Assembly: GCA_002402995.1 (NCBI GenBank) | Contig: DHGX01000004.1 | Span: 155,670-219,669 of the forward strand | Length of the DNA: 64,000 bases | DNA from: Patescibacteria group bacterium UBA4787 | GTDB taxonomy: Bacteria > Patescibacteriota > Patescibacteriia > UBA2591 > UBA4787 | Direction of reading: 5' to 3' | In this document: piece by piece, positions 1 to 64,000 of the stretch | Layout: each line of letters begins with the position of its first letter | How positions within the stretch are numbered: position 1 is the first letter of the stretch | Notes under the pieces: model-generated | The model's database searches: none | Seen by the model: the letters and a program-made list of their open reading frames with translations, nothing else | Told to the model about the DNA's origin: nothing | Made by a program: the position numbers and the translations under genes

Positions 1-273
1 CCAAATAATATCTAGAGGAAACTTCATTTCGTTCATCCAAAATTTATAAAGGCTATTTTTGGGAAAAATAAAAATCATGCCCTGATTCTCCGCTAAGCTT
101 TGCCGGCCGGAAAGCCCCTTGCCCAATTTATAGGGCGTATCGGCGACATCAACTAAAATAATCTTGTCTTTTATGACAATGGTCGCTTTTTCGTATTTAT
201 TAATTTTAAAAATACAGCCGGCCAAAAACAAGCAAGCCAAAAATAATAAAATTATATAAGTTCGTTTAATCAT
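1..273 (-). CDS. DUF192-family (COG1430-like) lipoprotein, 5' part only; the gene runs off the window start
   Basis: Minus-strand translation from ATG at 273: MIKRTYIILLFLACLFLAGC (lipobox) ... GMIFIFPKNSLYKFWMNEMKFPLDIIW, matching the DUF192 signature. Its start overlaps the mraY-like stop as ATGA. Confidence 0.5.
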   Translation of the reverse strand, partial: MIKRTYIILLFLACLFLAGCIFKINKYEKATIVIKDKIILVDVADTPYKLGKGLSGRQSLAENQGMIFIFPKNSLYKFWMNEMKFPLDIIW

Positions 274-1367
274 ATTTTTTTAGCAAGACTGGCCAAAATA
301 ATCACAAAAAACATTATAATAAAAATAATGATCAGAGTAATAATTTTGATAGTTGTCGAAGGAGCAAACAAAGAAACGACGCCGAAACACAGAGAAACAA
401 GAGAATAAAACAAAACAATCTTTTTTTGTGACCAACCTAAATTTAATAGTCGAAAATGCAAATGATCTGTGCCGCCCTTGAAAGGAAAACTTTTATCAAC
501 GAATAAGCGTTTAATAAAAATCCAAAATAAATCGATAACCGCGATAGCCACCACCATTAAGGCAGTAGCTATTTTCCCGCCCGAAATAATAGCCAATAGG
601 CCCAACATAAATCCGGCGAATAAACTTCCGCTTTCGCCAAGAAAAATTTTCGCTGGATGGAAATTAAAAAACAGGAAACCTAAAAATGAGCCAGCGGCGA
701 TTAAAGACAAAACACCAACGTCTGGCTGTAGAAATTTAGTAAAAGCACAAAGAGCGAAAATAATTAAAAACCCCACAACGCTCAAGCTGGAAACCAGACC
801 GTCCAAACCATCGAGTAATTTAGTAGAATACATTAAAACCATTAACCAAATTAAAGTAAAAATATCGGCCGGCCAAGTAAAATACAAAGGGAATCCGTGC
901 CATCGTAAAATTTCTAATCTTGTTAAATCTAAGTGCCAATAGCCCGCGCCAATCGGATTATTAATATAGTGTATGCCGATGCCAGACATAATAATAACTA
1001 AACAAGATAAAAATGGAAAAATAATTTGTTGATACGGTTTGAGTTTATATTTGTCGTCTAAAAATCCGCCGACCATTAAAATACACGTGGCGGCAAAAAC
1101 CCCCCAAAGATTTTTATCAGTAACTGGGTTATAAATTTTAATCGGCCACCAACCAAAAATTTTAACCAACAATAAAGTTGAAAAAAACGCTAAAAATATC
1201 GCGAATCCACCCAATAAAGGGATAACTTGCTGATGTATTTTTCTTTCCGGCGCCAAAGACGGATCGTCAACAATTTTATGCCGCCAAGCCAGCTTTTTGA
1301 TTAAAGGCGTGACAATAACAGCCAAAAACAGACTGATAAAAAAAATGAATATATACGTCGATAACAT
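270..1367 (-). CDS. Glycosyltransferase family 4 polyprenyl-phosphate sugar-1-phosphate transferase (MraY/WecA family)
   Basis: 10-11 TM helices; RKIHQQVIPLLGG motif typical of WecA/MraY-type transferases. Confidence 0.65.
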   Translation of the reverse strand: MLSTYIFIFFISLFLAVIVTPLIKKLAWRHKIVDDPSLAPERKIHQQVIPLLGGFAIFLAFFSTLLLVKIFGWWPIKIYNPVTDKNLWGVFAATCILMVGGFLDDKYKLKPYQQIIFPFLSCLVIIMSGIGIHYINNPIGAGYWHLDLTRLEILRWHGFPLYFTWPADIFTLIWLMVLMYSTKLLDGLDGLVSSLSVVGFLIIFALCAFTKFLQPDVGVLSLIAAGSFLGFLFFNFHPAKIFLGESGSLFAGFMLGLLAIISGGKIATALMVVAIAVIDLFWIFIKRLFVDKSFPFKGGTDHLHFRLLNLGWSQKKIVLFYSLVSLCFGVVSLFAPSTTIKIITLIIIFIIMFFVIILASLAKKI

Positions 1368-1373
1368 AATAAA

Positions 1374-1760
1374 CTACAATCGATTAAAAAAGTCATCTAA
1401 AACAATTGCGGCAGCCGAAGCGTGGCTATGTTCTTGAAAAGCATCTAAACGTTCGGCCATTTGACTGGTCAAACGTTCATCAATAACGTGTATTTTTTTT
1501 GGCAACAGAGCTTTTTTTAATTTTTCAATAAATTCATCGGTTAATTCCGTTTGTTCTGTGATTTTATTTTCTAAACTAACAGGTCGACCAACTACGACTT
1601 CGTCTATTTTTTGATTTTCGATAAAATTAATGATTTCTTTTATAGCTGAATCATTTTTATCATTATCTAATTCGCCAGCCGGCATAGCTATTTTTAATTC
1701 GCTATCGCCTATTGCCAGACCAATATGTTTTAACCCGTAATCAATGCCTAAAATTTTCAT
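1374..1760 (-). CDS. ruvX: Holliday-junction resolvase-like / pre-16S rRNA nuclease YqgF (RuvX)
   Basis: MKILGIDYGLKHIGLAIGD N-terminus, ~128 aa. Confidence 0.8.
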   Translation of the reverse strand: MKILGIDYGLKHIGLAIGDSELKIAMPAGELDNDKNDSAIKEIINFIENQKIDEVVVGRPVSLENKITEQTELTDEFIEKLKKALLPKKIHVIDERLTSQMAERLDAFQEHSHASAAAIVLDDFFNRL

Positions 1761-2552
1761 TTAACTATTCACTTTAATTTCTTCTATTGGCAAATTAATT
1801 TTAAGCCACTCCTTGGATAAATTACCAAAGTTGCCGCTTATGTCAGATACGTACAATTTATGATTTTGCCCTTTTGTTAATTTGCCAGCCAAGCCAGGAT
1901 CTTCCTCGATCATTTTTTTCAATTTTAAAACTATTTCTGTTGAAGGATCAATAATGTTAACGTGTTTACCAATTTTTAATTTGATTATATTTCTGACAAA
2001 AGGATAATGCGTACAACCTAATATTAAAGTGTCTATTTGTTGTTGTTTTAATGACCAGAGATATTTTCTAATGATTCTCTTAAGCTCAACTGATTTTAAC
2101 TGCCCTTCTTCAATAAAAGGGACCAAAAGCGGAGCGGATTGCGCAAAAACTTTAATAGATTTGTCGTGTTCGGCAATTAAGCGCTGATAAATTCCACTAT
2201 TAACCGTGGCGCGCGTGCCCAAAATGCCTATTTTTTTATTTTTAGTCGCTTTAATCGCCCGCTCCACCGCCGGCGTTACCACCTCTAAAATCGGCACGGG
2301 CGACTTTTTGATTAATTCATCAAAAGCCACAGCCGAAACCGTATTGCAAGCCACCACCACGAGCTTAACGCCTATTTTCAATAAAATATTTAAATCCTCT
2401 AAGGCGTACTTTTTGATTGTTTCCGTCCCGCGTCCACCATACGGCGTTCTGGCCGTATCACCAAAATAAACCACCTGATAATCAGGCAGGTATTCAAAAA
2501 TCTTTTTCACTACGGTTAACCCTCCGAGTCCGGAGTCAAAAACACCGATCAT
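1761..2552 (-). CDS. murI: Glutamate racemase
   Basis: GVFDSGLGGLTV and GCTHYP motifs. Confidence 0.85.
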   Translation of the reverse strand: MIGVFDSGLGGLTVVKKIFEYLPDYQVVYFGDTARTPYGGRGTETIKKYALEDLNILLKIGVKLVVVACNTVSAVAFDELIKKSPVPILEVVTPAVERAIKATKNKKIGILGTRATVNSGIYQRLIAEHDKSIKVFAQSAPLLVPFIEEGQLKSVELKRIIRKYLWSLKQQQIDTLILGCTHYPFVRNIIKLKIGKHVNIIDPSTEIVLKLKKMIEEDPGLAGKLTKGQNHKLYVSDISGNFGNLSKEWLKINLPIEEIKVNS

Positions 2553-2633
2553 ATAAATTAGAATTTAGAATTTATAAAATAGAACATAAAAAATGAAATA
2601 TAAAAAGTTGAAACTAATTACAATGTATATCGT

Positions 2634-3398
2634 TTATTTTCTGGCTACGCAGACTATATTTCTACCGTTTATAATCTTTTCAATCTTAAAACCAGCAGCA
2701 ACTAATAGTTCCATTAATTCTTTCTGGGTAAAAACATAATAATAGCGGTAGATTATTTCTCCGTTACCGATTTTCCATGGTATTAAAAAATCACGTAAGC
2801 CTGATCCTTCATATAATTGAGGATTCTTAACTCTTTGAGTCGCTTGCTCTAAAATGCGCTCTGAGTTCACTAAATTCCAAACCGAACAAATAAACAGACC
2901 GCCCGGCCTCAAAACTCTAAAACATTCTTTAAGAGACTTTAATCTTAATTCGGCAGACGGCAAATGATGTAAAACCGCGATATAAAAAATAATATCAAAA
3001 AAATTGTCTTCTAATTTAAGGTCTGTGACTTCGCCTTCGCAGCAACAGATTTCCGGATATTTTTCTTTGGTTATATTCAACAAAGACTTACAGCTATCCA
3101 CGCCTAAATATTCGGCATTATGTTTCTTAATAATTGGATAAAGACGAGCATTGCCGCAGCCCAAATCTAAAATTTTCATTTCCGATTTAACATGTTCTTC
3201 GGCTAAAATCTCTACTTCCGGCCAATTCAAAAAACGAGAAGCAGAAAATTCTACCGCCAATCTTTCATAATCTTTTTTATTTTTTTCTAAAATCTTATTG
3301 GTCAATTCCTCTCTCATGGGCGGAGTAATTTTCTTCGGCCAAGCTGATTTTATATAATTTTTAATGTTTTCTGTGTTTTTAAATATAGACATAAACAT
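2634..3398 (-). CDS. Class I SAM-dependent methyltransferase
   Basis: LDLGCGNARL motif I; post-I acidic residue. Confidence 0.6.
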   Translation of the reverse strand: MFMSIFKNTENIKNYIKSAWPKKITPPMREELTNKILEKNKKDYERLAVEFSASRFLNWPEVEILAEEHVKSEMKILDLGCGNARLYPIIKKHNAEYLGVDSCKSLLNITKEKYPEICCCEGEVTDLKLEDNFFDIIFYIAVLHHLPSAELRLKSLKECFRVLRPGGLFICSVWNLVNSERILEQATQRVKNPQLYEGSGLRDFLIPWKIGNGEIIYRYYYVFTQKELMELLVAAGFKIEKIINGRNIVCVARK

Positions 3399-3420
3399 AA
3401 ATTCACTTTAGAATAAACCT

Positions 3421-5058
3421 GTGCTTTCGTCAATGTTAGAAAAAATTATAAAAAAAATCATCAAATCTCGTCCGCAAACAGCTGAAGGGCTAATTAAAAT
3501 AAAAAGGGAGACGAGTAACAAATTAAAAATTCCTGCTCCGTCTAACATTGAACTTATTGAAAAATTAAAATCTTATAAACAAACCAAGAATACTCGACAA
3601 ATCATTAAACTTTTACGCCGTCACCCAGTACGAACTTTGTCTGGCATTGCAAGCGTGGCGGTTTTGACCAAACCCTGGCCGTGCCCCGGCAAATGCATTT
3701 ATTGTCCCGAAGAAAAAAATATCCCCAAGAGCTATTTATCAGGCGAACCGGCGGTTGATCGCGCCAAAGCTTTAAAATTTAACCCCTATTTACAAGTCGC
3801 AAAACGCATAGAAATTCTAGAAAAAAACGGCCACCCAACCGACAAAATTGAATTAATCGTTATCGGCGGCACATGGAGCTGCTTACCATTAAAATATCAA
3901 AATTATTTTATCAAGCGTTGTTTTGATGGCGCCAATCAAAAAACCAGCAAAAATCTGTCGCTGGCGCAAAAATTAAACGAGAAAGCTAAACATAGAATTG
4001 TCGGCTTAACATTGGAAACCCGCCCAGATTTTATTACATCAAAAGAAATAAAACGCATGCGTCAACTTGGCTGTACACGCGTAGAAATAGGAGTCCAAAG
4101 CATTGATGATAAAATTTTAGAATTTAACCAACGCGGCATAACCACCGAGCAAGTCACCGAAATTACTGAATTATTAAAAAACGCTGGTTTTAAAATTTGC
4201 TATCACATGATGCCCGGACTACCTAAATCTTCACCCCAAAAAGATTATAAAATTTTTAAACAATTATTCAACGATGAAAGATTTCAACCGGATATGTTAA
4301 AAATTTATCCGTGCGTCGTAACAAAAGGCTCAAAATTATATAAAATTTGGCAAGCCAAAAAATTTATTCCTTATAATGACAATAAGTTAATTGATTTACT
4401 GGTAAAAATAAAAAGGGAAATTATTCCGCCCTACGTGAGAATTATGCGTCTTTTCCGCGATATCCCCTCTAATCTTATAGAGGGCGGGACAAAAATATCC
4501 AATTTGCGCGAAGTTATTTTAGAAAAATTAAAAAAACAAGGCGCAGAATGTCAATGTATACATTGTCGAGAGATTAGAAATGAACCGTTCGAATCATTTA
4601 AGAATATCAAATTGGTTAATAGAATATATCGTGCTTCTGGCGGCAGAGAAATATTTCTTTCTTTTGAAGATACCAGAAAAAACCCCAGTAGTAGAGCCTC
4701 GACAAGAGCTTCGAATGGGCTCAGCCGAACGTCCTCGGTTCACTACGGGGCAGGTAAACTAGTCGCTTTTTTAAGATTGCGGTTGCCGCCAAAAAACAAA
4801 AAAAATATATTTAACGTTCTTAAAAATTCTGCCTTAATCCGGGAAATTCATACTTATGGCCAGATGACATCTATCGGCAAAAAGTCGTCCAACGCTCAAC
4901 ATTTAAAATTCGGCCAAAGATTAATTCGAGAAAGCGAGAAAATCGCTCTAAAAAATGGTTATCGAAAAATGACCATTATCGCTGGTATAGGCGTTCGCCA
5001 ATATTTTAAAAAGTTCGGCTATCGCCTTAGCCAAACCTATATGATAAAAAATATATAA
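3421..5058 (+). CDS. ELP3-like radical SAM protein with C-terminal GNAT acetyltransferase domain
   Basis: CPGKCIYCP radical-SAM cysteine motif; ELP3-family core; C-terminal GNAT-like region. Carries an in-frame GC-rich insertion at ~4683-4755. Confidence 0.7.
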   Translation: MLSSMLEKIIKKIIKSRPQTAEGLIKIKRETSNKLKIPAPSNIELIEKLKSYKQTKNTRQIIKLLRRHPVRTLSGIASVAVLTKPWPCPGKCIYCPEEKNIPKSYLSGEPAVDRAKALKFNPYLQVAKRIEILEKNGHPTDKIELIVIGGTWSCLPLKYQNYFIKRCFDGANQKTSKNLSLAQKLNEKAKHRIVGLTLETRPDFITSKEIKRMRQLGCTRVEIGVQSIDDKILEFNQRGITTEQVTEITELLKNAGFKICYHMMPGLPKSSPQKDYKIFKQLFNDERFQPDMLKIYPCVVTKGSKLYKIWQAKKFIPYNDNKLIDLLVKIKREIIPPYVRIMRLFRDIPSNLIEGGTKISNLREVILEKLKKQGAECQCIHCREIRNEPFESFKNIKLVNRIYRASGGREIFLSFEDTRKNPSSRASTRASNGLSRTSSVHYGAGKLVAFLRLRLPPKNKKNIFNVLKNSALIREIHTYGQMTSIGKKSSNAQHLKFGQRLIRESEKIALKNGYRKMTIIAGIGVRQYFKKFGYRLSQTYMIKNI

Positions 5059-5077
5059 ATCACCAGTCTTTCGAATT

Positions 5078-6376
5078 TTAGGTTTTATCGCCCCACATTG
5101 AATCCTGTCTAACTAAAAGATTCTTAGCGCGTTGCGGTTCGGCCATTATTGCTTGCACAATTTTTTCCATTCTCGCGCCTTGTGAACCCTTAACCAATAT
5201 TATATCTCCTTTTTTAATATTGTTTTTCAAAAATTCAATCGCCTCTGATTGTTGCTCAAAAGATAAAGTCTTTTTTAAATTTTCTTTATTTTTTTGGGCA
5301 CCCTCGGCAATTTCTTTGGCTAATTTGCCAACCGTAATCAAAAGATCTATATCATTAATAAATTCAGACTTGCCGACATTTAGATGGTATTCTGCGCTAT
5401 TCCTTCCTAATTCCAACATATCGCCTAGAACAGCGATTCTCCTAGCCTGAGGCGATTTTTCAATTTCTAACAAATTACTAAGCGCCGCTTCTGTTGCTGT
5501 GGGAGAAGCATTATAAGTATCATCAATAACCAAACTTTGATTGATCCCCGCGATAGGATTCATTCTTCCTTTGACTGCCGCGCATTTACCGCAAGATTCA
5601 GAAATTTCGATAAGATTCAAATCAAAGATAACACCGACTGCGACCGCCGCAAGAACGGCGTAAACCTGTGAACGCGAAATTATTTTAGGCAGAAAAATTG
5701 GAACCACACTGCCATGATGCTGTATTTTCATTCGTATACCATTAATTTTTGTTGTATCATCTTCTATCCGTTGGTCCAATTCGTATTCCATTATCCTAAC
5801 ATCCGCTCTTTCCGAAAAACCAAAACTTATAATCTTAACCTTAATGTGTTCTTTCATGCCCCAGGCCAAATCATCGTCGGCATTAAGAACTGCCCAACCA
5901 GATAACGGCAAAGAAGCAACTAATAATTGTTTTTCTCTAACAATATTTTCTATTGAACCAAAAAATTCTAAATGCGTGGGGGCAATAGCGGTTATAACAC
6001 CGATTTCCGGCTGAACAATGGTGTGCAAATATTTCATATCGCCCGAACGATCCACGCCCATTTCTAAAACTAGAATTTTTGGATAAGAAATTTCTCGAAA
6101 AATTAAACCACCCCAAGCCATCCAGAAAACTCTTAGCCAGCCGGCCAAAGATTTGCCCGGCGACAAACGTCCTAAAATGGTTAGAGGCACGCCTAATTCA
6201 TTGTTATAATTTTTAATCGTCCGCCTAACCTCGAAGTAATCTTTTAAAATCGCGTATATCATTTCTTTGCTTGAAGATTTACCGATGCTTCCCGTAATGC
6301 CAATAACTCTTGGGTGATATTTCTTTATAAATTTTTGGGCTAAATTTTTTAGCCAGAAACGTATTAATTTTTTCAT
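5078..6376 (-). CDS. murF: Mur ligase, most likely UDP-MurNAc-tripeptide--D-Ala-D-Ala ligase MurF
   Basis: GITGSIGKSS P-loop of Mur ligases; position in dcw cluster. Confidence 0.7.
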   Translation of the reverse strand: MKKLIRFWLKNLAQKFIKKYHPRVIGITGSIGKSSSKEMIYAILKDYFEVRRTIKNYNNELGVPLTILGRLSPGKSLAGWLRVFWMAWGGLIFREISYPKILVLEMGVDRSGDMKYLHTIVQPEIGVITAIAPTHLEFFGSIENIVREKQLLVASLPLSGWAVLNADDDLAWGMKEHIKVKIISFGFSERADVRIMEYELDQRIEDDTTKINGIRMKIQHHGSVVPIFLPKIISRSQVYAVLAAVAVGVIFDLNLIEISESCGKCAAVKGRMNPIAGINQSLVIDDTYNASPTATEAALSNLLEIEKSPQARRIAVLGDMLELGRNSAEYHLNVGKSEFINDIDLLITVGKLAKEIAEGAQKNKENLKKTLSFEQQSEAIEFLKNNIKKGDIILVKGSQGARMEKIVQAIMAEPQRAKNLLVRQDSMWGDKT

Positions 6377-6671
6377 ATGCGATAGACGTTAATATTCCAA
6401 CTTATACCCCGTAATACAACTTCGACTGGGCCGACTATCATCGGCCCAAAAAAGACCCGGGAGAATTTTGTTAGTTAGATTGATAAACCCCGTTAGAGAT
6501 TTAAAATTAAATATATTTAGGAGATTGACAAGAGCCGTGAGGCGGCTTTGCCTTAGTTGGGCGACAAAAGATAGTCTCGGCTGAATCTCTAACGGGGTAA
6601 ACATAAATACTTACTAAGACCTAAAAAATTATGAAAAATATCGAAGATGATATACGGGGTATGCTGATTGA

Positions 6672-8408
6672 TCATTTTCTATTGGGCGGTATCTGATAAT
6701 AGTTTAATGCAAATTTAGCGAATTTGCCAAATATCGGAGCAGCTGTAGATTCGGCGAAGTTTCCTATTTTTGGATTTATTATCTTAACTACTCCTACAAA
6801 AACCGGATTTTCTGCGGGCGCAAAACCCACAAAAGAATGAATCGTTTCTTCGGAATAACCGCCAGACTTATTAGGAACTTGAGCGGTGCCAGTTTTCCCG
6901 GCAACATAATAACCGGGCACTCTAGCTAATATGCCATAACCGTTCTCCAAGACAGACACCATCATCGCCCCCAAAGTCTTAGCAGTCTCCGGCGTAATGA
7001 CTTGCCTAATAAAATAGGGTTGAGTCATCTCTTCTTTCCCTTCGGGACTAATAATTTTCGCTAATAAATACGGTTTATATAATTTACCTTTGTTGGCGAT
7101 AGCGGAAATAGCCGTAGCTAATTGAATAGGGGTGACCGATATGCCCTGACCGAATGAAGCAGTGGCTAAATAAATATCGCTATTCTTTTCTAAATTGCTA
7201 ATATCGCCCGTAGTCTCGTTAGGTTGTTCTATCTCGGTTAAAGAACCAAAACTAAAATCTTTAACATAAGAACGAAAAAGACTATACCCTAATAACCTGG
7301 CCGCGAAAACCGCCCCTGTGTTTAAAGATTTTTCCAGGACATTAGTCATTGTTTTGGTGCCGTACGCTTTTTTGTCAGAATTCCTAATAGTATAATTGCC
7401 AATTTTAACTTCGCCTGTGTCTTCATAGGTGGTATCGGGTTCAAGTTTATTAGCATCTAAAGCGGCAGCCATGGTAATAACTTTAAAAATTGATCCTGGT
7501 TCAAATGCGTCTGAAGCGGCAACATCTAAAAAATCATGATAATTTTTAGTTTTATTGTATTGATTTGAATCAAAATTAGGATAATTACATAAAGCCAATA
7601 CAGCGCCATTTTTAGGATTCATAATAATCGCCGTTCCCCCTTCGGCTCGAGAATCTTTTATGCCCTCTAATAAATCTTTGCAAACCACATATTGCAACGA
7701 CCTATCAATTGTAAGAATTAAATTACTGCCATCTTTGGCTTGTTTTATGGTTTTGGCTGAATCTAAAATAGAAACCTTGCCGGGCGCATATTCACTTCTT
7801 AATAATCCATTTTCTCCCGCGAGTTGTTTATCAAAAAATTCTTCTACGCCATATAAGCCCTGTCGTTTATCGTCTTTTGTGCCTACAAAACCGATTAAAT
7901 GGCTAAATATTTCTCCTTCGGAATAATATCTTTTGAAACCTTCTTCTGTCGTAATGCCAGGCAAATTTAATTCTTTGATTTGTTTGGCTAAATCGTAACC
8001 TATATCTCTCTTTAATAATTCATAATAATCTATGCGTTTTGATAATCTTGATTTCAGTTCATTAAATTCTTTAGAATTTTCATCTTGAATTCCTAAAAAT
8101 CCAGCAACGATCTTGGTTGTTGAAGCGACGTCTTTTATTTCGGCGGGAATGGCGATGAGATTATAATTATTTATATTTACCGCCAGGGGGAAATTATTAT
8201 AATCTTCGATTGTTCCACGTTTCGCTTCTAAGATACGATCTTCTCCTTGTCGATAAAGAGCTAAAGTATTGTAATATGGATGTTTGATTATCTGTAAATA
8301 AAATAGTCGGGTAATGATTATAAAACCTAAAATAAAAATAACCGCCGATAAGAAAAAGATTCTTTTATTGCTTTCTGTAAAGAAATATTCGCGGTTATTC
8401 ATATTCAA
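6672..8408 (-). CDS. ftsI: Penicillin-binding protein transpeptidase (FtsI/PBP2-like)
   Basis: N-terminal TM anchor, GSIFK (SxxK), SLN, KTGTA motifs; dcw context. Confidence 0.8.
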   Translation of the reverse strand: MNMNNREYFFTESNKRIFFLSAVIFILGFIIITRLFYLQIIKHPYYNTLALYRQGEDRILEAKRGTIEDYNNFPLAVNINNYNLIAIPAEIKDVASTTKIVAGFLGIQDENSKEFNELKSRLSKRIDYYELLKRDIGYDLAKQIKELNLPGITTEEGFKRYYSEGEIFSHLIGFVGTKDDKRQGLYGVEEFFDKQLAGENGLLRSEYAPGKVSILDSAKTIKQAKDGSNLILTIDRSLQYVVCKDLLEGIKDSRAEGGTAIIMNPKNGAVLALCNYPNFDSNQYNKTKNYHDFLDVAASDAFEPGSIFKVITMAAALDANKLEPDTTYEDTGEVKIGNYTIRNSDKKAYGTKTMTNVLEKSLNTGAVFAARLLGYSLFRSYVKDFSFGSLTEIEQPNETTGDISNLEKNSDIYLATASFGQGISVTPIQLATAISAIANKGKLYKPYLLAKIISPEGKEEMTQPYFIRQVITPETAKTLGAMMVSVLENGYGILARVPGYYVAGKTGTAQVPNKSGGYSEETIHSFVGFAPAENPVFVGVVKIINPKIGNFAESTAAPIFGKFAKFALNYYQIPPNRK

Positions 8409-8491
8409 AACTATTTCGAAACTTAATCCGCCAACCGGCGAAACCGTCCGGTGAATTAAAGTCTATATCACAGATCTATATAAATCTTTAT

Positions 8492-8578
8492 TTATTATCA
8501 AGCGAACGAGTGAAATGAAAAACGAAGTTTTTTATTTCCGACCTGTCTCGCCGACGCGAGTCAAGGCGGGGCGAGCGA
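8492..8578 (+). repeat. Repeat family A copy 1, between ftsL and ftsI
   Basis: TTATTATCAAGCGAGCGAGCGAAATGAAAAACGAAGTTTTTTATTTCCGACCTGTCTCGCCGACGCGAGTCAAGGCGGGGCGAGCG. Confidence 0.7.
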
Positions 8579-8591
8579 AGATAACACAGAG

Positions 8592-8942
8592 TTAATACTC
8601 TTTATTTTGCGCAACAGCAGCAATGCCGTCTTTTACATAATCAAGCGCCTTCGCCTCAACTAAATTTAATTTTTGGGCGTCCACGGCTATGTTTTCAATA
8701 GATTTAGTCCGCGACAATTCAATAATAATATTCTGATTATCTGCTATTAATTCTTTGGTTCTTCCATCCAAACTGCGCATAACGTATCCAGCCGAAGCTA
8801 TGCGATTAGCCTGAAAAAGATAAAACCCGAGAAAAATTACAAAACAACCGATAAACAATAAATTAATCTTTTTATAAAACGAATTAGTTAGGCCTAGAAA
8901 ATTGGATTTTAACCCCCCATTGCCCTGATAATATTTTGTCAT
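8592..8942 (-). CDS. Small bitopic cell-division protein (FtsL-like)
   Basis: Single TM, 116 aa, located between rsmH and ftsI. Confidence 0.45.
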   Translation of the reverse strand: MTKYYQGNGGLKSNFLGLTNSFYKKINLLFIGCFVIFLGFYLFQANRIASAGYVMRSLDGRTKELIADNQNIIIELSRTKSIENIAVDAQKLNLVEAKALDYVKDGIAAVAQNKEY

Positions 8943-9832
8943 ATTTTTTCTATTATTCTTAATTTAGCGCTTCTCGCTCGACGATTGATCACGATTTCTT
9001 CGCGAGAAGGAATAATCGGTTTTTTATTAATAATTTTTAAAGATTCATTATTTTTAAATTTATTTTTGACTATTCTGTCCTCTAAAGAATGATAAGAGAT
9101 AACTGCTAATCGCCCATTTTTATTTAAAATGTCGATTGCTTGATCAATAGCCGAAAAAAGATTATCCAATTCATGATTAACTGCGATTCTAAGGGCTTGA
9201 AAAACCTTAGTGGCCGGATTTATTTTATTACGAATCGGCAACGCTTTTTTAATGATCTCCACTAATTCACCCGTGGTAAAAATCTTTTGTTTTTGACGAG
9301 TCGACACAATCGCCCTCGCAATTCTTCTTGATCGTCTTTCTTCTCCGTAGCGATAAAAAATATCAGCGAGCTGTTCTTGTTTTAAACCATTAATTAAATC
9401 TGCTGCGGTCGGAATGTCGGCACGATCGTCAAAACGCATATCTAACTTTTCGTTGCGCAAAAATGAAAAACCTCTCCCAGAAGACTCAAGTAAGTCGGAT
9501 GATAATCCCAGGTCAAACAAGATTCCGCCTACCTCGTGAAAATTATTATCTTCGACGATGCGTTTTAGATTCACAAAATTATCACGGACTAAAATTAGTC
9601 TTTTTTCTAAATCGCGCCCTTTGATATGGGACGAAATTATTTTTAAAGATTCGTCCGAGGCATCTATTCCCAAAACCTTTCCGAAGGGCGCTGTTTTTTC
9701 TAAAATAGATAACGTGTGTCCGGCACCGCCCAGAGTGCAATCAATAAAATTTTTATTCGGTTGAGGATTTAGAAATTCGATTGTTTCTTTTAAAAGAACG
9801 GGCGTATGAAAAGAGATGTTGTTCATAATCAA
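8939..9832 (-). CDS. rsmH: 16S rRNA (cytosine1402-N4)-methyltransferase
   Basis: HTPVLLKETIEFL N-terminus; SAM-binding GGAGHT. Confidence 0.85.
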   Translation of the reverse strand: MIMNNISFHTPVLLKETIEFLNPQPNKNFIDCTLGGAGHTLSILEKTAPFGKVLGIDASDESLKIISSHIKGRDLEKRLILVRDNFVNLKRIVEDNNFHEVGGILFDLGLSSDLLESSGRGFSFLRNEKLDMRFDDRADIPTAADLINGLKQEQLADIFYRYGEERRSRRIARAIVSTRQKQKIFTTGELVEIIKKALPIRNKINPATKVFQALRIAVNHELDNLFSAIDQAIDILNKNGRLAVISYHSLEDRIVKNKFKNNESLKIINKKPIIPSREEIVINRRARSAKLRIIEKI

Positions 9833-9834
9833 TT

Positions 9835-10281
9835 TTAAACACCGAGGCCGGCTAAATTTTCAGCGATGTCAGTATTGTCGCGCTCGCTCTGAGACTTATA
9901 CTCTTCCCAATTATTTTCATCCCAGATCTCTAAGCGATTATATAAACCCGCGACTACAACTTTTTTGCTAATATTCGCATATTTTCTCAAATAATCAGGT
10001 AAAACAATTCTTCCTTGTTTATCAATGTCAACATCCATCGCTCCGGCAAGCATCAATCTGGCGAAGGCCCTGCTTTTAGCTTGGCTGATTGGAAGTTTAG
10101 AAAGAACGTTGGCTAAATTTTCCCATTCTTTCTTTGCGTATAAAGATAAGCAGTTATCAACGCCGCGCGTGACAACTGCTCCTATCGATAAAAGTATGCG
10201 AAATTTTGGTGGTACGGCCAATCTTCCTTTTTCATCTACATTGTAATGATATTCTCCGATAAACATATCAATATAATTCAA
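9835..10281 (-). CDS. mraZ: Transcriptional regulator MraZ
   Basis: MFIGEYHYNVDEKGRLAVP; duplicated MraZ fold; first gene of dcw cluster. Confidence 0.85.
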   Translation of the reverse strand: MNYIDMFIGEYHYNVDEKGRLAVPPKFRILLSIGAVVTRGVDNCLSLYAKKEWENLANVLSKLPISQAKSRAFARLMLAGAMDVDIDKQGRIVLPDYLRKYANISKKVVVAGLYNRLEIWDENNWEEYKSQSERDNTDIAENLAGLGV

Positions 10282-10308
10282 TTTAAAGTTATTAACAATT
10301 AGTCTAAC

Positions 10309-10392
10309 TTATCCCCACTTTTATCCACATATAACCACAATGATATAATACTACACCATTTTTTACCACTAATCAATAGCATTGTGGATAAC
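10309..10392. promoter_or_regulatory. Cluster of three DnaA-box-like 9-mers upstream of mraZ
   Basis: TTATCCCCA (10309-10317), TTATCCACA (10321-10329), TGTGGATAA (10384-10392). Confidence 0.45.
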
Positions 10393-10459
10393 TTGTGATA
10401 AACTAAAAATGCCGCCAATCAGCGACATTTTATGAGTTATTTGCCCCTCTATTGCCTAT

Positions 10460-11542
10460 TTAATCGATTACTTCTTTTTTAACAATTCTCGCAATGGCTA
10501 ATTCTTCGTTGGTTTTGATCGCGAGAATCTTCGACTTATTAAGAATTTTTAGATTTTTAATAGCTCGTTGGCGCGTAATGGCATCTCCTGCTCCAATTGC
10601 GCCGGTAAAAATTATAGCGTCTATTTTTCCTAAAATTGCCGAATAAGCGCCAATATATTTTTTAATTCGATTAATAAATATTTCAAAAGCTAGTTTTGCT
10701 CTTTTATCTCCCCTTCTTAACCCTTTTAATAAAGACAAATAATTTTTTCGTCCGGACAAACCTAATATCCCTGAATGATGATTCAAGATACTATTTATTT
10801 CTTCAATGCTTAATTTCAAAGAATCATGTAAATAAAAAATTATACCCGGATCTAAATCGCCGGAGCGCGTTTGCATTACCAATCCTTCTAGCGGCGTAAA
10901 CCCCATCGAAGTTTCTATGGCCTTTCCTTTTTGAATTGCCGTTATTGAGCATCCGCCGCCCAAATGACAAGTGATCAAATTTATTTTTGTTATATTTTTC
11001 TTTAATAAGAGGGCTGCTTCTTCGGCCACATACTCATGAGAAATCCCATGAAAACCAAATCTTTGCACGCCCTGTTCATAAAAATATAGAGGCAAGGGAT
11101 AAATCTTGCTTACTAAGGGTAGGTTGCTAAAAAAAGACGTATCAAAAATAGCCAAATGTAAAACATTCGGCAGAAAAAGCATCGTTAGACGAGCAACAGC
11201 TAAGCTATATGGATTATGAAGTGGCGCTAATTTATTATAAGCCTCAATTTTTTTTAAAACATCCTCGTTAAGCCTGGTTGGTTTAGTAAATTCTCGTCCG
11301 CCGTGAACAAAACGATAACCAACTGCCGCGATAAAATTAAGATTGTTAAATTGCAAAAATATCTTACGCAAAGCTTCGTGATGATTTCTTATTTTTTCAC
11401 CGTGACCTATATTGTTAATTGAACTGTCCAACAAGCAATTGAGATCCTGGAAATCAAATAATTTATACTTTAACGAAGTACTGCCTGCGTTCAAAACTAA
11501 TATAACTTTTTTATTTTGAAAATTATTATCTTTTTTGGCCAT
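10460..11542 (-). CDS. ackA: Acetate/propionate kinase family
   Basis: LVLNAGSTSLKYKLF signature. Start moved to MAKKD (ATG at 11542); the upstream ORF-track extension begins at a TTG and overlaps the neighbouring gene. Confidence 0.7.
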   Translation of the reverse strand: MAKKDNNFQNKKVILVLNAGSTSLKYKLFDFQDLNCLLDSSINNIGHGEKIRNHHEALRKIFLQFNNLNFIAAVGYRFVHGGREFTKPTRLNEDVLKKIEAYNKLAPLHNPYSLAVARLTMLFLPNVLHLAIFDTSFFSNLPLVSKIYPLPLYFYEQGVQRFGFHGISHEYVAEEAALLLKKNITKINLITCHLGGGCSITAIQKGKAIETSMGFTPLEGLVMQTRSGDLDPGIIFYLHDSLKLSIEEINSILNHHSGILGLSGRKNYLSLLKGLRRGDKRAKLAFEIFINRIKKYIGAYSAILGKIDAIIFTGAIGAGDAITRQRAIKNLKILNKSKILAIKTNEELAIARIVKKEVID

Positions 11543-11571
11543 TTCGATCAAATTTTTAATGAAAAATCTAT

Positions 11572-12711
11572 TTAGAAATAAACGAGTTGATAGATAATAC
11601 CTAAAACGAAAACAACACAAATGAAATAAGCGATAAATTTAGGCAAAGCAAAATTATATTCAGGGCTGCGATCTCCTAATTTTTTAGCTCGGTAAAAAGC
11701 CATAATAATTAAAATACCTTCTGTCCCGGCAATAATACCACCGGCGAAACCAATAACTTTAATAAAACTATTTAACCCCAAAAGGAATAAGATCATTGGC
11801 ACTGAAACAGCCAATAAACTAGCCCAAGTAAGGGGAATTTTATGGTCGCGATTAAAAAATTGACGCAGAGCGTAGCCTAGAGATACAAACGAAGTTAAAA
11901 CACTTAAAAGGCCAAAAAGAGCTCCAGTTAAAATAATCTTCGGTCCCATTATTTTTATCAAGCCACTAATTGCATCTTCGCTGGTATGTGAACCGCTCAC
12001 CCCAACCACCGAAAAAGTAAAAATCGCATAAACCAATATAGGAATAACCAAGCCGCCTATCACTAGAGCCGAGCGCATTAAATTCGCGTCATTGCCTAGA
12101 ATCTTGCGCATAGTGGGCACGGCGGTCAAACCACCCAAAGCAAATAGAACTACTCCATAAGGATAAAAAATATTAGTCGCATTAAAATCTTGATAATTTT
12201 CCGGATTAATATATTTAAGGCTAAAAATAAAAACCAACAGAGTCATCAAAATTAAAAGCGTGGTCATGCCTAGTTCGGCCTTAGCCATAACTTTTGAACC
12301 TCTCATAATTAAATAACTGCCGATGATCCAAAAAATTATAGCATAAATCAAGTCGCTACCGCCAAAGATAGGCGCAAAAACAATGGGCGCGAATTTACTA
12401 AAAGCGATAATATAAGCTATCAAAGCGCTATAAAGACCCAAAAGTAGAGAAATACCCATAATCCACCAAGCCTTTTGTCCTAAATATTTTTTAATATAAC
12501 CACTCACACCCAGTGGACCATTGGTTCGTAAAACGATTTCTCCGAAACAAAAATTAGTAACCAACACAATGAGTCCTAAGAAAATCAAATAAACAATACC
12601 TCCAATATAACCAATTTGGGCAAAAGCATACGGTAAACCAAAAATACCTGCACCGACTACGGTTCCTAAGAGTACAGCGATTGTTTCAAAAAAAGTTACA
12701 TATTTCTTCAT
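11572..12711 (-). CDS. Polytopic membrane transporter (amino-acid permease-like)
   Basis: ~11 TM helices. Probable start MKKYVTFF at 12711; the TTG at 12732 lies inside repeat A3. Confidence 0.45.
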   Translation of the reverse strand: MKKYVTFFETIAVLLGTVVGAGIFGLPYAFAQIGYIGGIVYLIFLGLIVLVTNFCFGEIVLRTNGPLGVSGYIKKYLGQKAWWIMGISLLLGLYSALIAYIIAFSKFAPIVFAPIFGGSDLIYAIIFWIIGSYLIMRGSKVMAKAELGMTTLLILMTLLVFIFSLKYINPENYQDFNATNIFYPYGVVLFALGGLTAVPTMRKILGNDANLMRSALVIGGLVIPILVYAIFTFSVVGVSGSHTSEDAISGLIKIMGPKIILTGALFGLLSVLTSFVSLGYALRQFFNRDHKIPLTWASLLAVSVPMILFLLGLNSFIKVIGFAGGIIAGTEGILIIMAFYRAKKLGDRSPEYNFALPKFIAYFICVVFVLGIIYQLVYF

Positions 12712-12722
12712 AAATCGAGTTT

Positions 12723-12780
12723 TTATTATCAAGCGAGCGAGCGAAATGAAAATTTCTTTTTCATTTCCGAACGAGCACAG
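12723..12780 (+). repeat. Repeat family A, partial copy 3, at the permease 5' end
   Basis: TTATTATCAAGCGAGCGAGCGAAATGAAAA... Confidence 0.5.
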
Positions 12781-12802
12781 ATATCAAAAAGTTTAATACC
12801 TT

Positions 12803-13750
12803 TTATTTTAATAATTTAGTTTGTTCAACGTGTCCGTATAATTTGGTGTATTCATTGTTAACTTTATCTAAAGCGTTCTTGGCGTTGGCAATGTGGCCGG
12901 TCGCTACGCCCAAAATTTCTCCTAATTTCTGTGTATCGTGTTCGACGGCCTGCAGAATTCTAATAATTTTTTTGGCCTCTTCCTGGAGCTGCTGACCCTT
13001 CATGCCAACCATAATAATTTTAATAAAATAATAAAAAGTATTTGGCGAAACAAAATAGACCTTTTTCTGCTTCGCGTAATTATCAAGATCAAAATCAGAT
13101 TTACTGACTAGCTCGTAATAAATCACTTCTGAGGGGATGTACATAACCGCGAAATCAACCGTTCCCTCCTCTGGTAAAATATATTTATTACTAATCTCGT
13201 CTATTTTGGTTTTTACCGCCTTAATGCATTCTTTAAAAATTTTCGTTTGTTCTTCCTCGTCTTTCGAAGACAAATAGCGCTGAAAACTTTCTAACGGAAA
13301 TTTAGCATCAATAGGAATAATGCCGTCATTGGTTTTTAAAATAGCATCGACGATTTGTCCGCTTCTAAATTTATATTGCATAACAAAATGATCTTTAGAA
13401 AAAAACTGCTCTAGAAGATCCTGTAAAACCTGTTCGCCGATATTGCCTCGCAATTTGGGAGATTTCAAAAAATCTTGGAAGCTTTGAATTTGATGTCCGA
13501 TCTCTTTAACGCCGCCCAATTCATGCGTAACCTCGCTAATAACTTGCGCTGCCTTATCTAAACGTTCGTTGATAGCCTTGGTAGTATCATCTAAACGGCC
13601 CTGCATTCCTTGGATGTTCTGATTTAATAGAATCAACGATTGATCTGATTTTTGTCTTTCTTCTGATTGCTTTATCCGTTGGTTGATTAAATAGAATAAA
13701 ATTAAAAAACCAGCCAAAATAACGCCGCTTAAAATAATTGTAGACAACAT
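12803..13750 (-). CDS. rmuC: DNA recombination protein RmuC
   Basis: N-terminal TM plus coiled coil, C-terminal RmuC-like domain. Confidence 0.55.
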   Translation of the reverse strand: MLSTIILSGVILAGFLILFYLINQRIKQSEERQKSDQSLILLNQNIQGMQGRLDDTTKAINERLDKAAQVISEVTHELGGVKEIGHQIQSFQDFLKSPKLRGNIGEQVLQDLLEQFFSKDHFVMQYKFRSGQIVDAILKTNDGIIPIDAKFPLESFQRYLSSKDEEEQTKIFKECIKAVKTKIDEISNKYILPEEGTVDFAVMYIPSEVIYYELVSKSDFDLDNYAKQKKVYFVSPNTFYYFIKIIMVGMKGQQLQEEAKKIIRILQAVEHDTQKLGEILGVATGHIANAKNALDKVNNEYTKLYGHVEQTKLLK

Positions 13751-13838
13751 AATAAATCTTTTTTAGATATAAATTTAACTAAATTAATATTTACTTCAAC
13801 TATAGAACGATATAAACAATTGGCAGGTAGGCGCGATT

Positions 13839-14783
13839 TTATCCGCGAATGAATATATACACAATGTAGCTGATATAAAGAACGATAAGACAAATTCCGT
13901 GCCACCTCTTTAATGTATATTTTTTTCCCACGAACAACAAGCCACACAATACGATCGCCGAAAGAAAGGCAACCACAATATCAAAGAAAAAATATGGATT
14001 AAATATGATGGGTTTTATTATTGCCCCAAAACCTAATATCATAAGAAAATCAAAAATATTTGAACCGATGATATTTCCAATAGCGATGCCCGCCTGTTTT
14101 CGATAAGCGGCAACAAACGAGACAATAAATTCCGGTAACGACGTGCCGATGCCAACTATAGTAAGCCCAATAACGCCTTGGGTCATCCCAAATTCTTGTG
14201 CCATAGCCATTGCTCCATCTACAACCCACTTTCCGCCGAGGATAACGCCTAAAAGTCCCAGAAGTATAAATCCGAAAGACACAAAGAGCGTTGTTTCCTT
14301 TATTTCTATTGTTCGTTCTTCTCCGCTCAAATCATTAGATTTTTTGATAACCACACAAAGCCAACATGCGAAAAGAACAAGAAGAAAAACCCCTTCTAAC
14401 ATAGAAATCAACCCCGGGCCCAACCAAAGCGCGAATGCCATGACCGCGCCCACGGCGAAGATATTCCACACCAAGTCTCGCTCCACCCACTCCTTTTTCA
14501 TGGAAAGCGGAAAAAAAAGCGCCGTAACCCCAAGGATAAAAAGCATATTGAAGGTGTTTGATCCGATAATAACTCCGAGACCGACTTCGCCATCAATAAA
14601 GTGCGCAATCAAAAATGTGGCAAATTCCGGAATAGAAGTGCCGATCCCCACAATCACCAACCCTATCAGAAACGAAGAAACATGAAATCTGCGCGCAACA
14701 GAAGACGCCCCTTTTACTAAAAGATTTGCTCCCTTAATGAGAATATAGAAACCAACAACAAATAAAATAGAGGTGATGACCAT
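13839..14783 (-). CDS. Ca2+/Na+ antiporter (CaCA/YrbG family)
   Basis: Two alpha-repeat halves with GTSIPE / GNIIGSNIF motifs. Confidence 0.8.
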   Translation of the reverse strand: MVITSILFVVGFYILIKGANLLVKGASSVARRFHVSSFLIGLVIVGIGTSIPEFATFLIAHFIDGEVGLGVIIGSNTFNMLFILGVTALFFPLSMKKEWVERDLVWNIFAVGAVMAFALWLGPGLISMLEGVFLLVLFACWLCVVIKKSNDLSGEERTIEIKETTLFVSFGFILLGLLGVILGGKWVVDGAMAMAQEFGMTQGVIGLTIVGIGTSLPEFIVSFVAAYRKQAGIAIGNIIGSNIFDFLMILGFGAIIKPIIFNPYFFFDIVVAFLSAIVLCGLLFVGKKYTLKRWHGICLIVLYISYIVYIFIRG

Positions 14784-15046
14784 ATAAATTCATTCTACGC
14801 TATTATAGCTTTAACGACAATATCATTAAAGTTGGCACGGGGCCGTGATATTATAACATTATTTTTCTTTCGAGGTTAAAAGAGAGATTAAGCCAATAAA
14901 CAAAATCAAAAAGAAAAAAGATCGTAAATCTAGCCACAAACTAACAAATAACGGGTGAACATCTTCCAGTACACAAGAAATTAGCCAAACCAAACCACTA
15001 ACAATAAACAAATCGCGGGATAGAATATGAATAAATTTCAAAACTT

Positions 15047-15901
15047 TTATAGCCATAGTTTTTCGATTTTCTTTAACAAATAACCCTTGATTAAAGGCCA
15101 GACCTCCTCTGGTTTAGTTCTGTCGCGCTCTAAAACAATTTCCAAATTATAAATTTTTACCTCGCTCTGGCCAGAATTAAAATCCGGAGCGGAAATCATA
15201 AATTCAATTGAGTGATTATTAATTGATTCCGGCGTAAGATCAAATTTAATCGTCGCCACCTTCAAATCTCCTTCTATAGCCGGCGGTCGGTAATCACTAA
15301 TAATATAATCAATATAATTAAGGGGTGTTTTAGGATTCCAAGGAATGGGCTTCAACGGATTAGAAGACGACTGAACTAGAAAATCATAATAATAAGTGGC
15401 ATTTTTTTTGTTAACAGGCGGATTGGCTAAAAATTCTTTTATGCTATGATAAAATGGTTGTTTCTGCCACAGAGAAGTGTCTCCCTCTGAAATTCTTGTC
15501 CAATTCAAATAATCAAAAATCTTGTTCTCGATGGGATAAAGCGCAAAATTCCAATCGGTTGAAATTGTTTTATTCATCATAACACCGAGCTGCAAAAGAT
15601 TCTGCCCCTGGTTTTTATAATAAACATTGATTTCTCCTGACTTAAAAGTTCTCGGAATTCCAACCTTAAAATAAGCCGGCTCGCTGAGCAAACGATTAAA
15701 ACATCTGCCACGATCATCAATTTCTGTGCCACCCGCCCTAGAAACCGGATAAAAGTCAGATATAAAATTATCGCTGGAGCAAAAATCTTTGACCAGATAA
15801 TACCTTCCGCTCATCACTAAATTCTGGTAACCCAAAAAAACAAAATAGCTTAAAGAAGCTAGAACAAGTATCGTCACGTAAATTTTTTCGAAAATCTTCA
15901 T
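15047..15901 (-). CDS. Hypothetical N-terminally anchored protein
   Basis: ORF with single N-terminal TM; no recognisable motif. Confidence 0.3.
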   Translation of the reverse strand: MKIFEKIYVTILVLASLSYFVFLGYQNLVMSGRYYLVKDFCSSDNFISDFYPVSRAGGTEIDDRGRCFNRLLSEPAYFKVGIPRTFKSGEINVYYKNQGQNLLQLGVMMNKTISTDWNFALYPIENKIFDYLNWTRISEGDTSLWQKQPFYHSIKEFLANPPVNKKNATYYYDFLVQSSSNPLKPIPWNPKTPLNYIDYIISDYRPPAIEGDLKVATIKFDLTPESINNHSIEFMISAPDFNSGQSEVKIYNLEIVLERDRTKPEEVWPLIKGYLLKKIEKLWL

Positions 15902-15908
15902 AAATATT

Positions 15909-16901
15909 ATGGCTCCATCAAAAGTCGCTATTATTATACTAAATTGGAATGGCTCTGACTATACGCTTGATTGTTTGTTGTCGCTTAAAAAATTAACCTT
16001 TTTAAATTATAAAATATTCCTAACAGACAATGGTTCCAGCCCCAACGACCTTTTAAAGATAAAAGATTTCGTCGGTCGTGAATTTAATGAGCATCAATTA
16101 AAATTAATAGATAATAAAAAAAATTATGGTTTTGCCGAAGGAAACAATATCGCCATCAGACAAGCTCTAGCAGAACCGGGCGTTCAGTATGTTCTTTTAT
16201 TAAACAACGACACGATTGTTTCGCCAGAATTAATCGAAAGAGGTCTGGCCGCTATAACGGGCGCGAAACAAATGGTGGCCTTCAGAATAATGTCGATGGA
16301 TGATCCTAAACAAGTTGATTCTTGCGGTCTCGAGCTGACTCGCGGCGGACTTTCATATAATAGAAGAGATTTTAATTCGCTTACGTTTTGTCCTGCTGGC
16401 GCGGCGGCTTTATACTCGCGATCATTACTAGAAAATATAAAAATTAATAATGATTATCTGGATTCCCGATATTTTGTTTACGCAGAAGACTTGGATCTGG
16501 GATTTCGCGCGCGACTCAAGGGATTTGATTGTGGCTGTGTCAACGAACCCTTAATTTATCATAAAGGGTCTGCCACTACATCAATTATGAGCCGAACAGC
16601 CACTTTCTATACTTATCGCAACATTCTGTGGACGCTTTACAAAAATTTTCCGAACTGGCTGTGGGTAAAATATTTTATCCATATTGTCGTCGGTCAGTTA
16701 GCAGTTATTATGATAAATATCTGGCGGAAGCAAGGTAAATTAATTATAAAATCTTATTGGACGGCCATCACTGGAATGAAAAAAATGAAAAATGATAGAA
16801 ATAAAATCCAGAAAGAAAAATCAATTACAGCCAAAGAAATTTCTAATATTATTTCGCCCTATATTTTTAATCGTTACTATTTAAAGAACTTATTTAGATG
16901 A
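15909..16901 (+). CDS. Glycosyltransferase family 2
   Basis: ILNWNGS, DNGSS, YAEDLDLGFR motifs. Confidence 0.8.
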   Translation: MAPSKVAIIILNWNGSDYTLDCLLSLKKLTFLNYKIFLTDNGSSPNDLLKIKDFVGREFNEHQLKLIDNKKNYGFAEGNNIAIRQALAEPGVQYVLLLNNDTIVSPELIERGLAAITGAKQMVAFRIMSMDDPKQVDSCGLELTRGGLSYNRRDFNSLTFCPAGAAALYSRSLLENIKINNDYLDSRYFVYAEDLDLGFRARLKGFDCGCVNEPLIYHKGSATTSIMSRTATFYTYRNILWTLYKNFPNWLWVKYFIHIVVGQLAVIMINIWRKQGKLIIKSYWTAITGMKKMKNDRNKIQKEKSITAKEISNIISPYIFNRYYLKNLFR

Positions 16902-16923
16902 TTCTTTGTTATAGCCCTGTATA

Positions 16924-19179
16924 TTAATGGGTATAATGCCAAAGCAAAACCGCGTTGATTCGTTCCGGTTCCCCCAATAACTCGTACAACCTTTTTAAAA
17001 TATCCTGTCGATAACGCACGTCTATCCAACGCTCTTCGGTCATAAAATAACAATCTTTGGCATTGGTGAGTTCCATGGCCTTTTTTAAATATTTAATTGA
17101 AGGCGCCTTATTCATATTGTTAAAAATCTGGACTCGTTCCGGTTGACTATATTCAAAATAAACAGGAAATCCTCCGGCTACGATATATTTAGACGAGGCG
17201 GCTTCTATGGCTAAAAGCGGCCAAGTATTGGCGATTACGCAATAATTACCGTTTGGCGAGGCATGCGGTTTGATTTTTTGCCACAAGTAATCGGCCGCTT
17301 CTAATTCTCCTTTGGAAACCATCTGCATTTTTGGCCCGGAAGCATAAACAGTGGTAGTGGTAAAAGAAAAAATCAGAAATAAACACGCCGCTAAAAATTT
17401 CTTGGAAAAAAATTGATTTTTCTTTTCAACCAACAACTGGTTGACTCCGCCGACGATAAGAAATAAAAACAAATAACTGATTATTAATATTAAACGTTTA
17501 GTAAAAATATGGTTGCCATTCATAAAATGTGATCCGATAAATTGTCCTAAAAGCAACGCTGGCAAAAAGATCGACGCCAAAATTAAAAATTTATTTTTGA
17601 ATTTTATAGCATAAATAAAACCAAAAAGGGCAATTAATAAAATAGCGGGCGTCAAAAGATATGGCCAACGCGTAATTTTAAAAAGAATACTCCGGCTCAA
17701 TGTTTCATTATTTTGCATAAAAAGCCAATTATCCTGTTCCATGTTGGCGACACGCGGGAAAATCGACGAAGAAATAATTAAATTTTTCCCAAAATTAACC
17801 AACTGACTTCTTAAATTGGCTAAACTATAAATGGGTTTATCAAAAATAAAATGAGAATAATTATTTACGGTGTCTAAGAATGGAAAAAGAAATATCAAAT
17901 TTAGAAACAAACAAAACAAAACAAAAACTATTATCCATTTTTCCTTCTTATGAATGGAGTGTGAATAAATTTTAAACAGGATCGCGAAAACCAATAAAAT
18001 GACAAACAGAACAAGATATAAAATATAATTCAAATATAAAACAGGAAAGCATAAAATTAACGCGACAATTAAGCCAATTGATTTACGCGGTCCGCCCAAA
18101 TAGAACAGAACCAAAAAGAAAGCGAGTAAAAACACCATAAAACCAAAGGCATTGGGCACGGTAATGGCCCCATAAACTTGAAACGGAAAAAACATTAATG
18201 ACAATAAGGCGGCTAAACAAGAAATTCTTTGTTTCTTGAAAATCAGCGCACTTATAAGGAAAGTCAAAATCGGCACAAAAATCGACCACATTAAAAACCC
18301 TAAAAAATAATCAACCCAAAAAACATCAACGCTGGTTAACCAAGACGCGGTCGCGGTCAAACCCCACATATTGGCATAAGAATTTTTATTGCCCACCAAA
18401 AAAACCTTGGGCAATTTAATGCCTAAAAAATTTACGGTTTCCGTCGGCTCTCCCCACAAACTAGGCGAGTAAATATTCCCTTCCATTAACCATTTCTCTG
18501 CTCCGATGTGGCGCCAACGATCGCCGCCAAAACCCACGGGATAAACTATTAATAAATAAGAATGGACAACCAGGGAAACTAAAATAATTATAAATAATGT
18601 CGTTTTGATCCTGGCTCGAGAAAAAATCAGAATGAGGCTCAAAAAAATCAAAAAACCGATAAAATAAAAAACTAATGGCGAAACTCTAGTCCAAGGAGAC
18701 AGCAAATAAGAATCCGAACGGCCGCGAAAAAACAAAAAAATAGTTAAACAGGAAAAAATAATAATAGAAAGAATTAACCAAAAAGTTTTAATTTTAAAAA
18801 ATGGCTCTTCTTTGGCGTCTTCTGGGGCTTCAAGAATCTTTTTTTGATTAGACAAGGCTAGTCCTATTATTAAAATAAATATTAAACCATAAATAATCCA
18901 GTTAAAATTAAGCTTGTATAAAAATATAGGCAGGGCCGTTAAAAAAGAAATCAGAACCAATACAACAAAAATACCGACTAATATTCTTATTTTCTTATTC
19001 ACAACTGAAATTTGAGAAAAAATTATACCCCACTCGCGTCCAGTTAAAAAAAGATAAAATAAAAACAGAGCTACGCCGATAATTTGATAATGATAAAATC
19101 TAGCGTTAATAAATAAAGCGAAAATTACCAACAAAGAAACCAGCAAGGTTATAAGCTTTTTTTTAAATTCGCTTTTCAT
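16924..19179 (-). CDS. Large polytopic membrane protein, putative GT-C-type glycosyltransferase
   Basis: 751 aa, >15 TM helices, periplasmic-facing C-terminal domain. Confidence 0.35.
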   Translation of the reverse strand: MKSEFKKKLITLLVSLLVIFALFINARFYHYQIIGVALFLFYLFLTGREWGIIFSQISVVNKKIRILVGIFVVLVLISFLTALPIFLYKLNFNWIIYGLIFILIIGLALSNQKKILEAPEDAKEEPFFKIKTFWLILSIIIFSCLTIFLFFRGRSDSYLLSPWTRVSPLVFYFIGFLIFLSLILIFSRARIKTTLFIIILVSLVVHSYLLIVYPVGFGGDRWRHIGAEKWLMEGNIYSPSLWGEPTETVNFLGIKLPKVFLVGNKNSYANMWGLTATASWLTSVDVFWVDYFLGFLMWSIFVPILTFLISALIFKKQRISCLAALLSLMFFPFQVYGAITVPNAFGFMVFLLAFFLVLFYLGGPRKSIGLIVALILCFPVLYLNYILYLVLFVILLVFAILFKIYSHSIHKKEKWIIVFVLFCLFLNLIFLFPFLDTVNNYSHFIFDKPIYSLANLRSQLVNFGKNLIISSSIFPRVANMEQDNWLFMQNNETLSRSILFKITRWPYLLTPAILLIALFGFIYAIKFKNKFLILASIFLPALLLGQFIGSHFMNGNHIFTKRLILIISYLFLFLIVGGVNQLLVEKKNQFFSKKFLAACLFLIFSFTTTTVYASGPKMQMVSKGELEAADYLWQKIKPHASPNGNYCVIANTWPLLAIEAASSKYIVAGGFPVYFEYSQPERVQIFNNMNKAPSIKYLKKAMELTNAKDCYFMTEERWIDVRYRQDILKRLYELLGEPERINAVLLWHYTH

Positions 19180-20323
19180 CGATTATTTCTTGATAAACTT
19201 CGCTTAAAGATTGATTGGTTAAGTTAATATTAAATATTTTCTGGGCTATTCCTCTCCCCTGTTGTCCCAATTTCTCACAGAGTTGGAAGTTAGAATACAG
19301 CTTCATAATTTTATCCTTGAGGTCGATGATATCGTTTGGTTCAACCAATAAGCCGTTGATATCCTTATAAACCAAACTGCGGGGGCCCGGCAGATTAGAA
19401 ACTATAATCGCTTTGCCACAAGCCATTGCTTCAATCAAAACAATACCGAAGGCTTCGGAATTATCAACCGAAGGAAGAATAACCGCGTTGGCAAGATTAT
19501 AAAAATCTACCAACGTCTCGTCGGAACAACCCCCGGCAAAGATAACTCGATTATTCAGTCCGAGACGAAGAACCAAGTTTTGATAATCTTCTCTAAGATT
19601 TCCGTCACCAACGACAATTAACTTCAAATTATCAGCCTTGATTATCGCCATTGCTTTAATTAAATTATGTAGACCCTTAAAATAATGGGCTTGATCTAAA
19701 CCGCCCACGAACAAAACGATAAAGTCTTTTTGACTAATCTGATATTTTAAAATTAAATCTTGATTTTTATTTCTGGGTTTAAAAAAATCGACATCAACGC
19801 CGAAAGGTATAAATTTTATTTTATTTTTTTCTTTTTTGATATATTTCGCTAATAACGAAAAATTGGCATAATCTTCCGAAGAAAAAATAATTCGAGAAGC
19901 TTTTTTGACTGCCGTTGAAAGAAAAAATTGATTATATAGTTTAAAAAATATTTTTTTAAATCCCCTTCCCACTAAATCCATGTGATATTGCACAACAATA
20001 GGCGGCTCAATCAAATACTTCATCAATAAAATTCTTTCCCCCGTGCCAATAAATGGCCAGTGCAAATGAATAACGTCAAAATTGTTTAATTCTTTAATAA
20101 CATTTTTGGGTAAAATAGCCGCATTGCCAAATTTCCAAAAAATCGAAATACGCCGAATATCAATATCACCTTCAAGATTGATGTTTTGCTTTTTAAAATA
20201 AAGCGGCGTAAAAACAGTAACCTTATGACCCAATTTAGCTAATCCCCTTGCTTGGGCGTAAGCGGCTCCGCCGATACCGCCGCGATAAGGCGGAAAAGTA
20301 CAAACTATATGCGCGATTTTCAT
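19163..20323 (-). CDS. Glycosyltransferase family 4 (GT-B)
   Basis: EAFGIVLIEAMACGKAIIVSN motif. Start placed at MKIAHIV (ATG at 20323). Confidence 0.75.
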   Translation of the reverse strand: MKIAHIVCTFPPYRGGIGGAAYAQARGLAKLGHKVTVFTPLYFKKQNINLEGDIDIRRISIFWKFGNAAILPKNVIKELNNFDVIHLHWPFIGTGERILLMKYLIEPPIVVQYHMDLVGRGFKKIFFKLYNQFFLSTAVKKASRIIFSSEDYANFSLLAKYIKKEKNKIKFIPFGVDVDFFKPRNKNQDLILKYQISQKDFIVLFVGGLDQAHYFKGLHNLIKAMAIIKADNLKLIVVGDGNLREDYQNLVLRLGLNNRVIFAGGCSDETLVDFYNLANAVILPSVDNSEAFGIVLIEAMACGKAIIVSNLPGPRSLVYKDINGLLVEPNDIIDLKDKIMKLYSNFQLCEKLGQQGRGIAQKIFNINLTNQSLSEVYQEIIDEKRI

Positions 20324-20439
20324 ACGCTTTAAATTGGTGGCATATTTTAAATTTATTAGTATAATATAATTGTACTCCAAATACCGATATAATCAATAAC
20401 CTAAATACAAATATAAAATAATTTAGTAAATATATTGTT

Positions 20440-20733
20440 ATGGCCAGTCTAAAAGACAAAAATTTTAACATTATCGGCTACCTTGAAGGCGATAAAATAA
20501 AAAACAAAAACTGCGAGCTCAAGGGTTATGTTGAAGGAAATAAAATACAAAATACCGACCACGAGACTGTCGGATATATTGAGGGGACAGACATAAAAGA
20601 TACATCTTATAATCTTGTGGCTGACATTGAAGGCAAACAAGTAGAAAATAGAGATGAAAATATTATTGGTTACGGCGAGGGCGATATAAAATCAGGAGCC
20701 GCTTGCGCCGCCCTTTTGTTGCTGCTCAAATAA
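20440..20733 (+). CDS. Small tandem-repeat protein, about five 14-aa repeats (xNxxxxGYxEGxxIKN) with a hydrophobic C-terminus
   Basis: Repeats are conserved at the protein level but diverged at the DNA level (42-nt period). No clear SD. 3' end overlaps the convergent bPH_2 gene. Confidence 0.3.
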   Translation: MASLKDKNFNIIGYLEGDKIKNKNCELKGYVEGNKIQNTDHETVGYIEGTDIKDTSYNLVADIEGKQVENRDENIIGYGEGDIKSGAACAALLLLLK

Positions 20734-21198
20734 CAACGCTTTTGACCTTATTTCATTTAACCTTCTTTTTAAATCATAAGGATTGGCGACATGAGAAAAA
20801 ATAATTTCTTCTTTCGGTCCGCCGGCAGTATTAATTGATAGACTTCCAGAACCTAAAAATATTCTTTCTAAAAAATTTTCTCGCACGCTAATGTCGGTAA
20901 TTTTCTGATAATCAATGGTAATCATTTCTGTGTTAAAAAAATGATAATAAAAAATCAGCCGCCTATCGGTTAAAAAATAAAAATAAGCGAATTTAAGATA
21001 AAAACCGTAGGCAATTAAAACAATGGCCAAGAGTAAACCCAGCCACCGCTGTTCAACAAAAATCAGAGAAATAACACCCGTCAAAATTCCTAAAAAAATC
21101 CAAAATTTGGCATAGTTTTCCGCGACACCGAATTCAATCAAAGTTTTCTCTTCGGGAAAAATAATCTTCTCTTTAATTCTTTTAATTCTTTTAATCAT
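20692..21198 (-). CDS. Membrane protein with bacterial PH domain (bPH_2 / YdbS-like)
   Basis: Two TM helices then the YFLTDRRLIF...SINT..G bPH_2 pattern. Confidence 0.55.
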   Translation of the reverse strand: MIKRIKRIKEKIIFPEEKTLIEFGVAENYAKFWIFLGILTGVISLIFVEQRWLGLLLAIVLIAYGFYLKFAYFYFLTDRRLIFYYHFFNTEMITIDYQKITDISVRENFLERIFLGSGSLSINTAGGPKEEIIFSHVANPYDLKRRLNEIRSKALLFEQQQKGGASGS

Positions 21199-21771
21199 AT
21201 CTATATTTCGATTAAAACATCGGCGATTTTTTGCTTTTATAGAGGCCGATCATATAGCCATTGACAAGGACTTTCAAAATTTATTCCCCCAGTCGTCGAA
21301 TTTAACTCCGTGATTAGTTTAGCAAAATATGTCCTACCTCACTACTCACTATTTCTTGTCGCTTAACGTTCCGGTTAAAATGATAATTTCTTTTGATTTT
21401 ATTTGCTTTTCTATTTGACTTAAAATTTTTATGGGACCAACTTATAACCCTTTCTCCTACAAACACCACTTATAATACTCATAATAAGTGTCATAATTTG
21501 CTTCCTCTCTAAAATACTTATTAAATAAATATCCTCCTTCTGGTTTTCTTATGTTTGCTTTTTCTATTGCCTTCTCCGTCGCTTCGTTATAGCAACTTTT
21601 TTTATAATATTCGGCCTTAAAAAAACCAATAGAATGACGCACCCAACACAAAAATAATTAAAATGGCAATTCTATTCTTAACCAAAATCAACCAAAATCT
21701 TTTTATGTCAATTCTTATAATTTAATGTTAATAATAAATAAATTAAAAACTGTCTCATAAAAATACGATAT

Positions 21772-22821
21772 TTACCAGTTAACCAATTTCTTGATTAGCC
21801 AAAAAAATGTAGCAAAAAAATAATTTGCCAATTTTAAGCCGGGCGGGTTTTTTAATCCTTCAAAATCTATTCTGCCGGTCATATACTTTAAGACATCCCT
21901 ATCGCCTATCCTCCTAGATCTTTGAATAGCTGTCCTGGTTTTTAAAATCTTCGGCAACATTAAAACAACTATAAAATAAGATTTTATCTTATCAAAAATC
22001 CATCCGTTTATCGCGGCATAAAAAATAATCCCCAATTCCATTATTAAGAGCGGAAAAAATAATAAGCACAAAGTTCGTAAACGGTAAAATTCCAATAAAA
22101 CAATCAGCCTGTTCCGCTCCATTAAATAAAATTTCTTTCTGGATTTATTAAAAGTATATTTATGATAAATATAAGTGTTCGGCGCAACCGCCAAACTATA
22201 GCCCAAAAGTCTCGCCCGCCAAGACCAATCAATATCCTCGTGATACATAAATAATTTCTCGTCCATTAAACCAATATCCTTAATCGCTTTTACCCGCAAA
22301 AACATTGCTGCTCCCGAGGGATAAGCGATTTCTTTTATTTTATCTACCCTAAAGTCGTTAATATTTTTATGATAATCGCCGGAAACTCCGAAACCGAGAA
22401 AATGAAGAAAATTGCCGCCGGTTTGGATTAAATCTTGTTCGGGCCAACACAAAATAATCGGTTGGCCGGCAGCGACATTTTTATTTTGTTCTAAAGCGGT
22501 TACCAAATTATTAATGGTGGCATTTTCGCAGATTGTGTCTTGATTCAGCAGAAATAGATAATCATAGCCGCCCTTTGTCGCCTCTGCCATTCCCTGGTTG
22601 GCTGCTTTGGCAAAGCCCAAATTCTTTTGATTCTTGATTATTTTAAATTCCGGAAAGGTCTGGCTTAAAAAAAACAAACTTTGATCAGCGGAATTATTAT
22701 CAATTATTAATATTTCGTTCTGTACTTCTGGAGATAACTTTTGATTTTTAAGACTATACAAACAATCCGGCAAATAAGCTACGCCGTTATAATTCAAGAT
22801 CACGGTTAAAACCTTGGTCAT
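21772..22821 (-). CDS. Glycosyltransferase family 2
   Basis: ILNYNG, DNNSAD, YHEDIDWSWR motifs. Confidence 0.8.
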   Translation of the reverse strand: MTKVLTVILNYNGVAYLPDCLYSLKNQKLSPEVQNEILIIDNNSADQSLFFLSQTFPEFKIIKNQKNLGFAKAANQGMAEATKGGYDYLFLLNQDTICENATINNLVTALEQNKNVAAGQPIILCWPEQDLIQTGGNFLHFLGFGVSGDYHKNINDFRVDKIKEIAYPSGAAMFLRVKAIKDIGLMDEKLFMYHEDIDWSWRARLLGYSLAVAPNTYIYHKYTFNKSRKKFYLMERNRLIVLLEFYRLRTLCLLFFPLLIMELGIIFYAAINGWIFDKIKSYFIVVLMLPKILKTRTAIQRSRRIGDRDVLKYMTGRIDFEGLKNPPGLKLANYFFATFFWLIKKLVNW

Positions 22822-23399
22822 TATTTTATAATTTTACCCATATCTCCTGCTTCAACGCCGGCGGCGTTTCCTTCGTCGGTATCAAGCTGAAAAGATAATC
22901 TATATTTATCATTAACTCTAACTAAAACATTTTTAAAAATTAATCCGCGAGGACCGTCGGTTTCGATTTTTATCAATTCCCCGTCCTTAATTCCCAATTC
23001 TTCTGCTTCACGAGGAGAAACATGAAGATGGCGCCACGCTAAAATAACGCCCTTATTCAACATAATTGAGCCCTGCGGGCCAACAACCTCTACACCAGGC
23101 GTGCCAGCCAGCTCTAACTCTTCGGAATCGTGATAAGTCGCCGGAATGCCCAATAAACGAGCCTCTGTTTTTGATAATTCGATTTGGGTGAGAGACCTGA
23201 CCGGCCCCAAAATCCTTACATTTTTAAGTTCGGCTTTGTCTGTTTTTAAGTCAACGGTTTCTTCGGCCGCAAATTGTCCTGGCTGAGAAAGCTCCTTCGA
23301 AATTTGTAATTTATAATTTTCACCAAAAAGCTTATCCAAATCTTCTTGGGATAGATGAATATGTCTGGCGGATATTTCAATAGGAATATCTTTAATCAT
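22821..23399 (-). CDS. pduL: PduL-type phosphotransacylase (phosphate acetyl/propanoyltransferase)
   Basis: Two PduL repeats with SARHIHLS and AWRHLHVS motifs. Confidence 0.6.
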   Translation of the reverse strand: MIKDIPIEISARHIHLSQEDLDKLFGENYKLQISKELSQPGQFAAEETVDLKTDKAELKNVRILGPVRSLTQIELSKTEARLLGIPATYHDSEELELAGTPGVEVVGPQGSIMLNKGVILAWRHLHVSPREAEELGIKDGELIKIETDGPRGLIFKNVLVRVNDKYRLSFQLDTDEGNAAGVEAGDMGKIIK

Positions 23400-26251
23400 C
23401 TTTGTTCGGCGCTAAATTTCTGTTTAAGTATTTCTATAACCTTATTCTGAATTCCGTTAATCTCTTTTTCTTCCAGGGTTTTTTTGTCCGAATTCAATTC
23501 TATGCTAAAAGCAAAGCTTTTTTTGTCGCCGAATTTTTCGTCTTGAAAAATATCAAATAATTTAACCTCTTTAATCAGAGGGCTCGCTTCTTTTATGGCA
23601 TTTTGTATTTCTTGCCAAAGAATGTCTTTCTTAAATAGAAAAGAAAAATCGCGGGATACTGATTGATACGGCGAAAGGGGTGAATAATTAATTTTGTCTT
23701 TCGCCAAACCGAGAAGCTCATCAAAATTAAGCTCAAAGGCATAAACAGGATTTTTTAGACGTTTGTTTTCCGGAATATTAGACAATAGGCCACAAACACC
23801 GATGGGTTGATCGTTAACCGAAATTATTGAACTGTCTTTGGAATCAAAATGTTCGGAAAGTAATTTATAGTAAACCCCCTCTTGCTCAACAAGTTTATTC
23901 AAAACTTCCGGAGTCAAAAAATTCCATTTAGAATTATTTATGCCCAATTCATTTAAAATTTGCTCTACTACGCCCTTAATAACCGCGAAGGGATTTTTAT
24001 GAGCTTCGTTGATTAAGCCGGAAATAACCTTGGGTTGTCGTACGCCTTGTCCAATCTTAAAAAACACGCGTCCTAATTCAAAAATTCTGAAATTCTCATA
24101 GTTATAGATATTTTTCTCGATGGCCGATTCAAGGCCAAACATCATATTGAACCGCAGTAAACCTATCTCTGCAGCTAATGGATTAAGCAACGGGATAACA
24201 TTTTTCCTAAGAGCCGAATTAATTTTTGAAGCTTGATCAATAAAACTGACGCTATAAATTTCGTCAAAACCCAACGCCGCTAACAAATTTTTGATTTTGT
24301 TGTTTAAAAATACTTCCGGAGAAAGAGTTAATGGAACAATGGCGCTGGTGGCCGGTTTAGATAATAAATTATCGAGGCCACAAATCTTAACAATTTCTTC
24401 GGCTAAATCTTCGTTAGTTTTCAAATCTACTCGAGATAAAGAGATGTCCGCGAGCCAGCCTGTTTCTGCGCTTAAAATACGGTGCGCGCCTCTAAATTCA
24501 GTTTCTTTAATAAATTTATTTAAATTTTCTATAACTACTTTTCTTTGCTTGCTGCTGGCGTGAAGAACTTTATTTTTTCCCCAGAATATACCTACATGCC
24601 CGACTCCATTTTTATGTTTTTCGTTGATGTGCGGTTTAAGGCCTCGAGTAAAAAGCAAATCCCCGATTTTTAATGTTTTTAAATTATCGATTATTTCTCC
24701 TTGTTCAATTTGCTCAATGGTTAACCGCGGCAATTCAATCCCCAATTGCCGATATAGATATCGCGCCAAACTCGAACAGTCAAATAATTTAGGCGCGTCT
24801 AGAAAAGTGCTGGCGCCGTATTGATAGGTTGCGCCAATTAATGATTTGCCAATACTTATAAGCCTTTTTCGCAAATCTACGCGTTGCAATTTAATGCCCA
24901 ATCTTTTAAGGAAATTAAGATAAGTCTTGTCCGGCAAATCACATCCGATTAAACGATTTAAATATTCAAAATCAGCCAATATATATTTTTTATTGGTTAA
25001 AATCGCCAGGCCCTCACGGCTTGTTAAGTCGCGAACTTCGCCCACCTTGCCCCCAACCATTTCTAAAATTAAATTTACCGCGCGCCACAATCCTTCTTCT
25101 GCCAAAACTATCGGCAAACCCTTTTCAAATCGCGTGGCCGCTTCTGTCCTTAAGGCCAATCGATGCGAGGTTTTCCTGATGGCAACAGGATTGAAGTTAG
25201 CTGATTCAATGACAATATTTTTTGTTTTTTCGTTAATGCCCGAACCCTCTCCTCCCATGATACCGGCCAAAGCCAATGATTTATTGGGATCAGCGATCAA
25301 TAAATCATTTTCTTCCAAACTTCTTTCTATGCCATCGAGTGTTTTCGTTTTTTCTCCGGTTTTAGCTTCCCGAATAATAATTTCGTGATTCTCTAATAGA
25401 TCATAATCAAAAGCATGCAATGGTTGGCCCAATTCTAATAAAATATAATTGGTAATATCAACAATATTATTAATCGGCCGTAAGCCCAATGCTCTTAATC
25501 GCCTCTGTAACCAAGACGGCGAAGGCTTGATTTTTATTCCCTCAATGGTTATTGCCATATACCGCGGGCACGAATTTTTGGCCTCAAGTCTGACATGAAG
25601 CGGCAGATTATTTTTACTCTTAATTTTTTTAAAGAGAATGTTCTTTATGAGCAAATTTTTAATAATAGATATTTCCTTGGCAACGCCGTAATGCGAAAAT
25701 AAATCTGGCCGATTAGCCAGGGGCTTGTTTTCTAAATCTAAAATCGCGTCTTCTAAACCTAATATTTCTGTTATTCTCTGGCCAATTTTCGCTTGTGAAT
25801 CCAAAATCATTATACCAGTATGATCGTCCCCTAAGCCGAGCTCGTCTTCAGCGCAAAGCATGCCTTCTGACTTTATACCGCGGATTATAGATTCTTTAAT
25901 TTCTAGCCCGCCAGATAATTTAGCGCCGATTAAGGCTAATGGAACTTTTTGGCCCACCTTTATATTCGACGCTCCGCACACAATATTAAGAATCTTTTCT
26001 TTTCGGTTTTCTACGGATTTAACTATGGCTATCTGCAAACGATCCGCGTTTGGGTGCGGCTTCACCTCCATGATTTGAGCGACTATCACTTGATCTAACC
26101 CCTGTCCTAATTTTTTGATTGATTCGACATTGCTAATATGCGATGTCAAAAATTCGGCCAATTCTTCCGGCTTTTCTTTTCCGCCCGAGACGAATCCGCC
26201 TTTGGCGGAAAAATTAACTAATTGTTTAAGCCAATTATAAGATAAATACAT
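23396..26251 (-). CDS. pheT: Phenylalanine--tRNA ligase beta subunit with an inserted NlpC/P60 (C40 peptidase) domain
   Basis: OB tRNA-binding N-terminus, B3/4, B5, core and FDX-ACB regions; insert has DCSSLARYLYRQLGIELPR and GHVGIF...VLHAS motifs; 951 aa versus about 800 typical. Confidence 0.8.
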   Translation of the reverse strand: MYLSYNWLKQLVNFSAKGGFVSGGKEKPEELAEFLTSHISNVESIKKLGQGLDQVIVAQIMEVKPHPNADRLQIAIVKSVENRKEKILNIVCGASNIKVGQKVPLALIGAKLSGGLEIKESIIRGIKSEGMLCAEDELGLGDDHTGIMILDSQAKIGQRITEILGLEDAILDLENKPLANRPDLFSHYGVAKEISIIKNLLIKNILFKKIKSKNNLPLHVRLEAKNSCPRYMAITIEGIKIKPSPSWLQRRLRALGLRPINNIVDITNYILLELGQPLHAFDYDLLENHEIIIREAKTGEKTKTLDGIERSLEENDLLIADPNKSLALAGIMGGEGSGINEKTKNIVIESANFNPVAIRKTSHRLALRTEAATRFEKGLPIVLAEEGLWRAVNLILEMVGGKVGEVRDLTSREGLAILTNKKYILADFEYLNRLIGCDLPDKTYLNFLKRLGIKLQRVDLRKRLISIGKSLIGATYQYGASTFLDAPKLFDCSSLARYLYRQLGIELPRLTIEQIEQGEIIDNLKTLKIGDLLFTRGLKPHINEKHKNGVGHVGIFWGKNKVLHASSKQRKVVIENLNKFIKETEFRGAHRILSAETGWLADISLSRVDLKTNEDLAEEIVKICGLDNLLSKPATSAIVPLTLSPEVFLNNKIKNLLAALGFDEIYSVSFIDQASKINSALRKNVIPLLNPLAAEIGLLRFNMMFGLESAIEKNIYNYENFRIFELGRVFFKIGQGVRQPKVISGLINEAHKNPFAVIKGVVEQILNELGINNSKWNFLTPEVLNKLVEQEGVYYKLLSEHFDSKDSSIISVNDQPIGVCGLLSNIPENKRLKNPVYAFELNFDELLGLAKDKINYSPLSPYQSVSRDFSFLFKKDILWQEIQNAIKEASPLIKEVKLFDIFQDEKFGDKKSFAFSIELNSDKKTLEEKEINGIQNKVIEILKQKFSAEQR

Positions 26252-26267
26252 AGGTAAAATTTAAAAA

Positions 26268-28628
26268 CTATCTTACGGTAACCATAGCCTTAACTATATC
26301 CTTCTTCTCTGGATTATTTAATGAAGTGAAAGTAATAGGAATTTCTAAAGTATATGGTTCGTTATCCAATAATCTAGTTAGGGTTACCTCTAATCTTATT
26401 TCTTTGTCTAATCCGCTACTTAAGGTTCCAGTGAGCCAGCCCTCGTTAATTACCGCATTAGTAATATCGTTGCCACCCTCTAAAACATTATAATAGCGTA
26501 TCTCCCATGGATCATTTCCTGCTGGTCCGCTGATAATAAATTGGTCCGGATCGCTGCCATCATTCTGAGCCCTAAGATTAAAAGAAATTTTTTCGCCGGC
26601 ATGAATATTCTGTTTTTTAGTCTGTCCCTCGCCGTCAAGATTATAAATAGTGTCGCCCAAATAATCTAAATCGTTTGGATTTTTAATTTGTCCGTCCGGC
26701 TGATATTTAATTTCTCGGTTTAAGGTTTTTTTTAAATCTTTAAGTTTATCGCTAAAAAAATACCAAATCAATAAACCGATAATCAATAATCCAAATACGA
26801 TATAAATTAGAACCATTAAAATAGCGGTTTGCGACTTTAGGACAACGTTATAAATTAAAGATTTTCCATTTGTAATATATAGGTCTTGGGATTTAAAGGT
26901 TTTATAATCCTTCTCTTCGACGAACAAACGATAAACACCTGGCTTTACCATGAATGGTTGATATTCTCCGTTGCTATTAGTAATAGTTGAGGCAGCGACC
27001 AAAGAGCATTTGTTATTTGAACAATCCATTAAATCAACCTTGACGTTGGCCAATCTGTTTTTTGTTTTTTGGCTATACACATAACCGACGGGGCCAACCA
27101 GAAATTTGTCTTCTTCAAATATTTTTCCATTGCCCATCGTTTTAAGAGTATAAACTCCTGTTTTATCCAAAGATTCTGGTGGGAGAACAAATAAAACATA
27201 TCCGGCTTCGTTGCTACGATAAATAAATTCTGTTTCTTCGTCGTCGGGATTAACTAAAACATAATGAATCGCTTGATCGGGAATAATTTCCTTAAGCGCG
27301 TTTACTGTTGGTCCGGTAATTATTTTATGTCCTGGGATTGAACCGTTTAATAATATTTCTGTTTGGCCAATTTCGGCGCCATCCCATAAACCATCCTCGT
27401 CTGTATCCTTTTTACGCGGATCTGTATTCTGCTGATATTCGCCGAGATTAACCAGACCATCACCGTCCGGATCTAACATCGCGTCATTGGGATCTCTTGG
27501 GTTAAGCTTATTCTTTCTTTCCCAAAGATCCGGTATCTTGTCTTGATCCGCGTCTATATCACAAATCACGCGCCCCTTAACAATATCAATTAAGCCCGGC
27601 CCCTGAATCGAACTGATAATTAATAAAAATTCTTGCAAATCTTGATTGTTGGCATTTTCCGGCAAACTAATTATGGCTGATAGATTTTTAGAATTGTCTG
27701 GTTTTAGCTTCAACGAATATTGACCTTCTATAATTTGCTTAGTAATATCCTTGCCACCATCAAGATATTTTATAATCCAGGTTTTATCGGCCAAAGCTCC
27801 GCCGCGAACGACAAAATCATTAATCTTGTCGCCGCTATTGATTATTTGAAAATTAAACGTTGTGCTGTCGCCAGGATTAACCATAACGGTTTTTACTTGC
27901 GTAATCTGTGAATCATCCGTCTCAAAGATATTTTTACCCACCCAAACAGTATCTCCGCTGAGCTTAATTATAGCATCTGGTTGACTGCCATTTTTATTAG
28001 CGTTAGAAATAACATTAATGCTTTCCTCTCCGGGAACGTCGCCCGGTTGAGCGCCGCGAGCTTCTTCTGATTGAATGTCAGGGGCATTAGACGCTTGGAC
28101 GGTAAGATATATTTTAGCCGCGTCTGAACGAGCAGGATCGTTAAGCGAAGAACACCTGATAACAAAAACTTTTTCCGCGCCGTAAGAAAGCGGACTAATG
28201 GGCGTAATCCGAATTTGTATCTCGCGAGCCGCGCTAGGCGTTAAGGGCGCGGAAATCCATCCGCTACTGACCACTTGCGCCGTAATATCTTGATTGGCGG
28301 CCTCATCAAAATATTTAATATTCCAACGATCGCTACTCCCGTCACCTACGAGTTTTATTTTGTCAACCGTGGAACCGCGATTAACCACAGCCGCGGTGTA
28401 TAATATGGGATTATAATTATTGACGGTTTGATATAAAATCTCTTCGTTGCCTGTCAAACTGTAAACTTGCGCGCCCCCCCAAACCGCGGAGGAATAATAT
28501 TTGATTAAAAGATCGGGTGAATAAGCGTCTTGAGCTTTTGCCGGCGTAATAGAAAAAATCGAAAAACATATAATACATAAAACCGCCCAATAGCTTATTT
28601 TTTGGCAGCGAATATTGTTAATCGTCAT
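26268..28628 (-). CDS. Large secreted / membrane-anchored surface protein with thrombospondin type-3-like Ca-binding repeats and a carboxypeptidase-regulatory-like beta domain
   Basis: Signal peptide; D-x-D-x-D-G repeats (DPDGDGLVN, DTDEDGLWDG); TM helix near residue 600; duplicated beta-rich domains. Confidence 0.4.
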   Translation of the reverse strand: MTINNIRCQKISYWAVLCIICFSIFSITPAKAQDAYSPDLLIKYYSSAVWGGAQVYSLTGNEEILYQTVNNYNPILYTAAVVNRGSTVDKIKLVGDGSSDRWNIKYFDEAANQDITAQVVSSGWISAPLTPSAAREIQIRITPISPLSYGAEKVFVIRCSSLNDPARSDAAKIYLTVQASNAPDIQSEEARGAQPGDVPGEESINVISNANKNGSQPDAIIKLSGDTVWVGKNIFETDDSQITQVKTVMVNPGDSTTFNFQIINSGDKINDFVVRGGALADKTWIIKYLDGGKDITKQIIEGQYSLKLKPDNSKNLSAIISLPENANNQDLQEFLLIISSIQGPGLIDIVKGRVICDIDADQDKIPDLWERKNKLNPRDPNDAMLDPDGDGLVNLGEYQQNTDPRKKDTDEDGLWDGAEIGQTEILLNGSIPGHKIITGPTVNALKEIIPDQAIHYVLVNPDDEETEFIYRSNEAGYVLFVLPPESLDKTGVYTLKTMGNGKIFEEDKFLVGPVGYVYSQKTKNRLANVKVDLMDCSNNKCSLVAASTITNSNGEYQPFMVKPGVYRLFVEEKDYKTFKSQDLYITNGKSLIYNVVLKSQTAILMVLIYIVFGLLIIGLLIWYFFSDKLKDLKKTLNREIKYQPDGQIKNPNDLDYLGDTIYNLDGEGQTKKQNIHAGEKISFNLRAQNDGSDPDQFIISGPAGNDPWEIRYYNVLEGGNDITNAVINEGWLTGTLSSGLDKEIRLEVTLTRLLDNEPYTLEIPITFTSLNNPEKKDIVKAMVTVR

Positions 28629-28670
28629 AATATAATAATATTATTTTATTGATTATTAAAATTTTGATTA

Positions 28671-29720
28671 TTAAAATTGTCTGATAAATTTTAAATTCTG
28701 GTTATGAAAATGCCTGATGTCTTCTATCTTATATTTCAACATCACTAGGCGATCGAACCCAAAACCAAAAGCTAATCCCGTATATTTCCCTTTCGGATAA
28801 CCGGCATATTCTAAGACCTTGGGATGAATCATGCCGCAACCCAACAACTCTACCCAGCCACTATTCTTGCAAACCTGACATCCGCGGCCGCCGCAGCTTA
28901 AGCAGCTGAAATCAACTTCATAACTGGGCTCAGTAAAAGGAAAATAACTGGGACGCAGTCTAATATTAACCTGTTGACCGAATAAAGTATTTAAAAATTC
29001 TTTTAAAATAAAAACTAAGTTCGCAATGCTGATATTTTCATCAACCATAAAGCCATCAATTTGGTAGAGAATGTAGCCATGACTGACATCGGTTGCTTCG
29101 TGGCGAAAACATTTCCCGATAACGCAAGTTTTAATCGGTGGTTTTTGGTGTTCCATTGTTTTAATCTGCATGGCCGTAGTGTGCGTTCTTAAAAGCAAAT
29201 CCTTGCCCTTTTCGTCTAAAAGTTTTTTGCCTTTCTCATCGCCTAAATAAAAAGTGTCCCACATATCACGAGCAGGGTGATCAACCGGAATATTTAAAGA
29301 TTCGAAATTATAATAATCATTTACTACCTCCTCGCCTTCAACCACATTGAATCCCATTGATAAGAAGATATCTGCCACTTTTCTGGCAATTTGCGTATGG
29401 GGATGCAAATGGCCGATATATTGTTTCTCGCCGGGAATTGTCGGATCAAAAAAATATTGATCGCCCGATCTTTTGTTGCCCATTTTTCTAATCGCTCCAT
29501 CAAGGGAAAGAGTAAGCCAGTTTTTAATTTCATTGGCCATGGGTCCGACTTTTTTCTTTTCTTCTTCTGATAAATTTTTAAGGTTGCGCAAAACTTGAGT
29601 CAACAAACCATTTTGTCGGCCCAAATATTTTATTTTAATGGCTTCTAGCGCGCCATGGTCTTTGGCTACTCCCAGTTCTTGTTCGACTGATTGTTTAATA
29701 TTTTGCAAATCTAAATCCAT
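28671..29720 (-). CDS. pheS: Phenylalanine--tRNA ligase alpha subunit
   Basis: Class II motifs (FRHEATDVSHGY...; GFGFDRLVML). Confidence 0.85.
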   Translation of the reverse strand: MDLDLQNIKQSVEQELGVAKDHGALEAIKIKYLGRQNGLLTQVLRNLKNLSEEEKKKVGPMANEIKNWLTLSLDGAIRKMGNKRSGDQYFFDPTIPGEKQYIGHLHPHTQIARKVADIFLSMGFNVVEGEEVVNDYYNFESLNIPVDHPARDMWDTFYLGDEKGKKLLDEKGKDLLLRTHTTAMQIKTMEHQKPPIKTCVIGKCFRHEATDVSHGYILYQIDGFMVDENISIANLVFILKEFLNTLFGQQVNIRLRPSYFPFTEPSYEVDFSCLSCGGRGCQVCKNSGWVELLGCGMIHPKVLEYAGYPKGKYTGLAFGFGFDRLVMLKYKIEDIRHFHNQNLKFIRQF

Positions 29721-29728
29721 AAATAATT

Positions 29729-30142
29729 TTAAGAATTTTTATCGCCTGGATGATTATCTGAAATAACGCGCGGATGGCGCGAAACAATAAACAGAACTTC
29801 TAAGCTTATAATAAACAAAATGAATATAACCAAATTCCACCAGCGTAAAAGTTGATAAAATCTAAGAATAAGAACGGTTATGACGATTATAGCCAAGAGA
29901 AGACTCTGTCTAAAACTTACGGTTACTTGTTCGAATACCGGTTGGCTGGAAAAACGCACGCGAATTATAAAGCCAACGATGGAAACAGTACCCAAAATAG
30001 CCAAAAAAAGACTAAAATAAAACACAACGATATGTTGCCATTGTGAATTCAACGGCCTTAAAAACAAAAAAGCGGCCAACCAAATTAACCAACAAATAAT
30101 CGTGCAAATCAACGTCAAATTAAGATATCTTTTAAGTGTCAT
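29729..30142 (-). CDS. Hypothetical membrane protein (4 TM)
   Basis: Hydrophobic ORF only. Confidence 0.3.
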   Translation of the reverse strand: MTLKRYLNLTLICTIICWLIWLAAFLFLRPLNSQWQHIVVFYFSLFLAILGTVSIVGFIIRVRFSSQPVFEQVTVSFRQSLLLAIIVITVLILRFYQLLRWWNLVIFILFIISLEVLFIVSRHPRVISDNHPGDKNS

Positions 30143-30243
30143 ATTTTTTTATGATAACATATTAAAAACGACTTGACAAGTTCAAAAATTATGCTATTCT
30201 TAATTTAATCGTTCATTTAAAACGTCAGAAATAAAGGAGAAAC

Positions 30244-30486
30244 ATGAGAAACTTGCTAAACCCGGGATGGAGCTCTAAGTTTTCGCTTTGGGAATTTCTA
30301 AAAAAAACTAATCCGGCGGGTAAAATAGTTAACGTTACTCCAGTCAATTCGTCGCTATCAATAACCGCCAAACTCGAATTATTCACTGAGCGCTATCTAA
30401 AACTTGACCGGTATGGCATAATCTGGTTGACCCAAGTCGCGGAAATGGAAATTTTAACAACACAAATCGAAATTGATTTAACCTAA
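30244..30486 (+). CDS. Small hypothetical protein, paralogous to the next ORF
   Basis: SD AAAGGAG 8 nt upstream; LWEFLKKTNPAGKIVNV resembles LFRFLQKRGANGKRVQI in the downstream ORF. Confidence 0.5.
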   Translation: MRNLLNPGWSSKFSLWEFLKKTNPAGKIVNVTPVNSSLSITAKLELFTERYLKLDRYGIIWLTQVAEMEILTTQIEIDLT

Positions 30487-30502
30487 TTAGAAGGAATAAG
30501 CA

Positions 30503-30796
30503 ATGCCGAAGAAACTTTTTTGGAGTAATACCGAATCACTCTTCCGTTTCTTACAGAAGAGAGGGGCTAATGGCAAAAGGGTACAAATCTGTGTTGACAA
30601 CGAAACACGAACTATTCTGCTTAGCATAGAGGGTACCATTGTCGCCTACAACTCAACTTATTTAACACTCGAGAGGCGTAGTTGTGTAATCGCCCTCGCT
30701 CTTAAGCCCGTCCAGAATTCTTCTAAACGCTATATGCCTGTCAGTAAGCAAAACATCTTTCTAGACGACGTTAAAAAGATCGAGATTCTCTCTTAG
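30503..30796 (+). CDS. Small hypothetical protein (paralogue)
   Basis: SD GAAGGAA; followed by a strong bidirectional terminator. Confidence 0.5.
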   Translation: MPKKLFWSNTESLFRFLQKRGANGKRVQICVDNETRTILLSIEGTIVAYNSTYLTLERRSCVIALALKPVQNSSKRYMPVSKQNIFLDDVKKIEILS

Positions 30797-30804
30797 AACC
30801 ATCA

Positions 30805-30838
30805 AACCCCAGAAACAATTTCTGGGGTTTTTATTTTT
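30805..30838. terminator. Bidirectional rho-independent terminator
   Basis: CCCCAGAAA-caa-TTTCTGGGG followed by a T-run. Confidence 0.7.
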
Positions 30839-30857
30839 AACAAAATCTAATAATAAT

Positions 30858-33827
30858 CTACAGCTGACGGTATTCACAAATGCTTTTATAGTCGCAAAAT
30901 TGGCAATTCCATCCTGGTTGCGGCGGAAACTCGGCGCCCTTAATTTTACTAATCCAGTCAGCGACTTTCTGCTGCACCTCTTCTAATTCTTTTTCATTGC
31001 CTAAAAATGAAATTTTTTGACCATCACCCAAATAATAAAAAGTTAAACGATTAACCTTTTCCTTAAAAAGCTGGCTGGCGGCTAATTGATAAATTAGAAG
31101 CTGTGTTTTATCTTCGCTGGACAATTTATTATCTTTAGGCGCGCCGGTTTTATAATCAATAAGCTCAATTTCTTGATCCCCGACTAAATCAACCCGATCA
31201 ATTTTTCCCTTTATCAAATCTTCTCCGATTTTAAATTGAAAACCGACCTCTATCCCTAACACTTCCGGCGGATTATTTTTAAAATCTTCGTAAAACTTCT
31301 TTAGAATCTTTTCTCCTTTTTGGCGATATTTTTCTTTGTTTTCTTTATTCTCGTACCAATCGTCAACCCATAATTCTTCATATAATTCAATCAATTTTTC
31401 CAGGGGAGGCAAGTTCTTAGAAGGGTCTTGGGTTTGGACAAAAAGATTATTTTGTTTAATATTCTTATTTTTCAGATATTCATTAACAAAATGATAAAAA
31501 GTTTGGTGAATGGTTTGACCAAAAGACAACGTGCCCTGCCCTAACCGAGGAATACCCAAAATAAAAGCCAGTTTGTATCCCAATGGACAAGTGTTAAAGC
31601 CCGCCAACTGCGTATAACTAAAATGTTTGGGCAAAGTAAATTTATAACTTAATTCGTCTTGGGGCTGATGGTTAAAAATTTTCAAATTTTCCAAAAGATC
31701 TCTGGGTGTGGTTTTTATTTCTTGCAGATTATCCACCAAATTCAGCTCGTATAAAAATTGCGATGGCTTCTTTTTTCTTTGGCCGCCATAATCTTCGGCA
31801 AAAGTAAAATATAATTTGTCTTTTGCTCTGGTCATAGCCACATAAAAAAGCCTGCGCTCTTCTTGAATATGAACATCTCCTTCCGGAATAATTTCTTTCA
31901 TTAAAGCATCCGGTATTTCAATCTGGCTCTGTCTCTCGGGCGTAGGAAAACGCAAATGAACCAAATTAACAATAAATACATTTTTAAATTCCAGGCCCTT
32001 GGCTGCGTGCACGGTCATAATTTTCACGGAATCCGGCCCCTCTTCCGGTTCTACGATTGAACCCTCGTCCCCTATTTCCGCCATTAAATCGATAAATCGA
32101 ATAAAATTTTTAATTGATTTGTCCGTATTGGTTAATTCAAAAGATTCGATTTTTTTGAAAAATTGTTGCAGCCAATTAATATTCTCAATATCTGCCACGA
32201 TATTTTGTTCGACGCGGTCAATTAATAATTTTAAATACCCACTGTCTTCCAAAAACGCGAATATAATTTTGCCAACACTTTGAACGCGAACTAATTGCGA
32301 ATGTTTTTCTATCAACGACAAAAGATTTCTAGATTCATTTAAAGCCGTTGACGAGATGTTATTTATTAATGTGGCTTGTTTTAACGCCTCAAAAATAGAA
32401 ATTGATTTTTTCTTGGCCCAATTAACCAAGAGCACAAGATCTTCATTAGTAATTGTCTTGGCGAAAATCGGAGAAATTAAAACTCGATAAATAGCCGAAC
32501 TCTCATGATAATTATCCAATAATTTCAAATAGCTAACGATGTCTAAAATCAACGGTTTCACAAATAAACCGCTGCGCGCCATAAATTGAGCTGGAATATT
32601 TTTCCAACGCAAAATTTGGTTAAAAATTTCCGCGTGACTGTTAGCGCGCACCAAGATAGCAAAATCGCTCCAAGTTAATTCGTCGTTTTCTGTTTTAAGT
32701 TTTAAAATTTCTTCGGCTACTTTTTCCGCCTCGTCTTCAACGGTAGAACCCTTAATAATATTAATTTCACCTTTACCAAGACGATCCGCGGCCAAAGCTT
32801 TATTGATCGGCTTATTACTATTGGCCAGTTGCGCCTCTAAACGATGGGGGTTATTGAGCTGGATAAAACGATAAGCCAAGTCAAGGATATTCTGGTAAGA
32901 ACGATAATTTCTTATTAAAACCACTTCTTGAGCGTCGGGAAAGTCTTTAGCAAATTGCAAAACATTATTATAAGACGCGCCGCGGAATTTATAGATACTC
33001 TGGTCGTCGTCAGCCACTACCGTTAAATTATTTTTAGGGCTAGCCAATAATTTAATCAGCTCGTATTGAGCCATATTCGTATCCTGAAATTCATCAACAA
33101 GAATATATTTAAATTTACTGCGGTATAATTCTAAAATATTCGGGCGTTCTTTAAACAGTTTAATCGTATAATTAATCAAGTCTCCGAAATCCAAAAAACT
33201 ATTTTCTAACAGTAATTGCTGATAAATATGATAAGTGTTGGCTACTTCATACAACCGCGATCTTTCTTGAGCAAAAGATTCACTGCTCTGTAAATTATCT
33301 TTGTCTAACAAAATATTCTCGGCATATTTTAAATAATCTTTTGGTTCGATCATCTCGTCTTTGGCGCGGGAAAAATGTTTAATTAATCCTGCGACAAATT
33401 TCGTAGGATTTCCCATCGGCCGATAATAATCAAGGTCAAAGCGATGAAAATTATCCAAAATTAAAAGATTTTGTCTGGCTTCGTCTAAAATTTTGAAGTT
33501 TAACGGTAGGCCCAAATCAATCGCGTGATCGCGTAAAACTCTCTCACAAAAAGAGTGAAAGGTGGAAACCCAAAAATCGAAATATCCATAAGGTAAAATC
33601 TTTTGCAAACGCGATTCCATTTCTTCCGCGGCTTTTTCCGTAAAAGTAATAGCTAAAATTTCGTCGGTTTTAGCTTTGTTGCTCAAAACCAACCAAGCAA
33701 AACGCCTGGTAATTACCGTTGTCTTGCCTGTGCCCGCGCCGGCCACAATTAAAAATGGACTGTCTCCGTGCGTAACTGCTTTTATTTGTTCGCCGTTTAG
33801 ATTTGATAAAATTTCGCTTTCTTCCAT
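30858..33827 (-). CDS. UvrD/PcrA-family SF1 helicase fused to a C-terminal Cas4/AddB-like PD-(D/E)xK Fe-S nuclease domain
   Basis: GAGTGKT Walker A, DEFQDT, helicase motifs; C-terminal DYKTG plus C-x2-C-x5-C cluster. Confidence 0.7.
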   Translation of the reverse strand: MEESEILSNLNGEQIKAVTHGDSPFLIVAGAGTGKTTVITRRFAWLVLSNKAKTDEILAITFTEKAAEEMESRLQKILPYGYFDFWVSTFHSFCERVLRDHAIDLGLPLNFKILDEARQNLLILDNFHRFDLDYYRPMGNPTKFVAGLIKHFSRAKDEMIEPKDYLKYAENILLDKDNLQSSESFAQERSRLYEVANTYHIYQQLLLENSFLDFGDLINYTIKLFKERPNILELYRSKFKYILVDEFQDTNMAQYELIKLLASPKNNLTVVADDDQSIYKFRGASYNNVLQFAKDFPDAQEVVLIRNYRSYQNILDLAYRFIQLNNPHRLEAQLANSNKPINKALAADRLGKGEINIIKGSTVEDEAEKVAEEILKLKTENDELTWSDFAILVRANSHAEIFNQILRWKNIPAQFMARSGLFVKPLILDIVSYLKLLDNYHESSAIYRVLISPIFAKTITNEDLVLLVNWAKKKSISIFEALKQATLINNISSTALNESRNLLSLIEKHSQLVRVQSVGKIIFAFLEDSGYLKLLIDRVEQNIVADIENINWLQQFFKKIESFELTNTDKSIKNFIRFIDLMAEIGDEGSIVEPEEGPDSVKIMTVHAAKGLEFKNVFIVNLVHLRFPTPERQSQIEIPDALMKEIIPEGDVHIQEERRLFYVAMTRAKDKLYFTFAEDYGGQRKKKPSQFLYELNLVDNLQEIKTTPRDLLENLKIFNHQPQDELSYKFTLPKHFSYTQLAGFNTCPLGYKLAFILGIPRLGQGTLSFGQTIHQTFYHFVNEYLKNKNIKQNNLFVQTQDPSKNLPPLEKLIELYEELWVDDWYENKENKEKYRQKGEKILKKFYEDFKNNPPEVLGIEVGFQFKIGEDLIKGKIDRVDLVGDQEIELIDYKTGAPKDNKLSSEDKTQLLIYQLAASQLFKEKVNRLTFYYLGDGQKISFLGNEKELEEVQQKVADWISKIKGAEFPPQPGWNCQFCDYKSICEYRQL

Positions 33828-33909
33828 AGCAGAAATAAGTTTACTGATATTTAGAAAAAATTCAAATATTTAATTTGGAAATGGCCTATCTCTCGTTATC
33901 AATCACCCC

Positions 33910-33938
33910 TTGACAAAAATAAATATTTTTGTTATATT
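33910..33938 (+). promoter_or_regulatory. Sigma70-like promoter (TTGACA-17-TATATT) for the Cys-rich ORF
   Basis: Perfect -35, 17-nt spacer, -10 TATATT, about 55 nt upstream of the SD. Confidence 0.5.
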
Positions 33939-33993
33939 ATATAATGCTTAATATCAAATATTGAACCTAAAAAAACAAAAGGAGGAAGGGACT

Positions 33994-34422
33994 ATGTGTG
34001 GACGTTGTGGCGGACGCAAGAGAACCTCGAGTTGTGGCGGTTGTGATGGGTGCGGTGCTTCATCCAAGAAGTTCGGATGCGAGATATTCAACCACGACAC
34101 CGGCGCGTCGATCGCGACCGGCAAGATCAAGACGATCAACGAACAAACGGGTTTTCTGGTGATAGTTATCGCCAAGGCCGACTTGAAAGCCGTTATGAAA
34201 GAGCTCAAAAAGGCTTTCAATAAAGCCAAGGACGCGGACAACGAGTTCACATACGGCGCGGCGAAAGAAACGCACCGACCCAGATGCGGCGGATGTTCGC
34301 GAATCTCGCGTCTGGAGAAAATGATCTGGGTGAAGCTGATCAAAGAGCAACCCGTGGAGTTCGAGAAAATTCTCCCCATCGCGATCCGAGCCGTGATCAA
34401 CGACGACGAAAAATCCTTCTAA
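33994..34422 (+). CDS. Cys-rich small protein (142 aa; N-terminal CxxC/CGGC cluster and a second RCGGC), GC-rich
   Basis: Strong SD AAAGGAGGAAGGG; ~55% GC versus ~33% background; own promoter and terminator. The antisense ORFs in the track are low-stop artefacts of the GC-rich DNA. Confidence 0.6.
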   Translation: MCGRCGGRKRTSSCGGCDGCGASSKKFGCEIFNHDTGASIATGKIKTINEQTGFLVIVIAKADLKAVMKELKKAFNKAKDADNEFTYGAAKETHRPRCGGCSRISRLEKMIWVKLIKEQPVEFEKILPIAIRAVINDDEKSF

Positions 34423-34430
34423 AATTTCAA

Positions 34431-34462
34431 AAGGAGCGAGTAATTCGCTCCTTTTTTATTTT
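34431..34462 (+). terminator. Rho-independent terminator
   Basis: GGAGCGA-gtaat-TCGCTCC plus TTTTTTATTTTTTT. Confidence 0.7.
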
Positions 34463-34560
34463 TTTAATTGAACCATCTATCAGACAATTTCACAAAGAGA
34501 CAATCCGTCTAAAAATGGGTATTTGACACAACAGCGTTTATATTCAATTAACCATGCCTC

Positions 34561-35148
34561 TTATACATAAAACCCTTCCTTGTGTTCTTTCATAAGTTGC
34601 TTATAGAATTCTTCAATTTTTTGATTAAACCATTTACGCCCTTCCTTGTGTTCTACTTCCACATCTTTTTCAATCTGATGGTAGGTGTCTATAGAACTCT
34701 TTCCTAATATCTCTTGATAAAAAATAAACCCTTCTTTCGTAAGAACCCATAACATATCAAAATTATTAAAGAGTCTCAAAACTGGCTCATCTGCATAATT
34801 ATCTCCAAAAGCCCAATTATCATGTTTCGAGACTAATCTTTTGATTTCCGCAATTTTGTTTTTCGGGTACTTTAGTCCTTCAAGAATTTCACTTGCGATC
34901 TTCGCGCCCTCTTCCATATGCAATTTACGCGTATCTAAATTCATAGGATTTGATCCTTTTGAAACCTTTGAATAACCAATATCATGGAGAATAACTACTG
35001 GAATTAATATGTCAAAATCAATTTCATATTTATCAGCAAATTTCGGCACTATTTTATATAGCCATTTAATATGTTCAACGTCTCCTTCTCTTCCTTTTTC
35101 ATATAACGGAAGGGCTTTCTCTAAGATTTGTTTGTATATTTCCTTCAT
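34561..35148 (-). CDS. HD-domain phosphohydrolase
   Basis: VILHDIGY H..HD...D motif pattern. Confidence 0.55.
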   Translation of the reverse strand: MKEIYKQILEKALPLYEKGREGDVEHIKWLYKIVPKFADKYEIDFDILIPVVILHDIGYSKVSKGSNPMNLDTRKLHMEEGAKIASEILEGLKYPKNKIAEIKRLVSKHDNWAFGDNYADEPVLRLFNNFDMLWVLTKEGFIFYQEILGKSSIDTYHQIEKDVEVEHKEGRKWFNQKIEEFYKQLMKEHKEGFYV

Positions 35149-35195
35149 AATAAATTAATTAAGGGGTTAACTGTGGATAAATCAATAAAAACAAT

Positions 35196-35978
35196 TTAAA
35201 TATTAAACAATTTTTTAGTGTTTTGCGTCGTTATCCTGTCGACTTCTTCCATGTTTATATTTTTAATATTTGCCAAGTGTTCGGCTATATGTTTCACAAA
35301 AGCCGGTTCGTTTCTTTGTCCCCTAACCGATTGTGGCGCTAAAAACGGACAATCAGTTTCAATTAATACGTTATCTAGTGGAATATTTTTTAATAAATCA
35401 ACATGGCGATAATTAGGAAAAGTGATAATACCGGTTAAACCGATACAAAAACCCAATTCAATAAATTCTTTCGCCAATCGCCAGTCTCCGGAAAAACAAT
35501 GAAACACGCCACGTTTTACATTTTCTTTTTTAAGAATCTGTAGCATTTGTTCGTACGGCGAGTTCTGCTCTTTTTGATTGGCGCGGCAATGAAGAACTAA
35601 CGGCAGATTAAACTTTTTTGCTAATTCAATTTGGGCTATAAAAATCTCTTGCTGTAATTTTTGCGCGGCAAAATCATTTGGTTTAATTCTAAAATAATCT
35701 AAACCACACTCGCCCACGGCTACAACCTTGGGCTGTCCAATCAAATCTTCCAACAACCTTGAATTAAATTTCTCTTCATTTAAAGACTCTGGATGAAAAC
35801 CGACTGTTGCGAATAAACCTTCATAATCTTGAGCCATATTAATGGCTATTTGGCTACTTTTATAATCTGCTCCTATATTAATTATAAAATCTACGCCATT
35901 TTGTTTGGCGCGCTCTAAAACTTCCGTTAAATCTTTTTGAAAGTTTGGAAAATTAAGATGAGCGTGCGAATCAATCAT
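35196..35978 (-). CDS. tatD: TatD-family metal-dependent hydrolase
   Basis: MIDSHAHLNF; EIGLD-like, HCFSG motifs. Confidence 0.8.
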   Translation of the reverse strand: MIDSHAHLNFPNFQKDLTEVLERAKQNGVDFIINIGADYKSSQIAINMAQDYEGLFATVGFHPESLNEEKFNSRLLEDLIGQPKVVAVGECGLDYFRIKPNDFAAQKLQQEIFIAQIELAKKFNLPLVLHCRANQKEQNSPYEQMLQILKKENVKRGVFHCFSGDWRLAKEFIELGFCIGLTGIITFPNYRHVDLLKNIPLDNVLIETDCPFLAPQSVRGQRNEPAFVKHIAEHLANIKNINMEEVDRITTQNTKKLFNI

Positions 35979-36158
35979 AAAATTTCTTTTTTCGAAAAAT
36001 CTTTAATATTAATTAAATCATTTTCTTAAAAATAAGTAAACAAATTAAATATAACTGATGAGTGAGGAGAAAAATAAAAGCTTGCTTTTGGATTTTCTCC
36101 GAACAAACCAATTTCACACGCGAAGCAAATATAATTAATTGATTGTCAAATTAAAAAA

Positions 36159-36190
36159 GAGGGCTGTTTGTTTTTAAACAGCCCTCTTAT
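36159..36190. terminator. Bidirectional terminator bounding the GC-rich island
   Basis: AGAGGGCTGTTT / AAACAGCCCTCT stem flanked by A- and T-runs. Confidence 0.6.
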
Positions 36191-36191
36191 A

Positions 36192-38099
36192 TTAGAAAAT
36201 GCCTAGAAACTTATGTCTTTTCTTCTGTTTAACTGGGGAAAGTATGTCCGTTGCTGCTGGCTTCGCCGTTATGATTTTCAACCTCAGCAATGATACTTGA
36301 GCGTCAACAGGCAGGTTGTAGCTCAGAATTCCAGCCGGCAGAATGATCCGCTTAACAATCACCAGCGGATAGCGCTTAACAACATTCTTCTGGGGTACAG
36401 ATACCCAGGTGTTATCAACGATCTTCTCCGTCATCGGGGTTGTTGCGCCAGAATCTGAGTCCGGTGGCGGCAAACGGTACTCAACGTGCAGAAAGAGTTT
36501 TGTGTTAGACTGCGTATTTAAGTAACCGATTATTTTATCCGCTACCTTCAACTCGTCGTCGGTCAGAGCCGGCAGTTTAACGCCGTTACAAATAGTGATT
36601 TCTGCTTCGTCCACTGCGTCTTTGGGCACGACAAAGGGTATGACCAAACGATAACCGTATTCGGTGGTATCGTTGTCGGTGCTACCGGCCAAATAAACAC
36701 GGACAGTATCACCCGGCAAGGCCTCATCGCGATCGAGTTCCGCGCGCTTAATCACGAAATTGTCCTGTTTCGGCTGGAATAAAACGCTAATACGAACGGA
36801 TTTGATCTTGTGAATAGTGATTGCCTCTGCCGACAAAGAAGCTAGGCAATCAGCCAATGGACCCAAAACATAACCGCGCACGATTTTTGAAAAAGGATCT
36901 CCTTCAAAATTCATACTGTTGATGATGAAAATCGGATCCATGCCGTCGACGAAAATTTCCGTAATAATTTTGACATTACCATTGAAAACTTCGTTGCCCG
37001 GCCCCACTTCGTAGTAACCGTCGCTGATGGCATAAGCAGAAATGTACTGAACCAGATCAGCAGTCATACCGTTGATGTAAGCTACCCGACAATTGATGGT
37101 TCTGTGTTTTGCTTCGCCTGACAGATTGATGGTAATCGGTAACATTGGCGCTGCACGACCCATCTCTCCGGCAATACAAGAGTAGCAATCAGCAGTAATG
37201 ATACCGCGTTCCGTGCCAACATCACCACCCGTATACTTGTAGGTCGTGTAATAGTTGGCCAACGTTGTCAATATCCGAGCCGGCGCAACGTCAATAGCAG
37301 AAGGTCCTGTTTTCAAGAAAGGATGGCCGAAAGCCAAAAAAAATCCTCGCCGATCTATAGCGGTGATAGTGCCGGTGGCCATCATTCTGATATCACCGTC
37401 AATCAGATAGGCGTTGATCGCGCTACCGGGCTCCAATGTAACAGTCAGACCCTCGTCGCCATAGAAATACCCCTTCCCCGTTCCGCTAGTTGAAGGCACC
37501 ATCACAAAACCATTGACCTGAAACTTTTCAAAGAAAAAAGTATTCAAGTTTTCTGGTATATTGCGATTAGATGGCACTGACAGAACTAGGGGTGTAAGGT
37601 TTAAAGAGTATTTAGCCTTGGCACTGGGAACAGTTTTCCCCAAAAGACGGCTATTTAGGACAGCATTACTGGCATTAATCATCTCCTCAATCGGTGTAAC
37701 GCCGAAAATAGGATCCTTATCAAAAGCCCCGCCGTAAGACAACGCGCCGATCAAGCGGCCGTTGATGTACATTGGACTTCCGCTCATGCCAGCTGCCACA
37801 CCGGTATGCGAAATGGGATAATCTTTAGGACCGCCGAAAGCGCGACAGACAATTATCGGCATATCGCTCGCGCCTGCCCAAACGGTTGAGAATCCGAGCA
37901 CTTCGAATCCGAACTCCTCCGGCTTTATGCCATGGAACACCGTTTTGCCGTAACCCCTCATACCGGGCCGAATCTCGGAAAGTGGCATAATATTGCCGTA
38001 AGACGAGTTGTCAGATTTAATCGGTTTCGCGGCTTCGCTGTTTACAAATAAACAGAAAACCGCCATCAGCACGCACAACGCTGTCAAAATTCGTTTCAT
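36192..38099 (-). CDS. Secreted 635-aa protein with N-terminal SpoIVB/S55-like (PA-clan) serine peptidase motif
   Basis: Signal peptide; HTGVAAGMSGSPMYINGRLIGAL closely resembles the SpoIVB catalytic-Ser region; strong SD AAAGGAGG; ~52% GC. Confidence 0.55.
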   Translation of the reverse strand: MKRILTALCVLMAVFCLFVNSEAAKPIKSDNSSYGNIMPLSEIRPGMRGYGKTVFHGIKPEEFGFEVLGFSTVWAGASDMPIIVCRAFGGPKDYPISHTGVAAGMSGSPMYINGRLIGALSYGGAFDKDPIFGVTPIEEMINASNAVLNSRLLGKTVPSAKAKYSLNLTPLVLSVPSNRNIPENLNTFFFEKFQVNGFVMVPSTSGTGKGYFYGDEGLTVTLEPGSAINAYLIDGDIRMMATGTITAIDRRGFFLAFGHPFLKTGPSAIDVAPARILTTLANYYTTYKYTGGDVGTERGIITADCYSCIAGEMGRAAPMLPITINLSGEAKHRTINCRVAYINGMTADLVQYISAYAISDGYYEVGPGNEVFNGNVKIITEIFVDGMDPIFIINSMNFEGDPFSKIVRGYVLGPLADCLASLSAEAITIHKIKSVRISVLFQPKQDNFVIKRAELDRDEALPGDTVRVYLAGSTDNDTTEYGYRLVIPFVVPKDAVDEAEITICNGVKLPALTDDELKVADKIIGYLNTQSNTKLFLHVEYRLPPPDSDSGATTPMTEKIVDNTWVSVPQKNVVKRYPLVIVKRIILPAGILSYNLPVDAQVSLLRLKIITAKPAATDILSPVKQKKRHKFLGIF

Positions 38100-38227
38100 T
38101 GGAAGGACCTCCTTTCAGTTTGTAGCTCTGTTTTTTGGTTAATGATTTAATTTTCTAAGAACTAAGTTATTATTATTTTGACAAAAACAACAATCTTAGC
38201 AAGTGCACAAATATTTCGATAAAATAA

Positions 38228-38262
38228 AAAACTCCTCTTATTTTTAAGAGGAGTTTTTAACA
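38228..38262 (-). terminator. Rho-independent terminator after the ClpP-like gene
   Basis: AACTCCTCTTA-tttt-TAAGAGGAGTT with flanking T/A runs. Confidence 0.65.
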
Positions 38263-38266
38263 ATTT

Positions 38267-38908
38267 TCATTTCTTTCTCCACAAAAGAACATGATCGATT
38301 AATCCGTAATTGACCGCTTCATCGGATGTTAAATAGAAATCGACGAATAAATCCCGACGCAGCTCTTCAACGCTCTTGTCAGTATTGTCGCTCAAAAGAT
38401 TGAACCCGCGATTTTCCAAGCCTACCAAAATATAAAAGGCTTGTCGGAGATCTTCGCTTCGCCAAACATCGCCGCTAGTCCACAAAGCTGGGCGATGAAT
38501 CATAATAATAGCTAACGGCATAGCGAATCTGTAGCCCACACTACCACTAGAGAGTATGAAAGCCGCCCCGGAACAAGCTTCGCCGAGAACTACGGTTTTC
38601 ACCGGCTTCTGACATCGCTTTATACGATCGCAAATAGCAAAACTCCCGATAGCCGATCCGCCGGGCGAATTGATTAAAATATCGATTCGCTTCACGGTCA
38701 TATCCCGATCCAACACTTCGAGTTTAGACAAAATCTGCTCGGCGCTTGCATTCGTAATCTCGCCAAAGATCAAAATGGTGTTCGAAATAAACGGTAATTC
38801 ATTTTTTATCTTATAGCGATCGATGCTATGAGTTACGAAAACCGCTAAAGCGACAACCAGTAAAACCACGACCAGCACGGAAAACTTGTGACCAGTCGAC
38901 CGATCCAT
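38267..38908 (-). CDS. Membrane-anchored ClpP-fold serine protease (ClpP/NfeD/SppA class)
   Basis: N-terminal TM; INSPGGS, GEACSGAAF (catalytic Ser), MIHRP (His), NYGLID motifs; ~52% GC. Confidence 0.65.
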   Translation of the reverse strand: MDRSTGHKFSVLVVVLLVVALAVFVTHSIDRYKIKNELPFISNTILIFGEITNASAEQILSKLEVLDRDMTVKRIDILINSPGGSAIGSFAICDRIKRCQKPVKTVVLGEACSGAAFILSSGSVGYRFAMPLAIIMIHRPALWTSGDVWRSEDLRQAFYILVGLENRGFNLLSDNTDKSVEELRRDLFVDFYLTSDEAVNYGLIDHVLLWRKK

Positions 38909-39050
38909 GACAAATCCCTCCTTTCTTTTTAAAGAACTGAATTATCTAATTGATTTATTACCTTTTATTCTAATAAACCCGTAAAATTTAACAAGTGAAG
39001 AACTTCTGATTGTTAGATGGCTATTGTTATTTAGGTTAATTAGGTTAAAA

Positions 39051-39164
39051 TATTTATAATTGGTGAGCGGAGGAACAGATAAAAAGAATTTTTATCTGAT
39101 TCCGGACTTGCCCCGTCCGGTGGCGGGGGTGAGCCAATCTCACAAGCGAAGCGAGTATAATAAG
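39051..39164 (+). repeat. Repeat family B copy 1 (TATAAT - three-hairpin core - TATAAT), immediately upstream of folD
   Basis: About 85% identical to 58722-58820; predicted hairpins at 39072-39103, 39111-39128 and 39129-39143. Confidence 0.6.
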
Positions 39165-39184
39165 CCCATATTCAATAGAAACAT

Positions 39185-39994
39185 ATGATCATCGACGGAA
39201 AAAAAATAGCCCAAAAAATAAAAAATCAAATTAGGCGACAACTGAAAAACAAAAGAGCGCGACCTGGTTTGGCTGTGATTTTAATTGGCGATAATCACGC
39301 TTCTTTGAGCTATATTAAACAAAAAAAAATAGCCGCTAAATATTGTTTTATTAATTTTAAACTATTCCATTTTAATAATACTGCTCCCGAAAGATTAATC
39401 CTTAAAACAATCGCTAATCTCAACAAAAATAAAAAAATAAACGGCATTATTGTCCAATTGCCTTTGCCCAAAAGATTTAATACTCAAAAAATTATTGACG
39501 CCATTGATCCCGAAAAAGACGTTGACGGTTTTCGGTTGAAAAGCCAATTTTCTTCTCCAACCCATCAAGCTATTATTAAAGCCGTAAAATCAACCTGCGA
39601 AAATTTAAACAATAAAATAATCGCCCTTGTAGGCAAAAAATCGATTTTCACGATAGGATTAGAGAAAAGATTAATAAAATTGTTTCCAAAAAGTAAAATT
39701 AAGTCTTATTTTTTCAAATATGATCCGTTGGTAAAAATTAAAAAAGGAACAAAAATAGCCGATGCTGTTATTGTCGCCTTAGGTAAAGCCGAATGGCTTA
39801 AATCTAATATGATCAAAAAGGGTGTAATTATTATTGACGTAGGTTTTAATAAAAAAAACACCACTATAATCGGTGATGTTTCCAAAAATATTTATCCGAA
39901 AACCAAATATTATACACCCGTGCCTGGCGGTATCGGTCCCATGACTGTCGCCTATCTTATAAACAACGTATTGAAATCTTTTAAACGCAGCTAA
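39185..39994 (+). CDS. folD: Bifunctional methylene-THF dehydrogenase/cyclohydrolase
   Basis: MIIDGKKIAQKIK N-terminus; FolD layout. Confidence 0.75.
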   Translation: MIIDGKKIAQKIKNQIRRQLKNKRARPGLAVILIGDNHASLSYIKQKKIAAKYCFINFKLFHFNNTAPERLILKTIANLNKNKKINGIIVQLPLPKRFNTQKIIDAIDPEKDVDGFRLKSQFSSPTHQAIIKAVKSTCENLNNKIIALVGKKSIFTIGLEKRLIKLFPKSKIKSYFFKYDPLVKIKKGTKIADAVIVALGKAEWLKSNMIKKGVIIIDVGFNKKNTTIIGDVSKNIYPKTKYYTPVPGGIGPMTVAYLINNVLKSFKRS

Positions 39995-40962
39995 GTCTCG
40001 AAGAATCTTTCAATTTCTTCCATATTCTGGTTTGCTATTTGGTAGCCCAAATTAATAGCGTCCTCGATAGCTTGATGGGAAAAATCAAGAACCTTGTTTG
40101 TTTCCCGCGTAGGCTCAATAATTAAAATTTGTGTGTTTTTAAACGGATAATAGACTTGTTCCCATATCTTTTTTAATTCCGCGTGTCTTGGCATTAAATT
40201 ATTAACCTGCTCTTCAATCTTCTTAATCAGAAAATATTTTTCTAAATCTTTATTGGTTGTATTATAATTAAGCAGTTCAATGACACGATTTACAAGATCG
40301 TCGGTCGATTTTATGATTCTCGTATTTTCGTGTTCGGGGCGATTAACCCAACCCTCTAGCCTTAACGGTTCGTTAACAATAACCAAAATCTTTTTATAAC
40401 CATTCTTCATAACTGGATAAAGAGGTAAATTATATCGCAAACTACCGTCTCCTAGTTTGCCTAAGTGCGTTTCTGGTAAAGAAAAAACACCTGGAATCGC
40501 CGACGTCGCCAAAAGACACTCAATTAAGTCGTCACGATTTTTGAAATTATCAAAAATAATTGTTTCATTATTTTCTAATCTAATTGCAGTGATAAAAAGC
40601 TGGCCATTAATTTGCTGTAAGGTTTTAAAAACTTCGTCATTAACCTCTCGCTGAAATAATTTTTTTAACTGATCTGTGGAATAAAGCGAACCATCTTTAA
40701 TCGGCGAAATGCCGTTGAACAATAGAATGTCGCTGCGCTTCAAGTTAAGCCAAATACTCAAAAGACGATTAATATTCTTGGTGACAGCCATAACACTGTT
40801 AATTCCTCCGACCGAAGTGCCGGAAGCAGCCACAAACCATTTATCTTGAGGATAAAATACGTCGTAAATTGCTTTCAAAACTCCTACGCCAAAAGCCCCC
40901 TTCGCTCCTCCGCCCTCCCAAGCCAAAGCTACGCCGTTTTTGTTATACTGACAATCGTTCAT
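39991..40962 (-). CDS. Patatin-like phospholipase
   Basis: GGGAKGAFGVG and GTSVGG motifs. Start moved to MNDCQ (40962) to remove the overlap with trmH. Confidence 0.7.
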   Translation of the reverse strand: MNDCQYNKNGVALAWEGGGAKGAFGVGVLKAIYDVFYPQDKWFVAASGTSVGGINSVMAVTKNINRLLSIWLNLKRSDILLFNGISPIKDGSLYSTDQLKKLFQREVNDEVFKTLQQINGQLFITAIRLENNETIIFDNFKNRDDLIECLLATSAIPGVFSLPETHLGKLGDGSLRYNLPLYPVMKNGYKKILVIVNEPLRLEGWVNRPEHENTRIIKSTDDLVNRVIELLNYNTTNKDLEKYFLIKKIEEQVNNLMPRHAELKKIWEQVYYPFKNTQILIIEPTRETNKVLDFSHQAIEDAINLGYQIANQNMEEIERFFET

Positions 40963-40984
40963 ATTAACTATTATTATGTCACAT

Positions 40985-41461
40985 TTAACGCATCCTGCTA
41001 AGATGATAGATGGCGATGCCGCTAGCCACCGATACATTGAGCGATTCCTTTTCGCCATTCATCGGAATTTCTAAAATCGCGTCTGATTGTTTTAATAAAC
41101 TCTTAGCCACCCCCAATTTTTCATTGCCAACGACCAAAACCAACGGAAATTTTGGCTTATAATTAAAAAGAGTCTTACTTTTTTGATTTTTTTCTAAGCT
41201 GACTATGCTAAATCTTTGTTTTTTAAGAATTTCAATCAAACGCCAAGCCTGATTATGATATTCCCATGGTATATTTTTTTCTGCGCCTAGCGCCACCTTA
41301 GAAATTTTTTCATTATGTTTTTGCGGCGTGCCGGTAATACCACAAAGATAAATTTTATCTACGCCAGCGCCATCAGCTGTCCGAAAAATTGAGCCGACGT
41401 TAAATAAGCTGCGAATATTGTCGCAAACTACATAAAACCTTTTATCAATAAATTCAGGCAT
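40985..41461 (-). CDS. SpoU/TrmH-family RNA 2'-O-methyltransferase
   Basis: SPOUT motifs (VVVGNEKLG; ILEIPMNG...SLNVSVA). Confidence 0.7.
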   Translation of the reverse strand: MPEFIDKRFYVVCDNIRSLFNVGSIFRTADGAGVDKIYLCGITGTPQKHNEKISKVALGAEKNIPWEYHNQAWRLIEILKKQRFSIVSLEKNQKSKTLFNYKPKFPLVLVVGNEKLGVAKSLLKQSDAILEIPMNGEKESLNVSVASGIAIYHLSRMR

Positions 41462-41487
41462 AAAGAAACTTAATAATTGGTTTGCGG

Positions 41488-42450
41488 TTAATCCAAGATA
41501 TGGTTGATTATTTTTTGGGCGTAGTTTTTCAAATAAATAAAATTTAACACTTCTGCATTCCCTATTTTTTCTTTTTTGACATAAGAAGTAATCTTGAATA
41601 ATATCTCTGACAGATCTTTTTGATTGTGTCGACCCAAAATAATAGTCGTCGGTCCTGGCACATCTTTCGGGTCTATTAAGGCCATGGATTGTGTAAAATT
41701 TTTATGTAGTAATTTATTATCCATAGCGTTTCGGCCAATCACTAAAATATTATCTTTAAATTTAAAAACGCGACCAGCTTTTAGTAAATTAATTTCTTTT
41801 TGGCCAATCTTTTCCTGAAAATCTAAAAGTAATTTTAATTTTTGACCGTATTCTTTATTGGTCAACAAGCATCCGCCGGCCGGTGTTGGGAAATTCTTAA
41901 TGCCATATTTTTCGGCTAAAGTAAATTGTCTTGCTCGCGAACGCCCTGAAATTCCTTCTAGCTTTGCTCGGTTGATCAAGCCGCTTTTTTCTAGTTCGCT
42001 GGCTCCTAATAAACGAGCGGAGAGTGGACGAATTAATAGGCCTTTCAATCCTGCTTCTTTTTCAATTAAATCTAAAGCCTGCCGATTTTGCGACATCGGC
42101 CTTTCTCCCAAGACTTCACCTGTTGCCACTCCGTCAAATTTCTCCTTACGCATAATTTGCGCTGCCTTTTTAAGCATTAAAAGATGGCAATCAATGCAGG
42201 GATTTAAAGCGTTGCCGTAACCATATCGCGGATTTTTAACAATATTCAATTGGCTTTTAGAAATATCTTTTTCTCGAAATTTTAGTTTCAAAGATGTAGC
42301 CATCTTCTTAGCTATTTGGCTGGAAAAAAAATAACTTTTAAAAAACAGAGCGACTATTTGAACGCCCTGTTCTTCCAATAATTTAGCCGCTAGGATGGAA
42401 TCCAAGCCTCCGGAAAAAAGCAATAAAATTCTCGGTTGATGGAATCTCAT
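41488..42450 (-). CDS. PP-loop ATPase, ThiI/tRNA-sulfurtransferase-like but lacking the THUMP domain
   Basis: SGGLDS PP-loop; ATGEVLGERPMSQNRQAL resembles the ThiI C-terminal region. Confidence 0.5.
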   Translation of the reverse strand: MRFHQPRILLLFSGGLDSILAAKLLEEQGVQIVALFFKSYFFSSQIAKKMATSLKLKFREKDISKSQLNIVKNPRYGYGNALNPCIDCHLLMLKKAAQIMRKEKFDGVATGEVLGERPMSQNRQALDLIEKEAGLKGLLIRPLSARLLGASELEKSGLINRAKLEGISGRSRARQFTLAEKYGIKNFPTPAGGCLLTNKEYGQKLKLLLDFQEKIGQKEINLLKAGRVFKFKDNILVIGRNAMDNKLLHKNFTQSMALIDPKDVPGPTTIILGRHNQKDLSEILFKITSYVKKEKIGNAEVLNFIYLKNYAQKIINHILD

Positions 42451-42698
42451 TAGATATTTAAATATTTACTCGTGAATATCCACAAAATCAGACCCCAAAC
42501 TAAAGACAAAATAAAAATTAATCGCCCGTCTTTCTCCATACCCGGTTCATTCTTAATAACCAAACCGAAGATTAAACCGCCAAAAATCGGATTAATAATT
42601 GCCAATAGATATCCCAAATTAATCAATTTTTTTGTAGAAATCAAAACCTTGTCTACCTTGTCTGGGACTTCGTTTACTCCTCGAACCATATTTATTTT

Positions 42699-42950
42699 TT
42701 ATGATAAAAGATAAACTTCGTCTCCTGGCTCTACTGTTTGATCAACTTTAAAACCGACTTGCATTCCAACGCCGGCTTCTTCTACTTGATTGTGTTCAAC
42801 TTGCATAGACAAAACAATTTGATCAAAATCTGTCGTTACTCCCTTAATTTTAACATTGTCTCCGGCCATAATTTTATTGGAAACATCCAAAACCGCCACC
42901 ATTATCTTTGGGAAATAACGAATGATCTTCCCTACTAATTTTTGTTCCAT
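42699..42950 (-). CDS. Small beta-barrel protein (translation-factor domain-II-like), hypothetical
   Basis: 83-aa ORF; composition and pattern resemble EF-Tu domain 2. Confidence 0.3.
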   Translation of the reverse strand: MEQKLVGKIIRYFPKIMVAVLDVSNKIMAGDNVKIKGVTTDFDQIVLSMQVEHNQVEEAGVGMQVGFKVDQTVEPGDEVYLLS

Positions 42951-42981
42951 AGTATTAAATCTATATTAATTAAATTAAACA

Positions 42982-43077
42982 TTATTATCAAGCGAGCGAG
43001 CGAAATGAGAAACGAAGTTTTTTATTTCCGACCTGTCTCGCCGACGCGAGTCAAGGCGGGGCGAGCGCGGACAACAC
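42982..43077 (+). repeat. Repeat family A copy 2 (~95 bp, two hairpins)
   Basis: Near-identical to 8492-8578. Confidence 0.7.
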
Positions 43078-43092
43078 GGGGTTAAATACCCC

Positions 43093-43773
43093 TTAAATAA
43101 CATATCTACCTCGAGGTTGATCGCCGATAATCATTCCGTGGTCTAAAGTAATCACTCTTTTCTTTAATATATTAACAATTTCTCGGTTATGAGTGACCAA
43201 TAAAACTGTCGTGCCGAATTCATTAATTTTCTCCAATAGTTCAATAATATCGCGCGCGTTGATCGAATCGAGATTGCCAGTCGGTTCGTCGGCGATTAAA
43301 ATCTTAGGCTTATGAACCAAAGAACGCGCAATAACTATTCGTTGCTGTTCGCCGGCTGAAAGTTGAGACGGCCAATGATTGGTTTTATTCTCTAGTCCAA
43401 CAATTTTTAGCAGTTGCGGCACCGCTGATTTTATTTTTTTGGAAGATGCGCCAACCACCTCAAGAGCAAAGGCGATATTTTCATATACTGTCTTTTTTGG
43501 TAATAATTTAAAGTCCTGGAAAACAACGCCGATCTGACGGCGCAAAGCCGGCACTTCGTTAGGCCGAATATCGGATATATCCCAATCGCCGATAATTACT
43601 CGGCCATTTGTTATTTTTTCTTCGCCGATTAATATTTTAATTATCGTGCTTTTGCCCGCGCCAGAACGACCGATAATAGAAACGAATTCGCCCGGTCTAA
43701 TATAAAAATTTATATTGCGCAGAGCATATGTTGATGGCGAATAAAATTTTGTGACATTTACAATTTTAATCAT
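43093..43773 (-). CDS. ftsE: Cell-division ABC ATPase FtsE
   Basis: Walker A GRSGAGKST, ABC signature LSAGEQQR, Walker B. No ftsX follows. Confidence 0.75.
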   Translation of the reverse strand: MIKIVNVTKFYSPSTYALRNINFYIRPGEFVSIIGRSGAGKSTIIKILIGEEKITNGRVIIGDWDISDIRPNEVPALRRQIGVVFQDFKLLPKKTVYENIAFALEVVGASSKKIKSAVPQLLKIVGLENKTNHWPSQLSAGEQQRIVIARSLVHKPKILIADEPTGNLDSINARDIIELLEKINEFGTTVLLVTHNREIVNILKKRVITLDHGMIIGDQPRGRYVI

Positions 43774-43797
43774 AATTTCGCTTAGAATAAGATAGAA

Positions 43798-43870
43798 AGC
43801 CAGCGGTCGGAATCGAACCGACGACCTTCGCTTTACGAAAGCGCTGCTCTACCAACTGAGCTACGCTGGC
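43798..43870 (-). tRNA. tRNA-Thr (anticodon CGU by manual fold)
   Basis: Cloverleaf GCCAGCG...TTCGATT...CGCTGGC; anticodon loop TTCGTAA. Confidence 0.7.
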
Positions 43871-43880
43871 GCCCCTTAAA

Positions 43881-43951
43881 AGCGGGGTACGAGAATCGAA
43901 CTCGCATCTCGTCCTTGGGAAGGATGCATAATACCACTATACTAACCCCGC
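43881..43951 (-). tRNA. tRNA-Gly (anticodon CCC by manual fold)
   Basis: Acceptor GCGGGGT/ACCCCGC, T-arm GCGAG-TTCGATT-CTCGT, anticodon loop TTCCCAA; D-arm is weak. Confidence 0.55.
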
Positions 43952-44003
43952 CTTATTGAAAGAAAATACTAACCTAATTATAGTATAATATTTTTTAGAA
44001 AAA

Positions 44004-45389
44004 TTAAAGCTTTTCTTTCTTCTCGTCCTTTTTATCCGGAACTACTATTAAGCTTTGCGGTTTGGGGGTTTCTTGTTTGACAACGAGAGTTTCTGCCAGA
44101 TTAGACTGGCCATCCTCTTGTTTGTCTGTCGCCTTGATTGTTTGTTTATTTAATTTTTGACTGGCCCTTTTGTCTGCTTTTTCTTTAAGAATTTTTTCTT
44201 TTTCTTTTTCTTCTGTTCTTTTACGACGATGTTCTACGGAAAGCCAATGCTTAGTGGTCTCCTCGATATCATCAAGCTGTTTTGAGAATTTAGTTTTCTG
44301 CCAAAACATCAATCGATCGACCAATAAAATTCCGCTCAGATGGTCTATCTCATGCTGAATAGCTCTTGCCAAAAAATGATCGGCTTTTATTTTAATTTTT
44401 TGTCCGTCTTCTAATTGATAATATTCTAATTCAATGGCCCTAAATCTGGAAATTTTTATATTTAGCCCCGGCAAGCTCAAACACCCCTCTTCCATTCTTT
44501 CGCGTTGCCAACTTGTTTTTAATATTTTAGGATTGATTAAAACCATTGGCCCGTCGCCAATATCTAAAACAATTAATTTTAACAAGATGCCAACTTGGTT
44601 AGCCGCCAGACCACAACCATTATTTTTATACATGGTATAAAGCATATTTTTTGCCAACTTGCGAATGTCGTCATTAATTTCCTTGATCAACTTTGCTTTA
44701 TCGCGCAATATCGGATCGCCATATTTTCTAACGACTAATTGTTCCGTCGGTTCATCGCTTAAGGATGGCTCACATAAAGGCAAAAAACTCTTGGTTGACT
44801 CTGCCATTTGATTTTTTTCAATTTGTTTAAGTGGCGGGTATAAATTCAAAAGCGCGGCCCCGGCCAAACCATATAGTACACCAATAACGATAAATAGATT
44901 GTAAAAATCGAAATAACTAGCAATCAAACCTCCCACCGCGGCCGCAAGCGCCTGGCCGACTTCAACTATCGTGGAATGAAAGGCAATTTGCGAGGCTTGC
45001 TTCCGAACATCCAAATGTTTCACAAAAATAGCATACCAAGTAGGGTATTGAATGGCCGCGCCAAAACCATAAATCACTTCAACAATATAAATCTGCCATG
45101 GATATCGACTAACCAAATAGCCCGCCGTAGCGATCACCGACAGAAAGGCGCCAAATAAAAACCATCTCAAATTTCGCCGATCGCTAGGTTCTGTATCAAG
45201 ATAATCAGCAATAAAAATTTGCGCGATAGCCTTAACCCCAAAGTAAATTGCTTCGGCCACGCCGATAACTAACAAGGTGCCGCCAATAATATTTTGGTTA
45301 ACGAAAATGGCGAAAATCGGCATTATTAAACCATAACCGAACCAATTGAAAAAATCCGCGAAGATAAGGGTTTTGACAATCTTGTTCAT
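44004..45389 (-). CDS. def: Fusion of an MFS-like 6-TM half with a C-terminal peptide deformylase and a K/E-rich tail
   Basis: N-terminal ~200 aa hydrophobic; then GCGLAANQ, EGCLS, HEIDH PDF motifs in a single continuous ORF. Confidence 0.6.
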   Translation of the reverse strand: MNKIVKTLIFADFFNWFGYGLIMPIFAIFVNQNIIGGTLLVIGVAEAIYFGVKAIAQIFIADYLDTEPSDRRNLRWFLFGAFLSVIATAGYLVSRYPWQIYIVEVIYGFGAAIQYPTWYAIFVKHLDVRKQASQIAFHSTIVEVGQALAAAVGGLIASYFDFYNLFIVIGVLYGLAGAALLNLYPPLKQIEKNQMAESTKSFLPLCEPSLSDEPTEQLVVRKYGDPILRDKAKLIKEINDDIRKLAKNMLYTMYKNNGCGLAANQVGILLKLIVLDIGDGPMVLINPKILKTSWQRERMEEGCLSLPGLNIKISRFRAIELEYYQLEDGQKIKIKADHFLARAIQHEIDHLSGILLVDRLMFWQKTKFSKQLDDIEETTKHWLSVEHRRKRTEEKEKEKILKEKADKRASQKLNKQTIKATDKQEDGQSNLAETLVVKQETPKPQSLIVVPDKKDEKKEKL

Positions 45390-45486
45390 ATAAATTATTA
45401 CTGATTCGTCTTATTTTAATCTATTTGCGGCTAATTGTCAAAAATCGCTGGAATATGCTAAAATAAAGTGTGTTAACCCCTATATT

Positions 45487-46080
45487 ATGAAAAAGAAAAT
45501 GTCTATAAAATTCATTGTATGGTTTTTGGTCTTAACGAGCCTTTTGTTTATTAACAATAAACAATCCTTAGGACAAAACCAAGCAACAAATAAAGAAATA
45601 AATATTTATTTTTTTTGGATGGACGATTGTCCTTATTGCGCCAAAGCAAAAGAATTCCTGCCAAAACTTGAAAGCAAATATCCCAATATCAAAATTAAGG
45701 CGTTTGAAATATCTTCCCATAATGATAATTTAAAAGTGATGCAAATTATGGAAGCGGCCTATGGCGCTACTTCCCGCGGTGTTCCCGAATTTTTTATCGG
45801 CGCGAAATATCATCAAGGATTTGAGAGTGAAAAAACCGACGGCCTAACGATCGAACAGATGATACAAAAGTGTCTTGCTAAAACTTGCCCCGACCCATCA
45901 GACGAAACGATTAATTATGTTAATAAATTAAATCAACAAAATAAATTCGCCGGCCCCTATCTGATAGGATTAATTTTATTGGTTATTTTGATAATTCTAA
46001 TCGGGATAATTTCGACTATCATAAAAAATAAAAAGAATAAACAGACTGATGATTCTGAAAAATTAGATCAAACCAAATAA
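45487..46080 (+). CDS. Secreted, C-terminally anchored thioredoxin-fold oxidoreductase (CPYC active site)
   Basis: Signal peptide, WMDDCPYCAKA, C-terminal TM. Confidence 0.55.
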   Translation: MKKKMSIKFIVWFLVLTSLLFINNKQSLGQNQATNKEINIYFFWMDDCPYCAKAKEFLPKLESKYPNIKIKAFEISSHNDNLKVMQIMEAAYGATSRGVPEFFIGAKYHQGFESEKTDGLTIEQMIQKCLAKTCPDPSDETINYVNKLNQQNKFAGPYLIGLILLVILIILIGIISTIIKNKKNKQTDDSEKLDQTK

Positions 46081-46109
46081 GAGGCATTAACCCCATATTT
46101 TATTATAGA

Positions 46110-46773
46110 CTAGGCTAACTTAAAATTATTTATTACCAAACCGAATTTATATCCTAAATATTCGGCTGCTTTTCGACAATAGACCATTCGCTCGGTAAAA
46201 ATTTCAAAATATTCTATAATGGGAATAATTTTTGTTTCTAATTTGATAGTCAAGGTAATGATCTTTTTTGTTTTATCGATTTTCAACTTGGTTTCCGTAA
46301 CAGCGAAATTAACACGATCATGAATATCATTATTTAAACATTTTATATTTTCTTTCCTAACCCTTGAACGATGAACGTCTGATTTATCCGCGATAACCAG
46401 AATAGAAGCTACGCTGCTGTTTAATTTCATTTCTTCTTTGTCGTGATTGGCGATCGCCTGGCAAATAATAGCCAGCTCTTCCGGCGTCATTCTATTCTGA
46501 AATATCTGGTGAAACAAAAGAGCGCCCCAATAATGATGCTGTAATCTGCCTAAAAAATTTCCCATATCATGACAGAAGCCGGCAATAGCCACCAATTCCT
46601 GCTCTTCTTTGGTCAAATCCATTTCTTTGGCGATATTTCTGGCTCGATCGCTAACTAAATTAATGTGACGAAAACCGTGCTCGTTATATTCCAGTGCCTT
46701 TAAGGTGCTCTCTGACTGGTTAATAAATTCTAGAACTTGTGGGTTATTTTTTATTTCAGAAAATGCAATCATA
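46110..46773 (-). CDS. HD-domain protein
   Basis: AGFCHDMGN motif. Start placed at MIAFSEIK; the ORF-track N-terminal extension reads through a tRNA-like fragment. Confidence 0.55.
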
Positions 46774-46800
46774 TATTTTAAATAAGTTATTAATAATATT

Positions 46801-46862
46801 TGGTAGCGCATAGGAGAATCGAACTCCTGTTTGGTGGTTGACCCAGTATAACAATTTATATA
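46801..46862 (-). other. tRNA-like 3' fragment (T-arm + acceptor 3' strand + CCA) with no matching 5' half
   Basis: rc reads ...CAGGAGTTCGATTCTCCTATGCGCTACCA; no complementary 5' acceptor found nearby. Confidence 0.4.
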
Positions 46863-46934
46863 TACCGCCACAGGGAATCGGACCCTGATTACATGGCTGA
46901 GAACCATGCGTCCTAACCATTAGACGATGGCGGC
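46863..46934 (-). tRNA. tRNA-Glu (anticodon CUC by manual fold)
   Basis: GCCGCCA...GTCT-AATGGTTA-GGAC, CATGG-TTCTCAG-CCATG, CAGGG-TCCGATT-CCCTG, TGGCGGT. Confidence 0.6.
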
Positions 46935-46936
46935 CA

Positions 46937-47035
46937 AAACCTATAAATTGTATACGGGGCAAGGAACCGCCCCTGGCCCGTAGTGAAACGAAGTTTCTAC
47001 CACTGGGCCGTCCTAGTTCACCCCGCTAAATAATT
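46937..47035. repeat. GC-rich multi-hairpin element (family D-like) downstream of tRNA-Glu
   Basis: Hairpins GGGGC..GCCCC and GGCCCG..TGGGCC; shares TACGGGGCA(A)GG and CGTCCT.GTTCAC with the in-frame insert in the ELP3-like gene. Confidence 0.4.
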
Positions 47036-47192
47036 TTGTAGTAAAACTGTACAAATAATATCGCATAAAATTTAACGGGGCAAGCTAAACGAACGCGCCA
47101 TAAATTTGGCGAGATAAATCATAGATGATAGGACCGAAATTAATATCAATTATTGTATCATTTTAGAGCCAAACAAGCAATATATTTTTCCG

Positions 47193-47226
47193 TTCAAAAA
47201 GAGAGGCAAAATTACCTCTCTTTTGT
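47193..47226. terminator. Bidirectional terminator downstream of groEL
   Basis: GAGAGG-caaaatta-CCTCTC with flanking runs. Confidence 0.65.
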
Positions 47227-47279
47227 GTAATATGTAATTTTCTCGCCTCGATTCTCGTTGGCGAAGCGGGTTTCAATGA

Positions 47280-49260
<1,981 letters not shown>

Positions 49261-49310
49261 AATTTTTATAAATTATCTCGCCTCGCTGTAAATTTGGCGA
49301 AACGGATTAG

Positions 49311-49337
49311 TTAGCACCCTGAACATTCAAGTGCTAA
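49311..49337. promoter_or_regulatory. CIRCE (HrcA operator) upstream of groES
   Basis: TTAGCACCC-N9-AAGTGCTAA versus consensus TTAGCACTC-N9-GAGTGCTAA. Confidence 0.75.
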
Positions 49338-49404
49338 TTATAACAACTGTGGATAACTAGCGCAAGAACGAATTTTCCACAGGAAGCAATTTTCCACAAC
49401 AATA

Positions 49405-49432
49405 TTGACAAGCTTGTTGTGGAGTATATAAT
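49405..49432 (+). promoter_or_regulatory. Sigma70 promoter (TTGACA-16-TATAAT) overlapped by the 9-bp inverted repeat CCACAACAA-N11-TTGTTGTGG
   Basis: Consensus hexamers ~30 nt upstream of secG; palindrome at 49392-49420 brackets the -35. Confidence 0.55.
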
Positions 49433-49459
49433 ACTAATCTAACGATATTTTTATTATCT

Positions 49460-49681
49460 ATGTTTGAATATTTAGATATTATCCAAGTTGTCATCTCTGT
49501 CCTGTTGGTTGTAGGGATTTTATTGCAAAACCGCGGTAGCGGACTTTCTTCAGCGTTTGGCGGTAGCGGAGAATTCTTCCAAACAAAGCGCGGCATTGAA
49601 AAAGGAATCTTTATTGCTACTATAGTTTTAGCTGTTATTTTTCTGGGGCTAGGCCTCCTGCGCCTAATTTTGGCGCGTTAA
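49460..49681 (+). CDS. secG: Preprotein translocase subunit SecG
   Basis: Two-TM 73-aa protein with Gly-rich loop typical of SecG. Confidence 0.7.
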   Translation: MFEYLDIIQVVISVLLVVGILLQNRGSGLSSAFGGSGEFFQTKRGIEKGIFIATIVLAVIFLGLGLLRLILAR

Positions 49682-49736
49682 AAACCGGCTAGATTGAACA
49701 CATAATTTAGAATTTTATATATTTTTCATTAAGTGA

Positions 49737-51554
49737 ATGCTATTAATGTTTAAAAAAATAGCGAATTTCTTGCGAATTATTTTTGATGTCTTAAAAAAAC
49801 ATCGGCAAAAAAAAGATAATTCATCGACCGATTATCAAATTATTAAAAATCTTTCTCTGCGAAAATGGCCAAATATCCACCAAGCAAGATATTTGCCTAA
49901 TTTTTTAAATAAAAAAGAAAAGAAAGAAATCCTGATTTGGAGTTGCCTGATTGTTGTTTTAATATTAACCCTACTCGTCCGATTATATTCAAAAAATTTC
50001 GTTACTCAGCCCGCCTCAGGAGGAACCTATGCCGAAGGAATAATCGGACAACCCACCTATATTAATCCCCTTTTCGCCAAATCTATTGATATTGATTATG
50101 ACATCGCGAGAATAATTTTTTCGGGCCTTTTAACGACCAACAAAAGTTTGGAGCTCAAAGATGATTTAGCAGAAAAACACGAGATCAGCGAAGATCATAG
50201 AACCTATAAATTTATCTTGCGCGATAATATTTTCTGGCACGACGGACAACCGCTAACTGTTGATGATGTAATTTTTACTTATCAAGCTATTAAAAACAAA
50301 CAATTATCCAGTCCTTATTATAATAATTTAAAAAATGTTTCTGTAAAAAAACTTGATTCTAAGGCGGTGGAATTTTCTTCCGATCAAGCCTCAAATCTAT
50401 CCCTTAATTATTTCGCTATTGGCATTATTCCCGAACACATCTGGAAAAACATACCGAAAGATAAATATCTTCAAACAGACTACAATCTTAAACCTGTTGG
50501 TAGCGGCCCCTATAAATTTAGGCTATTAACCAAAGATAGTGACGGGATGATAACTTCTTATGCTTTGGAACGAAATGAAAAATTCTATTTAAAAGCTCCT
50601 TATCTTGGCAAAATTAATTTTTTATTTTTTAAAAACTACGACGAAGCAGTGGCCGCCATCAGAGCCAAAAAGATTGATGGGTTAAATTATTCGCCCAAAA
50701 ATCTTGAAGAAAAAACGGTTAATCTTTCATTTTTGAACGCTTATCCTTTGCAAATACCATACTATACCGCGCTATTTTTAAATCCCCGCGCCAACAATTT
50801 TTTGGACTCAAAAACCATTAGGAAAATTCTGGCGTATAATACACCCAAGCAAAACATCGTAGAAGAAGTATTAAATAACAAAGGGCAAATTATAGACGGC
50901 CCCATTCTTCCCGGATCATTCGGCTTCAAAGAAGATATCATAAAATACCCGTACGATCCGACTAAAGCAGAAGCGGTTTTAAAAAACGCGGGATATGTTA
51001 AGAACGGAGATGGATTTTGGGAAAAAGACGGGAAGGCTCTGGAGATAAGTATAACCACCGCCCAGCAACCGGATTTGCAAAAAACCGCCAATATTATTCA
51101 AGGCGCTTGGCAGAATTTCGGGGTCAAAACGAAAGTCATCAGCATGCCCATCGATCTTATACAGAAGGAAATTATTAAGCCGAGGAATTATCAAATCTTA
51201 CTTTACGGAATCATCACTGGTTTTCATCAAGACCCTTATAACATTTGGCATTCGTCTCAAGTAAGCGATCCCGGTATAAATCTCAGCGTTTTCTCCAATA
51301 AAAGAGTTGATGAATTACTAGAAAAAGCGCGCACTTATCCGCTTGAAGACATCAAAAAGAAAAAATATTTCGAATTCCAAGATGTTATTGCCGAAGAAGT
51401 TCCAGCTATATTTTTGTATAACAGCCCTTATACCTATCTTATCAATAATAAAATTAAAGGATTCGCCGCGGAAAAAATTAACGTGCCGGCCGATCGATTC
51501 AATAATATCACCGAATGGTATATTAAAACTAAAAAAGTACACAAAAATCAATAA
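49737..51554 (+). CDS. ABC transporter substrate-binding protein, family 5 (peptide/nickel type), N-terminally anchored
   Basis: N-terminal TM; SBP_bac_5-like pattern throughout. Confidence 0.65.
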   Translation: MLLMFKKIANFLRIIFDVLKKHRQKKDNSSTDYQIIKNLSLRKWPNIHQARYLPNFLNKKEKKEILIWSCLIVVLILTLLVRLYSKNFVTQPASGGTYAEGIIGQPTYINPLFAKSIDIDYDIARIIFSGLLTTNKSLELKDDLAEKHEISEDHRTYKFILRDNIFWHDGQPLTVDDVIFTYQAIKNKQLSSPYYNNLKNVSVKKLDSKAVEFSSDQASNLSLNYFAIGIIPEHIWKNIPKDKYLQTDYNLKPVGSGPYKFRLLTKDSDGMITSYALERNEKFYLKAPYLGKINFLFFKNYDEAVAAIRAKKIDGLNYSPKNLEEKTVNLSFLNAYPLQIPYYTALFLNPRANNFLDSKTIRKILAYNTPKQNIVEEVLNNKGQIIDGPILPGSFGFKEDIIKYPYDPTKAEAVLKNAGYVKNGDGFWEKDGKALEISITTAQQPDLQKTANIIQGAWQNFGVKTKVISMPIDLIQKEIIKPRNYQILLYGIITGFHQDPYNIWHSSQVSDPGINLSVFSNKRVDELLEKARTYPLEDIKKKKYFEFQDVIAEEVPAIFLYNSPYTYLINNKIKGFAAEKINVPADRFNNITEWYIKTKKVHKNQ

Positions 51555-51563
51555 TGTTAATTC

Positions 51564-51647
51564 GGGCGAGTGGCGGAACTGGTAGACGCGCTAGCTTCAG
51601 GAGCTAGCAGGAGTAATCCTGTGGAGGTTCGAGTCCTCTCTCGCCCA
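51564..51647 (+). tRNA. tRNA-Leu (anticodon CAG)
   Basis: Class II tRNA with long variable arm; anticodon loop TTCAGGA. Confidence 0.8.
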
Positions 51648-51675
51648 CTTAAAAAATTATTTAAATGTAATTCAA

Positions 51676-53373
51676 ATGGGACATCATCACAAAAAACACC
51701 ACAAAAACACCTTAAAAATTATTTCTTTGGGCGGTTATGAAGAAATCGGAAAAAATTGCACCGCCATAGAGTATAATTCCGATTTAATCATAGTTGACAT
51801 GGGAATACAATTTCCCACCGACGAAATGCCCGGCATCGACTATGTTATTCCCGACATCAATTACATAAAACAGAATCTCGAAAAACTGAAAGGCGTTATT
51901 ATTACGCACGGACATCTTGATCATATTGGCGCCATACCCTATCTCGCGCCAGAGTTGAAAATGCCGACGATTTATAGCATGCCTCTGACCCTGGGCCTTA
52001 TCCACGAACGTTTGGAAGAATTTAATATGGCTAAATCAATGAAACTCAAAACCATTGTGCCGGAAAAATCCTTTAGACTCGGAAAATTTTTTACGATAAC
52101 GCCATTTTTTGTTAACCATAACATCCCAGACAGCGTGGGTTTTTTTATAGAAACACCTATGGGCAACATTGTTCATACTGGTGATTTTAAAATCGATCAA
52201 ACGCCAATTGACCAGCCAGTTATTGATTTGTCAAATATCGGGCAGTATGGCAGACGCGGCATCTTGGCCTTATTGTCAGACAGCACCAATGCTTCTATTC
52301 CGGGCAATACGATGTCTGAAAGAGAAGTTTTCATGAATATTGATAAAAAATTTGCAGAAATTAAAGGACGAATTATTTTCACAAGTTTTTCTACGTTGAT
52401 TTCACGCACTCAAGAAGTAATCTATGTCTGCGCTAAATATAATAAGAAATTAGCCATTTCCGGCTTCTCATTAGAAAAATGCATGAATGTAGCAGCTAAC
52501 CTAAAAAAGCTAACTATCCCTAATAATATTTTAATTAAATTAGAAAATATTAAGAAATATTCAGACAACCAGGTAGTTATCTTGGCTAGCGGCACCCAAG
52601 GAGAAGAACGTTCAGCTCTTTCCAGGATGTCGCGCGGCAAACATCGCGGCGTAAAAATTAAGCGCGGCGACACGGTCATTTTCTCCTCCTCCCCTATCCC
52701 TGGCAACGAGAGCGCCATTCATAAAGTTATGAATAATTTAATTGATCGGGGCGCAAAAGTTATTTACGAACCACTTTTTGGTATGCATACTTCCGGCCAC
52801 GCCAATCAAGATGATTTACGGACTATTATTAATCTTCTTAGACCAAAATATTTCATTCCCGCTCACGGCGAACATTATATGCAAGCCGCTCACATTGAAA
52901 TTGCCGAAAGCTGCGGCATATCGCGGGACAATTGTTTTATGCTCAAGAATGGCAATGTGATAGAATTTAGCGAAGTCGGCGATGGCAAATTAAGCCCTCA
53001 ACAAATTAATTATGAAAATATTATGGTTGACGGTTTGGGCGTGGGCGATGTTAAAAATGTAGTTTTGCGCGATCGTCAAACGATGTCCGAAGCCGGAGTT
53101 TTCGTAGTTATTATCACTGTTGATAAAAATAAAAAAAGAATTATCAACACCGACATCATTTCTCGCGGCTTTGTCTTTATGAAAGAATCGGAAAAACTCA
53201 TTAAAAAAACCAGAGAAGAGGCCGATAAAATTGCCAGAACCTATATACAGGGGCGCGGAAAAAAGATTGACTGGTCTCCATTAAATAATAGAATAAAAGA
53301 TAATATCGGCGAACTCTTATATGCGGAGACTGAACGCCGACCGATGATCCTACCTTTGATTATTGAAATATAA
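51676..53373 (+). CDS. rnj: Ribonuclease J
   Basis: HGHLDHIG metallo-beta-lactamase motif, beta-CASP, C-terminal domain. Confidence 0.85.
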   Translation: MGHHHKKHHKNTLKIISLGGYEEIGKNCTAIEYNSDLIIVDMGIQFPTDEMPGIDYVIPDINYIKQNLEKLKGVIITHGHLDHIGAIPYLAPELKMPTIYSMPLTLGLIHERLEEFNMAKSMKLKTIVPEKSFRLGKFFTITPFFVNHNIPDSVGFFIETPMGNIVHTGDFKIDQTPIDQPVIDLSNIGQYGRRGILALLSDSTNASIPGNTMSEREVFMNIDKKFAEIKGRIIFTSFSTLISRTQEVIYVCAKYNKKLAISGFSLEKCMNVAANLKKLTIPNNILIKLENIKKYSDNQVVILASGTQGEERSALSRMSRGKHRGVKIKRGDTVIFSSSPIPGNESAIHKVMNNLIDRGAKVIYEPLFGMHTSGHANQDDLRTIINLLRPKYFIPAHGEHYMQAAHIEIAESCGISRDNCFMLKNGNVIEFSEVGDGKLSPQQINYENIMVDGLGVGDVKNVVLRDRQTMSEAGVFVVIITVDKNKKRIINTDIISRGFVFMKESEKLIKKTREEADKIARTYIQGRGKKIDWSPLNNRIKDNIGELLYAETERRPMILPLIIEI

Positions 53374-53384
53374 AATAAAAAAAT

Positions 53385-54383
53385 ATGAAAAGATTAATAA
53401 GCGGCGTCCAACCAACAGGCGGAATACATATCGGCAATTATCTAGGCGCCATTAAAAACTGGGTGAAATTACAAGAAAAATACGAGTCGTTTTTTTTTAT
53501 CGCCGACTATCACGCTTTAACCGTTAAACAAGACCTTGAAACTTTTCCTGAAAAAATTCTTAACACCGCCATTAATATTATAGCTTGCGGAATTAATCCC
53601 GACAAATCTCCTTTATTTGTTCAATCCCATATTTTAGAACATGTAAACTTGGGATGGATTTTTAATACAATTACGCCCATAGGAGAATTAAATCGCATGA
53701 CTCAGTATAAAGATAAATCAAAACAGTATTCGGAAAATATTAATGTCGGTCTTTTCACCTATCCAACCTTAATGGCTGCCGACATACTCATTTATAACGC
53801 AGACGTGGTGCCGGTTGGCGAAGACCAATTTCAACATTTAGAATTAACCAGAACAATTGCCCGTAAATTCAATTCTGTTTATAAGTCTGGTTTCTTTAAG
53901 GAACCCGAAGCTATTGCCGCAGCCGGAGCGCGGATTATGAGCTTAACCGATCCGTCAAAAAAAATGAGCAAATCTGGCGGCGTTAACGGCTATATCGCCT
54001 TAACCGACAGCGAAGAAGTTATTTGGCAAAAAGTTTCTAAAGCCGTAACAGATCCGAATCGCCAGAGAAAAACCGATAAAGGCAATCCTCAAAAATGTAA
54101 TCTTTTCTCTTTGCACCAACTATTCTCTTCTCTCGAAGAAATAGAATATGTTGATAAGGGCTGTCGTAACGCCGGCATCGGCTGCCTGGAATGCAAAAAA
54201 ATATTAGCCGACAATATCAACGAAGAAATCGCGCCGATTCGCGAAAAAATTTCCTATTGGCAAAAACCCGAAAACAAAAAAAAGATTATTGAGATACTAA
54301 AACAAGGCGCGGATCGCGTACGGCCGATTGCCCAAGAAAACCTAAAAAAAATAAAACAGATTGTCGGACTTATAGAAATGTAA
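53385..54383 (+). CDS. trpS: Tryptophan--tRNA ligase
   Basis: SGVQPTGGIHIGNYLGA (HIGH region) and KMSKS. Confidence 0.9.
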   Translation: MKRLISGVQPTGGIHIGNYLGAIKNWVKLQEKYESFFFIADYHALTVKQDLETFPEKILNTAINIIACGINPDKSPLFVQSHILEHVNLGWIFNTITPIGELNRMTQYKDKSKQYSENINVGLFTYPTLMAADILIYNADVVPVGEDQFQHLELTRTIARKFNSVYKSGFFKEPEAIAAAGARIMSLTDPSKKMSKSGGVNGYIALTDSEEVIWQKVSKAVTDPNRQRKTDKGNPQKCNLFSLHQLFSSLEEIEYVDKGCRNAGIGCLECKKILADNINEEIAPIREKISYWQKPENKKKIIEILKQGADRVRPIAQENLKKIKQIVGLIEM

Positions 54384-54408
54384 TTTTTTTACACACAAAT
54401 ATATAAAA

Positions 54409-54437
54409 ATCGCCCTTTAAACGGGGTGATTTTTTTA
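54409..54437. terminator. Terminator between convergent trpS and the 637-aa gene
   Basis: ATCGCCC-tttaaac-GGGGTGAT plus TTTTTTT. Confidence 0.55.
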
Positions 54438-54456
54438 TACGAGAATCTATGTAAGG

Positions 54457-56370
54457 TTACGGTTGCACTTTTCCTTTATTGTTGGCGATGGGATCAAAAC
54501 GTAAATTAGTGGTAAGGTGGTCGGTGGATACATTAAAATTCTGTTCGGTAAAACTGTCGTTTCCACTCAAGATTAAATTTTTGAGCAAATCCGCGTAACC
54601 ACCAACCTGATCAACCGTGGGCACTAAAGTTACGGAAAAAGAGATTTCTTTAGGTAAACGCTTGACGCCGTTATAAGGTTCGATTTTATCAATCTTATAA
54701 CTAACCTCTCTACTGCCTTGATTATAGAAGAAATTACTTTCCAATTGACCTTGATCCAATAGAGTTACATTCGCCGGTAAATTGGCTTTAAAATTAACAT
54801 TGTTTATTTCGCTGGAACCGTTCTGAATATAAATATATATTTTATAAGTAGTTTCTTCGCCTACTTTGGCCGGCAAAATACCACGCCCGATTTTAACCAT
54901 TTCGTCGCTGTAATATCTAGCTTCGCCTGTAAGACTTATCTGATTGCTGATTTTATAATCATAGGAAGGAGTATTAATAAAGAATTTCTCGTCAGAAGAA
55001 TTAAGACCGTTAATTTTTAATAAAAGACTCAGGGTGGGATTAATACTTTTTCTAATGGCAAAATCTTTGAAAGAACTTAATTTCATTTTAAAACTTATCT
55101 CCCCTTTCTCGCCGGCCGAAATTTTACTAAGTATAGGCAATTGATTTTTATCCCATTCTAAAATTTTATTCGAAGAAGTTCGCCAAACGGAAGAAACTAT
55201 CGCGCTATTTTCTTTGGTCAAATCTTTCCATGACCAATCTGATCGAGTTAAATAACGCCAATCAACGATATCGCCATTTTTAATTTCCAAATCTATTGTT
55301 AAATCTTTTAGGTATTGATCACTGTTATTTTCATAATGCAAAACAACCGGCAATTCTTGTTGCCAATCCAAAACAGGCGTATCGCTTTCTATTTTTAAAC
55401 TAGCCGACAAAAACGGCATAGTTAAATTAAGGTCAAATGTCATTTCTTGCTGGGCGAAAAATATCTGGCTATCTTTAAACAGACCGACGGTTATCTTCAA
55501 AGACCGATTCAGACTAGTAAAATCATCAAAATACGCGCTAAAACTCAAAGACAAAGGATCTCCCGCGCCCAAAATAGAAATATCGATGTATTTTTTTTGG
55601 CTTGCGTCTTGATTAAGACGATAGTTCGTATTGTCCGATTCGTTGAGAGAATCAACAATAAAATCTTTACCCCCATCAATATAAATTCTCACATTTTGTA
55701 TGGCGTCTTCGGTCAAATTTTCAATTTTTATTCCCCAATCGGCCTCTTGGCCGATAATTGCGTCCGACGGCGATAACATTTCAAAGTTGACGACGGACTC
55801 AACGTTAACTTCTTTCTCGGCATCCATAGCAAATTTTGACGTAAAATCCACCAAATAATAATCAAGCTTAGCTGATAATTTTTGTTTATTGATTATTGAG
55901 CTTTCTGTGAACCGCCCACCGAAAGAAATCTCTTTAATTTCGCCTTTTTTCAATTTAAAAATCGACCAATCGCAGCCGCTTGAAAGCCTGACGCTACATG
56001 GTTCAGAAAGACTGCTTTCGTCCAATTCAAAACTCTCTGGCCAATTCACGACAAGTTCAGCGCTTTTCAGGTCGGACTTTTCTTGATTGTTAATAATAAT
56101 CTTGAACTGATTGGACTCAAAGCTTTTAATCTTATTCGGCGAAATAATATTTATTGATATTTTTTTGTTTTGCCCGCCGACACCAGGAGCGTTATTGCCA
56201 AAATACACAAAACCAGCCAAAATCGCAACAGCCGAAAGAAAAAGTATAACAAAAAGAATAATCAAAAATCGCGGCCAAATTGGTTTATTGTATTTGACGA
56301 AATCTTTATAGTTATCGGTGGTTTTATTTTTATAATAACCCGCCAATTCCTCAAGTGAGGTTTTTTGCAT
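54457..56370 (-). CDS. Hypothetical N-terminally anchored, beta-rich extracytoplasmic protein
   Basis: Single N-terminal TM; 637 aa; no recognisable catalytic motif. Confidence 0.35.
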   Translation of the reverse strand: MQKTSLEELAGYYKNKTTDNYKDFVKYNKPIWPRFLIILFVILFLSAVAILAGFVYFGNNAPGVGGQNKKISINIISPNKIKSFESNQFKIIINNQEKSDLKSAELVVNWPESFELDESSLSEPCSVRLSSGCDWSIFKLKKGEIKEISFGGRFTESSIINKQKLSAKLDYYLVDFTSKFAMDAEKEVNVESVVNFEMLSPSDAIIGQEADWGIKIENLTEDAIQNVRIYIDGGKDFIVDSLNESDNTNYRLNQDASQKKYIDISILGAGDPLSLSFSAYFDDFTSLNRSLKITVGLFKDSQIFFAQQEMTFDLNLTMPFLSASLKIESDTPVLDWQQELPVVLHYENNSDQYLKDLTIDLEIKNGDIVDWRYLTRSDWSWKDLTKENSAIVSSVWRTSSNKILEWDKNQLPILSKISAGEKGEISFKMKLSSFKDFAIRKSINPTLSLLLKINGLNSSDEKFFINTPSYDYKISNQISLTGEARYYSDEMVKIGRGILPAKVGEETTYKIYIYIQNGSSEINNVNFKANLPANVTLLDQGQLESNFFYNQGSREVSYKIDKIEPYNGVKRLPKEISFSVTLVPTVDQVGGYADLLKNLILSGNDSFTEQNFNVSTDHLTTNLRFDPIANNKGKVQP

Positions 56371-56431
56371 ATAAATATTATTTCTTTTTTTCCGTTACCT
56401 CTATATTGTTTAATCTTTGTAGTTTCTTTAT

Positions 56432-56516
56432 ACTTGCTTCGCTTCGTGAAATCGGCTCGCTACGGAATCAGACAAAAATTCTTTTTGCCTGTTCCTCCGC
56501 TCAACAATTATAAAGG
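56432..56516 (-). repeat. Repeat family B, partial inverted copy (lacks the GC hairpin)
   Basis: rc ~85% identical to the 39051-39105 core plus right flank. Confidence 0.5.
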
Positions 56517-56530
56517 GCATTAACCCTGTG

Positions 56531-57769
56531 TTATCCGCGCTCGCTCGGAAGGACAAGCGAGCTTGTCTTTCTCTCGCTCGCTTGATAATAAAATTTAATG
56601 GTTTCCTTTGCCGTATCTTCCCAACTAAATTCTTTAGCTCTTTCTCGACCAGATTTGCTTAAGTCGTGCCATAGATGCGTATCGGTCAAAAGATCTGACA
56701 TGGCTTGGGCAATCTCGGAAACATTAAAGGGGTCAACTAAAATAGCGTGCCCCCTGGCTATTTCCGGCATTGAAGAAATATTACTGGTTATCACCGGCAC
56801 GCCATTAGCCATAGCTTCTAAAATTGGCAGGCCGAAACCCTCGTAAAGACTGGGAAAAATAAAAAATTTGGCGCCCTGAAATAAAGGGTCCAAATCTTCC
56901 GGATCTATATAGCCTGGAAGCAAAATATCGTCTTTATATTTTGAATCATTGATCCTTTCAAAAATTTGATCATATTGGTTGCCCGGCTTGCCGGCTAAAA
57001 CTAATTGGTATTTAGACAATAAATGATTAATGCTTGACTGTTCTTCGGCTTGAGAGGCTTGTGGCAGTTCAATTAATTTATCTCTTAATCTTTCGTAAGA
57101 TTCTACGATACGAAAAACATTTTTCCGGCTATCTATTGTTCCTAAAAACAAAACGTAGTTCGCGCCAATACCTAACCTGGTTTTAACTTTTTCAATTTCT
57201 CCTGAGGGTACTTGCCTAAAAAACCTCTTGTCTACTCCATGATAAATTAATTTTATATTCTCGCTTTTTACTGAAAAAATATCCTGAATGTCTTTTTTCG
57301 TTGATTGAGAAACGGTTATTATTTTTTCGGCCTGTTTAACCGCGGAAGAGGTATTTGAATACAACATTTTCCGCTCTTTTTCGGAATAGAGCTCCGGAAA
57401 CTTATAAACCGCTAGATCGTGAATCGTAATTATTGAAGGATAACTATAAGAGCTTGGCAAATCGGCTGTCGGCGAATGGAAAACGTCAAGTTTTTCTTTG
57501 GCTAAAAGAGCGCTAGCCAAAAAATTAGAATAAGATTGAGGCAAGAATTTCCTATATTGGACGAATGGGAAAAATTTAATTTCTACATTATCTTCCTCGA
57601 ATTTTGATAAACGCCTATTAGCTACCCCTCGATCAAAGAATAAAACATAAAAATTATCTTTATCAACTTCAAGTAAATGCCTTACTAATTGATAAGTATA
57701 ATGCCCCACTCCGGCCGCTTCCCCTTTCTCGGGATTTAAAATTGTACGACAGTCAATTCCTATTTTCAT
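56531..57769 (-). CDS. Glycosyltransferase family 4 (GT-B)
   Basis: EGFGLPILEAMANGVPVITSN. Start placed at MKIGIDCRT (ATG at 57769). Last ~15 codons and the stop are supplied by an A-family-like palindromic repeat (56536-56593). Confidence 0.75.
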   Translation of the reverse strand: MKIGIDCRTILNPEKGEAAGVGHYTYQLVRHLLEVDKDNFYVLFFDRGVANRRLSKFEEDNVEIKFFPFVQYRKFLPQSYSNFLASALLAKEKLDVFHSPTADLPSSYSYPSIITIHDLAVYKFPELYSEKERKMLYSNTSSAVKQAEKIITVSQSTKKDIQDIFSVKSENIKLIYHGVDKRFFRQVPSGEIEKVKTRLGIGANYVLFLGTIDSRKNVFRIVESYERLRDKLIELPQASQAEEQSSINHLLSKYQLVLAGKPGNQYDQIFERINDSKYKDDILLPGYIDPEDLDPLFQGAKFFIFPSLYEGFGLPILEAMANGVPVITSNISSMPEIARGHAILVDPFNVSEIAQAMSDLLTDTHLWHDLSKSGRERAKEFSWEDTAKETIKFYYQASERKTSSLVLPSERG

Positions 57770-57873
57770 AATGTATTTATTATACTCGCTACGCTCGTAA
57801 AATTGGTTCGCCCCGCTTCGCCGGAGCTCTCGCCACGCTAACGCGTTGGCGTAGCGGGTTAGCGAGGCGAGTC

Positions 57874-58081
57874 GGAGCCAAATCAAAAGAAGATTTTTGT
57901 TTGACGTCCTCGCTCATTCATTATAAGCAAAGCTTGAAATTTCTTCGCTCGGAGTCAAATCAAAAGAAGACTTTTGTTTGACGTCCTCGCTCATTCATTA
58001 TAAGCAAAGCTTGAAATTTCTTCGCTCGGAGTCAAATCAAAAGAAGACTTTTGTTTGACGTCCTCGCTCATTCATTATAAC
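57874..58081 (+). repeat. Tandem repeat, 77-bp unit x about 2.7
   Basis: Units start at 57874, 57951 and 58028 and are >95% identical; contains a TTATAAG/TATAAT-like box. Confidence 0.8.
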
Positions 58082-58184
58082 AAAAATTAATAAAATTTCA
58101 ATCGACTGTGGATAATCAAAAAACCTAAATTGTAGACCGAAAGGGGTTTACAAAATAACTATTTTTTGCTATAGTTTAATAACT

Positions 58185-58634
58185 ATGCCGATTGAAACGA
58201 CCAACAAAAAAGCCTTTTTTGATTATCAAATACTTGAAAAATATGAAACGGGCATAGTTTTGACTGGTCCGGAAGTTCGTTCTATTAAAGAGGGCGGCGT
58301 CAGTTTAGCCGGGGCTTACGTCGTCATCGACGAAAAACTGAATCCTTTGTTGATTAACGCCCATATATCCCCTTATAAATATGCCGCGAATCAGATCAAG
58401 TACGACGCCGTTCGCTCCCGCAAACTGCTTTTGAAGAAAAAAGAATTGAATTATCTTCTAGGAAAAACAAGAGTAAAAGGCTTGACATTGATACCTCTTA
58501 AAATATATACTAAGGGTGGTTTGATAAAAATAGAGATTGGTTTGGCAAAACACAAACGATCGATAGATAAGCGAGAAATCGTCAAAAAAAGAGAATTAGA
58601 CCGGGTCATCAAACAGAGTTTTAAAAGTTATTAG
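58185..58634 (+). CDS. smpB: SsrA-binding protein SmpB
   Basis: Conserved SmpB sequence (GIVLTGPEVRSIK...KLLLKKKEL...KIEIGLAKHKR). Confidence 0.85.
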   Translation: MPIETTNKKAFFDYQILEKYETGIVLTGPEVRSIKEGGVSLAGAYVVIDEKLNPLLINAHISPYKYAANQIKYDAVRSRKLLLKKKELNYLLGKTRVKGLTLIPLKIYTKGGLIKIEIGLAKHKRSIDKREIVKKRELDRVIKQSFKSY

Positions 58635-58647
58635 ATTATAATTGGCA

Positions 58648-58694
58648 GCGAGGATGTCAAACAAAAGTCTTCTTTTGATTTGACTCCGAGCGAA
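58648..58694 (-). repeat. Inverted partial copy of the 77-bp repeat unit
   Basis: GCGAGGATGTCAAACAAAAGTCTTCTTTTGATTTGACTCCGAGCGAA equals the rc of the unit with one mismatch. Confidence 0.7.
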
Positions 58695-58820
58695 CCAATT
58701 TCACGAAGCGAAACGAGTATAATTGGTGACCGGAGGAACAGACAAATTTTTTGTCTGATTCCGGACTTGCCCCGTCCAACGGCGGGGGTGAACCAATTTC
58801 ACAAACAAAAGAAGTATATT
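58683..58820 (+). repeat. Repeat family B copy 2 (flank-core-flank, ~107-bp period), ending at the tmRNA 5' end
   Basis: GAACCAATTTCAC...GTATAAT flank occurs at 58688 and 58795; core is ~85% identical to 39061-39143. Confidence 0.6.
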
Positions 58821-59198
58821 GGGGATGAATAAAATCGACGAGAAAGAACAGATAAAGATGGCTTTCCGCTCGAAGGTAAGCGCGTTCCTTCAAAAATACA
58901 AATGCCAATTTATTTGGTAGACTAAAGCAAGCTTCTCAGCCTGCTTATAGTCTTGCTGTGGCTTAACAAAGCCGTGGCCGCTAAAAGTTTGACTCCTGTT
59001 AAAACTTGAAGCGCTTAATCAGCAGGATTAGCTTAAACGAATCCGGCCTAATTCGTTTGGCGAAACAAATTTGGCCATGGTTAATATGGATTTTGTTTGG
59101 TTTTTACCATAATAACCGAGATCAAAACCGAACTACGAAGGTAGAGGTCTTTATTTAACTTTCTTCGGACGGGGGTGAAATACCCCCCATCTCCACCA
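58821..59198 (+). ncRNA. ssrA: tmRNA (ssrA)
   Basis: 5' GGGGATGAATAAAATCGACGAG resembles the E. coli tmRNA 5' end; 3' GGACGGGGGTGAAATACCCCCCATCTCCACCA forms a T-arm-like hairpin and a 7-bp acceptor with G3-U70; internal tag reading frame ...ASQPAYSLAVA-stop (58904-58966); adjacent to smpB. Confidence 0.75.
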
Positions 59199-59229
59199 AA
59201 ATTAATTTTAATTAAGTAACGAAAAAACT

Positions 59230-59727
59230 ATTAAGTACTATCACCTTAATCAAAATATCCGCGCTCTTCAAGTAAAATTAATCGACGACGAGGGAAATTT
59301 TATTGGCATAACGAATACGTCAGACGCTATTCAAATGGCCAAAGAAAAAGGTTTCGATTTGGTAGAAATTAATCCCAAAGAAGATCCGCCCATTGCCAAG
59401 ATAATGGATTTCGGACAATTCAAATACCAAATGGCCAAGAATGAAAAAAAACAAAAGCCGAAATCACTTGAAATTAAGGTTATAAAACTATCCGTAAGAA
59501 TCGGACAACACGATATTGAGCTTAAAGCCGCGCAAGCCAAAAAATTAATGGAAAGAGGAAATAAGATAAAAGTTGAAGTTTTTCTAAGGGGCCGAGAAAG
59601 GATGCACGCCAATTTGGGCGAAGAAATAATTAAAAAATTTATTGAAATTATCAAAGAATATATTAAAATAGAACAGCCGATAGCTAAAGTCGGAAATGCT
59701 ATTTCCGCCATTCTAACTAAAAAATAA
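59230..59727 (+). CDS. infC: Translation initiation factor IF-3, probable non-AUG (AUU) start
   Basis: The annotated ORF (ATG 59335) gives only the C-terminal part. The in-frame upstream extension encodes INQNIRALQVKLIDDEGNFIGITNTSDAIQMAKEKGFDLVEI, matching the IF3 N-domain. Candidate start ATT at 59230. Confidence 0.65.
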   Translation: MKYYHLNQNIRALQVKLIDDEGNFIGITNTSDAIQMAKEKGFDLVEINPKEDPPIAKIMDFGQFKYQMAKNEKKQKPKSLEIKVIKLSVRIGQHDIELKAAQAKKLMERGNKIKVEVFLRGRERMHANLGEEIIKKFIEIIKEYIKIEQPIAKVGNAISAILTKK

Positions 59728-59732
59728 AAGAT

Positions 59733-59927
59733 ATGAAGAAAAAAACGAAAAAATTAATTTCCAAAAGATTCGTTATCAAGGGCAAGAAAAAAAATAGAAA
59801 ACTAATGCATCTATCCTGCGGTAGCGCTCACTTCAACGCTAAAGAGAAAGGAAAAACCACTAAGAATAAAAGAAGGTCCAAAGTTTTATCTAATAGGATC
59901 AAAAAAGTGATTATAAAATATATATGA
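59733..59927 (+). CDS. rpmI: Ribosomal protein L35
   Basis: 64-aa very basic protein directly after infC. Confidence 0.7.
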   Translation: MKKKTKKLISKRFVIKGKKKNRKLMHLSCGSAHFNAKEKGKTTKNKRRSKVLSNRIKKVIIKYI

Positions 59928-60075
59928 TGGGCATTAACCCCTTGTTTTGTCTTCGCTCGGAGAAAATGTAAAACTGTCGTTTCTCATTTTACTCTTCACT
60001 CGACAAAATAAAATATTTTTGGTTTAATTTATTTAATTTAAAAGAATAATATTTTAAGAATAATATTTTAAATAT

Positions 60076-60420
60076 ATGGCGAGAGTTAAACGCGGCAAAG
60101 CGCATTTAAAACACAGAAAACATCTTCTTAGGCAAGCTAAGGGTTATCGGTGGGGGCGAAAAAGCAAAATAAAATTAGCCAAAACGGCTATTTATAAAGC
60201 TGGGGCTTATGCTTATCGTGACCGCAGAGCCAAAAAAAGAACTATGCGCGCCCTGTGGCAAATTCGCATAAACGCCGCCTGTCGAGAAGCCGGATTAAGT
60301 TATAGCAAATTTATCAATTTATTAAAAATAAATAAGATTGACTTAGATAGAAAAATCCTGGCCGACCTAGCCCTGAACAATCCTGAAGTCTTTAAAAAGA
60401 TAGTTGGGAAAATCAGTTAG
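60076..60420 (+). CDS. rplT: Ribosomal protein L20
   Basis: MARVKRGKAHLKHRK..., canonical L20. Confidence 0.9.
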   Translation: MARVKRGKAHLKHRKHLLRQAKGYRWGRKSKIKLAKTAIYKAGAYAYRDRRAKKRTMRALWQIRINAACREAGLSYSKFINLLKINKIDLDRKILADLALNNPEVFKKIVGKIS

Positions 60421-60527
60421 TTCGCCGCGATTTTATTTGCGAGCGAGCGAGAGAAGAGCAAATGAATTTGCTTTTCCGAGCGAGCGAAGCAAACACAGGA
60501 TTTTATTATCCTTTATCTGATATAATT

Positions 60528-60602
60528 GGTCGCGTGGTGTAGCCCGGTTAACACGCCTCCCTGTCACGGAGGAGATCGAGGGTTCGAATCCCTTCGCGAC
60601 CG
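60528..60602 (+). tRNA. tRNA-Asp (anticodon GUC)
   Basis: GGTCGCG...CTGTCAC loop...GAGGG-TTCGAAT-CCCTT-CGCGACC-G; TATAAT 3 nt upstream. Confidence 0.8.
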
Positions 60603-60727
60603 CTTTTATAAATTATAGATAGGATTCGAACGCCGGAACGATTTTCGCCAGCAGGCGAAAACGCGAGGCGGTGCCTAGCCCGAGGAACGCGACTGGCGCG
60701 ACGAGAGGCGAAGGCGAATCCCTTCGC
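60603..60727 (+). repeat. GC-rich ~105-bp insert ending in a 19-bp duplicate of the tRNA-Asp 3' end (CGAATCCCTTCGCGACCGC)
   Basis: Direct repeat of tRNA-Asp 60584-60602 at 60709-60727; 10-bp-stem hairpin at 60641-60668. Confidence 0.6.
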
Positions 60728-60823
60728 GACCGCTTTTTACAATATTTATAAAATTCCGCCTGCTTGGGCGGAATTTTATTATTTATATCTCTTGTTTATA
60801 TTTATTTATTTATTTATTAATTA

Positions 60824-61075
60824 TTATTTCTCTCTTTTTTTCACGAAAAATGCTTCGTCGCCGCTGGAAATATTCAAATCCGTCAAAGGAACGCCTGGAA
60901 ACTCTTCCTCTACAATTTTTATAAATTCGGTAATCGAGGGAGCCGGATGAGCTAAAAAAGAAAATTCAACAATTTTTTCTCCTTCGTGCTCTACCACCCA
61001 ATATCTCTTTTTGTAGTCAATTTTTTGTTCTGTCGCATCCTCAAATGCTTGAGGGGCCACACCTTTTTCAGTCAT
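60824..61075 (-). CDS. Hypothetical small acidic protein
   Basis: ORF only. Confidence 0.3.
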   Translation of the reverse strand: MTEKGVAPQAFEDATEQKIDYKKRYWVVEHEGEKIVEFSFLAHPAPSITEFIKIVEEEFPGVPLTDLNISSGDEAFFVKKREK

Positions 61076-61097
61076 ATATTTATTTTACTCTATAAAA

Positions 61098-61172
61098 TGG
61101 TGCCCCCAAGAGGAATCGGACCTCTATCCCAGGTTCCGCAAACCTGTGCTCTATCCATTGAGCTATGAGGGC
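61098..61172 (-). tRNA. tRNA-Arg (anticodon read as GCG by manual fold), CCA encoded
   Basis: GCCCTCA...GCTC-AATGGATA-GAGC, CAGGT-TTGCGGA-ACCTG, AGAGG-TCCGATT-CCTCT, TGGGGGC-A-CCA. Confidence 0.65.
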
Positions 61173-61232
61173 AATTATAAACATATTTATAGCTGGAATT
61201 TAATCATCTTCTCAAACCCTATTCTATCCACT

Positions 61233-61283
61233 CCGACGCTTCGGTCGGAGCCCCGACTTTACGTCGGGGTTGAGCTATGAGGG
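61233..61283. repeat. Two GC hairpins plus a 13-14-bp duplicate of the tRNA-Arg 5' end
   Basis: CCGAC-gcttcg-GTCGG; CCCCGAC-ttta-cGTCGGGG; TGAGCTATGAGGG repeats tRNA-Arg 61160-61172. Confidence 0.55.
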
Positions 61284-61284
61284 A

Positions 61285-61818
61285 TTATATTTTCAGCCAA
61301 CGATTTAAACGATCAACAATATTCTCTTCTTCTTTAGATAAATCTTCTAATAAATAATTTTTTAATATTTCTCTAATCTTTACGGGGTTTTCGTTTTCTA
61401 GGGGGATAGAAAAATCCGTTAATAAAACATTTTTCAAGTCGAGATACAATAGTTTAATCTGGGGTGGCTTATAAACCAAACGAAAGTTTTTTATATCTTT
61501 CCACGCATAACAACTATTTCCCACATTGATACCATCTTCGGTGATAACGCATTCTAAATTTCTTGGCGCTTGGCGCATATTTAAAATAAAAATCGCGACG
61601 CCCAAAACGATAATTAATAAAAATAATAAATTACCAACAAAAAGAGAATAAATGACCATAACCGACAATACGGCAATCATGCAAATATACCACCACCTAG
61701 TTTTTGGCAATTTGCGGTATTCCGGGAAACTCCATCTCGTCAAAATTTGCACTTGATCGTTGGATTCGTCATTGTTCAATTCTGTGTTCGTTTGATTAAT
61801 GTTTTGATCTTTGACCAT
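61285..61818 (-). CDS. Hypothetical membrane protein (2 TM, possible bPH-like C-terminal domain)
   Basis: ORF plus hydropathy only. Confidence 0.3.
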   Translation of the reverse strand: MVKDQNINQTNTELNNDESNDQVQILTRWSFPEYRKLPKTRWWYICMIAVLSVMVIYSLFVGNLLFLLIIVLGVAIFILNMRQAPRNLECVITEDGINVGNSCYAWKDIKNFRLVYKPPQIKLLYLDLKNVLLTDFSIPLENENPVKIREILKNYLLEDLSKEEENIVDRLNRWLKI

Positions 61819-61851
61819 AGTTATATTTTTAATTTTATTATATTTGAAAAA

Positions 61852-61936
61852 ACGGTGGGGGCGAGATTCGAACTCGCGAGGGTTTTATCCCTAACGGTTT
61901 TCAAGACCGTCCCATTCAACCGCTCTGGCACCCCAC
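61852..61936 (-). tRNA. tRNA-Ser (anticodon UGA)
   Basis: GGTGGGG...ACGGT-CTTGAAA-ACCGT, long variable arm, GCGAG-TTCGAAT-CTCGC, CCCCACC-G. Confidence 0.8.
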
Positions 61937-62468
61937 CACACAATAACCCATAACCGATAACCTATAACTCATAACAACAAACAACTAACTAACTAAATTA
62001 TTTTAGCATCATTTTCGGCCTTGCGTCAAGGCAAACGAATTGGGAGCGCATAGTTAAAAACAACACCCACAAAACAACTTGCCCAAAGGTGGGTTATTTT
62101 TAAAATTTCGCTATAAAGGGTACTAACCCTGTGTTATCTGTGTTTTCTTTTTTTAGCTTTTGCCTCAAGCATAAGCCGCTTAATTTCAAGCCGCTTGGCT
62201 GTTTTATGAGAGCGCGATCTTCTCTCCTTTCCAACTGCATTAGCTCTTTTTGCCATATAAATTTTATTAAGATAAGTTATTTAGTTTCGATAATTTGTTG
62301 TCATGGCGGGGACGATATCCGGAACTTTGAACCGAAAATACGGCTCAAATTCAGGGATATTGATAAAAGTATACGTGAATTAAGGGCTATGTACAAGGTT
62401 CATCCTGAATGGTTTGAGACACCTCATTCAGAGTCTAGTGGGGACAAAAATGAGGTGGATTATTCTGT

Positions 62469-64000
62469 TTAATTCAAATCCAAAAATTTCCAACCCTTTA
62501 TATCTTTTGGATTATACTTGTATTCTTTCTCGGTAAAATATAGCCAACTTTTCTTTTCATATCTTACAATTCCACCATCAATTTTTTTCTTCTTCTGTTC
62601 GGCAATATATTTTATCAATCCATCGGAGCGAGATTTCGCAAGTTCCGCAGTATATCCTGATTTTGTGTCAAAAAGTCCAATAGTTCCATTTTTCATCATC
62701 ACAATAAAATCAACATAAAATGCTTTTTCTTGTCCATACTCAATGTGTGGCACAGCAAAAAATGATCCATCTTGTTTCCCGTTTCTAAACCACCAAACAA
62801 CTCTCTTCGCATTTTCTAAGTATTTAATAAAATCATTTTCAATTTCACTATCCTCAAACAATCGCCCAGTTTCTCCGTCCCGAGAGCGAGCGTAGTATGG
62901 TTGCATAATGGACTTCTTGTAATTTTGCTCCACGAATGACGGATCAAAATTGATAGCTTCCGGTACATTCCACGGCTCGTCATTTTTTATAAGTTCTTTT
63001 TTGCCTTTTCCAACTTCGGTTTTATACAAATCTTTCGCGAGATTGATAGTATCGATTACAGCTTGGCGATTCTTTTCAGACGAAAGTATAGTTGCTTGTA
63101 TTTTAGGCCATTCGTCCTCTTTGCGCCGTGCGCCAAAGAAAGTATAGATAGAATCGTTTATGCGCTTTATAGAGCGAGTTTCGGGTGCAAATGGATCAAG
63201 ATTATCAAGTACAAACATATCAAAAGCATACTGCAATTCCGTCTCTGTCTTTGGCATAGAAAAAGTACTGCCATCAATTTTTGTGATTTCCTTATCAGCA
63301 TTTTCTACGCGACCATCTTTAATCATTGTAGTTTTTACAACTCCACCTTTTAGCGAGACATTTTTCAAACTCGTTTTCTCAGCCGCCTTTAGAAAAATTG
63401 ACACAAAATCAGAGGATAGGCGAGTTTCTTCACGGAATCGTTTTGAGTGATACGAAACTAGGTCAATATTTTTATACTTCTCATTACGATAACTTGTGAG
63501 GGGTTTGATACCAGACGAAGCACCTTTCAGAATACGAGTATTAATATCTTGCAAACTGGTGTAAAGATAAGCGATATTCAATTCTTGATCTTTGTAATGC
63601 TTTTGTTCGGGCATACGCATAATTCTTCCCAGTGTTTGAATTGAAAATGTCATCGTCTCATCTTTCCATTGTCGGAACAGTACAAGGATTGTCGCTCTCG
63701 GACAATCCCAGCCGAGTGCAATCGCTTGTTTGAACATCATTACTTCTACTTCATTTTCGTTCTTCTCAATGTTGGCGAGATTTATTTTATTATCTTTTTC
63801 AGAAAGATAGACGGCTAGCCTTCCGTTTTTTGTCGTATATCCAAATTTTGCAAGGAGCGCCTCAATTTCCTCTTTTTTATCGGGCACTCCTTTTTTTGTG
63901 TCCGGTAATTGAATAAGCAATAGCGGATTAACATTTGAACCATCTTTCTCCAGTTTTTTCCTCAATTCCAGTCTTTTCTGCAAAGCAGATTTCAAAATCA
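62469..64000 (-). CDS. C-terminal >500 aa of a helicase-nuclease, likely type III restriction Res-like; N-terminus lies beyond the window end
   Basis: Helicase motif VI-like QTLGRIMR after ...WDCPRATILVLFR; C-terminal VDF...LFDTKSG is PD-(D/E)xK-like. The ORF stays open to the window edge. Confidence 0.45.
   Translation of the reverse strand, partial: ILKSALQKRLELRKKLEKDGSNVNPLLLIQLPDTKKGVPDKKEEIEALLAKFGYTTKNGRLAVYLSEKDNKINLANIEKNENEVEVMMFKQAIALGWDCPRATILVLFRQWKDETMTFSIQTLGRIMRMPEQKHYKDQELNIAYLYTSLQDINTRILKGASSGIKPLTSYRNEKYKNIDLVSYHSKRFREETRLSSDFVSIFLKAAEKTSLKNVSLKGGVVKTTMIKDGRVENADKEITKIDGSTFSMPKTETELQYAFDMFVLDNLDPFAPETRSIKRINDSIYTFFGARRKEDEWPKIQATILSSEKNRQAVIDTINLAKDLYKTEVGKGKKELIKNDEPWNVPEAINFDPSFVEQNYKKSIMQPYYARSRDGETGRLFEDSEIENDFIKYLENAKRVVWWFRNGKQDGSFFAVPHIEYGQEKAFYVDFIVMMKNGTIGLFDTKSGYTAELAKSRSDGLIKYIAEQKKKKIDGGIVRYEKKSWLYFTEKEYKYNPKDIKGWKFLDLN

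Follow-up and report, generated by a model that had tools for sequence, protein, structure and literature searches.

The window analysed here is the whole 64,000-nucleotide stretch of contig DHGX01000004.1 (Patescibacteria group bacterium UBA4787); all of the window features described below lie on the minus strand. A continuous open reading frame of 951 amino acids (23396..26251) was identified by TIGR00472 and Pfam as pheT, encoding the beta subunit of phenylalanyl-tRNA synthetase (PheRS) with a nested NlpC/P60 domain. The protein scored 667 bits against the equivalog model TIGR00472 (pheT_bact; cutoff 402.65), in two stretches parted by the insert. The Pfam domains tRNA_bind, B3_4, B5, tRNA_synthFbeta and FDX-ACB were all found, and the order B1/B2-B3/4-B5-B6/7-B8 is complete. 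The B2/tRNA_bind domain occupies aa 55-158 (25778..26089; PF01588, E 3.3e-14), and the B3/4 editing domain, with its canonical editing residues kept, aa 228-400 (25052..25570; PF03483, E 3e-67). The B6/B7 catalytic-like module spans aa 638-843 (23723..24340; PF17759, E 7.7e-27) and the B8/FDX-ACB anticodon-binding domain aa 860-951 (23399..23674; PF03147, E 2.5e-24). The alpha (catalytic) subunit is encoded by a 349-aa pheS gene (28671..29720; PF01409 E 8.6e-94, PF02912, TIGR00468), which scored 312 bits against TIGR00468 (cutoff 237) and carries the motifs FPFTEPS and GLAFGFGFDR. A single 786-aa gene separates pheS from pheT, and neither a leader nor a T-box turned up near the two genes when the window was scanned for tRNAs and Rfam families. 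Apart from the insert, the host protein is a normal cytoplasmic PheRS beta subunit.

The B5 domain is present in two halves. The N-terminal half (about aa 420-455; 24887..24994; PF03484 and alignment to 3pco_B) ends in the beta-strand that precedes the insert. The C-terminal half (about aa 597-640; 24332..24463), aligned to 3pco_B from Ec442, carries the acidic motif R-x-D...EDLAEEI, in which R, D, E and E are invariant in the homologue alignment. Since query residues 455 and 597 align to Ec437 and Ec442 of E. coli PheT (3pco_B), the insert comprises the 141 residues aa 456-596 (24464..24886) and displaces about 4 residues; the alignments, PF00877 and an AlphaFold2 (AF2) model identify it as a complete NlpC/P60 (C40) papain-like domain. 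The insertion site is the tip of the B5 beta-hairpin. The sequence quoted in the preliminary description was located within the 951-aa reading frame. That description had placed the domain after B5, a position that has to be corrected: the domain is nested inside B5, whose Pfam match is split (aa 426-455 match profile positions 3-32 of 67) and which continues downstream of the insert. PheT sequence does resume past the insert, as had been described, with the E. coli alignment picking up at Ec442. The segment is missing from ordinary PheT, including the closest insert-free homologues from Patescibacteria.

The insert matched Pfam NLPC_P60 (PF00877) over aa 473-586 (24494-24835) with an E-value of 1.5e-16 and 60.7 bits, far over the cutoff of 23, covering profile positions 1-100 of 105. 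It also matched NlpC/P60 chains in the PDB by sequence (E 3.4e-13 to 1e-4). An AF2 model of B5 plus insert, built on a 28-sequence alignment, was confident (pLDDT 90.6, pTM 0.84, with pLDDT 92-97 over the NlpC/P60 domain); the full-length PheT modelled without an alignment gave only pLDDT 32.4. The model has strands at aa 454-459 and aa 597-603 and a helix at aa 613-624. In Foldseek, the insert matched solved NlpC/P60 structures (7cfl, 7v6s, 2k1g and 6b8c) with a target-normalised TM of 0.78-0.89 and a probability of 1.00; the values span 0.75-0.89 for the hits to 7cfl, MepS and Spr, and superposition on solved NlpC/P60 hydrolases gave 0.85-0.89. Across the Pfam, NCBIfam, PDB sequence and fold searches, the insert matched only families of the NlpC/P60 clan, and none of the known editing folds (B3/4, INS/YbaK, AlaX, DTD, CP1) was found in it.

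The predicted nucleophile, Cys492 of the FDCSS motif (codon 24776..24778), is invariant in all 43 insert-bearing PheTs compared, and in further alignments. The predicted catalytic His552 of the GHVG motif (24596..24598) is kept in 42 of the 43, with Y in the remaining one. At the position of the third triad residue, His564 of the LHAS motif (24560..24562), the majority of homologues also have His; seven carry N, D or Q there, and two a Y, which is non-canonical. With the profile match, the confident fold and all three triad residues intact, the NlpC/P60 assignment made in the preliminary description stands. Judged from its sequence and model, the insert is a complete and apparently active NlpC/P60 cysteine hydrolase.

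The same architecture recurs in related genomes. The identical 951-aa protein is encoded on 8 contigs from independent samples, and the same insertion site was found in 16 of the 120 top PheT homologues and in 30 of the 150 best cluster representatives (50% identity; exhaustive HMMER search, used because a word-indexed search with the insert as sole query gave just 4 proteins). A search of genome loci, with a 6-sequence alignment as the query, found it in 40 of 80 loci from species-representative genomes, and thus in at least 40 species-level Patescibacteria genomes. The GC content over the insert (0.36-0.38) is the same as that of its flanks. Host and insert distances are correlated (r = 0.60; 0 of 2000 permutations as high). 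An intein or mobile insertion was ruled out by the NlpC/P60 rather than Hint fold, the matching GC content and the co-divergence of insert and host; an assembly chimera was ruled out by the identical protein on 8 contigs and the same co-divergence. That the locus could be an artefact or a mobile element of any kind (a chimera, a fusion of genes by frameshift, or a selfish insert resembling an intein) is suggested by its unusual architecture and by nothing more; the reading frame is continuous, the fold is confidently assigned and the same junctions are seen in more than 40 species, which makes the probability of such an origin negligible. The insertion took place long ago, and the domain was then inherited with pheT in Patescibacteria of Parcubacteria/Paceibacteria type. 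We regard it as very probable that the insert is genuine, of ancient origin and maintained by selection.

The mean pairwise identity of the insert (40%) is higher than that of the B5 flanks (36%), B8 (35%) and B6/7 (29%), and its dN/dS is 0.15 (0.15-0.21; flanks, 0.09-0.10). The insert is under purifying selection, with its Cys-His(-His) centre kept intact. A structural, docking or regulatory module, engaged in partner binding or ligand sensing with no turnover, might tolerate the variation seen at the third triad position and the single Tyr at the catalytic His, and the high pTM suggests rigid packing on B5. However, NlpC/P60 enzymes can have N, D or Q as the third residue, and the near-invariance of the Cys and the catalytic His, the retention of the classical NlpC/P60 motifs and the dN/dS values all argue against a loss of catalysis. 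A non-catalytic role is therefore very unlikely.

The B3/4 editing site of the window PheT was compared with that of E. coli. The equivalents of R244, N254, H265, G318, E334, T354 and A356, which we take from the PheRS editing literature to be the B3/4 editing residues, are all conserved. Across 37 insert-bearing homologues, these residues are likewise kept, the only exceptions being T/S or A/S exchanges and two cases of E replaced by S. As the site is intact, the insert is not a substitute for lost editing in the window protein, and compensation for a degenerate B3/4 domain was rejected for the PheT forms as a whole. Given this conservation, insert-bearing PheTs have no obvious need of a second editing site.

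Relatives of the insert also occur outside PheT. The first group consists of "mini" proteins of about 200-240 aa (214 clusters), in which the NlpC/P60 domain lies between the N- and C-terminal halves of B5; some have a Pfam B5 match, and some are labelled PheT by NCBI. In a neighbour-joining tree of NlpC/P60 domains, the mini proteins fall within the clade of N-truncated PheTs. The deep nodes of this tree are unresolved and the Bacillaceae outgroup falls inside it, and we relied on it only for this placement, not for counting insertion events or naming a donor. In all 8 sampled loci, the mini gene adjoins a gene encoding a PheS core with FDX-ACB, in three cases co-directionally with a 4-nt overlap and in five divergently; the loci share the synteny GT2-PheRS-NlpC-gyrB-thrS and are not independent observations. 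The partner keeps the Phe-pocket motifs FPYTDPS and GWAFGFGLER, and scores below the curated cutoffs for pheS_mito (234-247 against 258) and SrmL (249-257 against 300). The B5 acidic residues, which are taken to be Mg-binding, are missing from most mini proteins, so the interface with the alpha subunit may not be preserved. The adjacency of the two genes can partly be explained by descent, as a pheT remnant left in place.

In a second family of B5-flanked NlpC/P60 proteins (~200 aa), Pfam missed the B5 in the flanks. Profile-profile comparison without the NlpC/P60 part detected it, the flanks matching insert-free PheT B5 across the junction (hhalign 94.6%, E 7e-8). One member lies in a DPANN archaeal gene context; archaea lack murein. 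The third group, family C, comprises stand-alone NlpC/P60 genes of 141-165 aa, in which the domain begins at residues 1-16. Eight of 23 family-C loci (seven found through the cluster map and one, L079, by tblastn) have the gene head-to-head with pheS, either canonical or PheS+FDX-ACB; the other 15 have no PheRS neighbour within 6 kb. A leader sequence is lacking in PheT, and likewise in the stand-alone (141-165 aa) and B5-flanked (~200 aa) relatives; in the leaderless PheT, with the domain at aa 456-596, export signals and cell-wall targeting are absent. The Bacillaceae relatives from the same scan do have signal peptides. In several loci (L028, L039, L067, L071, L088 and L089), the NlpC/P60 gene is followed by one for a leaderless Peptidase_C39_2-like protein. 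The NlpC/P60 module remains tied to PheRS genes even after the loss of most of the beta subunit.

These relatives bear on whether PheRS is more than a carrier. The domain could be a housekeeping amidase, a cytoplasmic peptidase for murein-derived or gamma-glutamyl peptides (recycling or scavenging) that became trapped in pheT, its linkage to PheRS genes being historical. The top sequence and fold matches are indeed DL-endopeptidases, MepS and other autolysins; the family-C genes indicate that the domain works without PheT, and a pheT decaying in place would leave a mini gene beside pheS. Patescibacteria are, moreover, scavengers with many odd fusions. Nevertheless, two stand-alone families still have recognisable B5 halves that the domain could do without, the archaeal gene context of one B5-flanked member points away from murein, and the adjacency to PheRS genes outlasts inversion, both divergent and co-directional forms being seen. 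Furthermore, the insert has persisted in an essential enzyme through deep divergence and is more conserved than much of PheT. We consider a trapped housekeeping amidase unlikely.

The reading that we prefer, though only tentatively when coupling and mechanism are taken jointly, is a cytoplasmic Cys-His hydrolase tethered to PheRS. We infer that the domain would be an active cysteine hydrolase acting in physical association with the synthetase. The B5 domain, which touches the catalytic core of the alpha subunit (bioRxiv 10.1101/067587), would serve as its anchor. Cys492, activated by His552 and His564, would attack the carbonyl group of an acyl compound that PheRS produces or binds. As the substrate we favour an aminoacyl ester or an adenylate, for example Phe-AMP or (mis)acylated tRNAPhe. 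Hydrolysis of the resulting thioester acyl-enzyme would add a second activity, proofreading or regulated deacylation, to that of B3/4. Functional coupling of the insert to PheRS is, in our view, somewhat probable, whereas an aminoacyl-ester substrate is possible but doubtful. Ester and thioester chemistry occurs within the NlpC/P60 superfamily, in the LRAT/PLAAT acyltransferases and in the CHAP amidase of glutathionylspermidine synthetase/amidase. As a counterpoint, the nearest relatives by sequence and structure are peptidoglycan endopeptidases (MepS/Spr, Acd24020, LytE, CwlO), with no known tRNA-editing fold among them.

The same superfamily membership of LRAT/PLAAT would also allow a transferase, in which a thioester forms between Cys492 and Phe (or a different acyl group) drawn from Phe-AMP or Phe-tRNA, and the group then moves on to the amine or hydroxyl of an acceptor, possibly with the help of the neighbouring cytoplasmic C39_2-like papain-fold protein. 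Activated Phe would thereby find a use outside the ribosome. Weak LRAT Pfam matches in some members, the C39_2-like genes behind the NlpC/P60 gene in several loci and the contact of B5 with the alpha catalytic core (bioRxiv 10.1101/067587) are consistent with such an activity. By profile and fold, however, the domain belongs to the hydrolytic P60-like branch, no conserved neighbour points to an acceptor or product, and no C39_2-like gene adjoins pheT in the window; acyl transfer is thus distinctly improbable. The tethering of the domain to its target and its retention after editing loss would equally fit an on-site detoxifier, an immunity-like hydrolase that destroys a PheRS inhibitor or toxic analogue (an aminoacyl-adenylate mimic or an N-acyl-Phe compound) on the enzyme. 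Peptidases that confer immunity to aminoacyl-nucleotide antibiotics provide precedents. This is pure analogy, though, as no toxin, transporter or biosynthetic genes were found at the loci examined, and presence in many free-sampled groundwater lineages favours a housekeeping role; we give a protective function very little credence.

Going further, the module might represent a new kind of synthetase-associated papain-type enzyme for quality control or acyl transfer, docked by a B5 scaffold onto the catalytic core of PheRS and hydrolysing or re-routing aminoacyl-tRNAPhe or the adenylate, with the mini protein as a trans-acting replacement in lineages where PheRS has shrunk to a mitochondria-like monomer and B3/4 is lost. 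We hold this extended proposal to be rather unlikely as a whole. If the module does act on aminoacyl-tRNA or adenylate, translational proofreading would gain both a fold and a chemistry new to it, the latter through a thioester intermediate, and the ability of some Patescibacteria to do without the B3/4 editing domain would be explained. Should the module act on peptides, an essential enzyme would be the carrier of an unrelated activity in genome-reduced symbionts. Whichever reading holds, the insert is a marker for a large clade of Patescibacteria. One catalytic module is found in three settings, inside PheT, in a B5-flanked mini protein beside a monomeric PheRS-like gene, and free and leaderless beside pheS, which makes a testable system.

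Few enzymes are as conserved as the aminoacyl-tRNA synthetases, whose additional domains have time and again proved to have editing or non-translational functions. We know of no synthetase with a nested papain-fold cysteine hydrolase. Our search of the literature found no description of NlpC/P60 in PheT, PheRS or any tRNA synthetase, nor of a bacterial monomeric PheRS-like enzyme (PheS+FDX-ACB), which the loci also bring to light. An NlpC/P60 domain nested in the B5 hairpin of PheRS beta is an undescribed arrangement, conserved across many Patescibacteria.

The window protein shares with canonical PheT (T. thermophilus, E. coli) the same domains in the same order, the editing residues, the acidic B5 motif and a separate PheS. 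It differs in having a 141-aa enzyme domain in place of the 4-residue B5 hairpin turn; in many homologues, the N-terminal B1/B2 tRNA_bind module is also missing. With the NlpC/P60 endopeptidases (E. coli MepS/Spr, C. difficile Acd24020, B. subtilis LytE/CwlO), the insert has in common PF00877, the fold, the Cys-His-His triad and the motifs G-x-P-Y-x-x-G, D-C-S, P-R-x-x-x-x-Q, G-D-L and G-H-V-G. Those cell-wall enzymes are secreted or are lipoproteins, with LysM or SH3b targeting domains, whereas the insert is without a leader and lies within an essential cytoplasmic enzyme. Similarly, the partner of the mini genes has the PheS-core and FDX-ACB architecture of mitochondrial-type monomeric PheRS (FARS2; TIGR00469), but it is bacterial (Patescibacteria) and is accompanied by a B5-flanked NlpC/P60 protein, which mitochondria lack.

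E. coli glutathionylspermidine synthetase/amidase combines a CHAP-type papain-fold amidase with a ligase, the amidase being turned off by cysteine oxidation. It is a like case, in that a cytoplasmic ATP-dependent ligase is joined to an amidase of the NlpC/P60 superfamily that can reverse the ligase product; it differs in that the ligase is an ATP-grasp enzyme rather than a class II synthetase and the fusion is terminal rather than nested. An equivalent action of the insert on the product of PheRS would be by analogy only. Finally, several synthetase editing domains have free-standing paralogues: ProRS INS and YbaK/ProX, AlaRS and AlaX, and PheRS B3/4 and CtdA (PMC12449066). The pattern seen here is the same, a hydrolase nested in a synthetase together with stand-alone forms, often near a synthetase gene. 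The insert differs from these in that its fold is unrelated to any known editing domain and its host polypeptide retains the canonical editing site.

The PheT (PheRS beta subunit) of the window is encoded by a 951-aa ORF at 23396-26251 on the minus strand, and contains a nested NlpC/P60 domain. Pfam analysis placed tRNA_bind at aa 55-158, B3_4 at aa 228-400, a partial B5 match at aa 426-455 (profile positions 3-32 of 67), NLPC_P60 at aa 473-586 (E 1.5e-16, 60.7 bits against a gathering score of 23), tRNA_synthFbeta at aa 638-843 and FDX-ACB (B8, anticodon-binding) at aa 860-951. The protein scored 667 bits on the NCBIfam pheT_bact equivalog (cutoff 402.65), matched in two stretches, and its middle part matched MepS-type and other NlpC/P60 models. 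The alignment to E. coli PheT (phmmer, PDB sequences) likewise comprised two blocks, with residue 455 corresponding to E. coli 437 and residue 597 to E. coli 442. The insert therefore spans aa 456-596 (window 24464-24886) and takes the place of approximately four residues of PheT. The span of 24480-24850 proposed in the preliminary description falls within these limits, and its NlpC/P60 assignment agrees with the Pfam score; its sole error was to place the domain after B5, when it is actually inside B5. The predicted catalytic residues are Cys492 (codon at window 24776-24778), His552 (24596-24598) and His564 (24560-24562), all on the minus strand. The GC content of the insert (0.36-0.38) was equal to that of the flanks.

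The genes around pheT were also noted. The pheT stop and the start of a gene for a PduL-type phosphate propanoyltransferase (22821-23399, minus strand; PF06130, E 4.7e-68) overlap by 4 nt, and this pairing was also present in the 86%-identical relative L093. Between pheS (the alpha subunit gene) and pheT lies a gene of 786 aa (26268-28628, minus strand) with CarboxypepD_reg as its sole Pfam match, a hydrophobic N-terminus and a hydrophobic stretch in mid-protein; the same gene occupies this position on the other contigs with this PheT. A tmRNA gene is present at 58821-59198 on the plus strand (93.8 bits), and seven tRNA genes (Thr, Gly, Glu, Leu, Asp, Arg, Ser) lie within 43798-61938. No tRNAPhe gene was found in the window, and no leader or T-box was found near pheS or pheT.

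An AlphaFold model of aa 400-645, built on an alignment of 28 sequences, was confident (pLDDT 90.6, pTM 0.84); the whole protein modelled from its single sequence gave no usable structure (pLDDT 32). The model runs from the B5 helices through a beta-strand (aa 454-459), a complete alpha+beta domain, and a second beta-strand (aa 597-603) to the last B5 helix, so that the NlpC/P60 domain is predicted to be an insertion at the tip of the B5 hairpin. The top PDB matches of the model (Foldseek) were exclusively NlpC/P60 hydrolases, with a target-normalised TM of 0.75-0.89, and included C. difficile Acd24020 (7cfl), E. coli MepS/Spr, Trichomonas NlpC, SagA, LytE and CwlO. The host PheT is cytoplasmic and otherwise canonical, and the insert occupies its B5 hairpin.

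The architecture, which the preliminary description had regarded as non-standard, is widespread and not an artefact. An identical PheT was found on eight contigs from separate samples, with constant neighbours. PF00877 was present in 16 of the 120 best PheT homologues (34-86% identity), among which the closest insert-free PheTs were annotated as Patescibacteria. Using only the insert as query, an exhaustive HMMER search returned 12,429 relatives; when these were clustered at 50% identity, PheTs with NlpC/P60 at the same place made up 30 of the 150 best representatives. Scanning one genome for each GTDB species gave 80 loci. The N- and C-terminal portions of PheT flank the NlpC/P60 match collinearly in 40 of them, and it was in frame in the three that were checked. 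The names of these 40 included Parcubacteria, Paceibacterota, Terry-, Lloyd-, Nomura- and Campbellbacteria. The insert-bearing PheT exists in two forms, one full length (~920-950 aa) and one N-truncated (~770-845 aa), without B1/B2. The architecture is already visible in the precomputed Pfam annotation, yet appears to be undescribed; full-text literature searches found no NlpC/P60 domain in PheRS.

Many Patescibacteria PheTs, of ~770-845 aa with the insert included, are entirely without B1/B2 (tRNA_bind; P0127-P0268, and the loci L002, L005 and L012, for example), and their alignment to the window PheT begins at approximately residue 165. Some homologues carry extra insertions within the NlpC/P60 domain itself (P0097, of 1049 aa, P0012, P0072, P0074 and P0114), comprising a basic low-complexity stretch of ~30 residues in P0097, and additions of 15-25 residues on both sides of the catalytic His in the P0012 group. 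Some proteins with three to nine tandem NlpC/P60 copies each (P0125, of 1183 aa, P0136, P0138, P0143 and others) also rank among the insert's closest relatives; P0125 had nine matched stretches (E 1.5e-57, HMMER with the insert as query).

The insertion point was identical in all 43 aligned sequences. The Cys was present in 43 of 43 and the GHVG His in 42 of 43; the third triad residue was mostly His, seven sequences having N, D or Q and two having Y. Relative to the 86%-identical L093, dN/dS was 0.15 for the insert, 0.21 for its Pfam core and 0.09-0.10 for the flanks. The mean pairwise identity across 34 full-length proteins was 40% for the insert, 36% for the B5 flanks, 29% for B6/7, 35% for B8 and 48% for B3_4. 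The insert and host identities were correlated (Pearson 0.60, reached by none of 2000 permutations), as expected under vertical co-inheritance. The insert is a genuine NlpC/P60 domain of old origin, structurally autonomous and under selection, and its catalytic dyad is intact. Separately, dS varied widely along pheT (window 23396-26251 versus L093 774-3584): it was ~1.9 over the initial 200 codons, 0.9 over B3/4 and 0.2-0.5 from B5 onwards, a hint of intragenic recombination between related lineages.

The equivalents of E. coli R244, N254, H265, G318, E334, T354 and A356, which form the PheRS editing site, were present in the window PheT when aligned to E. coli PheT, and the same seven were conserved across the insert-bearing PheTs. 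Compensation for a decayed B3/4 domain was therefore ruled out as the role of the insert in these proteins.

Related NlpC/P60 domains were also found as stand-alone proteins. The first type (family C) is leaderless and of 141-165 aa, with the domain starting at residue 1-16. A PheRS gene was a neighbour in 8 of 23 family C loci: clustering of neighbouring ORFs identified a PheS-type gene head-to-head with, or no more than two genes from, the family C gene in seven (L009, L014, L028, L038, L039, L067 and L071), and tblastn identified an insert-free PheT nearby in L079. In L014, L028, L038 and L071, the neighbour was a canonical pheS, with an insert-free pheT after it. These loci have wider synteny in common (recG, gatA, gatC, ligA), and are thus not independent. 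In L014 (Jorgensenbacteria), a HicB/HicA-like toxin-antitoxin pair (5329-5863; 99 and 83 aa), identified by eye, lies between pheS and the divergent NlpC/P60 gene.

The "PheS" of L009, L039, L064 and L067 (379-382 aa) comprises a class II core and a C-terminal FDX-ACB domain. Patescibacteria genes of this type, encoding 379-395 aa, were located in L064 (4796-5944), L067 (4543-5682), L086 (2856-4004), L087 (2821-3963), L089 (2829-4004) and L094 (2814-3962), with no pheT at these loci. The architecture is the same as that of the mitochondrial monomeric PheRS, and the pocket motifs of the window PheS, FP(F/Y)T(E/D)PS and G-x-A-F-G-x-G-x-(E/D)-R, are also present; the scores were slightly below the curated NCBIfam cutoffs of pheS_mito and "PheS-related mystery ligase SrmL". 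Literature searches found no description of a monomeric PheRS in Patescibacteria.

A gene of 220 aa in L064 (5941-6603) shares a 4-nt overlap with the PheS+FDX-ACB gene, and its product consists of the B5 N-half, NlpC/P60 and the B5 C-half. A profile search from four such mini proteins (~200-240 aa) returned 214 clusters, with names including Minisyncoccota, Parcubacteria, Wolfe- and Zambryskibacteria; some have precomputed B5 matches, and some are labelled "phenylalanyl-tRNA synthetase subunit beta" by NCBI. The mini gene adjoined a tRNA-synt_2d+FDX-ACB gene in all eight sampled loci, being co-directional with a 4-nt overlap in three (L064, L086, L089) and divergent at a distance of ~40 nt in five (L087, L088, L094-L096). 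In a rough neighbour-joining tree, the deep nodes of which are unreliable, the mini proteins were nested in the N-truncated PheT::NlpC clade, consistent with an origin by loss of the remaining PheT. The B5::NlpC/P60 unit persists as a protein of its own in lineages where the locus has a PheRS-like gene without a beta subunit. A recurring trio of PheRS, NlpC/P60 and a leaderless Peptidase_C39/C39_2-like papain-fold gene (~170-200 aa) was also noted, the last of these coming after the stand-alone or mini gene (L071 6435-6959; L088 4608-5219; L089 4747-5325; cluster c11 in L028, L039 and L067).

These loci could also be read as those of a purely hitch-hiking peptidoglycan-peptide amidase, with an incidental link to PheRS. 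In sequence and in fold alike, the insert is closest to murein endopeptidases; descent partly accounts for the mini-gene adjacency, and the sampled mini loci are syntenic; and the acidic B5 residues, which we take to be Mg-binding, are gone from most mini proteins. However, the adjacency persists through inversion, both orientations being seen, and one member of a second, more divergent type of ~200 aa (family B, e.g., P0121) comes from an archaeal context, which has no murein. The short flanks around its NlpC/P60 domain gave no Pfam match to B5; with NlpC/P60 removed, they matched the B5 of insert-free PheT collinearly across the junction (hhalign probability 94.6%, E 7e-8). P0121 (L081 6001-6606) is labelled Nanoarchaeota by NCBI, and its gene context is archaeal (an ATP-dependent DNA ligase, a RadA-like ATPase, an RNA polymerase subunit L-like gene and purine genes), which suggests that the module is common to Patescibacteria and DPANN archaea. 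Two stand-alone families retain the B5 halves, though NlpC/P60 can exist without them, and B5 contacts the alpha catalytic core of PheRS (bioRxiv 10.1101/067587). On these grounds, we favour a PheRS-linked role over the hitch-hiking amidase, and infer that the enzyme acts in the cytoplasm, in association with PheRS.

For such a PheRS-linked role, the favoured chemistry would be an attack by Cys492 on the carbonyl of an aminoacyl ester or adenylate, with a thioester intermediate forming on Cys492 and then being hydrolysed. The outcome would be an additional proofreading or regulated-deacylation activity. PheT::NlpC/P60 is a synthetase with an idiosyncratic inserted enzyme domain, and could become categorically new if the aminoacyl-ester hypothesis is true. 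LRAT/PLAAT enzymes carry out ester and thioester chemistry within the NlpC/P60 superfamily, placing such reactions within its reach. Glutathionylspermidine synthetase/amidase offers the nearest known mechanistic analogy: its papain-fold amidase hydrolyses the product of the ligase to which it is fused.

What the first reader, a model, noticed from the sequence alone, without database searches (positions are those of the whole stretch)
33905..34465. Self-contained GC-rich cassette encoding a 142-aa Cys-rich protein
The cassette has a consensus promoter (TTGACA-17-TATATT), a very strong SD (AAAGGAGGAAGGG), a 142-aa ORF at ~55% GC, and a canonical terminator. It lies between two AT-rich native genes. 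The protein starts MCGRCGGRKRTSSCGGCDGCGASSKKFGC (six Cys in 29 aa, CxxC/CGGC spacing) and has a second RCGGC later. In between is a Lys/Ala-rich helical region.
This looks like a recently acquired, independently expressed gene. Possibilities are a metal-binding or zinc-ribbon regulator, a metallothionein-like protein, a precursor of a modified peptide, or a small anti-defence or toxin-like protein. The opposite-strand ORFs in the track are artefacts of the GC-rich DNA.
Basis: seen in the sequence. Interest (0 to 1): 0.6.

Follow-up and report, generated by a model that had tools for sequence, protein, structure and literature searches.

The report
Foreign orphan gene cassette in Patescibacteria
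A small gene with foreign, GC-rich composition and its own promoter and terminator was inserted backwards into a conserved housekeeping gene row of a few groundwater Patescibacteria; it is a real, selected protein-coding gene with no detectable relatives, probably metal-binding, and its function is unknown.

Summary
Window 33907-34465 is a self-contained unit: the best sigma-70 promoter match in 20 kb, a strong ribosome-binding site, a 142-aa ORF (33994-34422) and an intrinsic terminator. Its GC3 is 0.67 against a window median of 0.36 (about +5 SD).

- **Coding status:** it is a real protein gene. dN/dS is 0.05-0.15 in the + frame and indels are in frame. The open antisense frame gives 0.6-2.4, so it is an artefact.
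- **Relatives:** the only ones among ~15 billion proteins are orthologues in two sister Patescibacteria lineages, at the same position.
- **Insertion:** six related genera have an empty TatD-helicase junction. Two others carry different, unrelated GC-rich orphan genes there, with the same promoter/SD/terminator layout.
- **Foreign origin:** codon usage is non-native and substitutions run GC>AT 12:4. Synonymous distances show a recombination mosaic around the cassette.
- **Age:** acquisition is supported but is not recent.
- **Function:** unresolved; two structure predictions failed. Five invariant Cys within variable Cys-Gly tracts suggest a metal (zinc) site on a conserved basic core.
- **Not supported:** modified-peptide precursor, metallothionein, structured RNA, known defence gene, phage origin.

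Verdict: a chromosomal, moron-like orphan cassette of moderate interest.

The parts
33907..33938 (+). Promoter: C-run + TTGACA (33910-33915), 17-nt spacer with TG, -10 box TATATT (33933-33938)
   Evidence: Matches 11/12 with TG, and is the only such match in 20 kb. It is conserved in L001 and L010. Activity was not tested experimentally.
33939..33993 (+). 5' leader with SD AAAGGAGGAAGGG (33978-33990). The transcription start is inferred to lie near 33945.
   Evidence: Promoter plus leader is 81/86 identical to L001 (94%), while synonymous sites differ by dS ~0.43. In L010/L007 the leader carries an ~85-nt insertion and a tandem in-frame duplication of SD-ATG-CGGC.
33994..34422 (+). Coding sequence: 142 aa plus stop. 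The protein is basic (pI 9.25) and has no signal peptide or membrane segment.
   Evidence: Searches give the ORF and translation. dN/dS is 0.05-0.15 in this frame only, indels are in frame, and differences by codon position are 14/5/31. pI and GRAVY are.
33994..34080 (+). N-terminal Cys/Gly/basic tract (residues 1-29, six Cys). It is the hypervariable part of the protein.
   Evidence: Orthologues have MCGGCNGCGGCKKASGCGGCDNSSKKFGC or only MCGGCGNSPKKFGC here. The invariant residues are M-C-x-x-C at the start and the Cys of KKFGC.
34285..34296 (+). Internal CGGC (residues 98-101), in a loop of variable length
   Evidence: The motif is RCGGC in the window, GCGGCGGC in L001 and L007, and GCGGGCGGC in P0127. 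The difference from L001 is a 9-nt in-frame indel.
34429..34465 (+). Intrinsic terminator: 12-bp stem, 3-nt loop and T-run. An A-run upstream means it could also stop the convergent HD gene.
   Evidence: Found. The 3'UTR plus terminator is 39/42 identical to L001. L007 has a 54-nt GC-rich palindromic insert between the stop codon and this hairpin.
33954..34400 (-). Antisense 148-aa ORF: not a gene
   Evidence: It shares third codon positions with the + ORF. dN/dS in that frame is 0.62, 0.64 and 2.4 in the three pairs.

Best explanation
This is a lineage-restricted orphan protein gene on a self-contained, moron-like transcription unit (strong sigma-70 promoter, strong SD, one ORF, intrinsic terminator). 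The unit came from an unidentified GC-richer source. It was inserted antisense into the TatD-helicase junction of the conserved TatD>helicase>small gene>PheS>PheT array, in the ancestor of a small clade of groundwater Patescibacteria. Since then it has been kept by purifying selection and passed between lineages by recombination.

Shown: it is coding, selected, compositionally foreign, absent from the same slot in related genera, and has constrained regulatory flanks.

Inferred: the product is a ~15-kDa basic cytoplasmic protein with a conserved alpha/beta core. Its invariant N-terminal M-C-x-x-C and internal C-G-G-C probably coordinate one metal ion (most likely zinc), tying the N-terminus to an internal loop. 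The surrounding Cys-Gly tracts expand and contract without a fixed role. The likely cellular role is a small binding or regulatory accessory protein. My confidence is about 0.75 for the cassette/acquisition part and about 0.35-0.4 for the metal-site part.
For: Coding and selected:
- dN/dS is 0.147 (window vs L001), 0.125 and 0.096 in the other pairs, and 0.05-0.13 on the core, in the + frame only.
- Indels are in frame.

Foreign composition:
- GC3 is 0.67 against a median of 0.36, SD 0.06.
- NNC codons are 73% vs 25% in native genes, ATC 77% vs 16%, TTC 86% vs 15%; GC2 is 0.43 vs 0.22-0.30.
- Native GroEL and GroES have GC3 of only 0.38 and 0.43.
- Polarised substitutions run GC>AT 12 to AT>GC 4, against 48:62 in tatD.
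- The other GC-rich gene nearby (635 aa) has its homologues outside Patescibacteria.

Insertion:
- The slot is empty in L012, L014, L015, L016, L017 and L018.
- It is filled with unrelated GC-rich orphans of the same promoter/SD/terminator layout in L011 and L013.

Restricted distribution:
- Only orthologues appear in 5.8 billion clusters and 1.84 billion representatives, plus one MAG copy.

Constraint on regulatory DNA:
- Promoter plus leader is 94% identical and the terminator 93% identical to L001.

Exchange between lineages:
- Helicase dS is 1.20-1.25 to L010, while the cys gene gives 0.26-0.49.

Metal site:
- Five Cys are invariant across four variants, arranged as two CxxC pairs plus one. 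This step is inference.
Against: - No donor or homologue was found, so foreign origin rests on composition and synteny only.
- No expression data were available, so promoter, SD and terminator are consensus matches only.
- Both AlphaFold runs gave pLDDT of about 40. There is therefore no structural support for a zinc site or any fold.
- Cys spacing in the internal loop varies (CGGC, CGGCGGC, CGGGCGGC), which is unusual for a rigid structural zinc knuckle.
- The GC>AT excess rests on 16 substitutions.
- The dS discordance could instead reflect replacement of the helicase allele in L010.
Confidence: 0.6

Rival explanations
1. The cassette is a phage- or mobile-element-derived conflict gene. It would be a true moron left in the chromosome, whose product acts in anti-defence, superinfection exclusion or as a toxin-like effector.
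For: The anatomy matches the moron definition: own promoter and terminator, deviant GC, and extra DNA relative to syntenic relatives (PMC3594210). It is an orphan with a narrow distribution. There is a weak PHROG hit to phrog_13491 (unknown function, E 0.005).
Against: - No phage genes lie nearby. The neighbourhood is PheST, helicase, TatD, ClpP, FolD, GroEL and tmRNA.
- There is no match in IMG/VR, INPHARED phages or PLSDB plasmids.
- The sister cassettes are also absent from viral contigs.
- There is no PADLOC hit.
- Stable retention under dN/dS ~0.1 across lineages is not specific to conflict genes.
Confidence: 0.15
2. It is a native gene whose GC-rich codons reflect selection for very high expression, not foreign origin.
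For: It has the strongest promoter match in 20 kb and a very strong SD. ClpP, a likely well-expressed native gene, has elevated GC3 of 0.49.
Against: - GroEL and GroES have GC3 of only 0.38 and 0.43.
- The bias also affects NNG codons, four-fold sites and second codon positions.
- The slot is empty in six related genera.
- There are no homologues in other Patescibacteria.
- Substitutions are skewed GC>AT.
Confidence: 0.07
3. It is the precursor of a modified peptide, or a metallothionein-like metal sponge, and the Cys-rich tract is the functional part.
For: The N-terminal tract has six Cys in 29 residues with CxxC spacing. There is a very weak NCBIfam hit to heterocycloanthracin/sonorensin (E 0.86).
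Against: - The Cys tract is the least conserved part and is nearly absent in the 130-aa form, while the ~115-aa remainder is ~90% conserved.
- No radical-SAM, YcaO or lanthipeptide enzymes lie within ~10 kb in any of the loci.
- Only 5.6% of residues are Cys.
- No Pfam or NCBIfam family is matched above noise.
Confidence: 0.05
4. The GC-rich island is a structured non-coding RNA and the ORF is incidental.
For: GC-rich islands in AT-rich genomes are often RNA genes. The full transcript folds better than shuffles (z -4.4).
Against: - The z-score falls to -2.6 (window) and -1.3 (L001) for the CDS alone. The antisense gives -2.1 and control genes give -0.3 and -1.3.
- The predicted structures differ between orthologues.
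- No Rfam family is matched.
- The substitution pattern is that of a protein gene.
Confidence: 0.03

Closest known systems
Phage 'morons' (e.g. HK97 gene 15 element)
   Same: A single gene with its own promoter and terminator. Its GC content differs from the neighbours, and it is recognisable as extra DNA between genes that are adjacent in relatives (PMC3594210).
   Different: It sits in a chromosomal housekeeping array (TatD-helicase-PheST), not in a phage or prophage. It has no phage homologues. It is transcribed antisense to the array.
Horizontally acquired genes and genomic islands reported in groundwater Patescibacteria (PMC12455944)
   Same: Same phylum and habitat, with compositionally deviant accessory DNA in streamlined genomes. 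The neighbouring 635-aa S55-peptidase-like gene fits that pattern, with relatives in other phyla.
   Different: Here the unit is a single ~560-bp gene cassette, not a multi-gene island. No donor or homologue is detectable, and different orphan cassettes recur at one junction in different genera.
CxxC zinc-binding modules (DnaJ-type CxxCxGxG repeats, zinc ribbons)
   Same: Paired CxxC motifs followed by Gly. For example, CGGCDGCG fits the CxxCxGxG pattern (read from the sequence).
   Different: The number and spacing of motifs vary between orthologues. No zinc-finger HMM is matched above noise: zf-CXXC has E 3.1 and Zn_ribbon_12 has E 0.25. The two conserved pairs are about 95 residues apart.
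Bacterial metallothioneins (SmtA/BmtA type)
   Same: A small protein with clustered Cys.
   Different: Only 5 conserved Cys. Most of the protein is a conserved non-Cys alpha/beta core. There is no family match.

Membership tests
Moron (independent transcription unit added to a syntenic gene row) | Own promoter upstream of the gene | tested here: met
   An 11/12 consensus match with TG, unique in 20 kb and conserved in three lineages. This is a consensus match only; there is no transcript evidence.
Moron (independent transcription unit added to a syntenic gene row) | Own factor-independent terminator | tested here: met
   A 12-bp stem plus T-run at 34429-34465, conserved in the orthologues.
Moron (independent transcription unit added to a syntenic gene row) | Nucleotide composition differs from surrounding genes | tested here: met
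   GC3 is 0.67 against a median of 0.36 (SD 0.06), with foreign codon usage.
Moron (independent transcription unit added to a syntenic gene row) | Absent from the same position in related genomes | tested here: met
   The junction is empty (10-409 nt) in L012, L014, L015, L016, L017 and L018.
Moron (independent transcription unit added to a syntenic gene row) | Resides in a phage or prophage genome | tested here: not met
   Neighbours are housekeeping genes. There are no viral, phage or plasmid matches. So it works like a moron but is not filed as one.
DnaJ-type / C4 zinc-finger modules | Match to a family HMM, with a fixed number and spacing of CxxC(xGxG) motifs | tested here: not met
   Pfam hits are only noise, with E of at least 0.25. 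Motif number and spacing vary among orthologues.
DnaJ-type / C4 zinc-finger modules | Binds zinc through four Cys | not testable with these tools
   Two CxxC pairs are invariant. The structure models are unusable, with pLDDT ~40.
Metallothionein | Cys makes up a large share of the whole chain, with a family match | tested here: not met
   8 of 142 residues are Cys (5.6%), and 5 are conserved. There is no Pfam or NCBIfam match.
Ribosomally made modified-peptide precursor | Maturase genes (radical SAM, YcaO, LanM etc.) next to the precursor | tested here: not met
   None occur in the ~20-kb annotated neighbourhoods of three lineages.
Known anti-phage defence proteins | Match to a PADLOC model | tested here: not met
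   No families match at E of 1 or below.
Structured RNA gene | Rfam match, or conserved structure with a folding energy well below shuffles | tested here: not met
   There is no Rfam match. CDS z-scores are -2.6 and -1.3, similar to the antisense and to control genes. Covariation is not testable with three near-identical sequences.

The most novel reading that the evidence does not exclude
The Cys gene may be one example of an undescribed class of single-gene cassettes in Patescibacteria. The class would comprise GC-rich orphan genes from an unsampled donor pool, each pre-packaged with a C/G-run+TTGACAAAA promoter, an AAGGAGG SD and a terminator. These would repeatedly land antisense at the same junctions of conserved housekeeping arrays and spread between species by recombination. 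Five such cassettes occur at or beside the TatD-helicase junction in three genera. Two in L011 share a 30-nt hairpin abutting the -35 box. Under this reading, the protein itself would be a new metal-binding fold.
Probability: 0.15. Interest if true: 0.7.

Novelty: new member of a known kind. Interest (0 to 1): 0.4.

Why it matters
Patescibacteria have tiny genomes in which most accessory genes are unexplained. This locus is a clean case of how such a genome gains a new, strongly expressed gene: one foreign transcription unit dropped into a housekeeping row, then kept by selection and shared between species.

If the recurrence of different GC-rich orphan cassettes at the same junction is general, it points to a specific acquisition route or donor pool, such as hosts or unsampled mobile elements. 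That would be relevant to how these symbionts adapt.

The protein has no relatives among ~15 billion sequences. Its structure or metal chemistry would therefore be new information, though nothing yet shows an unusual mechanism.

Tried and rejected
- **Family libraries (Pfam, PHROGs, NCBIfam, PADLOC):** noise only.
- **PDB sequence profile search:** nothing below E 0.08.
- **Exhaustive phmmer over 1.84 billion representatives:** two extra hits, a multihaem CxxCH-repeat protein and a tail-fibre-like repeat protein. I rejected both as low-complexity artefacts.
- **AlphaFold2:** run on the two-sequence alignment and on the core only. pLDDT was 41 and 40, so the models are unusable and I ran no fold search. 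The strand-strand-strand-helix-strand pattern and the acidic C-terminus ending in F or L hinted at an OB/SSB-like fold. I do not claim this.
- **Structured-RNA hypothesis:** rejected.
- **Antisense ORF as the gene:** rejected.
- **Expression-driven codon bias:** rejected.
- **Phage, plasmid or viral origin:** no support for this gene, for three of the four sister cassettes (L011's 126-aa ORF was not scanned), or for the promoter module.
- **Link to the 'Heavy_Cys_CGP' gene next to TatD in L001/L012:** none found.
- **Tandem repeats in the Cys tract:** none by TRF, only a 10-nt GTTGTGGCGG duplicate.
- **Flanking direct repeats:** only CAAAAGGAG, shared by the SD region and the terminator arm. 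I treat this as chance or functional purine runs.
- **Failed script:** one script gave no answer and was rerun in parts.

Full report

The region reads as described.
- The promoter is TTGACA (33910), 17 nt, then TATATT (to 33938), with a TG before the -10 box. It matches 11/12 and is the only 11/12 match on either strand in a 20-kb scan.
- The SD AAAGGAGGAAGGG lies at 33978-33990.
- The ORF is 33994-34422 and gives the quoted 142-aa protein.
- A 12-bp hairpin at 34429-34455 is followed by a T-run.
- GC is 0.53 and GC3 0.67. The 60 ORFs of the window have median GC3 0.36 and SD 0.06, so this is the strongest outlier, at about +5 SD.
- The flanking genes are a UvrD/PD-(D/E)XK helicase and an HD-domain protein, followed by TatD. 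All have native composition.

**2. Gene or artefact?** It is a real protein-coding gene.

GC-rich DNA carries open frames on both strands, and the 148-aa antisense ORF shares third codon positions with the + ORF. I therefore tested all six frames on three orthologous sequences.
- The + frame gives dN/dS of 0.13, 0.11 and 0.05.
- The open antisense frame gives 0.62, 0.64 and 2.4.
- Differences by codon position are 14/5/31, and all indels are multiples of three.

A structured-RNA reading was also tested and is not supported.
- No Rfam family is matched.
- The whole transcript folds well (z -4.4). For the CDS alone z is -2.6 (window) and -1.3 (L001). The antisense gives -2.1 and control genes give -0.3 and -1.3.
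- The predicted structures differ between orthologues.

**3. Distribution.**

- No Pfam, PHROG, NCBIfam or PADLOC family is matched beyond noise, and no PDB sequence is matched.
- In 5.8 billion protein clusters only the protein itself and one orthologue cluster appear (84% identity).
- An exhaustive phmmer search of 1.84 billion representatives adds only two repeat-protein artefacts.
- Nucleotide-level scans add one copy in a Patescibacteria MAG from the Hainich aquifer (L007, contained in L010). NCBI calls it a 130-aa hypothetical protein.
- There are no matches in IMG/VR, INPHARED phages or PLSDB plasmids.

**4. Anatomy of the protein family.**

- The core, from KKFGC to the C-terminus, is about 90% conserved.
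- The N-terminal Cys/Gly/basic tract is hypervariable. It reads MCGRCGGRKRTSSCGGCDGCGASSKKFGC in the window, MCGGCNGCGGCKKASGCGGCDNSSKKFGC in L001, and only MCGGCGNSPKKFGC in L007.
- The internal motif is RCGGC, GCGGCGGC or GCGGGCGGC.
- Five Cys are invariant: the M-C-x-x-C at the start, the Cys of FGC, and one internal CxxC.
- The protein is basic (pI 9.25) and has no signal peptide or membrane segment.
- Two AlphaFold runs gave pLDDT of about 40, so the fold is unknown.
- A single metal site, probably zinc, formed by the two invariant CxxC pairs is my inference. It is not a result.

**5. Foreign origin.**

- Codon usage is non-native in every class: NNC 73% vs 25%, two-fold NNG 53% vs 25%, ATC 77% vs 16%, TTC 86% vs 15%. 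Second-position GC is also raised.
- Native chaperonin genes have GC3 of only 0.38 and 0.43, so expression-linked bias does not explain it.
- On the L001 and L007 branches, substitutions run GC>AT 12 to AT>GC 4, against 48:62 in tatD. This fits slow decay towards host composition, but the numbers are small.
- The only other strongly GC-rich gene nearby is 36192-38099, a 635-aa secreted protein. Its homologues (~30% identity, S55 peptidase domain) are in Acidobacteria, KSB1, Caldithrix and Planctomycetes rather than Patescibacteria. So GC-rich does mark acquired DNA in this genome.

**6. It is an insertion, but not a recent one.**

- Relatives of the helicase fall at 100, 93 and 87% identity (all with the cassette) and then at 59% or less.
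- In those more distant genomes, TatD>helicase>~128-aa gene>PheS>PheT is a conserved co-directional row.
- The TatD-helicase junction there is 10, 34, 131, 244, 323 and 409 nt, with no gene, in L015, L018, L014, L016, L012 and L017.
- Within the clade, dS of the cys gene between the window and L001 is 0.43. This equals that of tatD (0.49) and the helicase (0.46).
- The cassette therefore predates that split and has been kept under selection.
- Promoter plus leader is 94% identical to L001 and the terminator region 93% identical, far above the neutral expectation.

**7. Mosaic history.**

- By the helicase, L010 is much more distant: dS is 1.20 to the window and 1.25 to L001.
- The cys gene gives 0.49 and 0.26, and tatD gives 0.46 and 0.64.
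- There is therefore a recombination breakpoint between the cassette and the helicase.
- Either the cassette (with tatD) moved between lineages after they diverged, or the helicase allele was replaced in L010. More genes are needed to decide.

**8. A recurring pattern.**

- In L011 the same junction holds a different 132-aa membrane-anchored orphan, and the other side of TatD holds a 126-aa lipoprotein-like orphan.
- In L013 the junction holds a 151-aa lipoprotein-like orphan and a 232-aa membrane-anchored orphan.
- All are antisense to the array and GC-rich (GC3 0.61-0.73 against flanks of ~0.32-0.45).
- They are unrelated to each other and to the cys protein by BLASTP, and have no Pfam family.
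- All have a C/G-run + TTGAC(A/T) -35 box and a -10 box after a 16-17-nt spacer (three of the four also carry TG before the -10 box), an AAGGAG-type SD and an intrinsic terminator.
- The two L011 cassettes share a 30-nt hairpin abutting the -35 box.
- Three of the four sister orphans were scanned against viral contigs and none occurs there; L011's 126-aa ORF was not scanned.
- This recurrence is the most interesting aspect, and I cannot explain it.

**9. Comparison with known things.**

- The anatomy is that of a phage moron: own promoter and terminator, deviant GC, and extra DNA relative to syntenic relatives (PMC3594210).
- However, the setting is a chromosomal housekeeping row and there is no phage link. 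It therefore works like a moron but is not filed as one.
- HGT and islands are documented in groundwater Patescibacteria (PMC12455944). I found nothing describing this gene or such single-gene cassettes.
- Zinc-finger, metallothionein, modified-peptide and defence-system memberships were each tested and not met (see the membership table).

**10. Verdict.**

The cassette is a real, selected, horizontally acquired orphan gene unit, probably encoding a small metal-binding protein of unknown role. I classify it as a new member of a known kind (acquired orphan accessory gene, moron-like unit). Interest is moderate, raised somewhat by the recurrent cassette pattern at one junction.

Noticed in passing
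window 36192-38099 (-): A 635-aa secreted protein (signal peptide, GMSGSP serine-protease-like motif, weak S55/SpoIVB hit) is the second GC-rich outlier (GC 0.47, GC3 0.52). Its homologues (~30% identity) are S55-domain proteins of Acidobacteria, KSB1, Caldithrix, Planctomycetes and others, with one 76% orthologue. It is likely an inter-phylum transfer.
   Followed up: partly
window 30173-30830 (+): Another self-contained + strand unit lies inside the minus-strand array. It has a TTGACA-16-TATTCT promoter with TG, two paralogous small ORFs (80 aa at 30244-30486 and 97 aa at 30503-30796; 32% identity, E 1e-5; no Pfam) and a strong terminator at 30804-30830. L001 has different small ORFs at this position.
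   Followed up: partly
window 34561-35148 (-): An HD-domain gene of native composition sits between the cassette and TatD in this lineage only. It is absent in L001 and L010, where the cassette abuts TatD.
   Followed up: no
L007 1-724 / L010 1140-1969: This orthologue has three changes: an ~85-nt insertion in the leader just after the -10 box, a tandem in-frame duplication of the leader-SD-ATG-CGGC segment (giving 150-aa or 130-aa products depending on the start), and a 54-nt GC-rich palindromic insert between the stop codon and the terminator.
   Followed up: partly
L011 4016-4480 and 5300-5950; L013 3533-5000; L017 1156-1194: Other GC-rich antisense orphan cassettes share the same promoter/SD/terminator layout. 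The two in L011 share the hairpin CCCCCACAnCAAAAnnTTTGGTGTGGGGG directly before TTGACA. A similar G-run+TTGACAAAA promoter precedes an unannotated 296-aa gene in L017.
   Followed up: partly
L015 7951-8601: A ~600-nt stretch with no called gene lies downstream of the helicase, with GC 0.48 against a locus median of 0.31. It may be an uncalled cassette or an RNA.
   Followed up: no
window 23396-26251 (-): The PheT (phenylalanyl-tRNA synthetase beta) gene is 951 aa and carries a precomputed NlpC/P60 domain hit in this clade (also in L001). The PheT genes of the outgroup loci (779-810 aa) do not.
   Followed up: no
window 33967-33984 vs 34419-34463: The SD region and the terminator 5' arm share CAAAAGGAG. 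The terminator 3' arm plus T-run is 88% complementary to the SD region over 16 nt, and the last codons (UCCUUCUAA) can also pair with the SD. A 5'-3' interaction masking the ribosome-binding site is conceivable but untested.
   Followed up: no
window 38267-38908 (-): ClpP has clearly raised GC3 (0.49) compared with GroEL (0.38) and the window median (0.36). It lies directly next to the acquired 635-aa gene.
   Followed up: no
window 58821-59198 (+) and seven tRNA genes (43798-61937): tmRNA and tRNA genes were found by Rfam. They are ordinary, and they confirm that the window is chromosomal core DNA.
   Followed up: yes

Follow-up and report, generated by a model that had tools for sequence, protein, structure and literature searches.

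Two adjacent protease-like genes are found on the minus strand of the 64-kb window (the whole stretch of DNA that was analysed), at 36192-38099 (635 amino acids) and 38267-38908 (213 amino acids), among housekeeping neighbours (TatD, HD, FolD, patatin and SpoU). The 213-residue product belongs to the ClpP family and the 635-residue product is related to the S55 protease SpoIVB; the two are referred to below as the ClpP-like and S55-like proteins. The features of the region, in window coordinates, are as follows.

39045-39185, plus strand: right copy of a dispersed intergenic repeat, ending ...GCGAAGCGAGTATAAT just upstream of folD (nhmmer E 1.3e-41)
38915-38923, minus strand: Shine-Dalgarno site AAGGAGGGA of the ClpP-like gene (read directly in the sequence)
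38267-38908, minus strand: ClpP-like gene, encoding a 213-aa putative membrane-anchored ClpP-family serine protease (TM-ClpP) (ORF list, Pfam CLP_protease)
38828-38884, minus strand: N-terminal hydrophobic helix of the ClpP-like protein, about residues 9-27 (hydropathy, alignment)
38282-38782, minus strand: ClpP catalytic core, residues 43-209, with the triad Ser113/His138/Asp190 (alignment to S. aureus ClpP)
38227-38258, minus strand: intrinsic-terminator-like hairpin, 14 bp stem followed by a T-run, 9 nt past the ClpP-like stop codon (terminator scan)
38107-38116, minus strand: Shine-Dalgarno site GAAAGGAGGT of the S55-like gene (read directly in the sequence)
36192-38099, minus strand: S55-like gene, encoding a 635-aa predicted exported, S55-related (SpoIVB-like, PDZ-less) putative serine protease (ORF list, homologues, AF2 model)
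38031-38099, minus strand: predicted Sec-type signal peptide of the S55-like protein, residues 1-23, with the probable cleavage site MKRILTALCVLMAVFCLFVNSEA|AKP (translation, AF2 model)
37653-37979, minus strand: first beta-barrel and helix of the S55-like protein, residues 41-149, with the catalytic-type Ser106 in GMSGSP (profile matches to SpoIVB, AF2 model)
37155-37427, minus strand: second beta-barrel of the S55-like protein, residues 225-315, with invariant Asp236/His259/Asp304
36195-37154, minus strand: C-terminal half of the S55-like protein, residues 316-635, beta-rich domains and two long helices (AF2 model)
36157-36188, minus strand: intrinsic-terminator-like hairpin, 13 bp stem with 6 G-C pairs, just past the S55-like stop codon (terminator scan, sequence)
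36032-36149, plus strand: left copy of the dispersed intergenic repeat (nhmmer E 4.1e-26)

The two reading frames, their own Shine-Dalgarno sites and the bounding terminators described in an earlier, sequence-only reading of this DNA are all present. The terminators are long perfect hairpins, and the one between the two genes is strong; overall, the region has no more terminator-like and promoter-like sites than the shuffled expectation, and these two hairpins alone stand out. The motifs quoted in that reading were likewise all found, INSPGGS (residues 79-85), GEACSGAAF (109-117), MIHRP (136-140) and NYGLID (200-205) in the ClpP-like protein and GMSGSP (from residue 104) in the S55-like protein. 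The 'family-B' repeat said to adjoin the block is real, with two flanking copies that are 74% identical. No plus-strand gene lies downstream of the left copy, which is missing from the same position in two related loci (L092 and L001), and an Rfam search with both copies matched no family. The repeat is a dispersed, species-specific intergenic element, which lies outside the island and is incidental to the gene pair.

Judged from its alignments, the ClpP-like protein is a clade-specific ClpP paralogue and a true ClpP-fold protease with its triad intact. It matches Pfam CLP_protease (PF00574) with 131.7 bits (cut-off 20.2; E 3.7e-38) over profile positions 16-179 of 182, and its best solved relatives are ClpPs (E 1.3e-26 across residues 43-209). 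Ser113, His138 and Asp190 align to Ser98, His123 and Asp172 of S. aureus ClpP, in columns that are invariant in all 119 canonical ClpPs compared and also in the TM-ClpP clade, the window's own, to which this variant is restricted. The Pfam match and the alignments bear out the earlier description, in which a hydrophobic helix at the N-terminus is followed by a ClpP fold with all three triad residues; the catalytic Asp had been placed wrongly in the NYGLID segment and is D190, in VDFYLT. The ClpP equivalog and subfamily models are all below their cut-offs (TIGR00493, 108.2 bits against 308.6).

The divergence from canonical ClpP is at the N-terminus and in the docking pocket. The hydrophobic helix (Kyte-Doolittle 19-residue mean of 2.89 at residue 11) is kept in five clade members, including L090 and L092, and is absent from all 117 canonical ClpP matches; canonical ClpPs carry LIPTVIEKT..GERAYDIYSRLL in its place. 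The alignment to solved ClpPs begins only at residue 43 (ClpP residue 28), and the axial loop and helix alphaA, which in ClpP gate the pore and contact ClpX/ClpA, are replaced by the hydrophobic helix. At position 62, Tyr in 119 of 119 canonical ClpPs, the ClpP-like protein has Leu, and at position 82, aromatic in 116 of the 119, it has Arg; in E. coli ClpP, Tyr62 and aromatic-82 are the hydrophobic docking-pocket residues for the IGF/LGF loops. With the docking and gating N-terminus replaced and the pocket residues lost, the ClpP-like protein should work without a Clp ATPase.

The helix would serve as a signal anchor, or possibly as a cleavable signal peptide. The flank on its N-terminal side is equally or more positive (+1 to +2 versus +1, read from the sequences), a distribution that favours an N-in/C-out orientation; as the difference is just 0-1 charges, the predicted topology is ambiguous. 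A ClpP tetradecamer would not be easily tethered to one membrane by both rings via linkers of about 10 residues, and thus activity may need signal cleavage or an unusual assembly.

A prophage origin, in which the ClpP-like gene would be a domesticated prohead (head-maturation) protease, is extremely improbable. PHROG head-maturation families do match the protein (phrog_94, E 1.7e-28), as does NCBIfam Clp_rel_HeadMat (E 4.1e-21), and the codon usage is atypical, but matches to bona fide ClpP models are stronger (E 3.7e-38 for Pfam and 5e-34 for the NCBIfam ClpP subfamilies) and the score against the HeadMat model NF045542 is 75.6 bits against a cut-off of 120. An N-terminal transmembrane helix is also unsuited to a prohead protease, the S55-like protein has no PHROG match, and no capsid, portal or terminase gene was found near the pair among its housekeeping neighbours.

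The family of the S55-like protein is very large, with at least 887 full-length homologues (26-33% identity over 70-86% of the length) and, at E<=1e-30, 4,834 representative clusters. It extends across many phyla, among them the Acidobacteriota, Planctomycetota, KSB1 and Patescibacteria, and includes non-sporulating ones. The invariant family columns (GMSGSP, G-D236, G-H259 and D304) are all present in the protein of the window. No characterised member was found of this family of ~600-aa proteins, which are annotated as 'Peptidase S55 domain-containing protein'. What had been described as ~500 residues with no recognisable domain is part of a full-length architecture conserved in thousands of proteins. 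In the C-terminal half it is the length that is conserved, the sequence poorly so (only G463, P492, P544 and G601), and no Pfam family matches this half. The AF2 model (pLDDT 77.9) has an N-terminal helix at residues 2-19, and a hydrophobic stretch at the N-terminus is seen in 58 of 70 family members. In the first barrel of the model, strands span residues 48-136 and are followed by a helix at residues 137-149.

The signal peptide and the SpoIVB-like catalytic-serine segment near the N-terminus, both noted earlier, stand up to the family-profile and hhalign searches. The family profile matches residues 223-305 of the SpoIVB structure 9lnf_A (E 1.6e-10), and the serine barrel matches SpoIVB with an hhalign probability of 97.3% and the SpoIVB family profile with 99.0%; hmmsearch gives E 3.8e-15. 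These profile matches identify the Ser106 barrel as a homologue of SpoIVB's C-terminal barrel. The protein as a whole scores below the models of known S55 proteases, with 20.4 bits for Pfam PF05580 (cut-off 25; residues 99-123 only) and 15 bits for the SpoIVB equivalog TIGR02860 (cut-off 305), and no PDZ family is detected in it by Pfam at E values up to 1.

In SpoIVB the histidine comes before the serine, whereas in the S55-like protein Ser106 precedes the invariant His259, and in the AF2 model there are only ~15 mature residues before the serine barrel. The second barrel on its own matches clan-PA proteases and SpoIVB, with His259 aligned to SpoIVB H236 and the invariant Asp304 aligned to an Asn of SpoIVB; the matches of this barrel to SpoIVB are weak (E 0.01 with an HH probability of 4%, and E 0.13), and in a segment-wise Pfam search of the protein 9 of the 10 segments had no match. 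The spacing from H259 to D304 is 45, equal to that of His57 and Asp102 in the established chymotrypsin numbering. The second barrel presumably corresponds to the N-terminal barrel of the trypsin/S55 fold, the one that bears the His. The data suggest that the barrel order is swapped in this family, with the Ser barrel first and the His/Asp barrel second.

The close resemblance of the catalytic-serine segment to that of SpoIVB could point to a signalling protease that triggers regulated intramembrane proteolysis, as happens in sporulation, or, as another proposal, the two genes could be a defence or toxin-processing pair. Both are very unlikely, as the protein has no PDZ domain and falls far short of the TIGR02860 cut-off, there is no site-2 protease or SpoIVFA-like neighbour, neither protein is matched by PADLOC at E<=0.01, and the family is widespread in non-sporulating phyla. 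Phage-remnant, defence and sporulation functions had each been raised from the sequence; the NCBIfam, PHROG and PADLOC searches support none of them.

In all close relatives (loci L001 and L087-L092), folD and tatD flank the pair. The only other lineage with a pairing is distant (L003-L006), and there the S55-like gene follows a canonical ClpP gene, whose product has the axial loop, lacks the transmembrane helix and is of the ordinary cytoplasmic type. The partners of the S55-like gene differ in other phyla, where none of 80 loci has a ClpP gene near it; in L002 a Trypsin_2 gene takes the place of ClpP. Adjacency is conserved within the clade, and beyond it only the distant lineage has a pairing, which is how the suggested co-occurrence in other genomes turned out. 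As proposed, the pair corresponds to no module described before: PADLOC returned no match and literature searches found nothing. The pairing is real and confined to a narrow clade, and the two products may be functionally coupled.

The idea of a dedicated two-protease cascade is weakened by the canonical ClpP partner in L003-L006, which means that the adjacency may be historical rather than functional. The two genes may thus be neighbours by descent, with an exported S55-like protease that has its own role, a 213-aa protein that is a membrane-tethered, cytoplasm-facing ClpP variant for membrane-protein quality control, and an adjacency that is a relic of an older clpP-S55 synteny. The terminator between the genes, their separate Shine-Dalgarno sites, the canonical partner in L003-L006, the Trypsin_2 gene in L002 and the absence of ClpP from the 80 loci of other phyla are all consistent with this. 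It is nonetheless somewhat unlikely, because loss of the axial loop, the pocket Tyr62 and aromatic-82 argues against an ATPase-dependent cytoplasmic function and an N-out/C-in topology is made less likely by the positive charges that precede the helix. Nor is the ClpP-like protein of the window especially near the L003/L006 ClpPs, which it matches with 68 bits compared with 124 bits for the best canonical match.

The compositional contrast of the block is real but its magnitude had been overstated: a GC content of ~52% against ~33% had been claimed, and the values measured are 45.6% for 36192-38908 and 37.0% for the whole window, with 49% in the highest 1-kb window. Amino-acid composition alone explains about half of the GC excess (36.8 to 41.9%) and the remainder (41.9 to 46.9%) is synonymous codon bias. 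The pair has a GC3 excess of +0.12 to +0.14, placing it 4-4.6 SD higher than the 40 other ORFs of the window. The codon-usage comparison that had been suggested thus shows an atypical block, with an anomaly that is smaller than first stated.

The same numbers allow a reading with no foreign island, in which the offset comes from the amino acids that exported proteins are made of and from expression-linked codon choice in native genes. The share of the excess explained by amino-acid composition is in keeping with it, as are the four-fold sites, where third-position G+C is only slightly different (0.51 versus 0.45), and the synteny of the pair in all known relatives; an empty folD-tatD site and a donor lineage were sought and none was found. 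This reading is unlikely, since the synonymous GC3 excess extends to AAG for Lys, CAG for Gln and GAG for Glu, codons that translational selection does not usually favour in AT-rich genomes. In addition, the pair is compositionally ordinary in carrier genomes of 43-45% GC, in agreement with a donor whose GC content was near that range. Atypical codon usage suggests that the pair entered the clade laterally, before the known relatives diverged. Horizontal acquisition as originally proposed is accordingly kept only in an older form: close relatives (76-87% identity) have the pair at the same site with the GC offset retained, so any acquisition must be old.

The evidence on the pair is purely computational. 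The interpretation we prefer, with a probability of roughly 40%, is that the genes encode an ATP-independent proteolysis pair, both products of which are probably extracytoplasmic; its function is assigned with low confidence. The S55-like protein would be a Sec-exported, PDZ-less relative of SpoIVB, made up of a Ser barrel, a His/Asp barrel and ~300 further residues, and would act as an endoprotease that cuts surface or environmental proteins. An ungated ClpP chamber, membrane-tethered or released, would then trim the fragments to short peptides, and the pair might serve an auxotrophic cell with a reduced genome by scavenging peptides or turning over envelope proteins. A bolder version, which we consider quite unlikely, is that a circularly permuted SpoIVB-type endoprotease is followed by an extracytoplasmic ClpP chamber (exported or signal-anchored, permanently ungated and ATPase-independent), the two forming an extracellular digestion system with which an auxotrophic, possibly epibiotic Patescibacterium harvests peptides from its host or surroundings; as a separate and equally unlikely point, the S55-like family would represent a trypsin fold that was circularly permuted in nature.

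Textbooks present ClpP as a cytoplasmic protease gated by an ATPase. A natural variant with a membrane anchor in place of the gating and docking N-terminus, and without the otherwise invariant pocket tyrosine, would be an example of how a self-compartmentalised protease is put to new use independently of an unfoldase, and perhaps extracellularly. Patescibacteria depend on external amino acids, and for them exported proteases are plausible as nutrition or host-interaction factors. The S55-like partner represents a very large uncharacterised family whose catalytic barrels are apparently swapped relative to both SpoIVB and trypsin.

Several known systems can be compared with the two proteins. The ClpP-like protein has the same fold as canonical ClpP (MEROPS S14), a Ser-His-Asp triad and handle region in common with it, and ~40% identity to bacterial ClpPs over residues 43-209; it differs in having a hydrophobic helix instead of the axial loop and helix alphaA, and Leu and Arg instead of Tyr62 and aromatic-82. 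SppA and NfeD/STOPP (MEROPS S49) also have a membrane-tethered ClpP-fold protease domain that is presumably ATP-independent, in keeping with the mode of action proposed for the ClpP-like protein. These S49 proteases use a Ser-Lys dyad, whereas the ClpP-like protein retains the ClpP-type His and Asp; it scores 33.7 bits against the SppA model TIGR00706 (cut-off 155.45), has no Pfam match to the NfeD C-terminal domain, and has no stomatin gene nearby. The phage ClpP-related head-maturation proteases share the ClpP fold and the absence of an ATPase partner, as the PHROG matches indicate, but the ClpP-like protein matches cellular ClpP better, has a transmembrane helix and lacks a phage context. 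The S55-like protein has no significant sequence similarity to extracytoplasmic clan-PA proteases of the HtrA/DegP and Rv3671c types, and differs from them in having no PDZ domain, apparently swapped barrels and a large extra C-terminal region. It is related to SpoIVB, the Bacillus subtilis sporulation signalling protease (MEROPS S55, PDB 9lnf), in which a PDZ domain is present and His236 comes before Ser378. Unlike SpoIVB, the S55-like protein has its serine barrel ahead of the histidine barrel and ~300 extra C-terminal residues, scores below the Pfam S55 and TIGR02860 cut-offs, and belongs to a family that occurs in non-sporulating phyla and has an invariant Asp304 where SpoIVB aligns Asn.

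The two protease genes lie on the minus strand. Each has its own strong Shine-Dalgarno site and ends in a terminator, as the sequence-only reading had described:

36157-36188, long, perfect hairpin with T-run, 3' of the S55-like gene
36192-38099, minus strand, S55-like ORF, 635 aa (ORF list)
38107-38116, minus strand, strong Shine-Dalgarno sequence of the S55-like gene, GAAAGGAGGT (read from the sequence)
38227-38258, long, perfect hairpin with T-run, 3' of the ClpP-like gene
38267-38908, minus strand, ClpP-like ORF, 213 aa (ORF list)
38915-38923, minus strand, strong Shine-Dalgarno sequence of the ClpP-like gene, AAGGAGGGA (read from the sequence)

The ClpP-like protein matches Pfam CLP_protease with an E-value of 3.7e-38 and the NCBIfam ClpP models at ~1e-34, yet it scores far under their equivalog cut-offs. 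Residues 43-209 align to solved ClpPs, with GEAC-S113-GAAF, MI-H138-RP and V-D190-FYLT corresponding to Ser98, His123 and Asp172 of Staphylococcus aureus ClpP; the catalytic Asp, first placed in NYGLID, is therefore Asp190 in VDFYLT. The catalytic triad columns are invariant throughout the canonical ClpPs and the ClpP-like protein. Positions 62 and 82 (E. coli numbering), which from structural work we take to be docking-pocket residues for ClpX, ClpA and ADEP, are Tyr in 119/119 and aromatic in 116/119 canonical ClpPs, respectively, and Leu and Arg in the ClpP-like protein. One or two positive charges precede the hydrophobic helix of the ClpP-like protein and its close relatives, and no N-terminal hydrophobic segment was found among the 117 canonical ClpP matches. 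From these sequence features we infer a catalytically competent ClpP paralogue which would have lost unfoldase docking and be membrane-attached or exported. The charge distribution weakly favours a putative N-in/C-out topology, such that the protease domain would face the outside of the cytoplasm, and T-H-S ahead of Ile29 could be a signal-peptidase site.

The S55-like protein has only a sub-threshold S55 match in Pfam, covering 25 residues. The ~500 residues that had seemed devoid of a recognisable domain are part of a full-length architecture: the protein aligns end to end with at least 887 proteins of 550-650 aa (26-33% identity, 70-86% of length), and a full HMM scan at E ≤ 1e-30 assigned 4,834 representative clusters to the family, from Acidobacteriota, Planctomycetota, KSB1, Armatimonadota, WOR-3, Negativicutes and others. 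An N-terminal signal-type hydrophobic stretch is present in 58 of the 70 aligned members. GMSGSP (Ser106), G235-D236, G258-H259 and D304 are invariant in the family.

Clear homology links residues 41-144 to the C-terminal, Ser-bearing barrel of SpoIVB, the sporulation signalling protease of Bacillus subtilis. Over this first barrel the family profile matches 9lnf_A in the PDB at E 1.6e-10 (hhalign probability 97.3%; 99.0% against the SpoIVB family profile). The AF2 model (pLDDT 77.9, pTM 0.76) comprises a six-stranded barrel with a helix (48-149), a lower-confidence insert, a barrel at 227-313 and ~300 residues more; in fold comparison each match spans only ~100 residues, i.e. one barrel. The second-barrel profile is colinear with the N-terminal barrel of SpoIVB over 77 columns in a weak alignment (E 0.01, HH probability 4%), where GT.T..FG-H259 is opposite GTMT..LG-H236 of SpoIVB. 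For the His barrel, neither the comparison of a single SpoIVB sequence with the family profile (hhalign probability 0.65%) nor that of the segment profile with SpoIVB among 999 shuffles (E 0.13) was significant, and further sequence tests on the second barrel were non-significant or sporadic. The His259-Asp304 spacing is 45, the same as that of His57-Asp102 in chymotrypsin. It is very likely that the two barrels of the family are in swapped order, Ser barrel first; compared with SpoIVB and trypsin, this would be a circular permutation.

In the SpoIVB structure, His236 and Ser378 are the equivalents of chymotrypsin His57 and Ser195 in a two-barrel fold, and the third catalytic residue was reported as unresolved (PMC12502668). 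In the weak profile alignment the family-invariant Asp304 (QDR motif), 45 residues past the His, is opposite an Asn of SpoIVB (I-N-R-N-S). This apparent mismatch may be tied to the question of SpoIVB's third catalytic residue (PMC12502668).

Both proteins are securely identified, whereas a functional link between the two proteases is putative. The predicted mechanism, to which we give a probability of roughly 0.4, is that of an extracytoplasmic, ATP-independent proteolysis pair, in which the exported S55-related endoprotease would make the first cuts and a gate-less ClpP chamber, membrane-tethered or released, would degrade the fragments to short peptides. In an organism with a reduced genome, such a pair would help to acquire peptides or to turn over envelope proteins.

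The gene order folD - ClpP-like - S55-like - tatD is kept in the close relatives (L001, L087-L092), with identities of 81-87% for the ClpP-like and 76% for the S55-like protein. Next in similarity among the S55-like proteins (30-33% identity) are those of L002, which is labelled Patescibacteria, as is the window's clade, and of L003-L005 and L006. The S55-like gene of L003-L006 is directly preceded by a ClpP gene of the same orientation; that of L002 is instead directly followed by a gene for a 240-aa Trypsin_2 protease (7990-8712, plus strand). A second serine protease therefore adjoins the S55-like gene in three lineages. The ClpP of L003-L006 is canonical, unlike the helix-bearing protein of the window; this use of an ordinary ClpP, together with the terminator between the two genes in the window, speaks for the main rival explanation, that the genes are neighbours by descent only, which we consider somewhat less probable than the proposed mechanism.

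The pairing is narrow. Co-occurrence was found in the close clade and, with canonical ClpP, in L003-L006, but it did not extend to the 80 loci from other phyla (L007-L086), none of which has a ClpP-fold ORF within 6 kb of the S55-like gene. In 39 of these 80 an ORF for a Reg_prop beta-propeller protein (~800 aa) is immediately downstream on the same strand, beginning within a few nt of where the S55-like gene ends (e.g. L085, 10325-12922), and outside Patescibacteria it is a likely operon partner for this family. This partner does not carry over to the window as a model for its pair. Exosortase (EpsH) and DUF3485 genes are divergently upstream of the S55-like gene in 12/80 loci (e.g. L084, 4891-5856, and L073, 4284-5030, both minus strand), and in some Acidobacteriota the family may have a link to the sorting of PEP-CTERM proteins. 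In the close relatives L092 (8262-8615, plus strand) and L001 (1711-2064, plus strand), a 117-aa ORF lies between the two protease genes in a gap of 383 nt; the window's gap measures 168 nt, contains a terminator and lacks this ORF. The longest ORF of the patatin-like gene (39991-41058, minus strand, 355 aa) shares 74 nt with the SpoU-methylase ORF upstream of it (40985-41461, minus strand); the product is 323 aa in public gene calls, and the true start is probably downstream.

Of all stretches of the window, the protease block has the highest GC content, although the initial figures of ~52% against ~33% were too far apart: the block has 45.6% GC compared with 37.0% for the whole window, and the top 1-kb sliding window reaches 49%. 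The coding GC of the pair is 46.9% against a background of 36.8%. The pair's amino-acid composition with the window's codon usage gives an expected 41.9%, between these values, so about half of the excess is due to protein composition (Lys 5.7% versus 10.0%; more Gly, Ala, Pro, Val and Thr). The remaining half is synonymous codon bias: the GC3 excess of the two ORFs is +0.139 and +0.122, compared with -0.003 ± 0.03 for 40 other ORFs of the window, and the codon anomaly is therefore real (4-4.6 SD). The window's strongest compositional outlier is a 153-aa Cys-rich ORF (CGRCGG..SSCGGCDGCG ... RPRCGGCSR; 33961-34422, plus strand; GC 51.5%, GC3 0.656, synonymous GC3 excess +0.30), 1.7 kb from the pair and with no Pfam or Rfam match; a 142-aa gene call in L087 is at the matching position.

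The close relatives' pair has the same GC offset, and that of L003-L006 is compositionally ordinary in its 43-45% GC genomes. Because of the codon anomaly, lateral acquisition, which the sequence-only reading had proposed, is favoured, and it would predate the divergence of the clade. It is not proven, since no empty folD-tatD site or donor was found when metagenomes were scanned with FolD: the one close match (L093, 93%) is on a contig that ends inside folD, and all others are at most 42% identical. A defence system was rejected as PADLOC gave no matches, and a phage origin as the S55-like protein has no PHROG match and the ClpP-like protein is closer to cellular ClpP. Readings as a phage remnant, defence or sporulation signalling found no support in Pfam, NCBIfam, PHROG or PADLOC.

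The block is flanked by two direct copies (74% identical, ~100-140 nt each) of a dispersed intergenic repeat of ~90-140 nt, which has at least six copies in the window (nhmmer), two of them before the tmRNA gene:

36032-36149, plus strand, repeat copy left of the block
39045-39185, plus strand, repeat copy directly upstream of folD
56425-56514, minus strand, repeat copy
57765-57927, minus strand, repeat copy
58635-58723, plus strand, tandem repeat copy upstream of the tmRNA gene
58717-58820, plus strand, tandem repeat copy abutting the tmRNA gene at 58821

The 3' end of the repeat (...CCAATyTCACAnGCGAAGCnAnTATAAT) resembles a -10 box, and no Rfam family matched. The copies are species-specific: in L092 and L001 the same sites flanking the pair have none. 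Given this and the number of copies, the flanking repeats were rejected as att sites and treated as incidental to the gene pair; the repeat may represent a mobile element that carries a promoter or resembles a MITE.

No description of either protein turned up in the searchable literature: 'Peptidase S55' occurs in one unrelated paper, and nothing was retrieved about permuted trypsin or S55 folds or about a membrane-anchored ClpP from Patescibacteria. The S55-like gene adds a new member to a large family that is annotated in databases but for which no characterised member was found, and its ClpP-like neighbour represents a new ClpP variant restricted to the clade. Canonical ClpP has an axial loop and helix alphaA (LIPTVIEKT..GERAYDIYSRLL) at its N-terminus, whereas the ClpP-like protein and its close relatives have a hydrophobic helix of 19-20 residues with a Kyte-Doolittle mean of 2.9.

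Follow-up and report, generated by a model that had tools for sequence, protein, structure and literature searches.

The locus upstream of folD raises the question of why a structured repeat with a TATAAT hexamer at each end should stand in front of unrelated genes, and whether it is kept there as an RNA, as a promoter or as a piece of mobile DNA. The DNA analysed here (the window) is the whole 64-kb stretch, which has a G+C content of 37% and belongs to a metagenomic Patescibacteria genome; its proteins lie on a 360-kb contig. The first-pass annotation had described three related copies, each opening directly after a TATAAT box, folding into three hairpins and closing with a second TATAAT that would serve the downstream gene as promoter. 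Three such copies are present near the places proposed, at 39055-39161 (c1, + strand), 58718-58820 (c2, + strand) and 56427-56512 (c3, - strand); c1 aligns with c2 at 85% identity over 71 nt and with c3 at 92% complementarity over 52 nt. All three do start directly after TATAAT, with TGGTGAGCGGAGG (TGGTGAGCGGAGGA as 5' module) or a one-base variant of it, carry an AT hairpin (GGAACAGAYAAA.../...TTTRTCTGATTCC, with a bulged A) and close with AGCGARCCAATYTCAC, then a tail rich in purines (GAAGCGAAGCGAG) and another TATAAT-like box.

Copy c1 consists of a left TATAAT box (39055..39060), a body (39061..39155; 52 bits with our covariance model R1) and a right TATAAT box (39156..39161), all on the + strand, and the folD start codon (ATG at 39185) follows the right box by 23 nt, as had been annotated. 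The body comprises the 5' module TGGTGAGCGGAGGA, the AT hairpin (39072-39103, +), a GC hairpin (39111-39128, +), the sequence GTGAG-CCAAT-CTCAC (39129-39143, +) and the tail AAGCGAAGCGAG, and it is absent from the related loci L116, L117 and L118. Copy c2 has both the AT and the GC hairpin. Between c1 and c2 the AT hairpin shows a compensatory change from T-A to C-G, the GC hairpin differs in its loop only, and GTGAG-CCAAT-CTCAC has become GTGAA-CCAAT-TTCAC. Copy c3, which lies upstream of an ORF at 54457-56370 (- strand) and scores 88.1 bits with R1, has the AT hairpin, no GC hairpin and TATAAA as its right box. Thus the AT hairpin holds for all three copies and the GC hairpin for c1 and c2. 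The fold z-scores are -3.5 for c1, -4.2 for c2 and -1.85 for c3.

The neighbourhood of c2 reads differently from its earlier description. The tmRNA gene lies at 58821..59198 (+ strand), as located by a full-length Rfam match (RF00023, 93.8 bits), which was used as ARAGORN misses the tmRNA both in the window and in the relatives. The right box of c2 reads TATATT (58815-58820, +) and directly abuts G1 of the tmRNA (58821), so that the gap is 0 nt and not the 6 nt after a TATAAT that had been annotated. The extent given for this copy, 58683-58820, fuses c2 with the 3' module of the unit next to it, and what had been taken for a periodic duplication of about 107 bp in its flank is a further complete unit whose hairpin differs (GTCAAACAAAAG/CTTTTGATTTGAC), at 58637..58723 (+ strand; R1 90.7 bits). 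This unit begins 2 nt past the stop of smpB and ends in the box that opens c2, with box spacings of 81 and 97 nt. Both units are missing from L110 and L113.

Further copies were found by means of a profile of the 3' module (nhmmer), a pattern scan of public collections and a covariance model built from 19 units. The window alone holds nine units and a sister family, instead of the three copies first counted. Apart from c1, c2, c3 and 58637-58723, a glycosyltransferase gene (ATG at 57769) is preceded by a three-unit array (57779..58079, - strand), which was recovered by both the family profile and the covariance model, has its boxes at 58079-58074, 58002-57997, 57925-57920 and 57784-57779, and carries a large GC-rich hairpin in its last unit. 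A degenerate unit at 36050..36135 (+ strand; R1 85.5 bits) has ATATAA as its left box and points against both flanking genes; at its place L116 has a different insert. Finally, a hybrid at 59924..60010 (- strand; R1 31 bits), in which a hairpin of the unit type is joined to the 3' end of the sister family, lies antisense between rpmI and rplT and is absent in L110 and L113. About 25 further units were identified in approximately 110 kb of loci from two sister species, referred to as species G (L110, L111 and Ga0265296 contigs) and species H (Hainich groundwater contigs and GCA_964356475.1). The genes downstream are folD, the tmRNA gene, secG, secE, nusG, dnaA, infA, rpmJ, a murB-like gene and the glycosyltransferase gene, and are thus unrelated to each other. 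The range of the family is narrow: the covariance model found no unit in L114 and L115, relatives of 60% identity, the scan of viral contigs for units returned nothing, and of 69 stretches that matched the hairpin pattern in the genome collection three were real, all of them from one Patescibacteria MAG, while the remaining ones were chance matches, many in ABC-transporter genes.

The wider sample defines a common architecture. Units are non-coding and measure about 82 nt from box to box (77-149 nt for individual units), and their parts follow in a fixed order: TATAAT, TGGTGAGCG(G)AGGA, a variable AT-rich hairpin, CCG, AGCGARCCAATTTCAC, GAAGCGAAGCGAG and TATAAT, with an extra GC hairpin in some of them. 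The core is an imperfect palindrome, in which AATTGG and CCAATT enclose the variable hairpin, followed by an asymmetric tail of 20 nt (TCAC GAAGCGAAGCGAG TAT); one subtype has a tail that is 5 nt shorter. The hairpin between the conserved flanks occurs in several discrete, exchangeable types, always with a GGAGG-like stretch at its 5' foot. Units are chained head to tail and in mixed order, and one TATAAT is always common to adjoining units.

Orthologous sites were compared between relatives. L110 is syntenic with 49.0-62.3 kb of the window at 85-91% identity and L116 with 36-46 kb; a protein search with the ORF at 16924-19179, carried out for extra synteny, gave no close orthologue (best match 48% identity). 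At the folD site, one single TATAAT precedes the ATG by 23 nt in species H, at the place orthologous to the left box of c1, and the sequence reads ...gggagTATAATaagccc..ATG (...ggactaaagggagTATAATaagcccgcattcaatagaaatatATG), while the window reads TATAAT-[95-nt unit]-TATAATaagccc..ATG (right flank TATAATaagcccatattcaatagaaacatATG); the right box of c1 and the downstream aagccc..ATG are therefore conserved in a species without the unit. The secG site is occupied the other way round. The window has an intact ATTGACA-N17-TATAAT-actaatc near 49.4 kb and L110 has ATTGACA-N17-TATAAT-[76 nt of unit]-TATAAC-actaatc, which places the unit exactly after the -10 hexamer, with the hexamer on both sides. 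At the third site, the distance from the smpB stop codon to G1 of the tmRNA is 5-6 nt in L110 and L113 (ATCAT or ATCATT) and 186 nt, that is two units, in the window.

Numbers of units vary as well. Upstream of the glycosyltransferase gene there are none in species H, one in species G and three in the window (L110 = 1, L113 = 0), and upstream of dnaA there is one in species H versus 3.3 in species G. Unequal crossing-over alone does not explain arrays of mixed hairpin types. Empty sites could in principle come from precise deletion between the flanking TATAAT direct repeats, and it is at the tmRNA site only that an outgroup favours insertion. There the window groups with L110, and L113 falls outside (SmpB identity 87% between the window and L110, 82% between the window and L113), which makes one insertion in the lineage of the window more parsimonious than two precise losses. 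A single TATAAT in the empty state and a TATAAT on both sides in the filled state were seen at two of the three sites, the empty tmRNA site being ATCAT(T), and the junctions fit a duplication of any length from 2 to 6 bp.

These data support the view that the copies are small, non-coding mobile DNA of the bacterial MITE type, a family of repeats that form hairpins, are restricted to one lineage and enter at TATAAT, a reading to which we assign a probability of roughly 0.62. The MITE-like element of the original proposal is thereby borne out in its mobile part, by presence and absence at orthologous sites and by the varying unit number at the glycosyltransferase and dnaA loci. According to this reading, a unit would enter at the TATAAT hexamer and be left with TATAAT on each side, by a duplication of 6 bp or, equally, by a shorter TA or AT duplication in which the ends of the element complete the box, and the route may be ordinary cut-and-paste or single-strand. 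Each insertion would recreate the target, allowing a unit of the same or another hairpin type to land next to it and to produce the mixed head-to-tail arrays. Since an intergenic TATAAT on the sense strand would often be a -10 box, units should gather just downstream of promoters, and since the hexamer is asymmetric they should point toward the gene. As for the enzyme presumably responsible, no transposase is named among the precomputed Pfam labels of the genes in the fetched syntenic loci (about 40 kb), and we know of no partner insertion sequence for the units. Additionally, 20 nt of asymmetric tail separate the right arm of the inverted repeat from the right end of the unit, and with one arm internal this is not a textbook MITE.

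The orientation of the arrays agrees with the expected direction: 14 of the 17 arrays are turned toward the gene that follows them (p = 0.006), although these and all array counts below include two orthologous pairs, so that about 15 independent loci underlie the statistics. The same bias can be read in another way. Most of the co-oriented arrays precede the first genes of housekeeping operons, and so strong a bias for the 5' ends of such genes could equally reflect a selected function, in which the units would be a family of cis-acting structured leader RNAs (a 5' stabiliser, a processing signal or the binding site of a regulator) and their presence or absence would amount to gain or loss of a useful module. 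Against this speak three copies in antisense orientation to the adjoining genes (36050, 59924 and the L084 array), as well as folD, secG and tmRNA genes that are free of units in close relatives.

The boxes themselves separate into two kinds. The leftmost box is a perfect TATAAT in 17/17 arrays, a figure that has to be read with the fact that left boxes were partly located by searching for ATAAT. It carries a TGn extension in 6 of the 17, versus 6.7% of all 134 TATAAT of the window (p = 0.0006), and its -35 agrees at 4/6 positions or more, likewise in 6 of 17, versus 15 of 134 (p = 0.016). One or the other is found in nine of the 17 arrays, and neither at c1 or at the tmRNA array. Examples are TTGACA-N17 at secG of L110, TTGACA-N16 at rpmJ of L099 and TTGAAA-N16 with TG at the glycosyltransferase gene of the window. 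Judged from these motifs, the leftmost box of an array is the one that resembles a working -10. A perfect rightmost box occurs in nine arrays and a degenerate one in eight (difference from the left box, p = 0.003), and the gene-proximal box has neither a TTGACA-like -35 nor TG. The suggestion that the repeats bear promoters is therefore half right at most, the leftmost box and not the gene-proximal one being the candidate. If the mobile-repeat reading is correct, the original -35 and the left box would stay working after insertion, and the right box would keep its old distance to the gene while having lost its -35.

It could be argued instead that the units are portable promoter cassettes, in which the gene-proximal TATAAT is the working -10 at folD, the tmRNA gene and others, and CCAATT replaces TTGACA at -35. 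In most units CCAATT does precede the right box by exactly 17 nt, the folD box and its distance from the ATG are conserved in a relative, and in front of two genes, the murB-like one (L099) and the glycosyltransferase gene, 7-9 nt separate the right box from the ATG, which fits leaderless messages. On the other hand, the genome uses canonical promoters elsewhere (TTGACA-N17-TATAAT at secG of the window, TTGACA-N17-TATATT at 33910), the left box is never degenerate while the right box often is, and the subtype with the shorter tail puts CCAATT out of register. Furthermore, the right box abuts G1 of the tmRNA and overlaps the start codon of infA (TATGATG), where it cannot act as a -10, and this means that the gene-proximal box cannot be a promoter in general. 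We regard promoter cassettes as quite improbable, and the second box of c2 as tmRNA promoter, which had been suggested, is incompatible with its position next to G1.

A candidate for the tmRNA promoter lies further upstream. Within smpB, at 58482..58511 (+ strand), a TTGACA-N18-TATACT agrees with the consensus at 11 of 12 positions; the window, L110 and L113 share it without a change, and the motif persists in the 60%-identity relative L115. It is the likely ssrA promoter. If it is used, both units would lie inside the leader of the pre-tmRNA and would have to be removed by RNase P; the tmRNA is probably made through a leader that is able to take up 186 extra bases. At the tmRNA and infA genes the units stand between the only plausible promoter and the gene and must then be transcribed, a point in favour of the leader RNA reading.

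The fold of the units is where a selected RNA and a DNA palindrome should part company. Most units fold as one nested long hairpin, in which the box-overlapping AAUUGG pairs with CCAAUU and encloses a GC/GC step together with the main hairpin. The GTGAG/CTCAC hairpin of the first description exists in c1 and, as GTGAA/TTCAC, in c2, and in both it competes with this outer helix; it is not a feature of the family, as CCAATT mostly pairs with the 5' AATTGG. In the alignment of 19 units, 93.3% of the cells are paired, versus 85.3% for column shuffles and 32-57% for slid-partner controls, and eight pairs change on both sides. These include the outer AATTGG/CCAATT helix, in which G-C is replaced by U-A, A-U or C-G. 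Between the B-type hairpin (c1-c3) and the E-type (L099, 2908-2991) A-U gives way to G-C, C-G to U-A and one pair to U·G, so that the hairpin shape is kept while its sequence is replaced wholesale. The covariation confirms selection for, or generation of, a palindrome.

Whether the palindrome acts as RNA is a separate matter, and three observations speak against an RNA-specific reading. The reverse strands of c1 and c2 fold as well as the forward strands (z = -3.6 and -3.3 versus -3.5 and -4.2) and G·U cells number 8 versus 9 A·C cells; equal folding of both strands without G·U excess fits a DNA palindrome. Moreover, part of the outer helix's 5' arm is supplied by the TATAAT box, whose AAT lies upstream of any start that this box could drive, which is hard to reconcile with a leader RNA if the box is its promoter. 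The idea of an RNA or leader family thus keeps its compensatory changes and lacks an RNA-specific signal, since both strands fold alike, terminators are missing and the Rfam search of the units gave no family at threshold; a dedicated RNA family is not demonstrated by these data.

The leader RNA reading nevertheless draws on several features. Apart from the preserved hairpin shape, the GGAGG-like stretch at the hairpin's 5' foot is constant and the organism encodes RNase J. In Bacillus, 5' stem-loops and stabilisers resembling Shine-Dalgarno sequences act against RNase J. There is also a weak resemblance to the GA-cis consensus (gagAGGAGG-hairpin-CCGAC-GC hairpin). Taking both sides together, we consider leaders kept for function a possible but rather unlikely explanation of the family. 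Some of the same features have a place among mobile repeats, where the unit would form the first ~80 nt of the transcript, a leader with a GGAGG-like stretch and a stable stem-loop that, by analogy with Bacillus, could plausibly protect the 5' end from RNase J.

The GA-cis resemblance was followed at the level of the model. GA-cis (RF02987) is the best Rfam match of c1, with 14.7 bits versus a gathering score of 34.7 and E = 0.71 on 136 bases, and no match to it was returned for c2, the other units of the window or five related loci. The order of parts is similar, gagAGGAGG, hairpin, CCGACGAcc, GC-rich hairpin and GGGGCG in GA-cis corresponding to GAGCGGAGGA, hairpin, UCCGGAC, GC hairpin and GGGGGUG in c1, but the model leaves out the TATAAT boxes and the AATTGG/CCAATT helix. 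With a score below threshold the units were not assigned to GA-cis; a distant relationship of the two-hairpin units is possible.

A more independent RNA role, with an sRNA of about 80 nt transcribed from the left box as a free-standing gene, would account for the TATAAT before every unit and for the stable folding. It is very hard to maintain, given that the terminator scan found none after any unit and only three U residues follow the stem, that units run directly into the next unit or gene, that no Rfam family was reached at threshold and that close relatives have the same loci without units. Several narrower interpretations were examined and discarded. A long-range pairing of the 5' GGTGAG with CTCAC is lost in L023, where both sides change; a tRNA-like fold lacks acceptor-type pairing of the 5' and 3' ends; a mini-ORF after GGAGGA has its AUG in one hairpin subtype only; the spacing of GGAAC...TCTGA, read as an ECF-sigma signal, varies from 12 to 25 nt between copies; and an intrinsic terminator would call for a U-run past the stems, which the units do not have.

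Returning to mobile repeats that enter at TATAAT, a more specific form of this reading is that the unit homes to the -10 hexamer and rebuilds it on both sides, possibly with the transiently melted TATAAT of open promoter complexes as its target. We put this forward as a tentative and rather doubtful proposal. Should it be true, the promoters of essential genes in a tiny genome would be invaded without being silenced, the next landing site would be made by the element itself, and the mixed tandem arrays would be explained. It would also define a promoter-targeting class of bacterial mobile DNA, perhaps co-opted as a standard 5' leader.

Comparison with described small repeats places the family near several of them. 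Correia/NEMIS elements of Neisseria, RUP, ERIC and YPAL are non-coding repeats of less than 200 bp that end in TA and form long stem-loops; they come with a duplication, and a site filled in one genome can be empty in a related one. Correia elements also have putative promoters and are transcribed together with adjacent genes, and the inverted repeats of YPAL are internal (PMC2229807). Our units are likewise non-coding, shorter than 200 bp and dispersed in many intergenic copies, with TA at the termini, flanks that would fit a duplication and filled and empty sites in related genomes, and their transcript would form a long stem-loop. They differ from the bacterial MITEs in that their inverted repeat is short (6-7 bp, AATTGG/CCAATT) and followed by the 20-nt asymmetric tail, the hairpin is exchangeable between conserved flanks, both sides bear a whole -10 consensus hexamer, which is more than TA, and units chain head to tail sharing one box.

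BOX elements of Streptococcus pneumoniae (boxA, boxB, boxC) are built of modules, of which the middle one can be repeated; they occur close to gene starts and their hairpins are stable. Our units resemble them in modular build, position near gene starts and hairpins, but they have no sequence similarity to BOX and are wholes delimited by boxes; we know of no TATAAT junction rule for BOX. The term 'mobile promoters' covers similar upstream sequences before unrelated genes within one genome, and the units match it as near-identical upstream segments with a -10 box before many unrelated genes. Here, however, the point of insertion can be mapped to a hexamer and the gene-proximal box seems less constrained. 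REP/BIME sequences are GC-rich palindromes of 20-40 nt with a 5' GTAG-type tetranucleotide, usually arranged as inverted pairs. The units were not assigned to these RAYT-mobilised repeats, as their main hairpin is AT-rich, they have no GTAG-type motif and they stand head to tail instead of in inverted pairs. Palindrome-associated elements derived from IS200/IS605 have similar subterminal hairpins at both ends and insert 3' of a short fixed target without duplication; insertion 3' of TATAAT by an element that ends in TATAAT fits the junctions as well as duplication does, but the units have one main hairpin instead of two similar ones. What sets the family apart from the known small repeats is that its hairpin can be exchanged, its tail is asymmetric, its units chain head to tail and its junctions bear the whole -10 hexamer.

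Patescibacteria have very small and tightly packed genomes, and to our knowledge small mobile repeats have not been described in them. Species with a DNA identity of about 88% already differ in these units and in the sister family. If the units land in -10 boxes and restore them, selfish DNA would spread through essential promoters at little cost, and many leaders in these organisms would begin with the same hairpin; the targeting of a promoter hexamer is the part most worth following up. For annotation, the family is a reminder that repeated TATAAT boxes are not promoters, nor hairpins RNA genes, by default. The earlier reading of this DNA was accordingly supported in part: the repeat is mobile, it does not supply the tmRNA promoter, and the case for an RNA family was not made.

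The sister family of the window has a like layout with other end modules (GCGAGCGAGCGAAA ... GATAACACAGGGTTAATACCC-TTTATAA). One of its elements, at 56509-56599, shares a box with c3, whose left box lies at 56507-56512. This family, too, is polymorphic between relatives, and two of its 'empty' sites look like deletion footprints. Together, the units and the sister family make up about 2% of the 64-kb stretch.

The smpB gene itself carries a TTGACA-N18-TATACT motif (58482-58511, plus strand). Comparison of the loci showed the same sequence in the window, in L110 (a syntenic locus of a sister species) and in L113 (a locus of the Hainich species), and it is also retained by a relative with only 60% SmpB identity. 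In these relatives, the smpB stop and the tmRNA start lie 1-6 nt apart. This motif is probably the ssrA promoter, lying within the smpB coding sequence. Between the contigs L114 and L115, two more distant relatives, SmpB is identical, but the stop-to-tmRNA gap is 87 nt in L114 (3457-3543) versus 1 nt in L115 (3326). The 5′ portion of the 87-nt spacer repeats the first 30 nt of the tmRNA.

A sister repeat family follows the same layout as the units, the hairpin-forming repeats, with TTATTATCAAGCGAGCGAGCGAAA, a hairpin, CCGA, an optional GC hairpin and GATAACACAGGGTTAATACCC-TTTATAA in that order. Its copies in the window are located at 8465-8605, 12696-12806, 42955-43092, 56509-56599 (minus strand) and 60431-60522, and one copy supplies the final ~20 codons of the glycosyltransferase ORF. 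Like the units, this family is polymorphic among the species compared, and two of its "empty" sites look like deletion footprints.

Concerning the tRNA genes, a TATAATT box adjoins the mature 5′ end of both tRNA-Asp (60521-60527) and tRNA-Arg (61173-61179), and is too near for a -10 role; L110 has AATAATT before tRNA-Asp and unrelated sequence before tRNA-Arg. Upstream of tRNA-Arg, an insert of ~115 nt (61173-61284, minus strand) contains two GC hairpins and a duplicate of the initial 14-15 nt of the tRNA (CCCTCATAGCTCAA). It is particular to the window genome and missing from L110, and has the appearance of a tiny element inserted into the tRNA-Arg gene with the 5′ end of the gene restored. 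The 3′ half of tRNA-Asp is partly repeated downstream of the gene (60604-60740, plus strand; GGATTCGAA...TCCCTTCGCGACCGC); the T-loop of this second copy is interrupted by a GC-rich insert of ~95 nt, and the copy with its insert is 96% conserved in L110. Upstream of tRNA-Glu, a GC-rich structured segment, CGGGGTGAACTAGGACGGCCCAGTGGTAGAAACTTCGTTTCACTACGGGCCAGGGGCGG... (46935-47010, minus strand), gave neither a tRNA nor an Rfam call; it is found again at ~790-850 of the related locus L023, beside the dnaA-box region.

Other dispersed elements were also located. The 16-nt perfect palindrome TCCGCCAGCTGGCGGA, present only in the Hainich species (L091, 7126; L113, 226 and 253; L116, 4506, 11274 and 11389), is repeated at varying positions within and outside units, and may be an even smaller nested mobile palindrome. 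A further long-hairpin family, CCCCGTTAGAGATT ... AATCTCTAACGGGG, occurs at ~6480-6600 of the window, L071 ~11170-11290, L099 ~2790-2900 and L116 10392-10540, the L071 copy sitting within the 3′ module of a unit.
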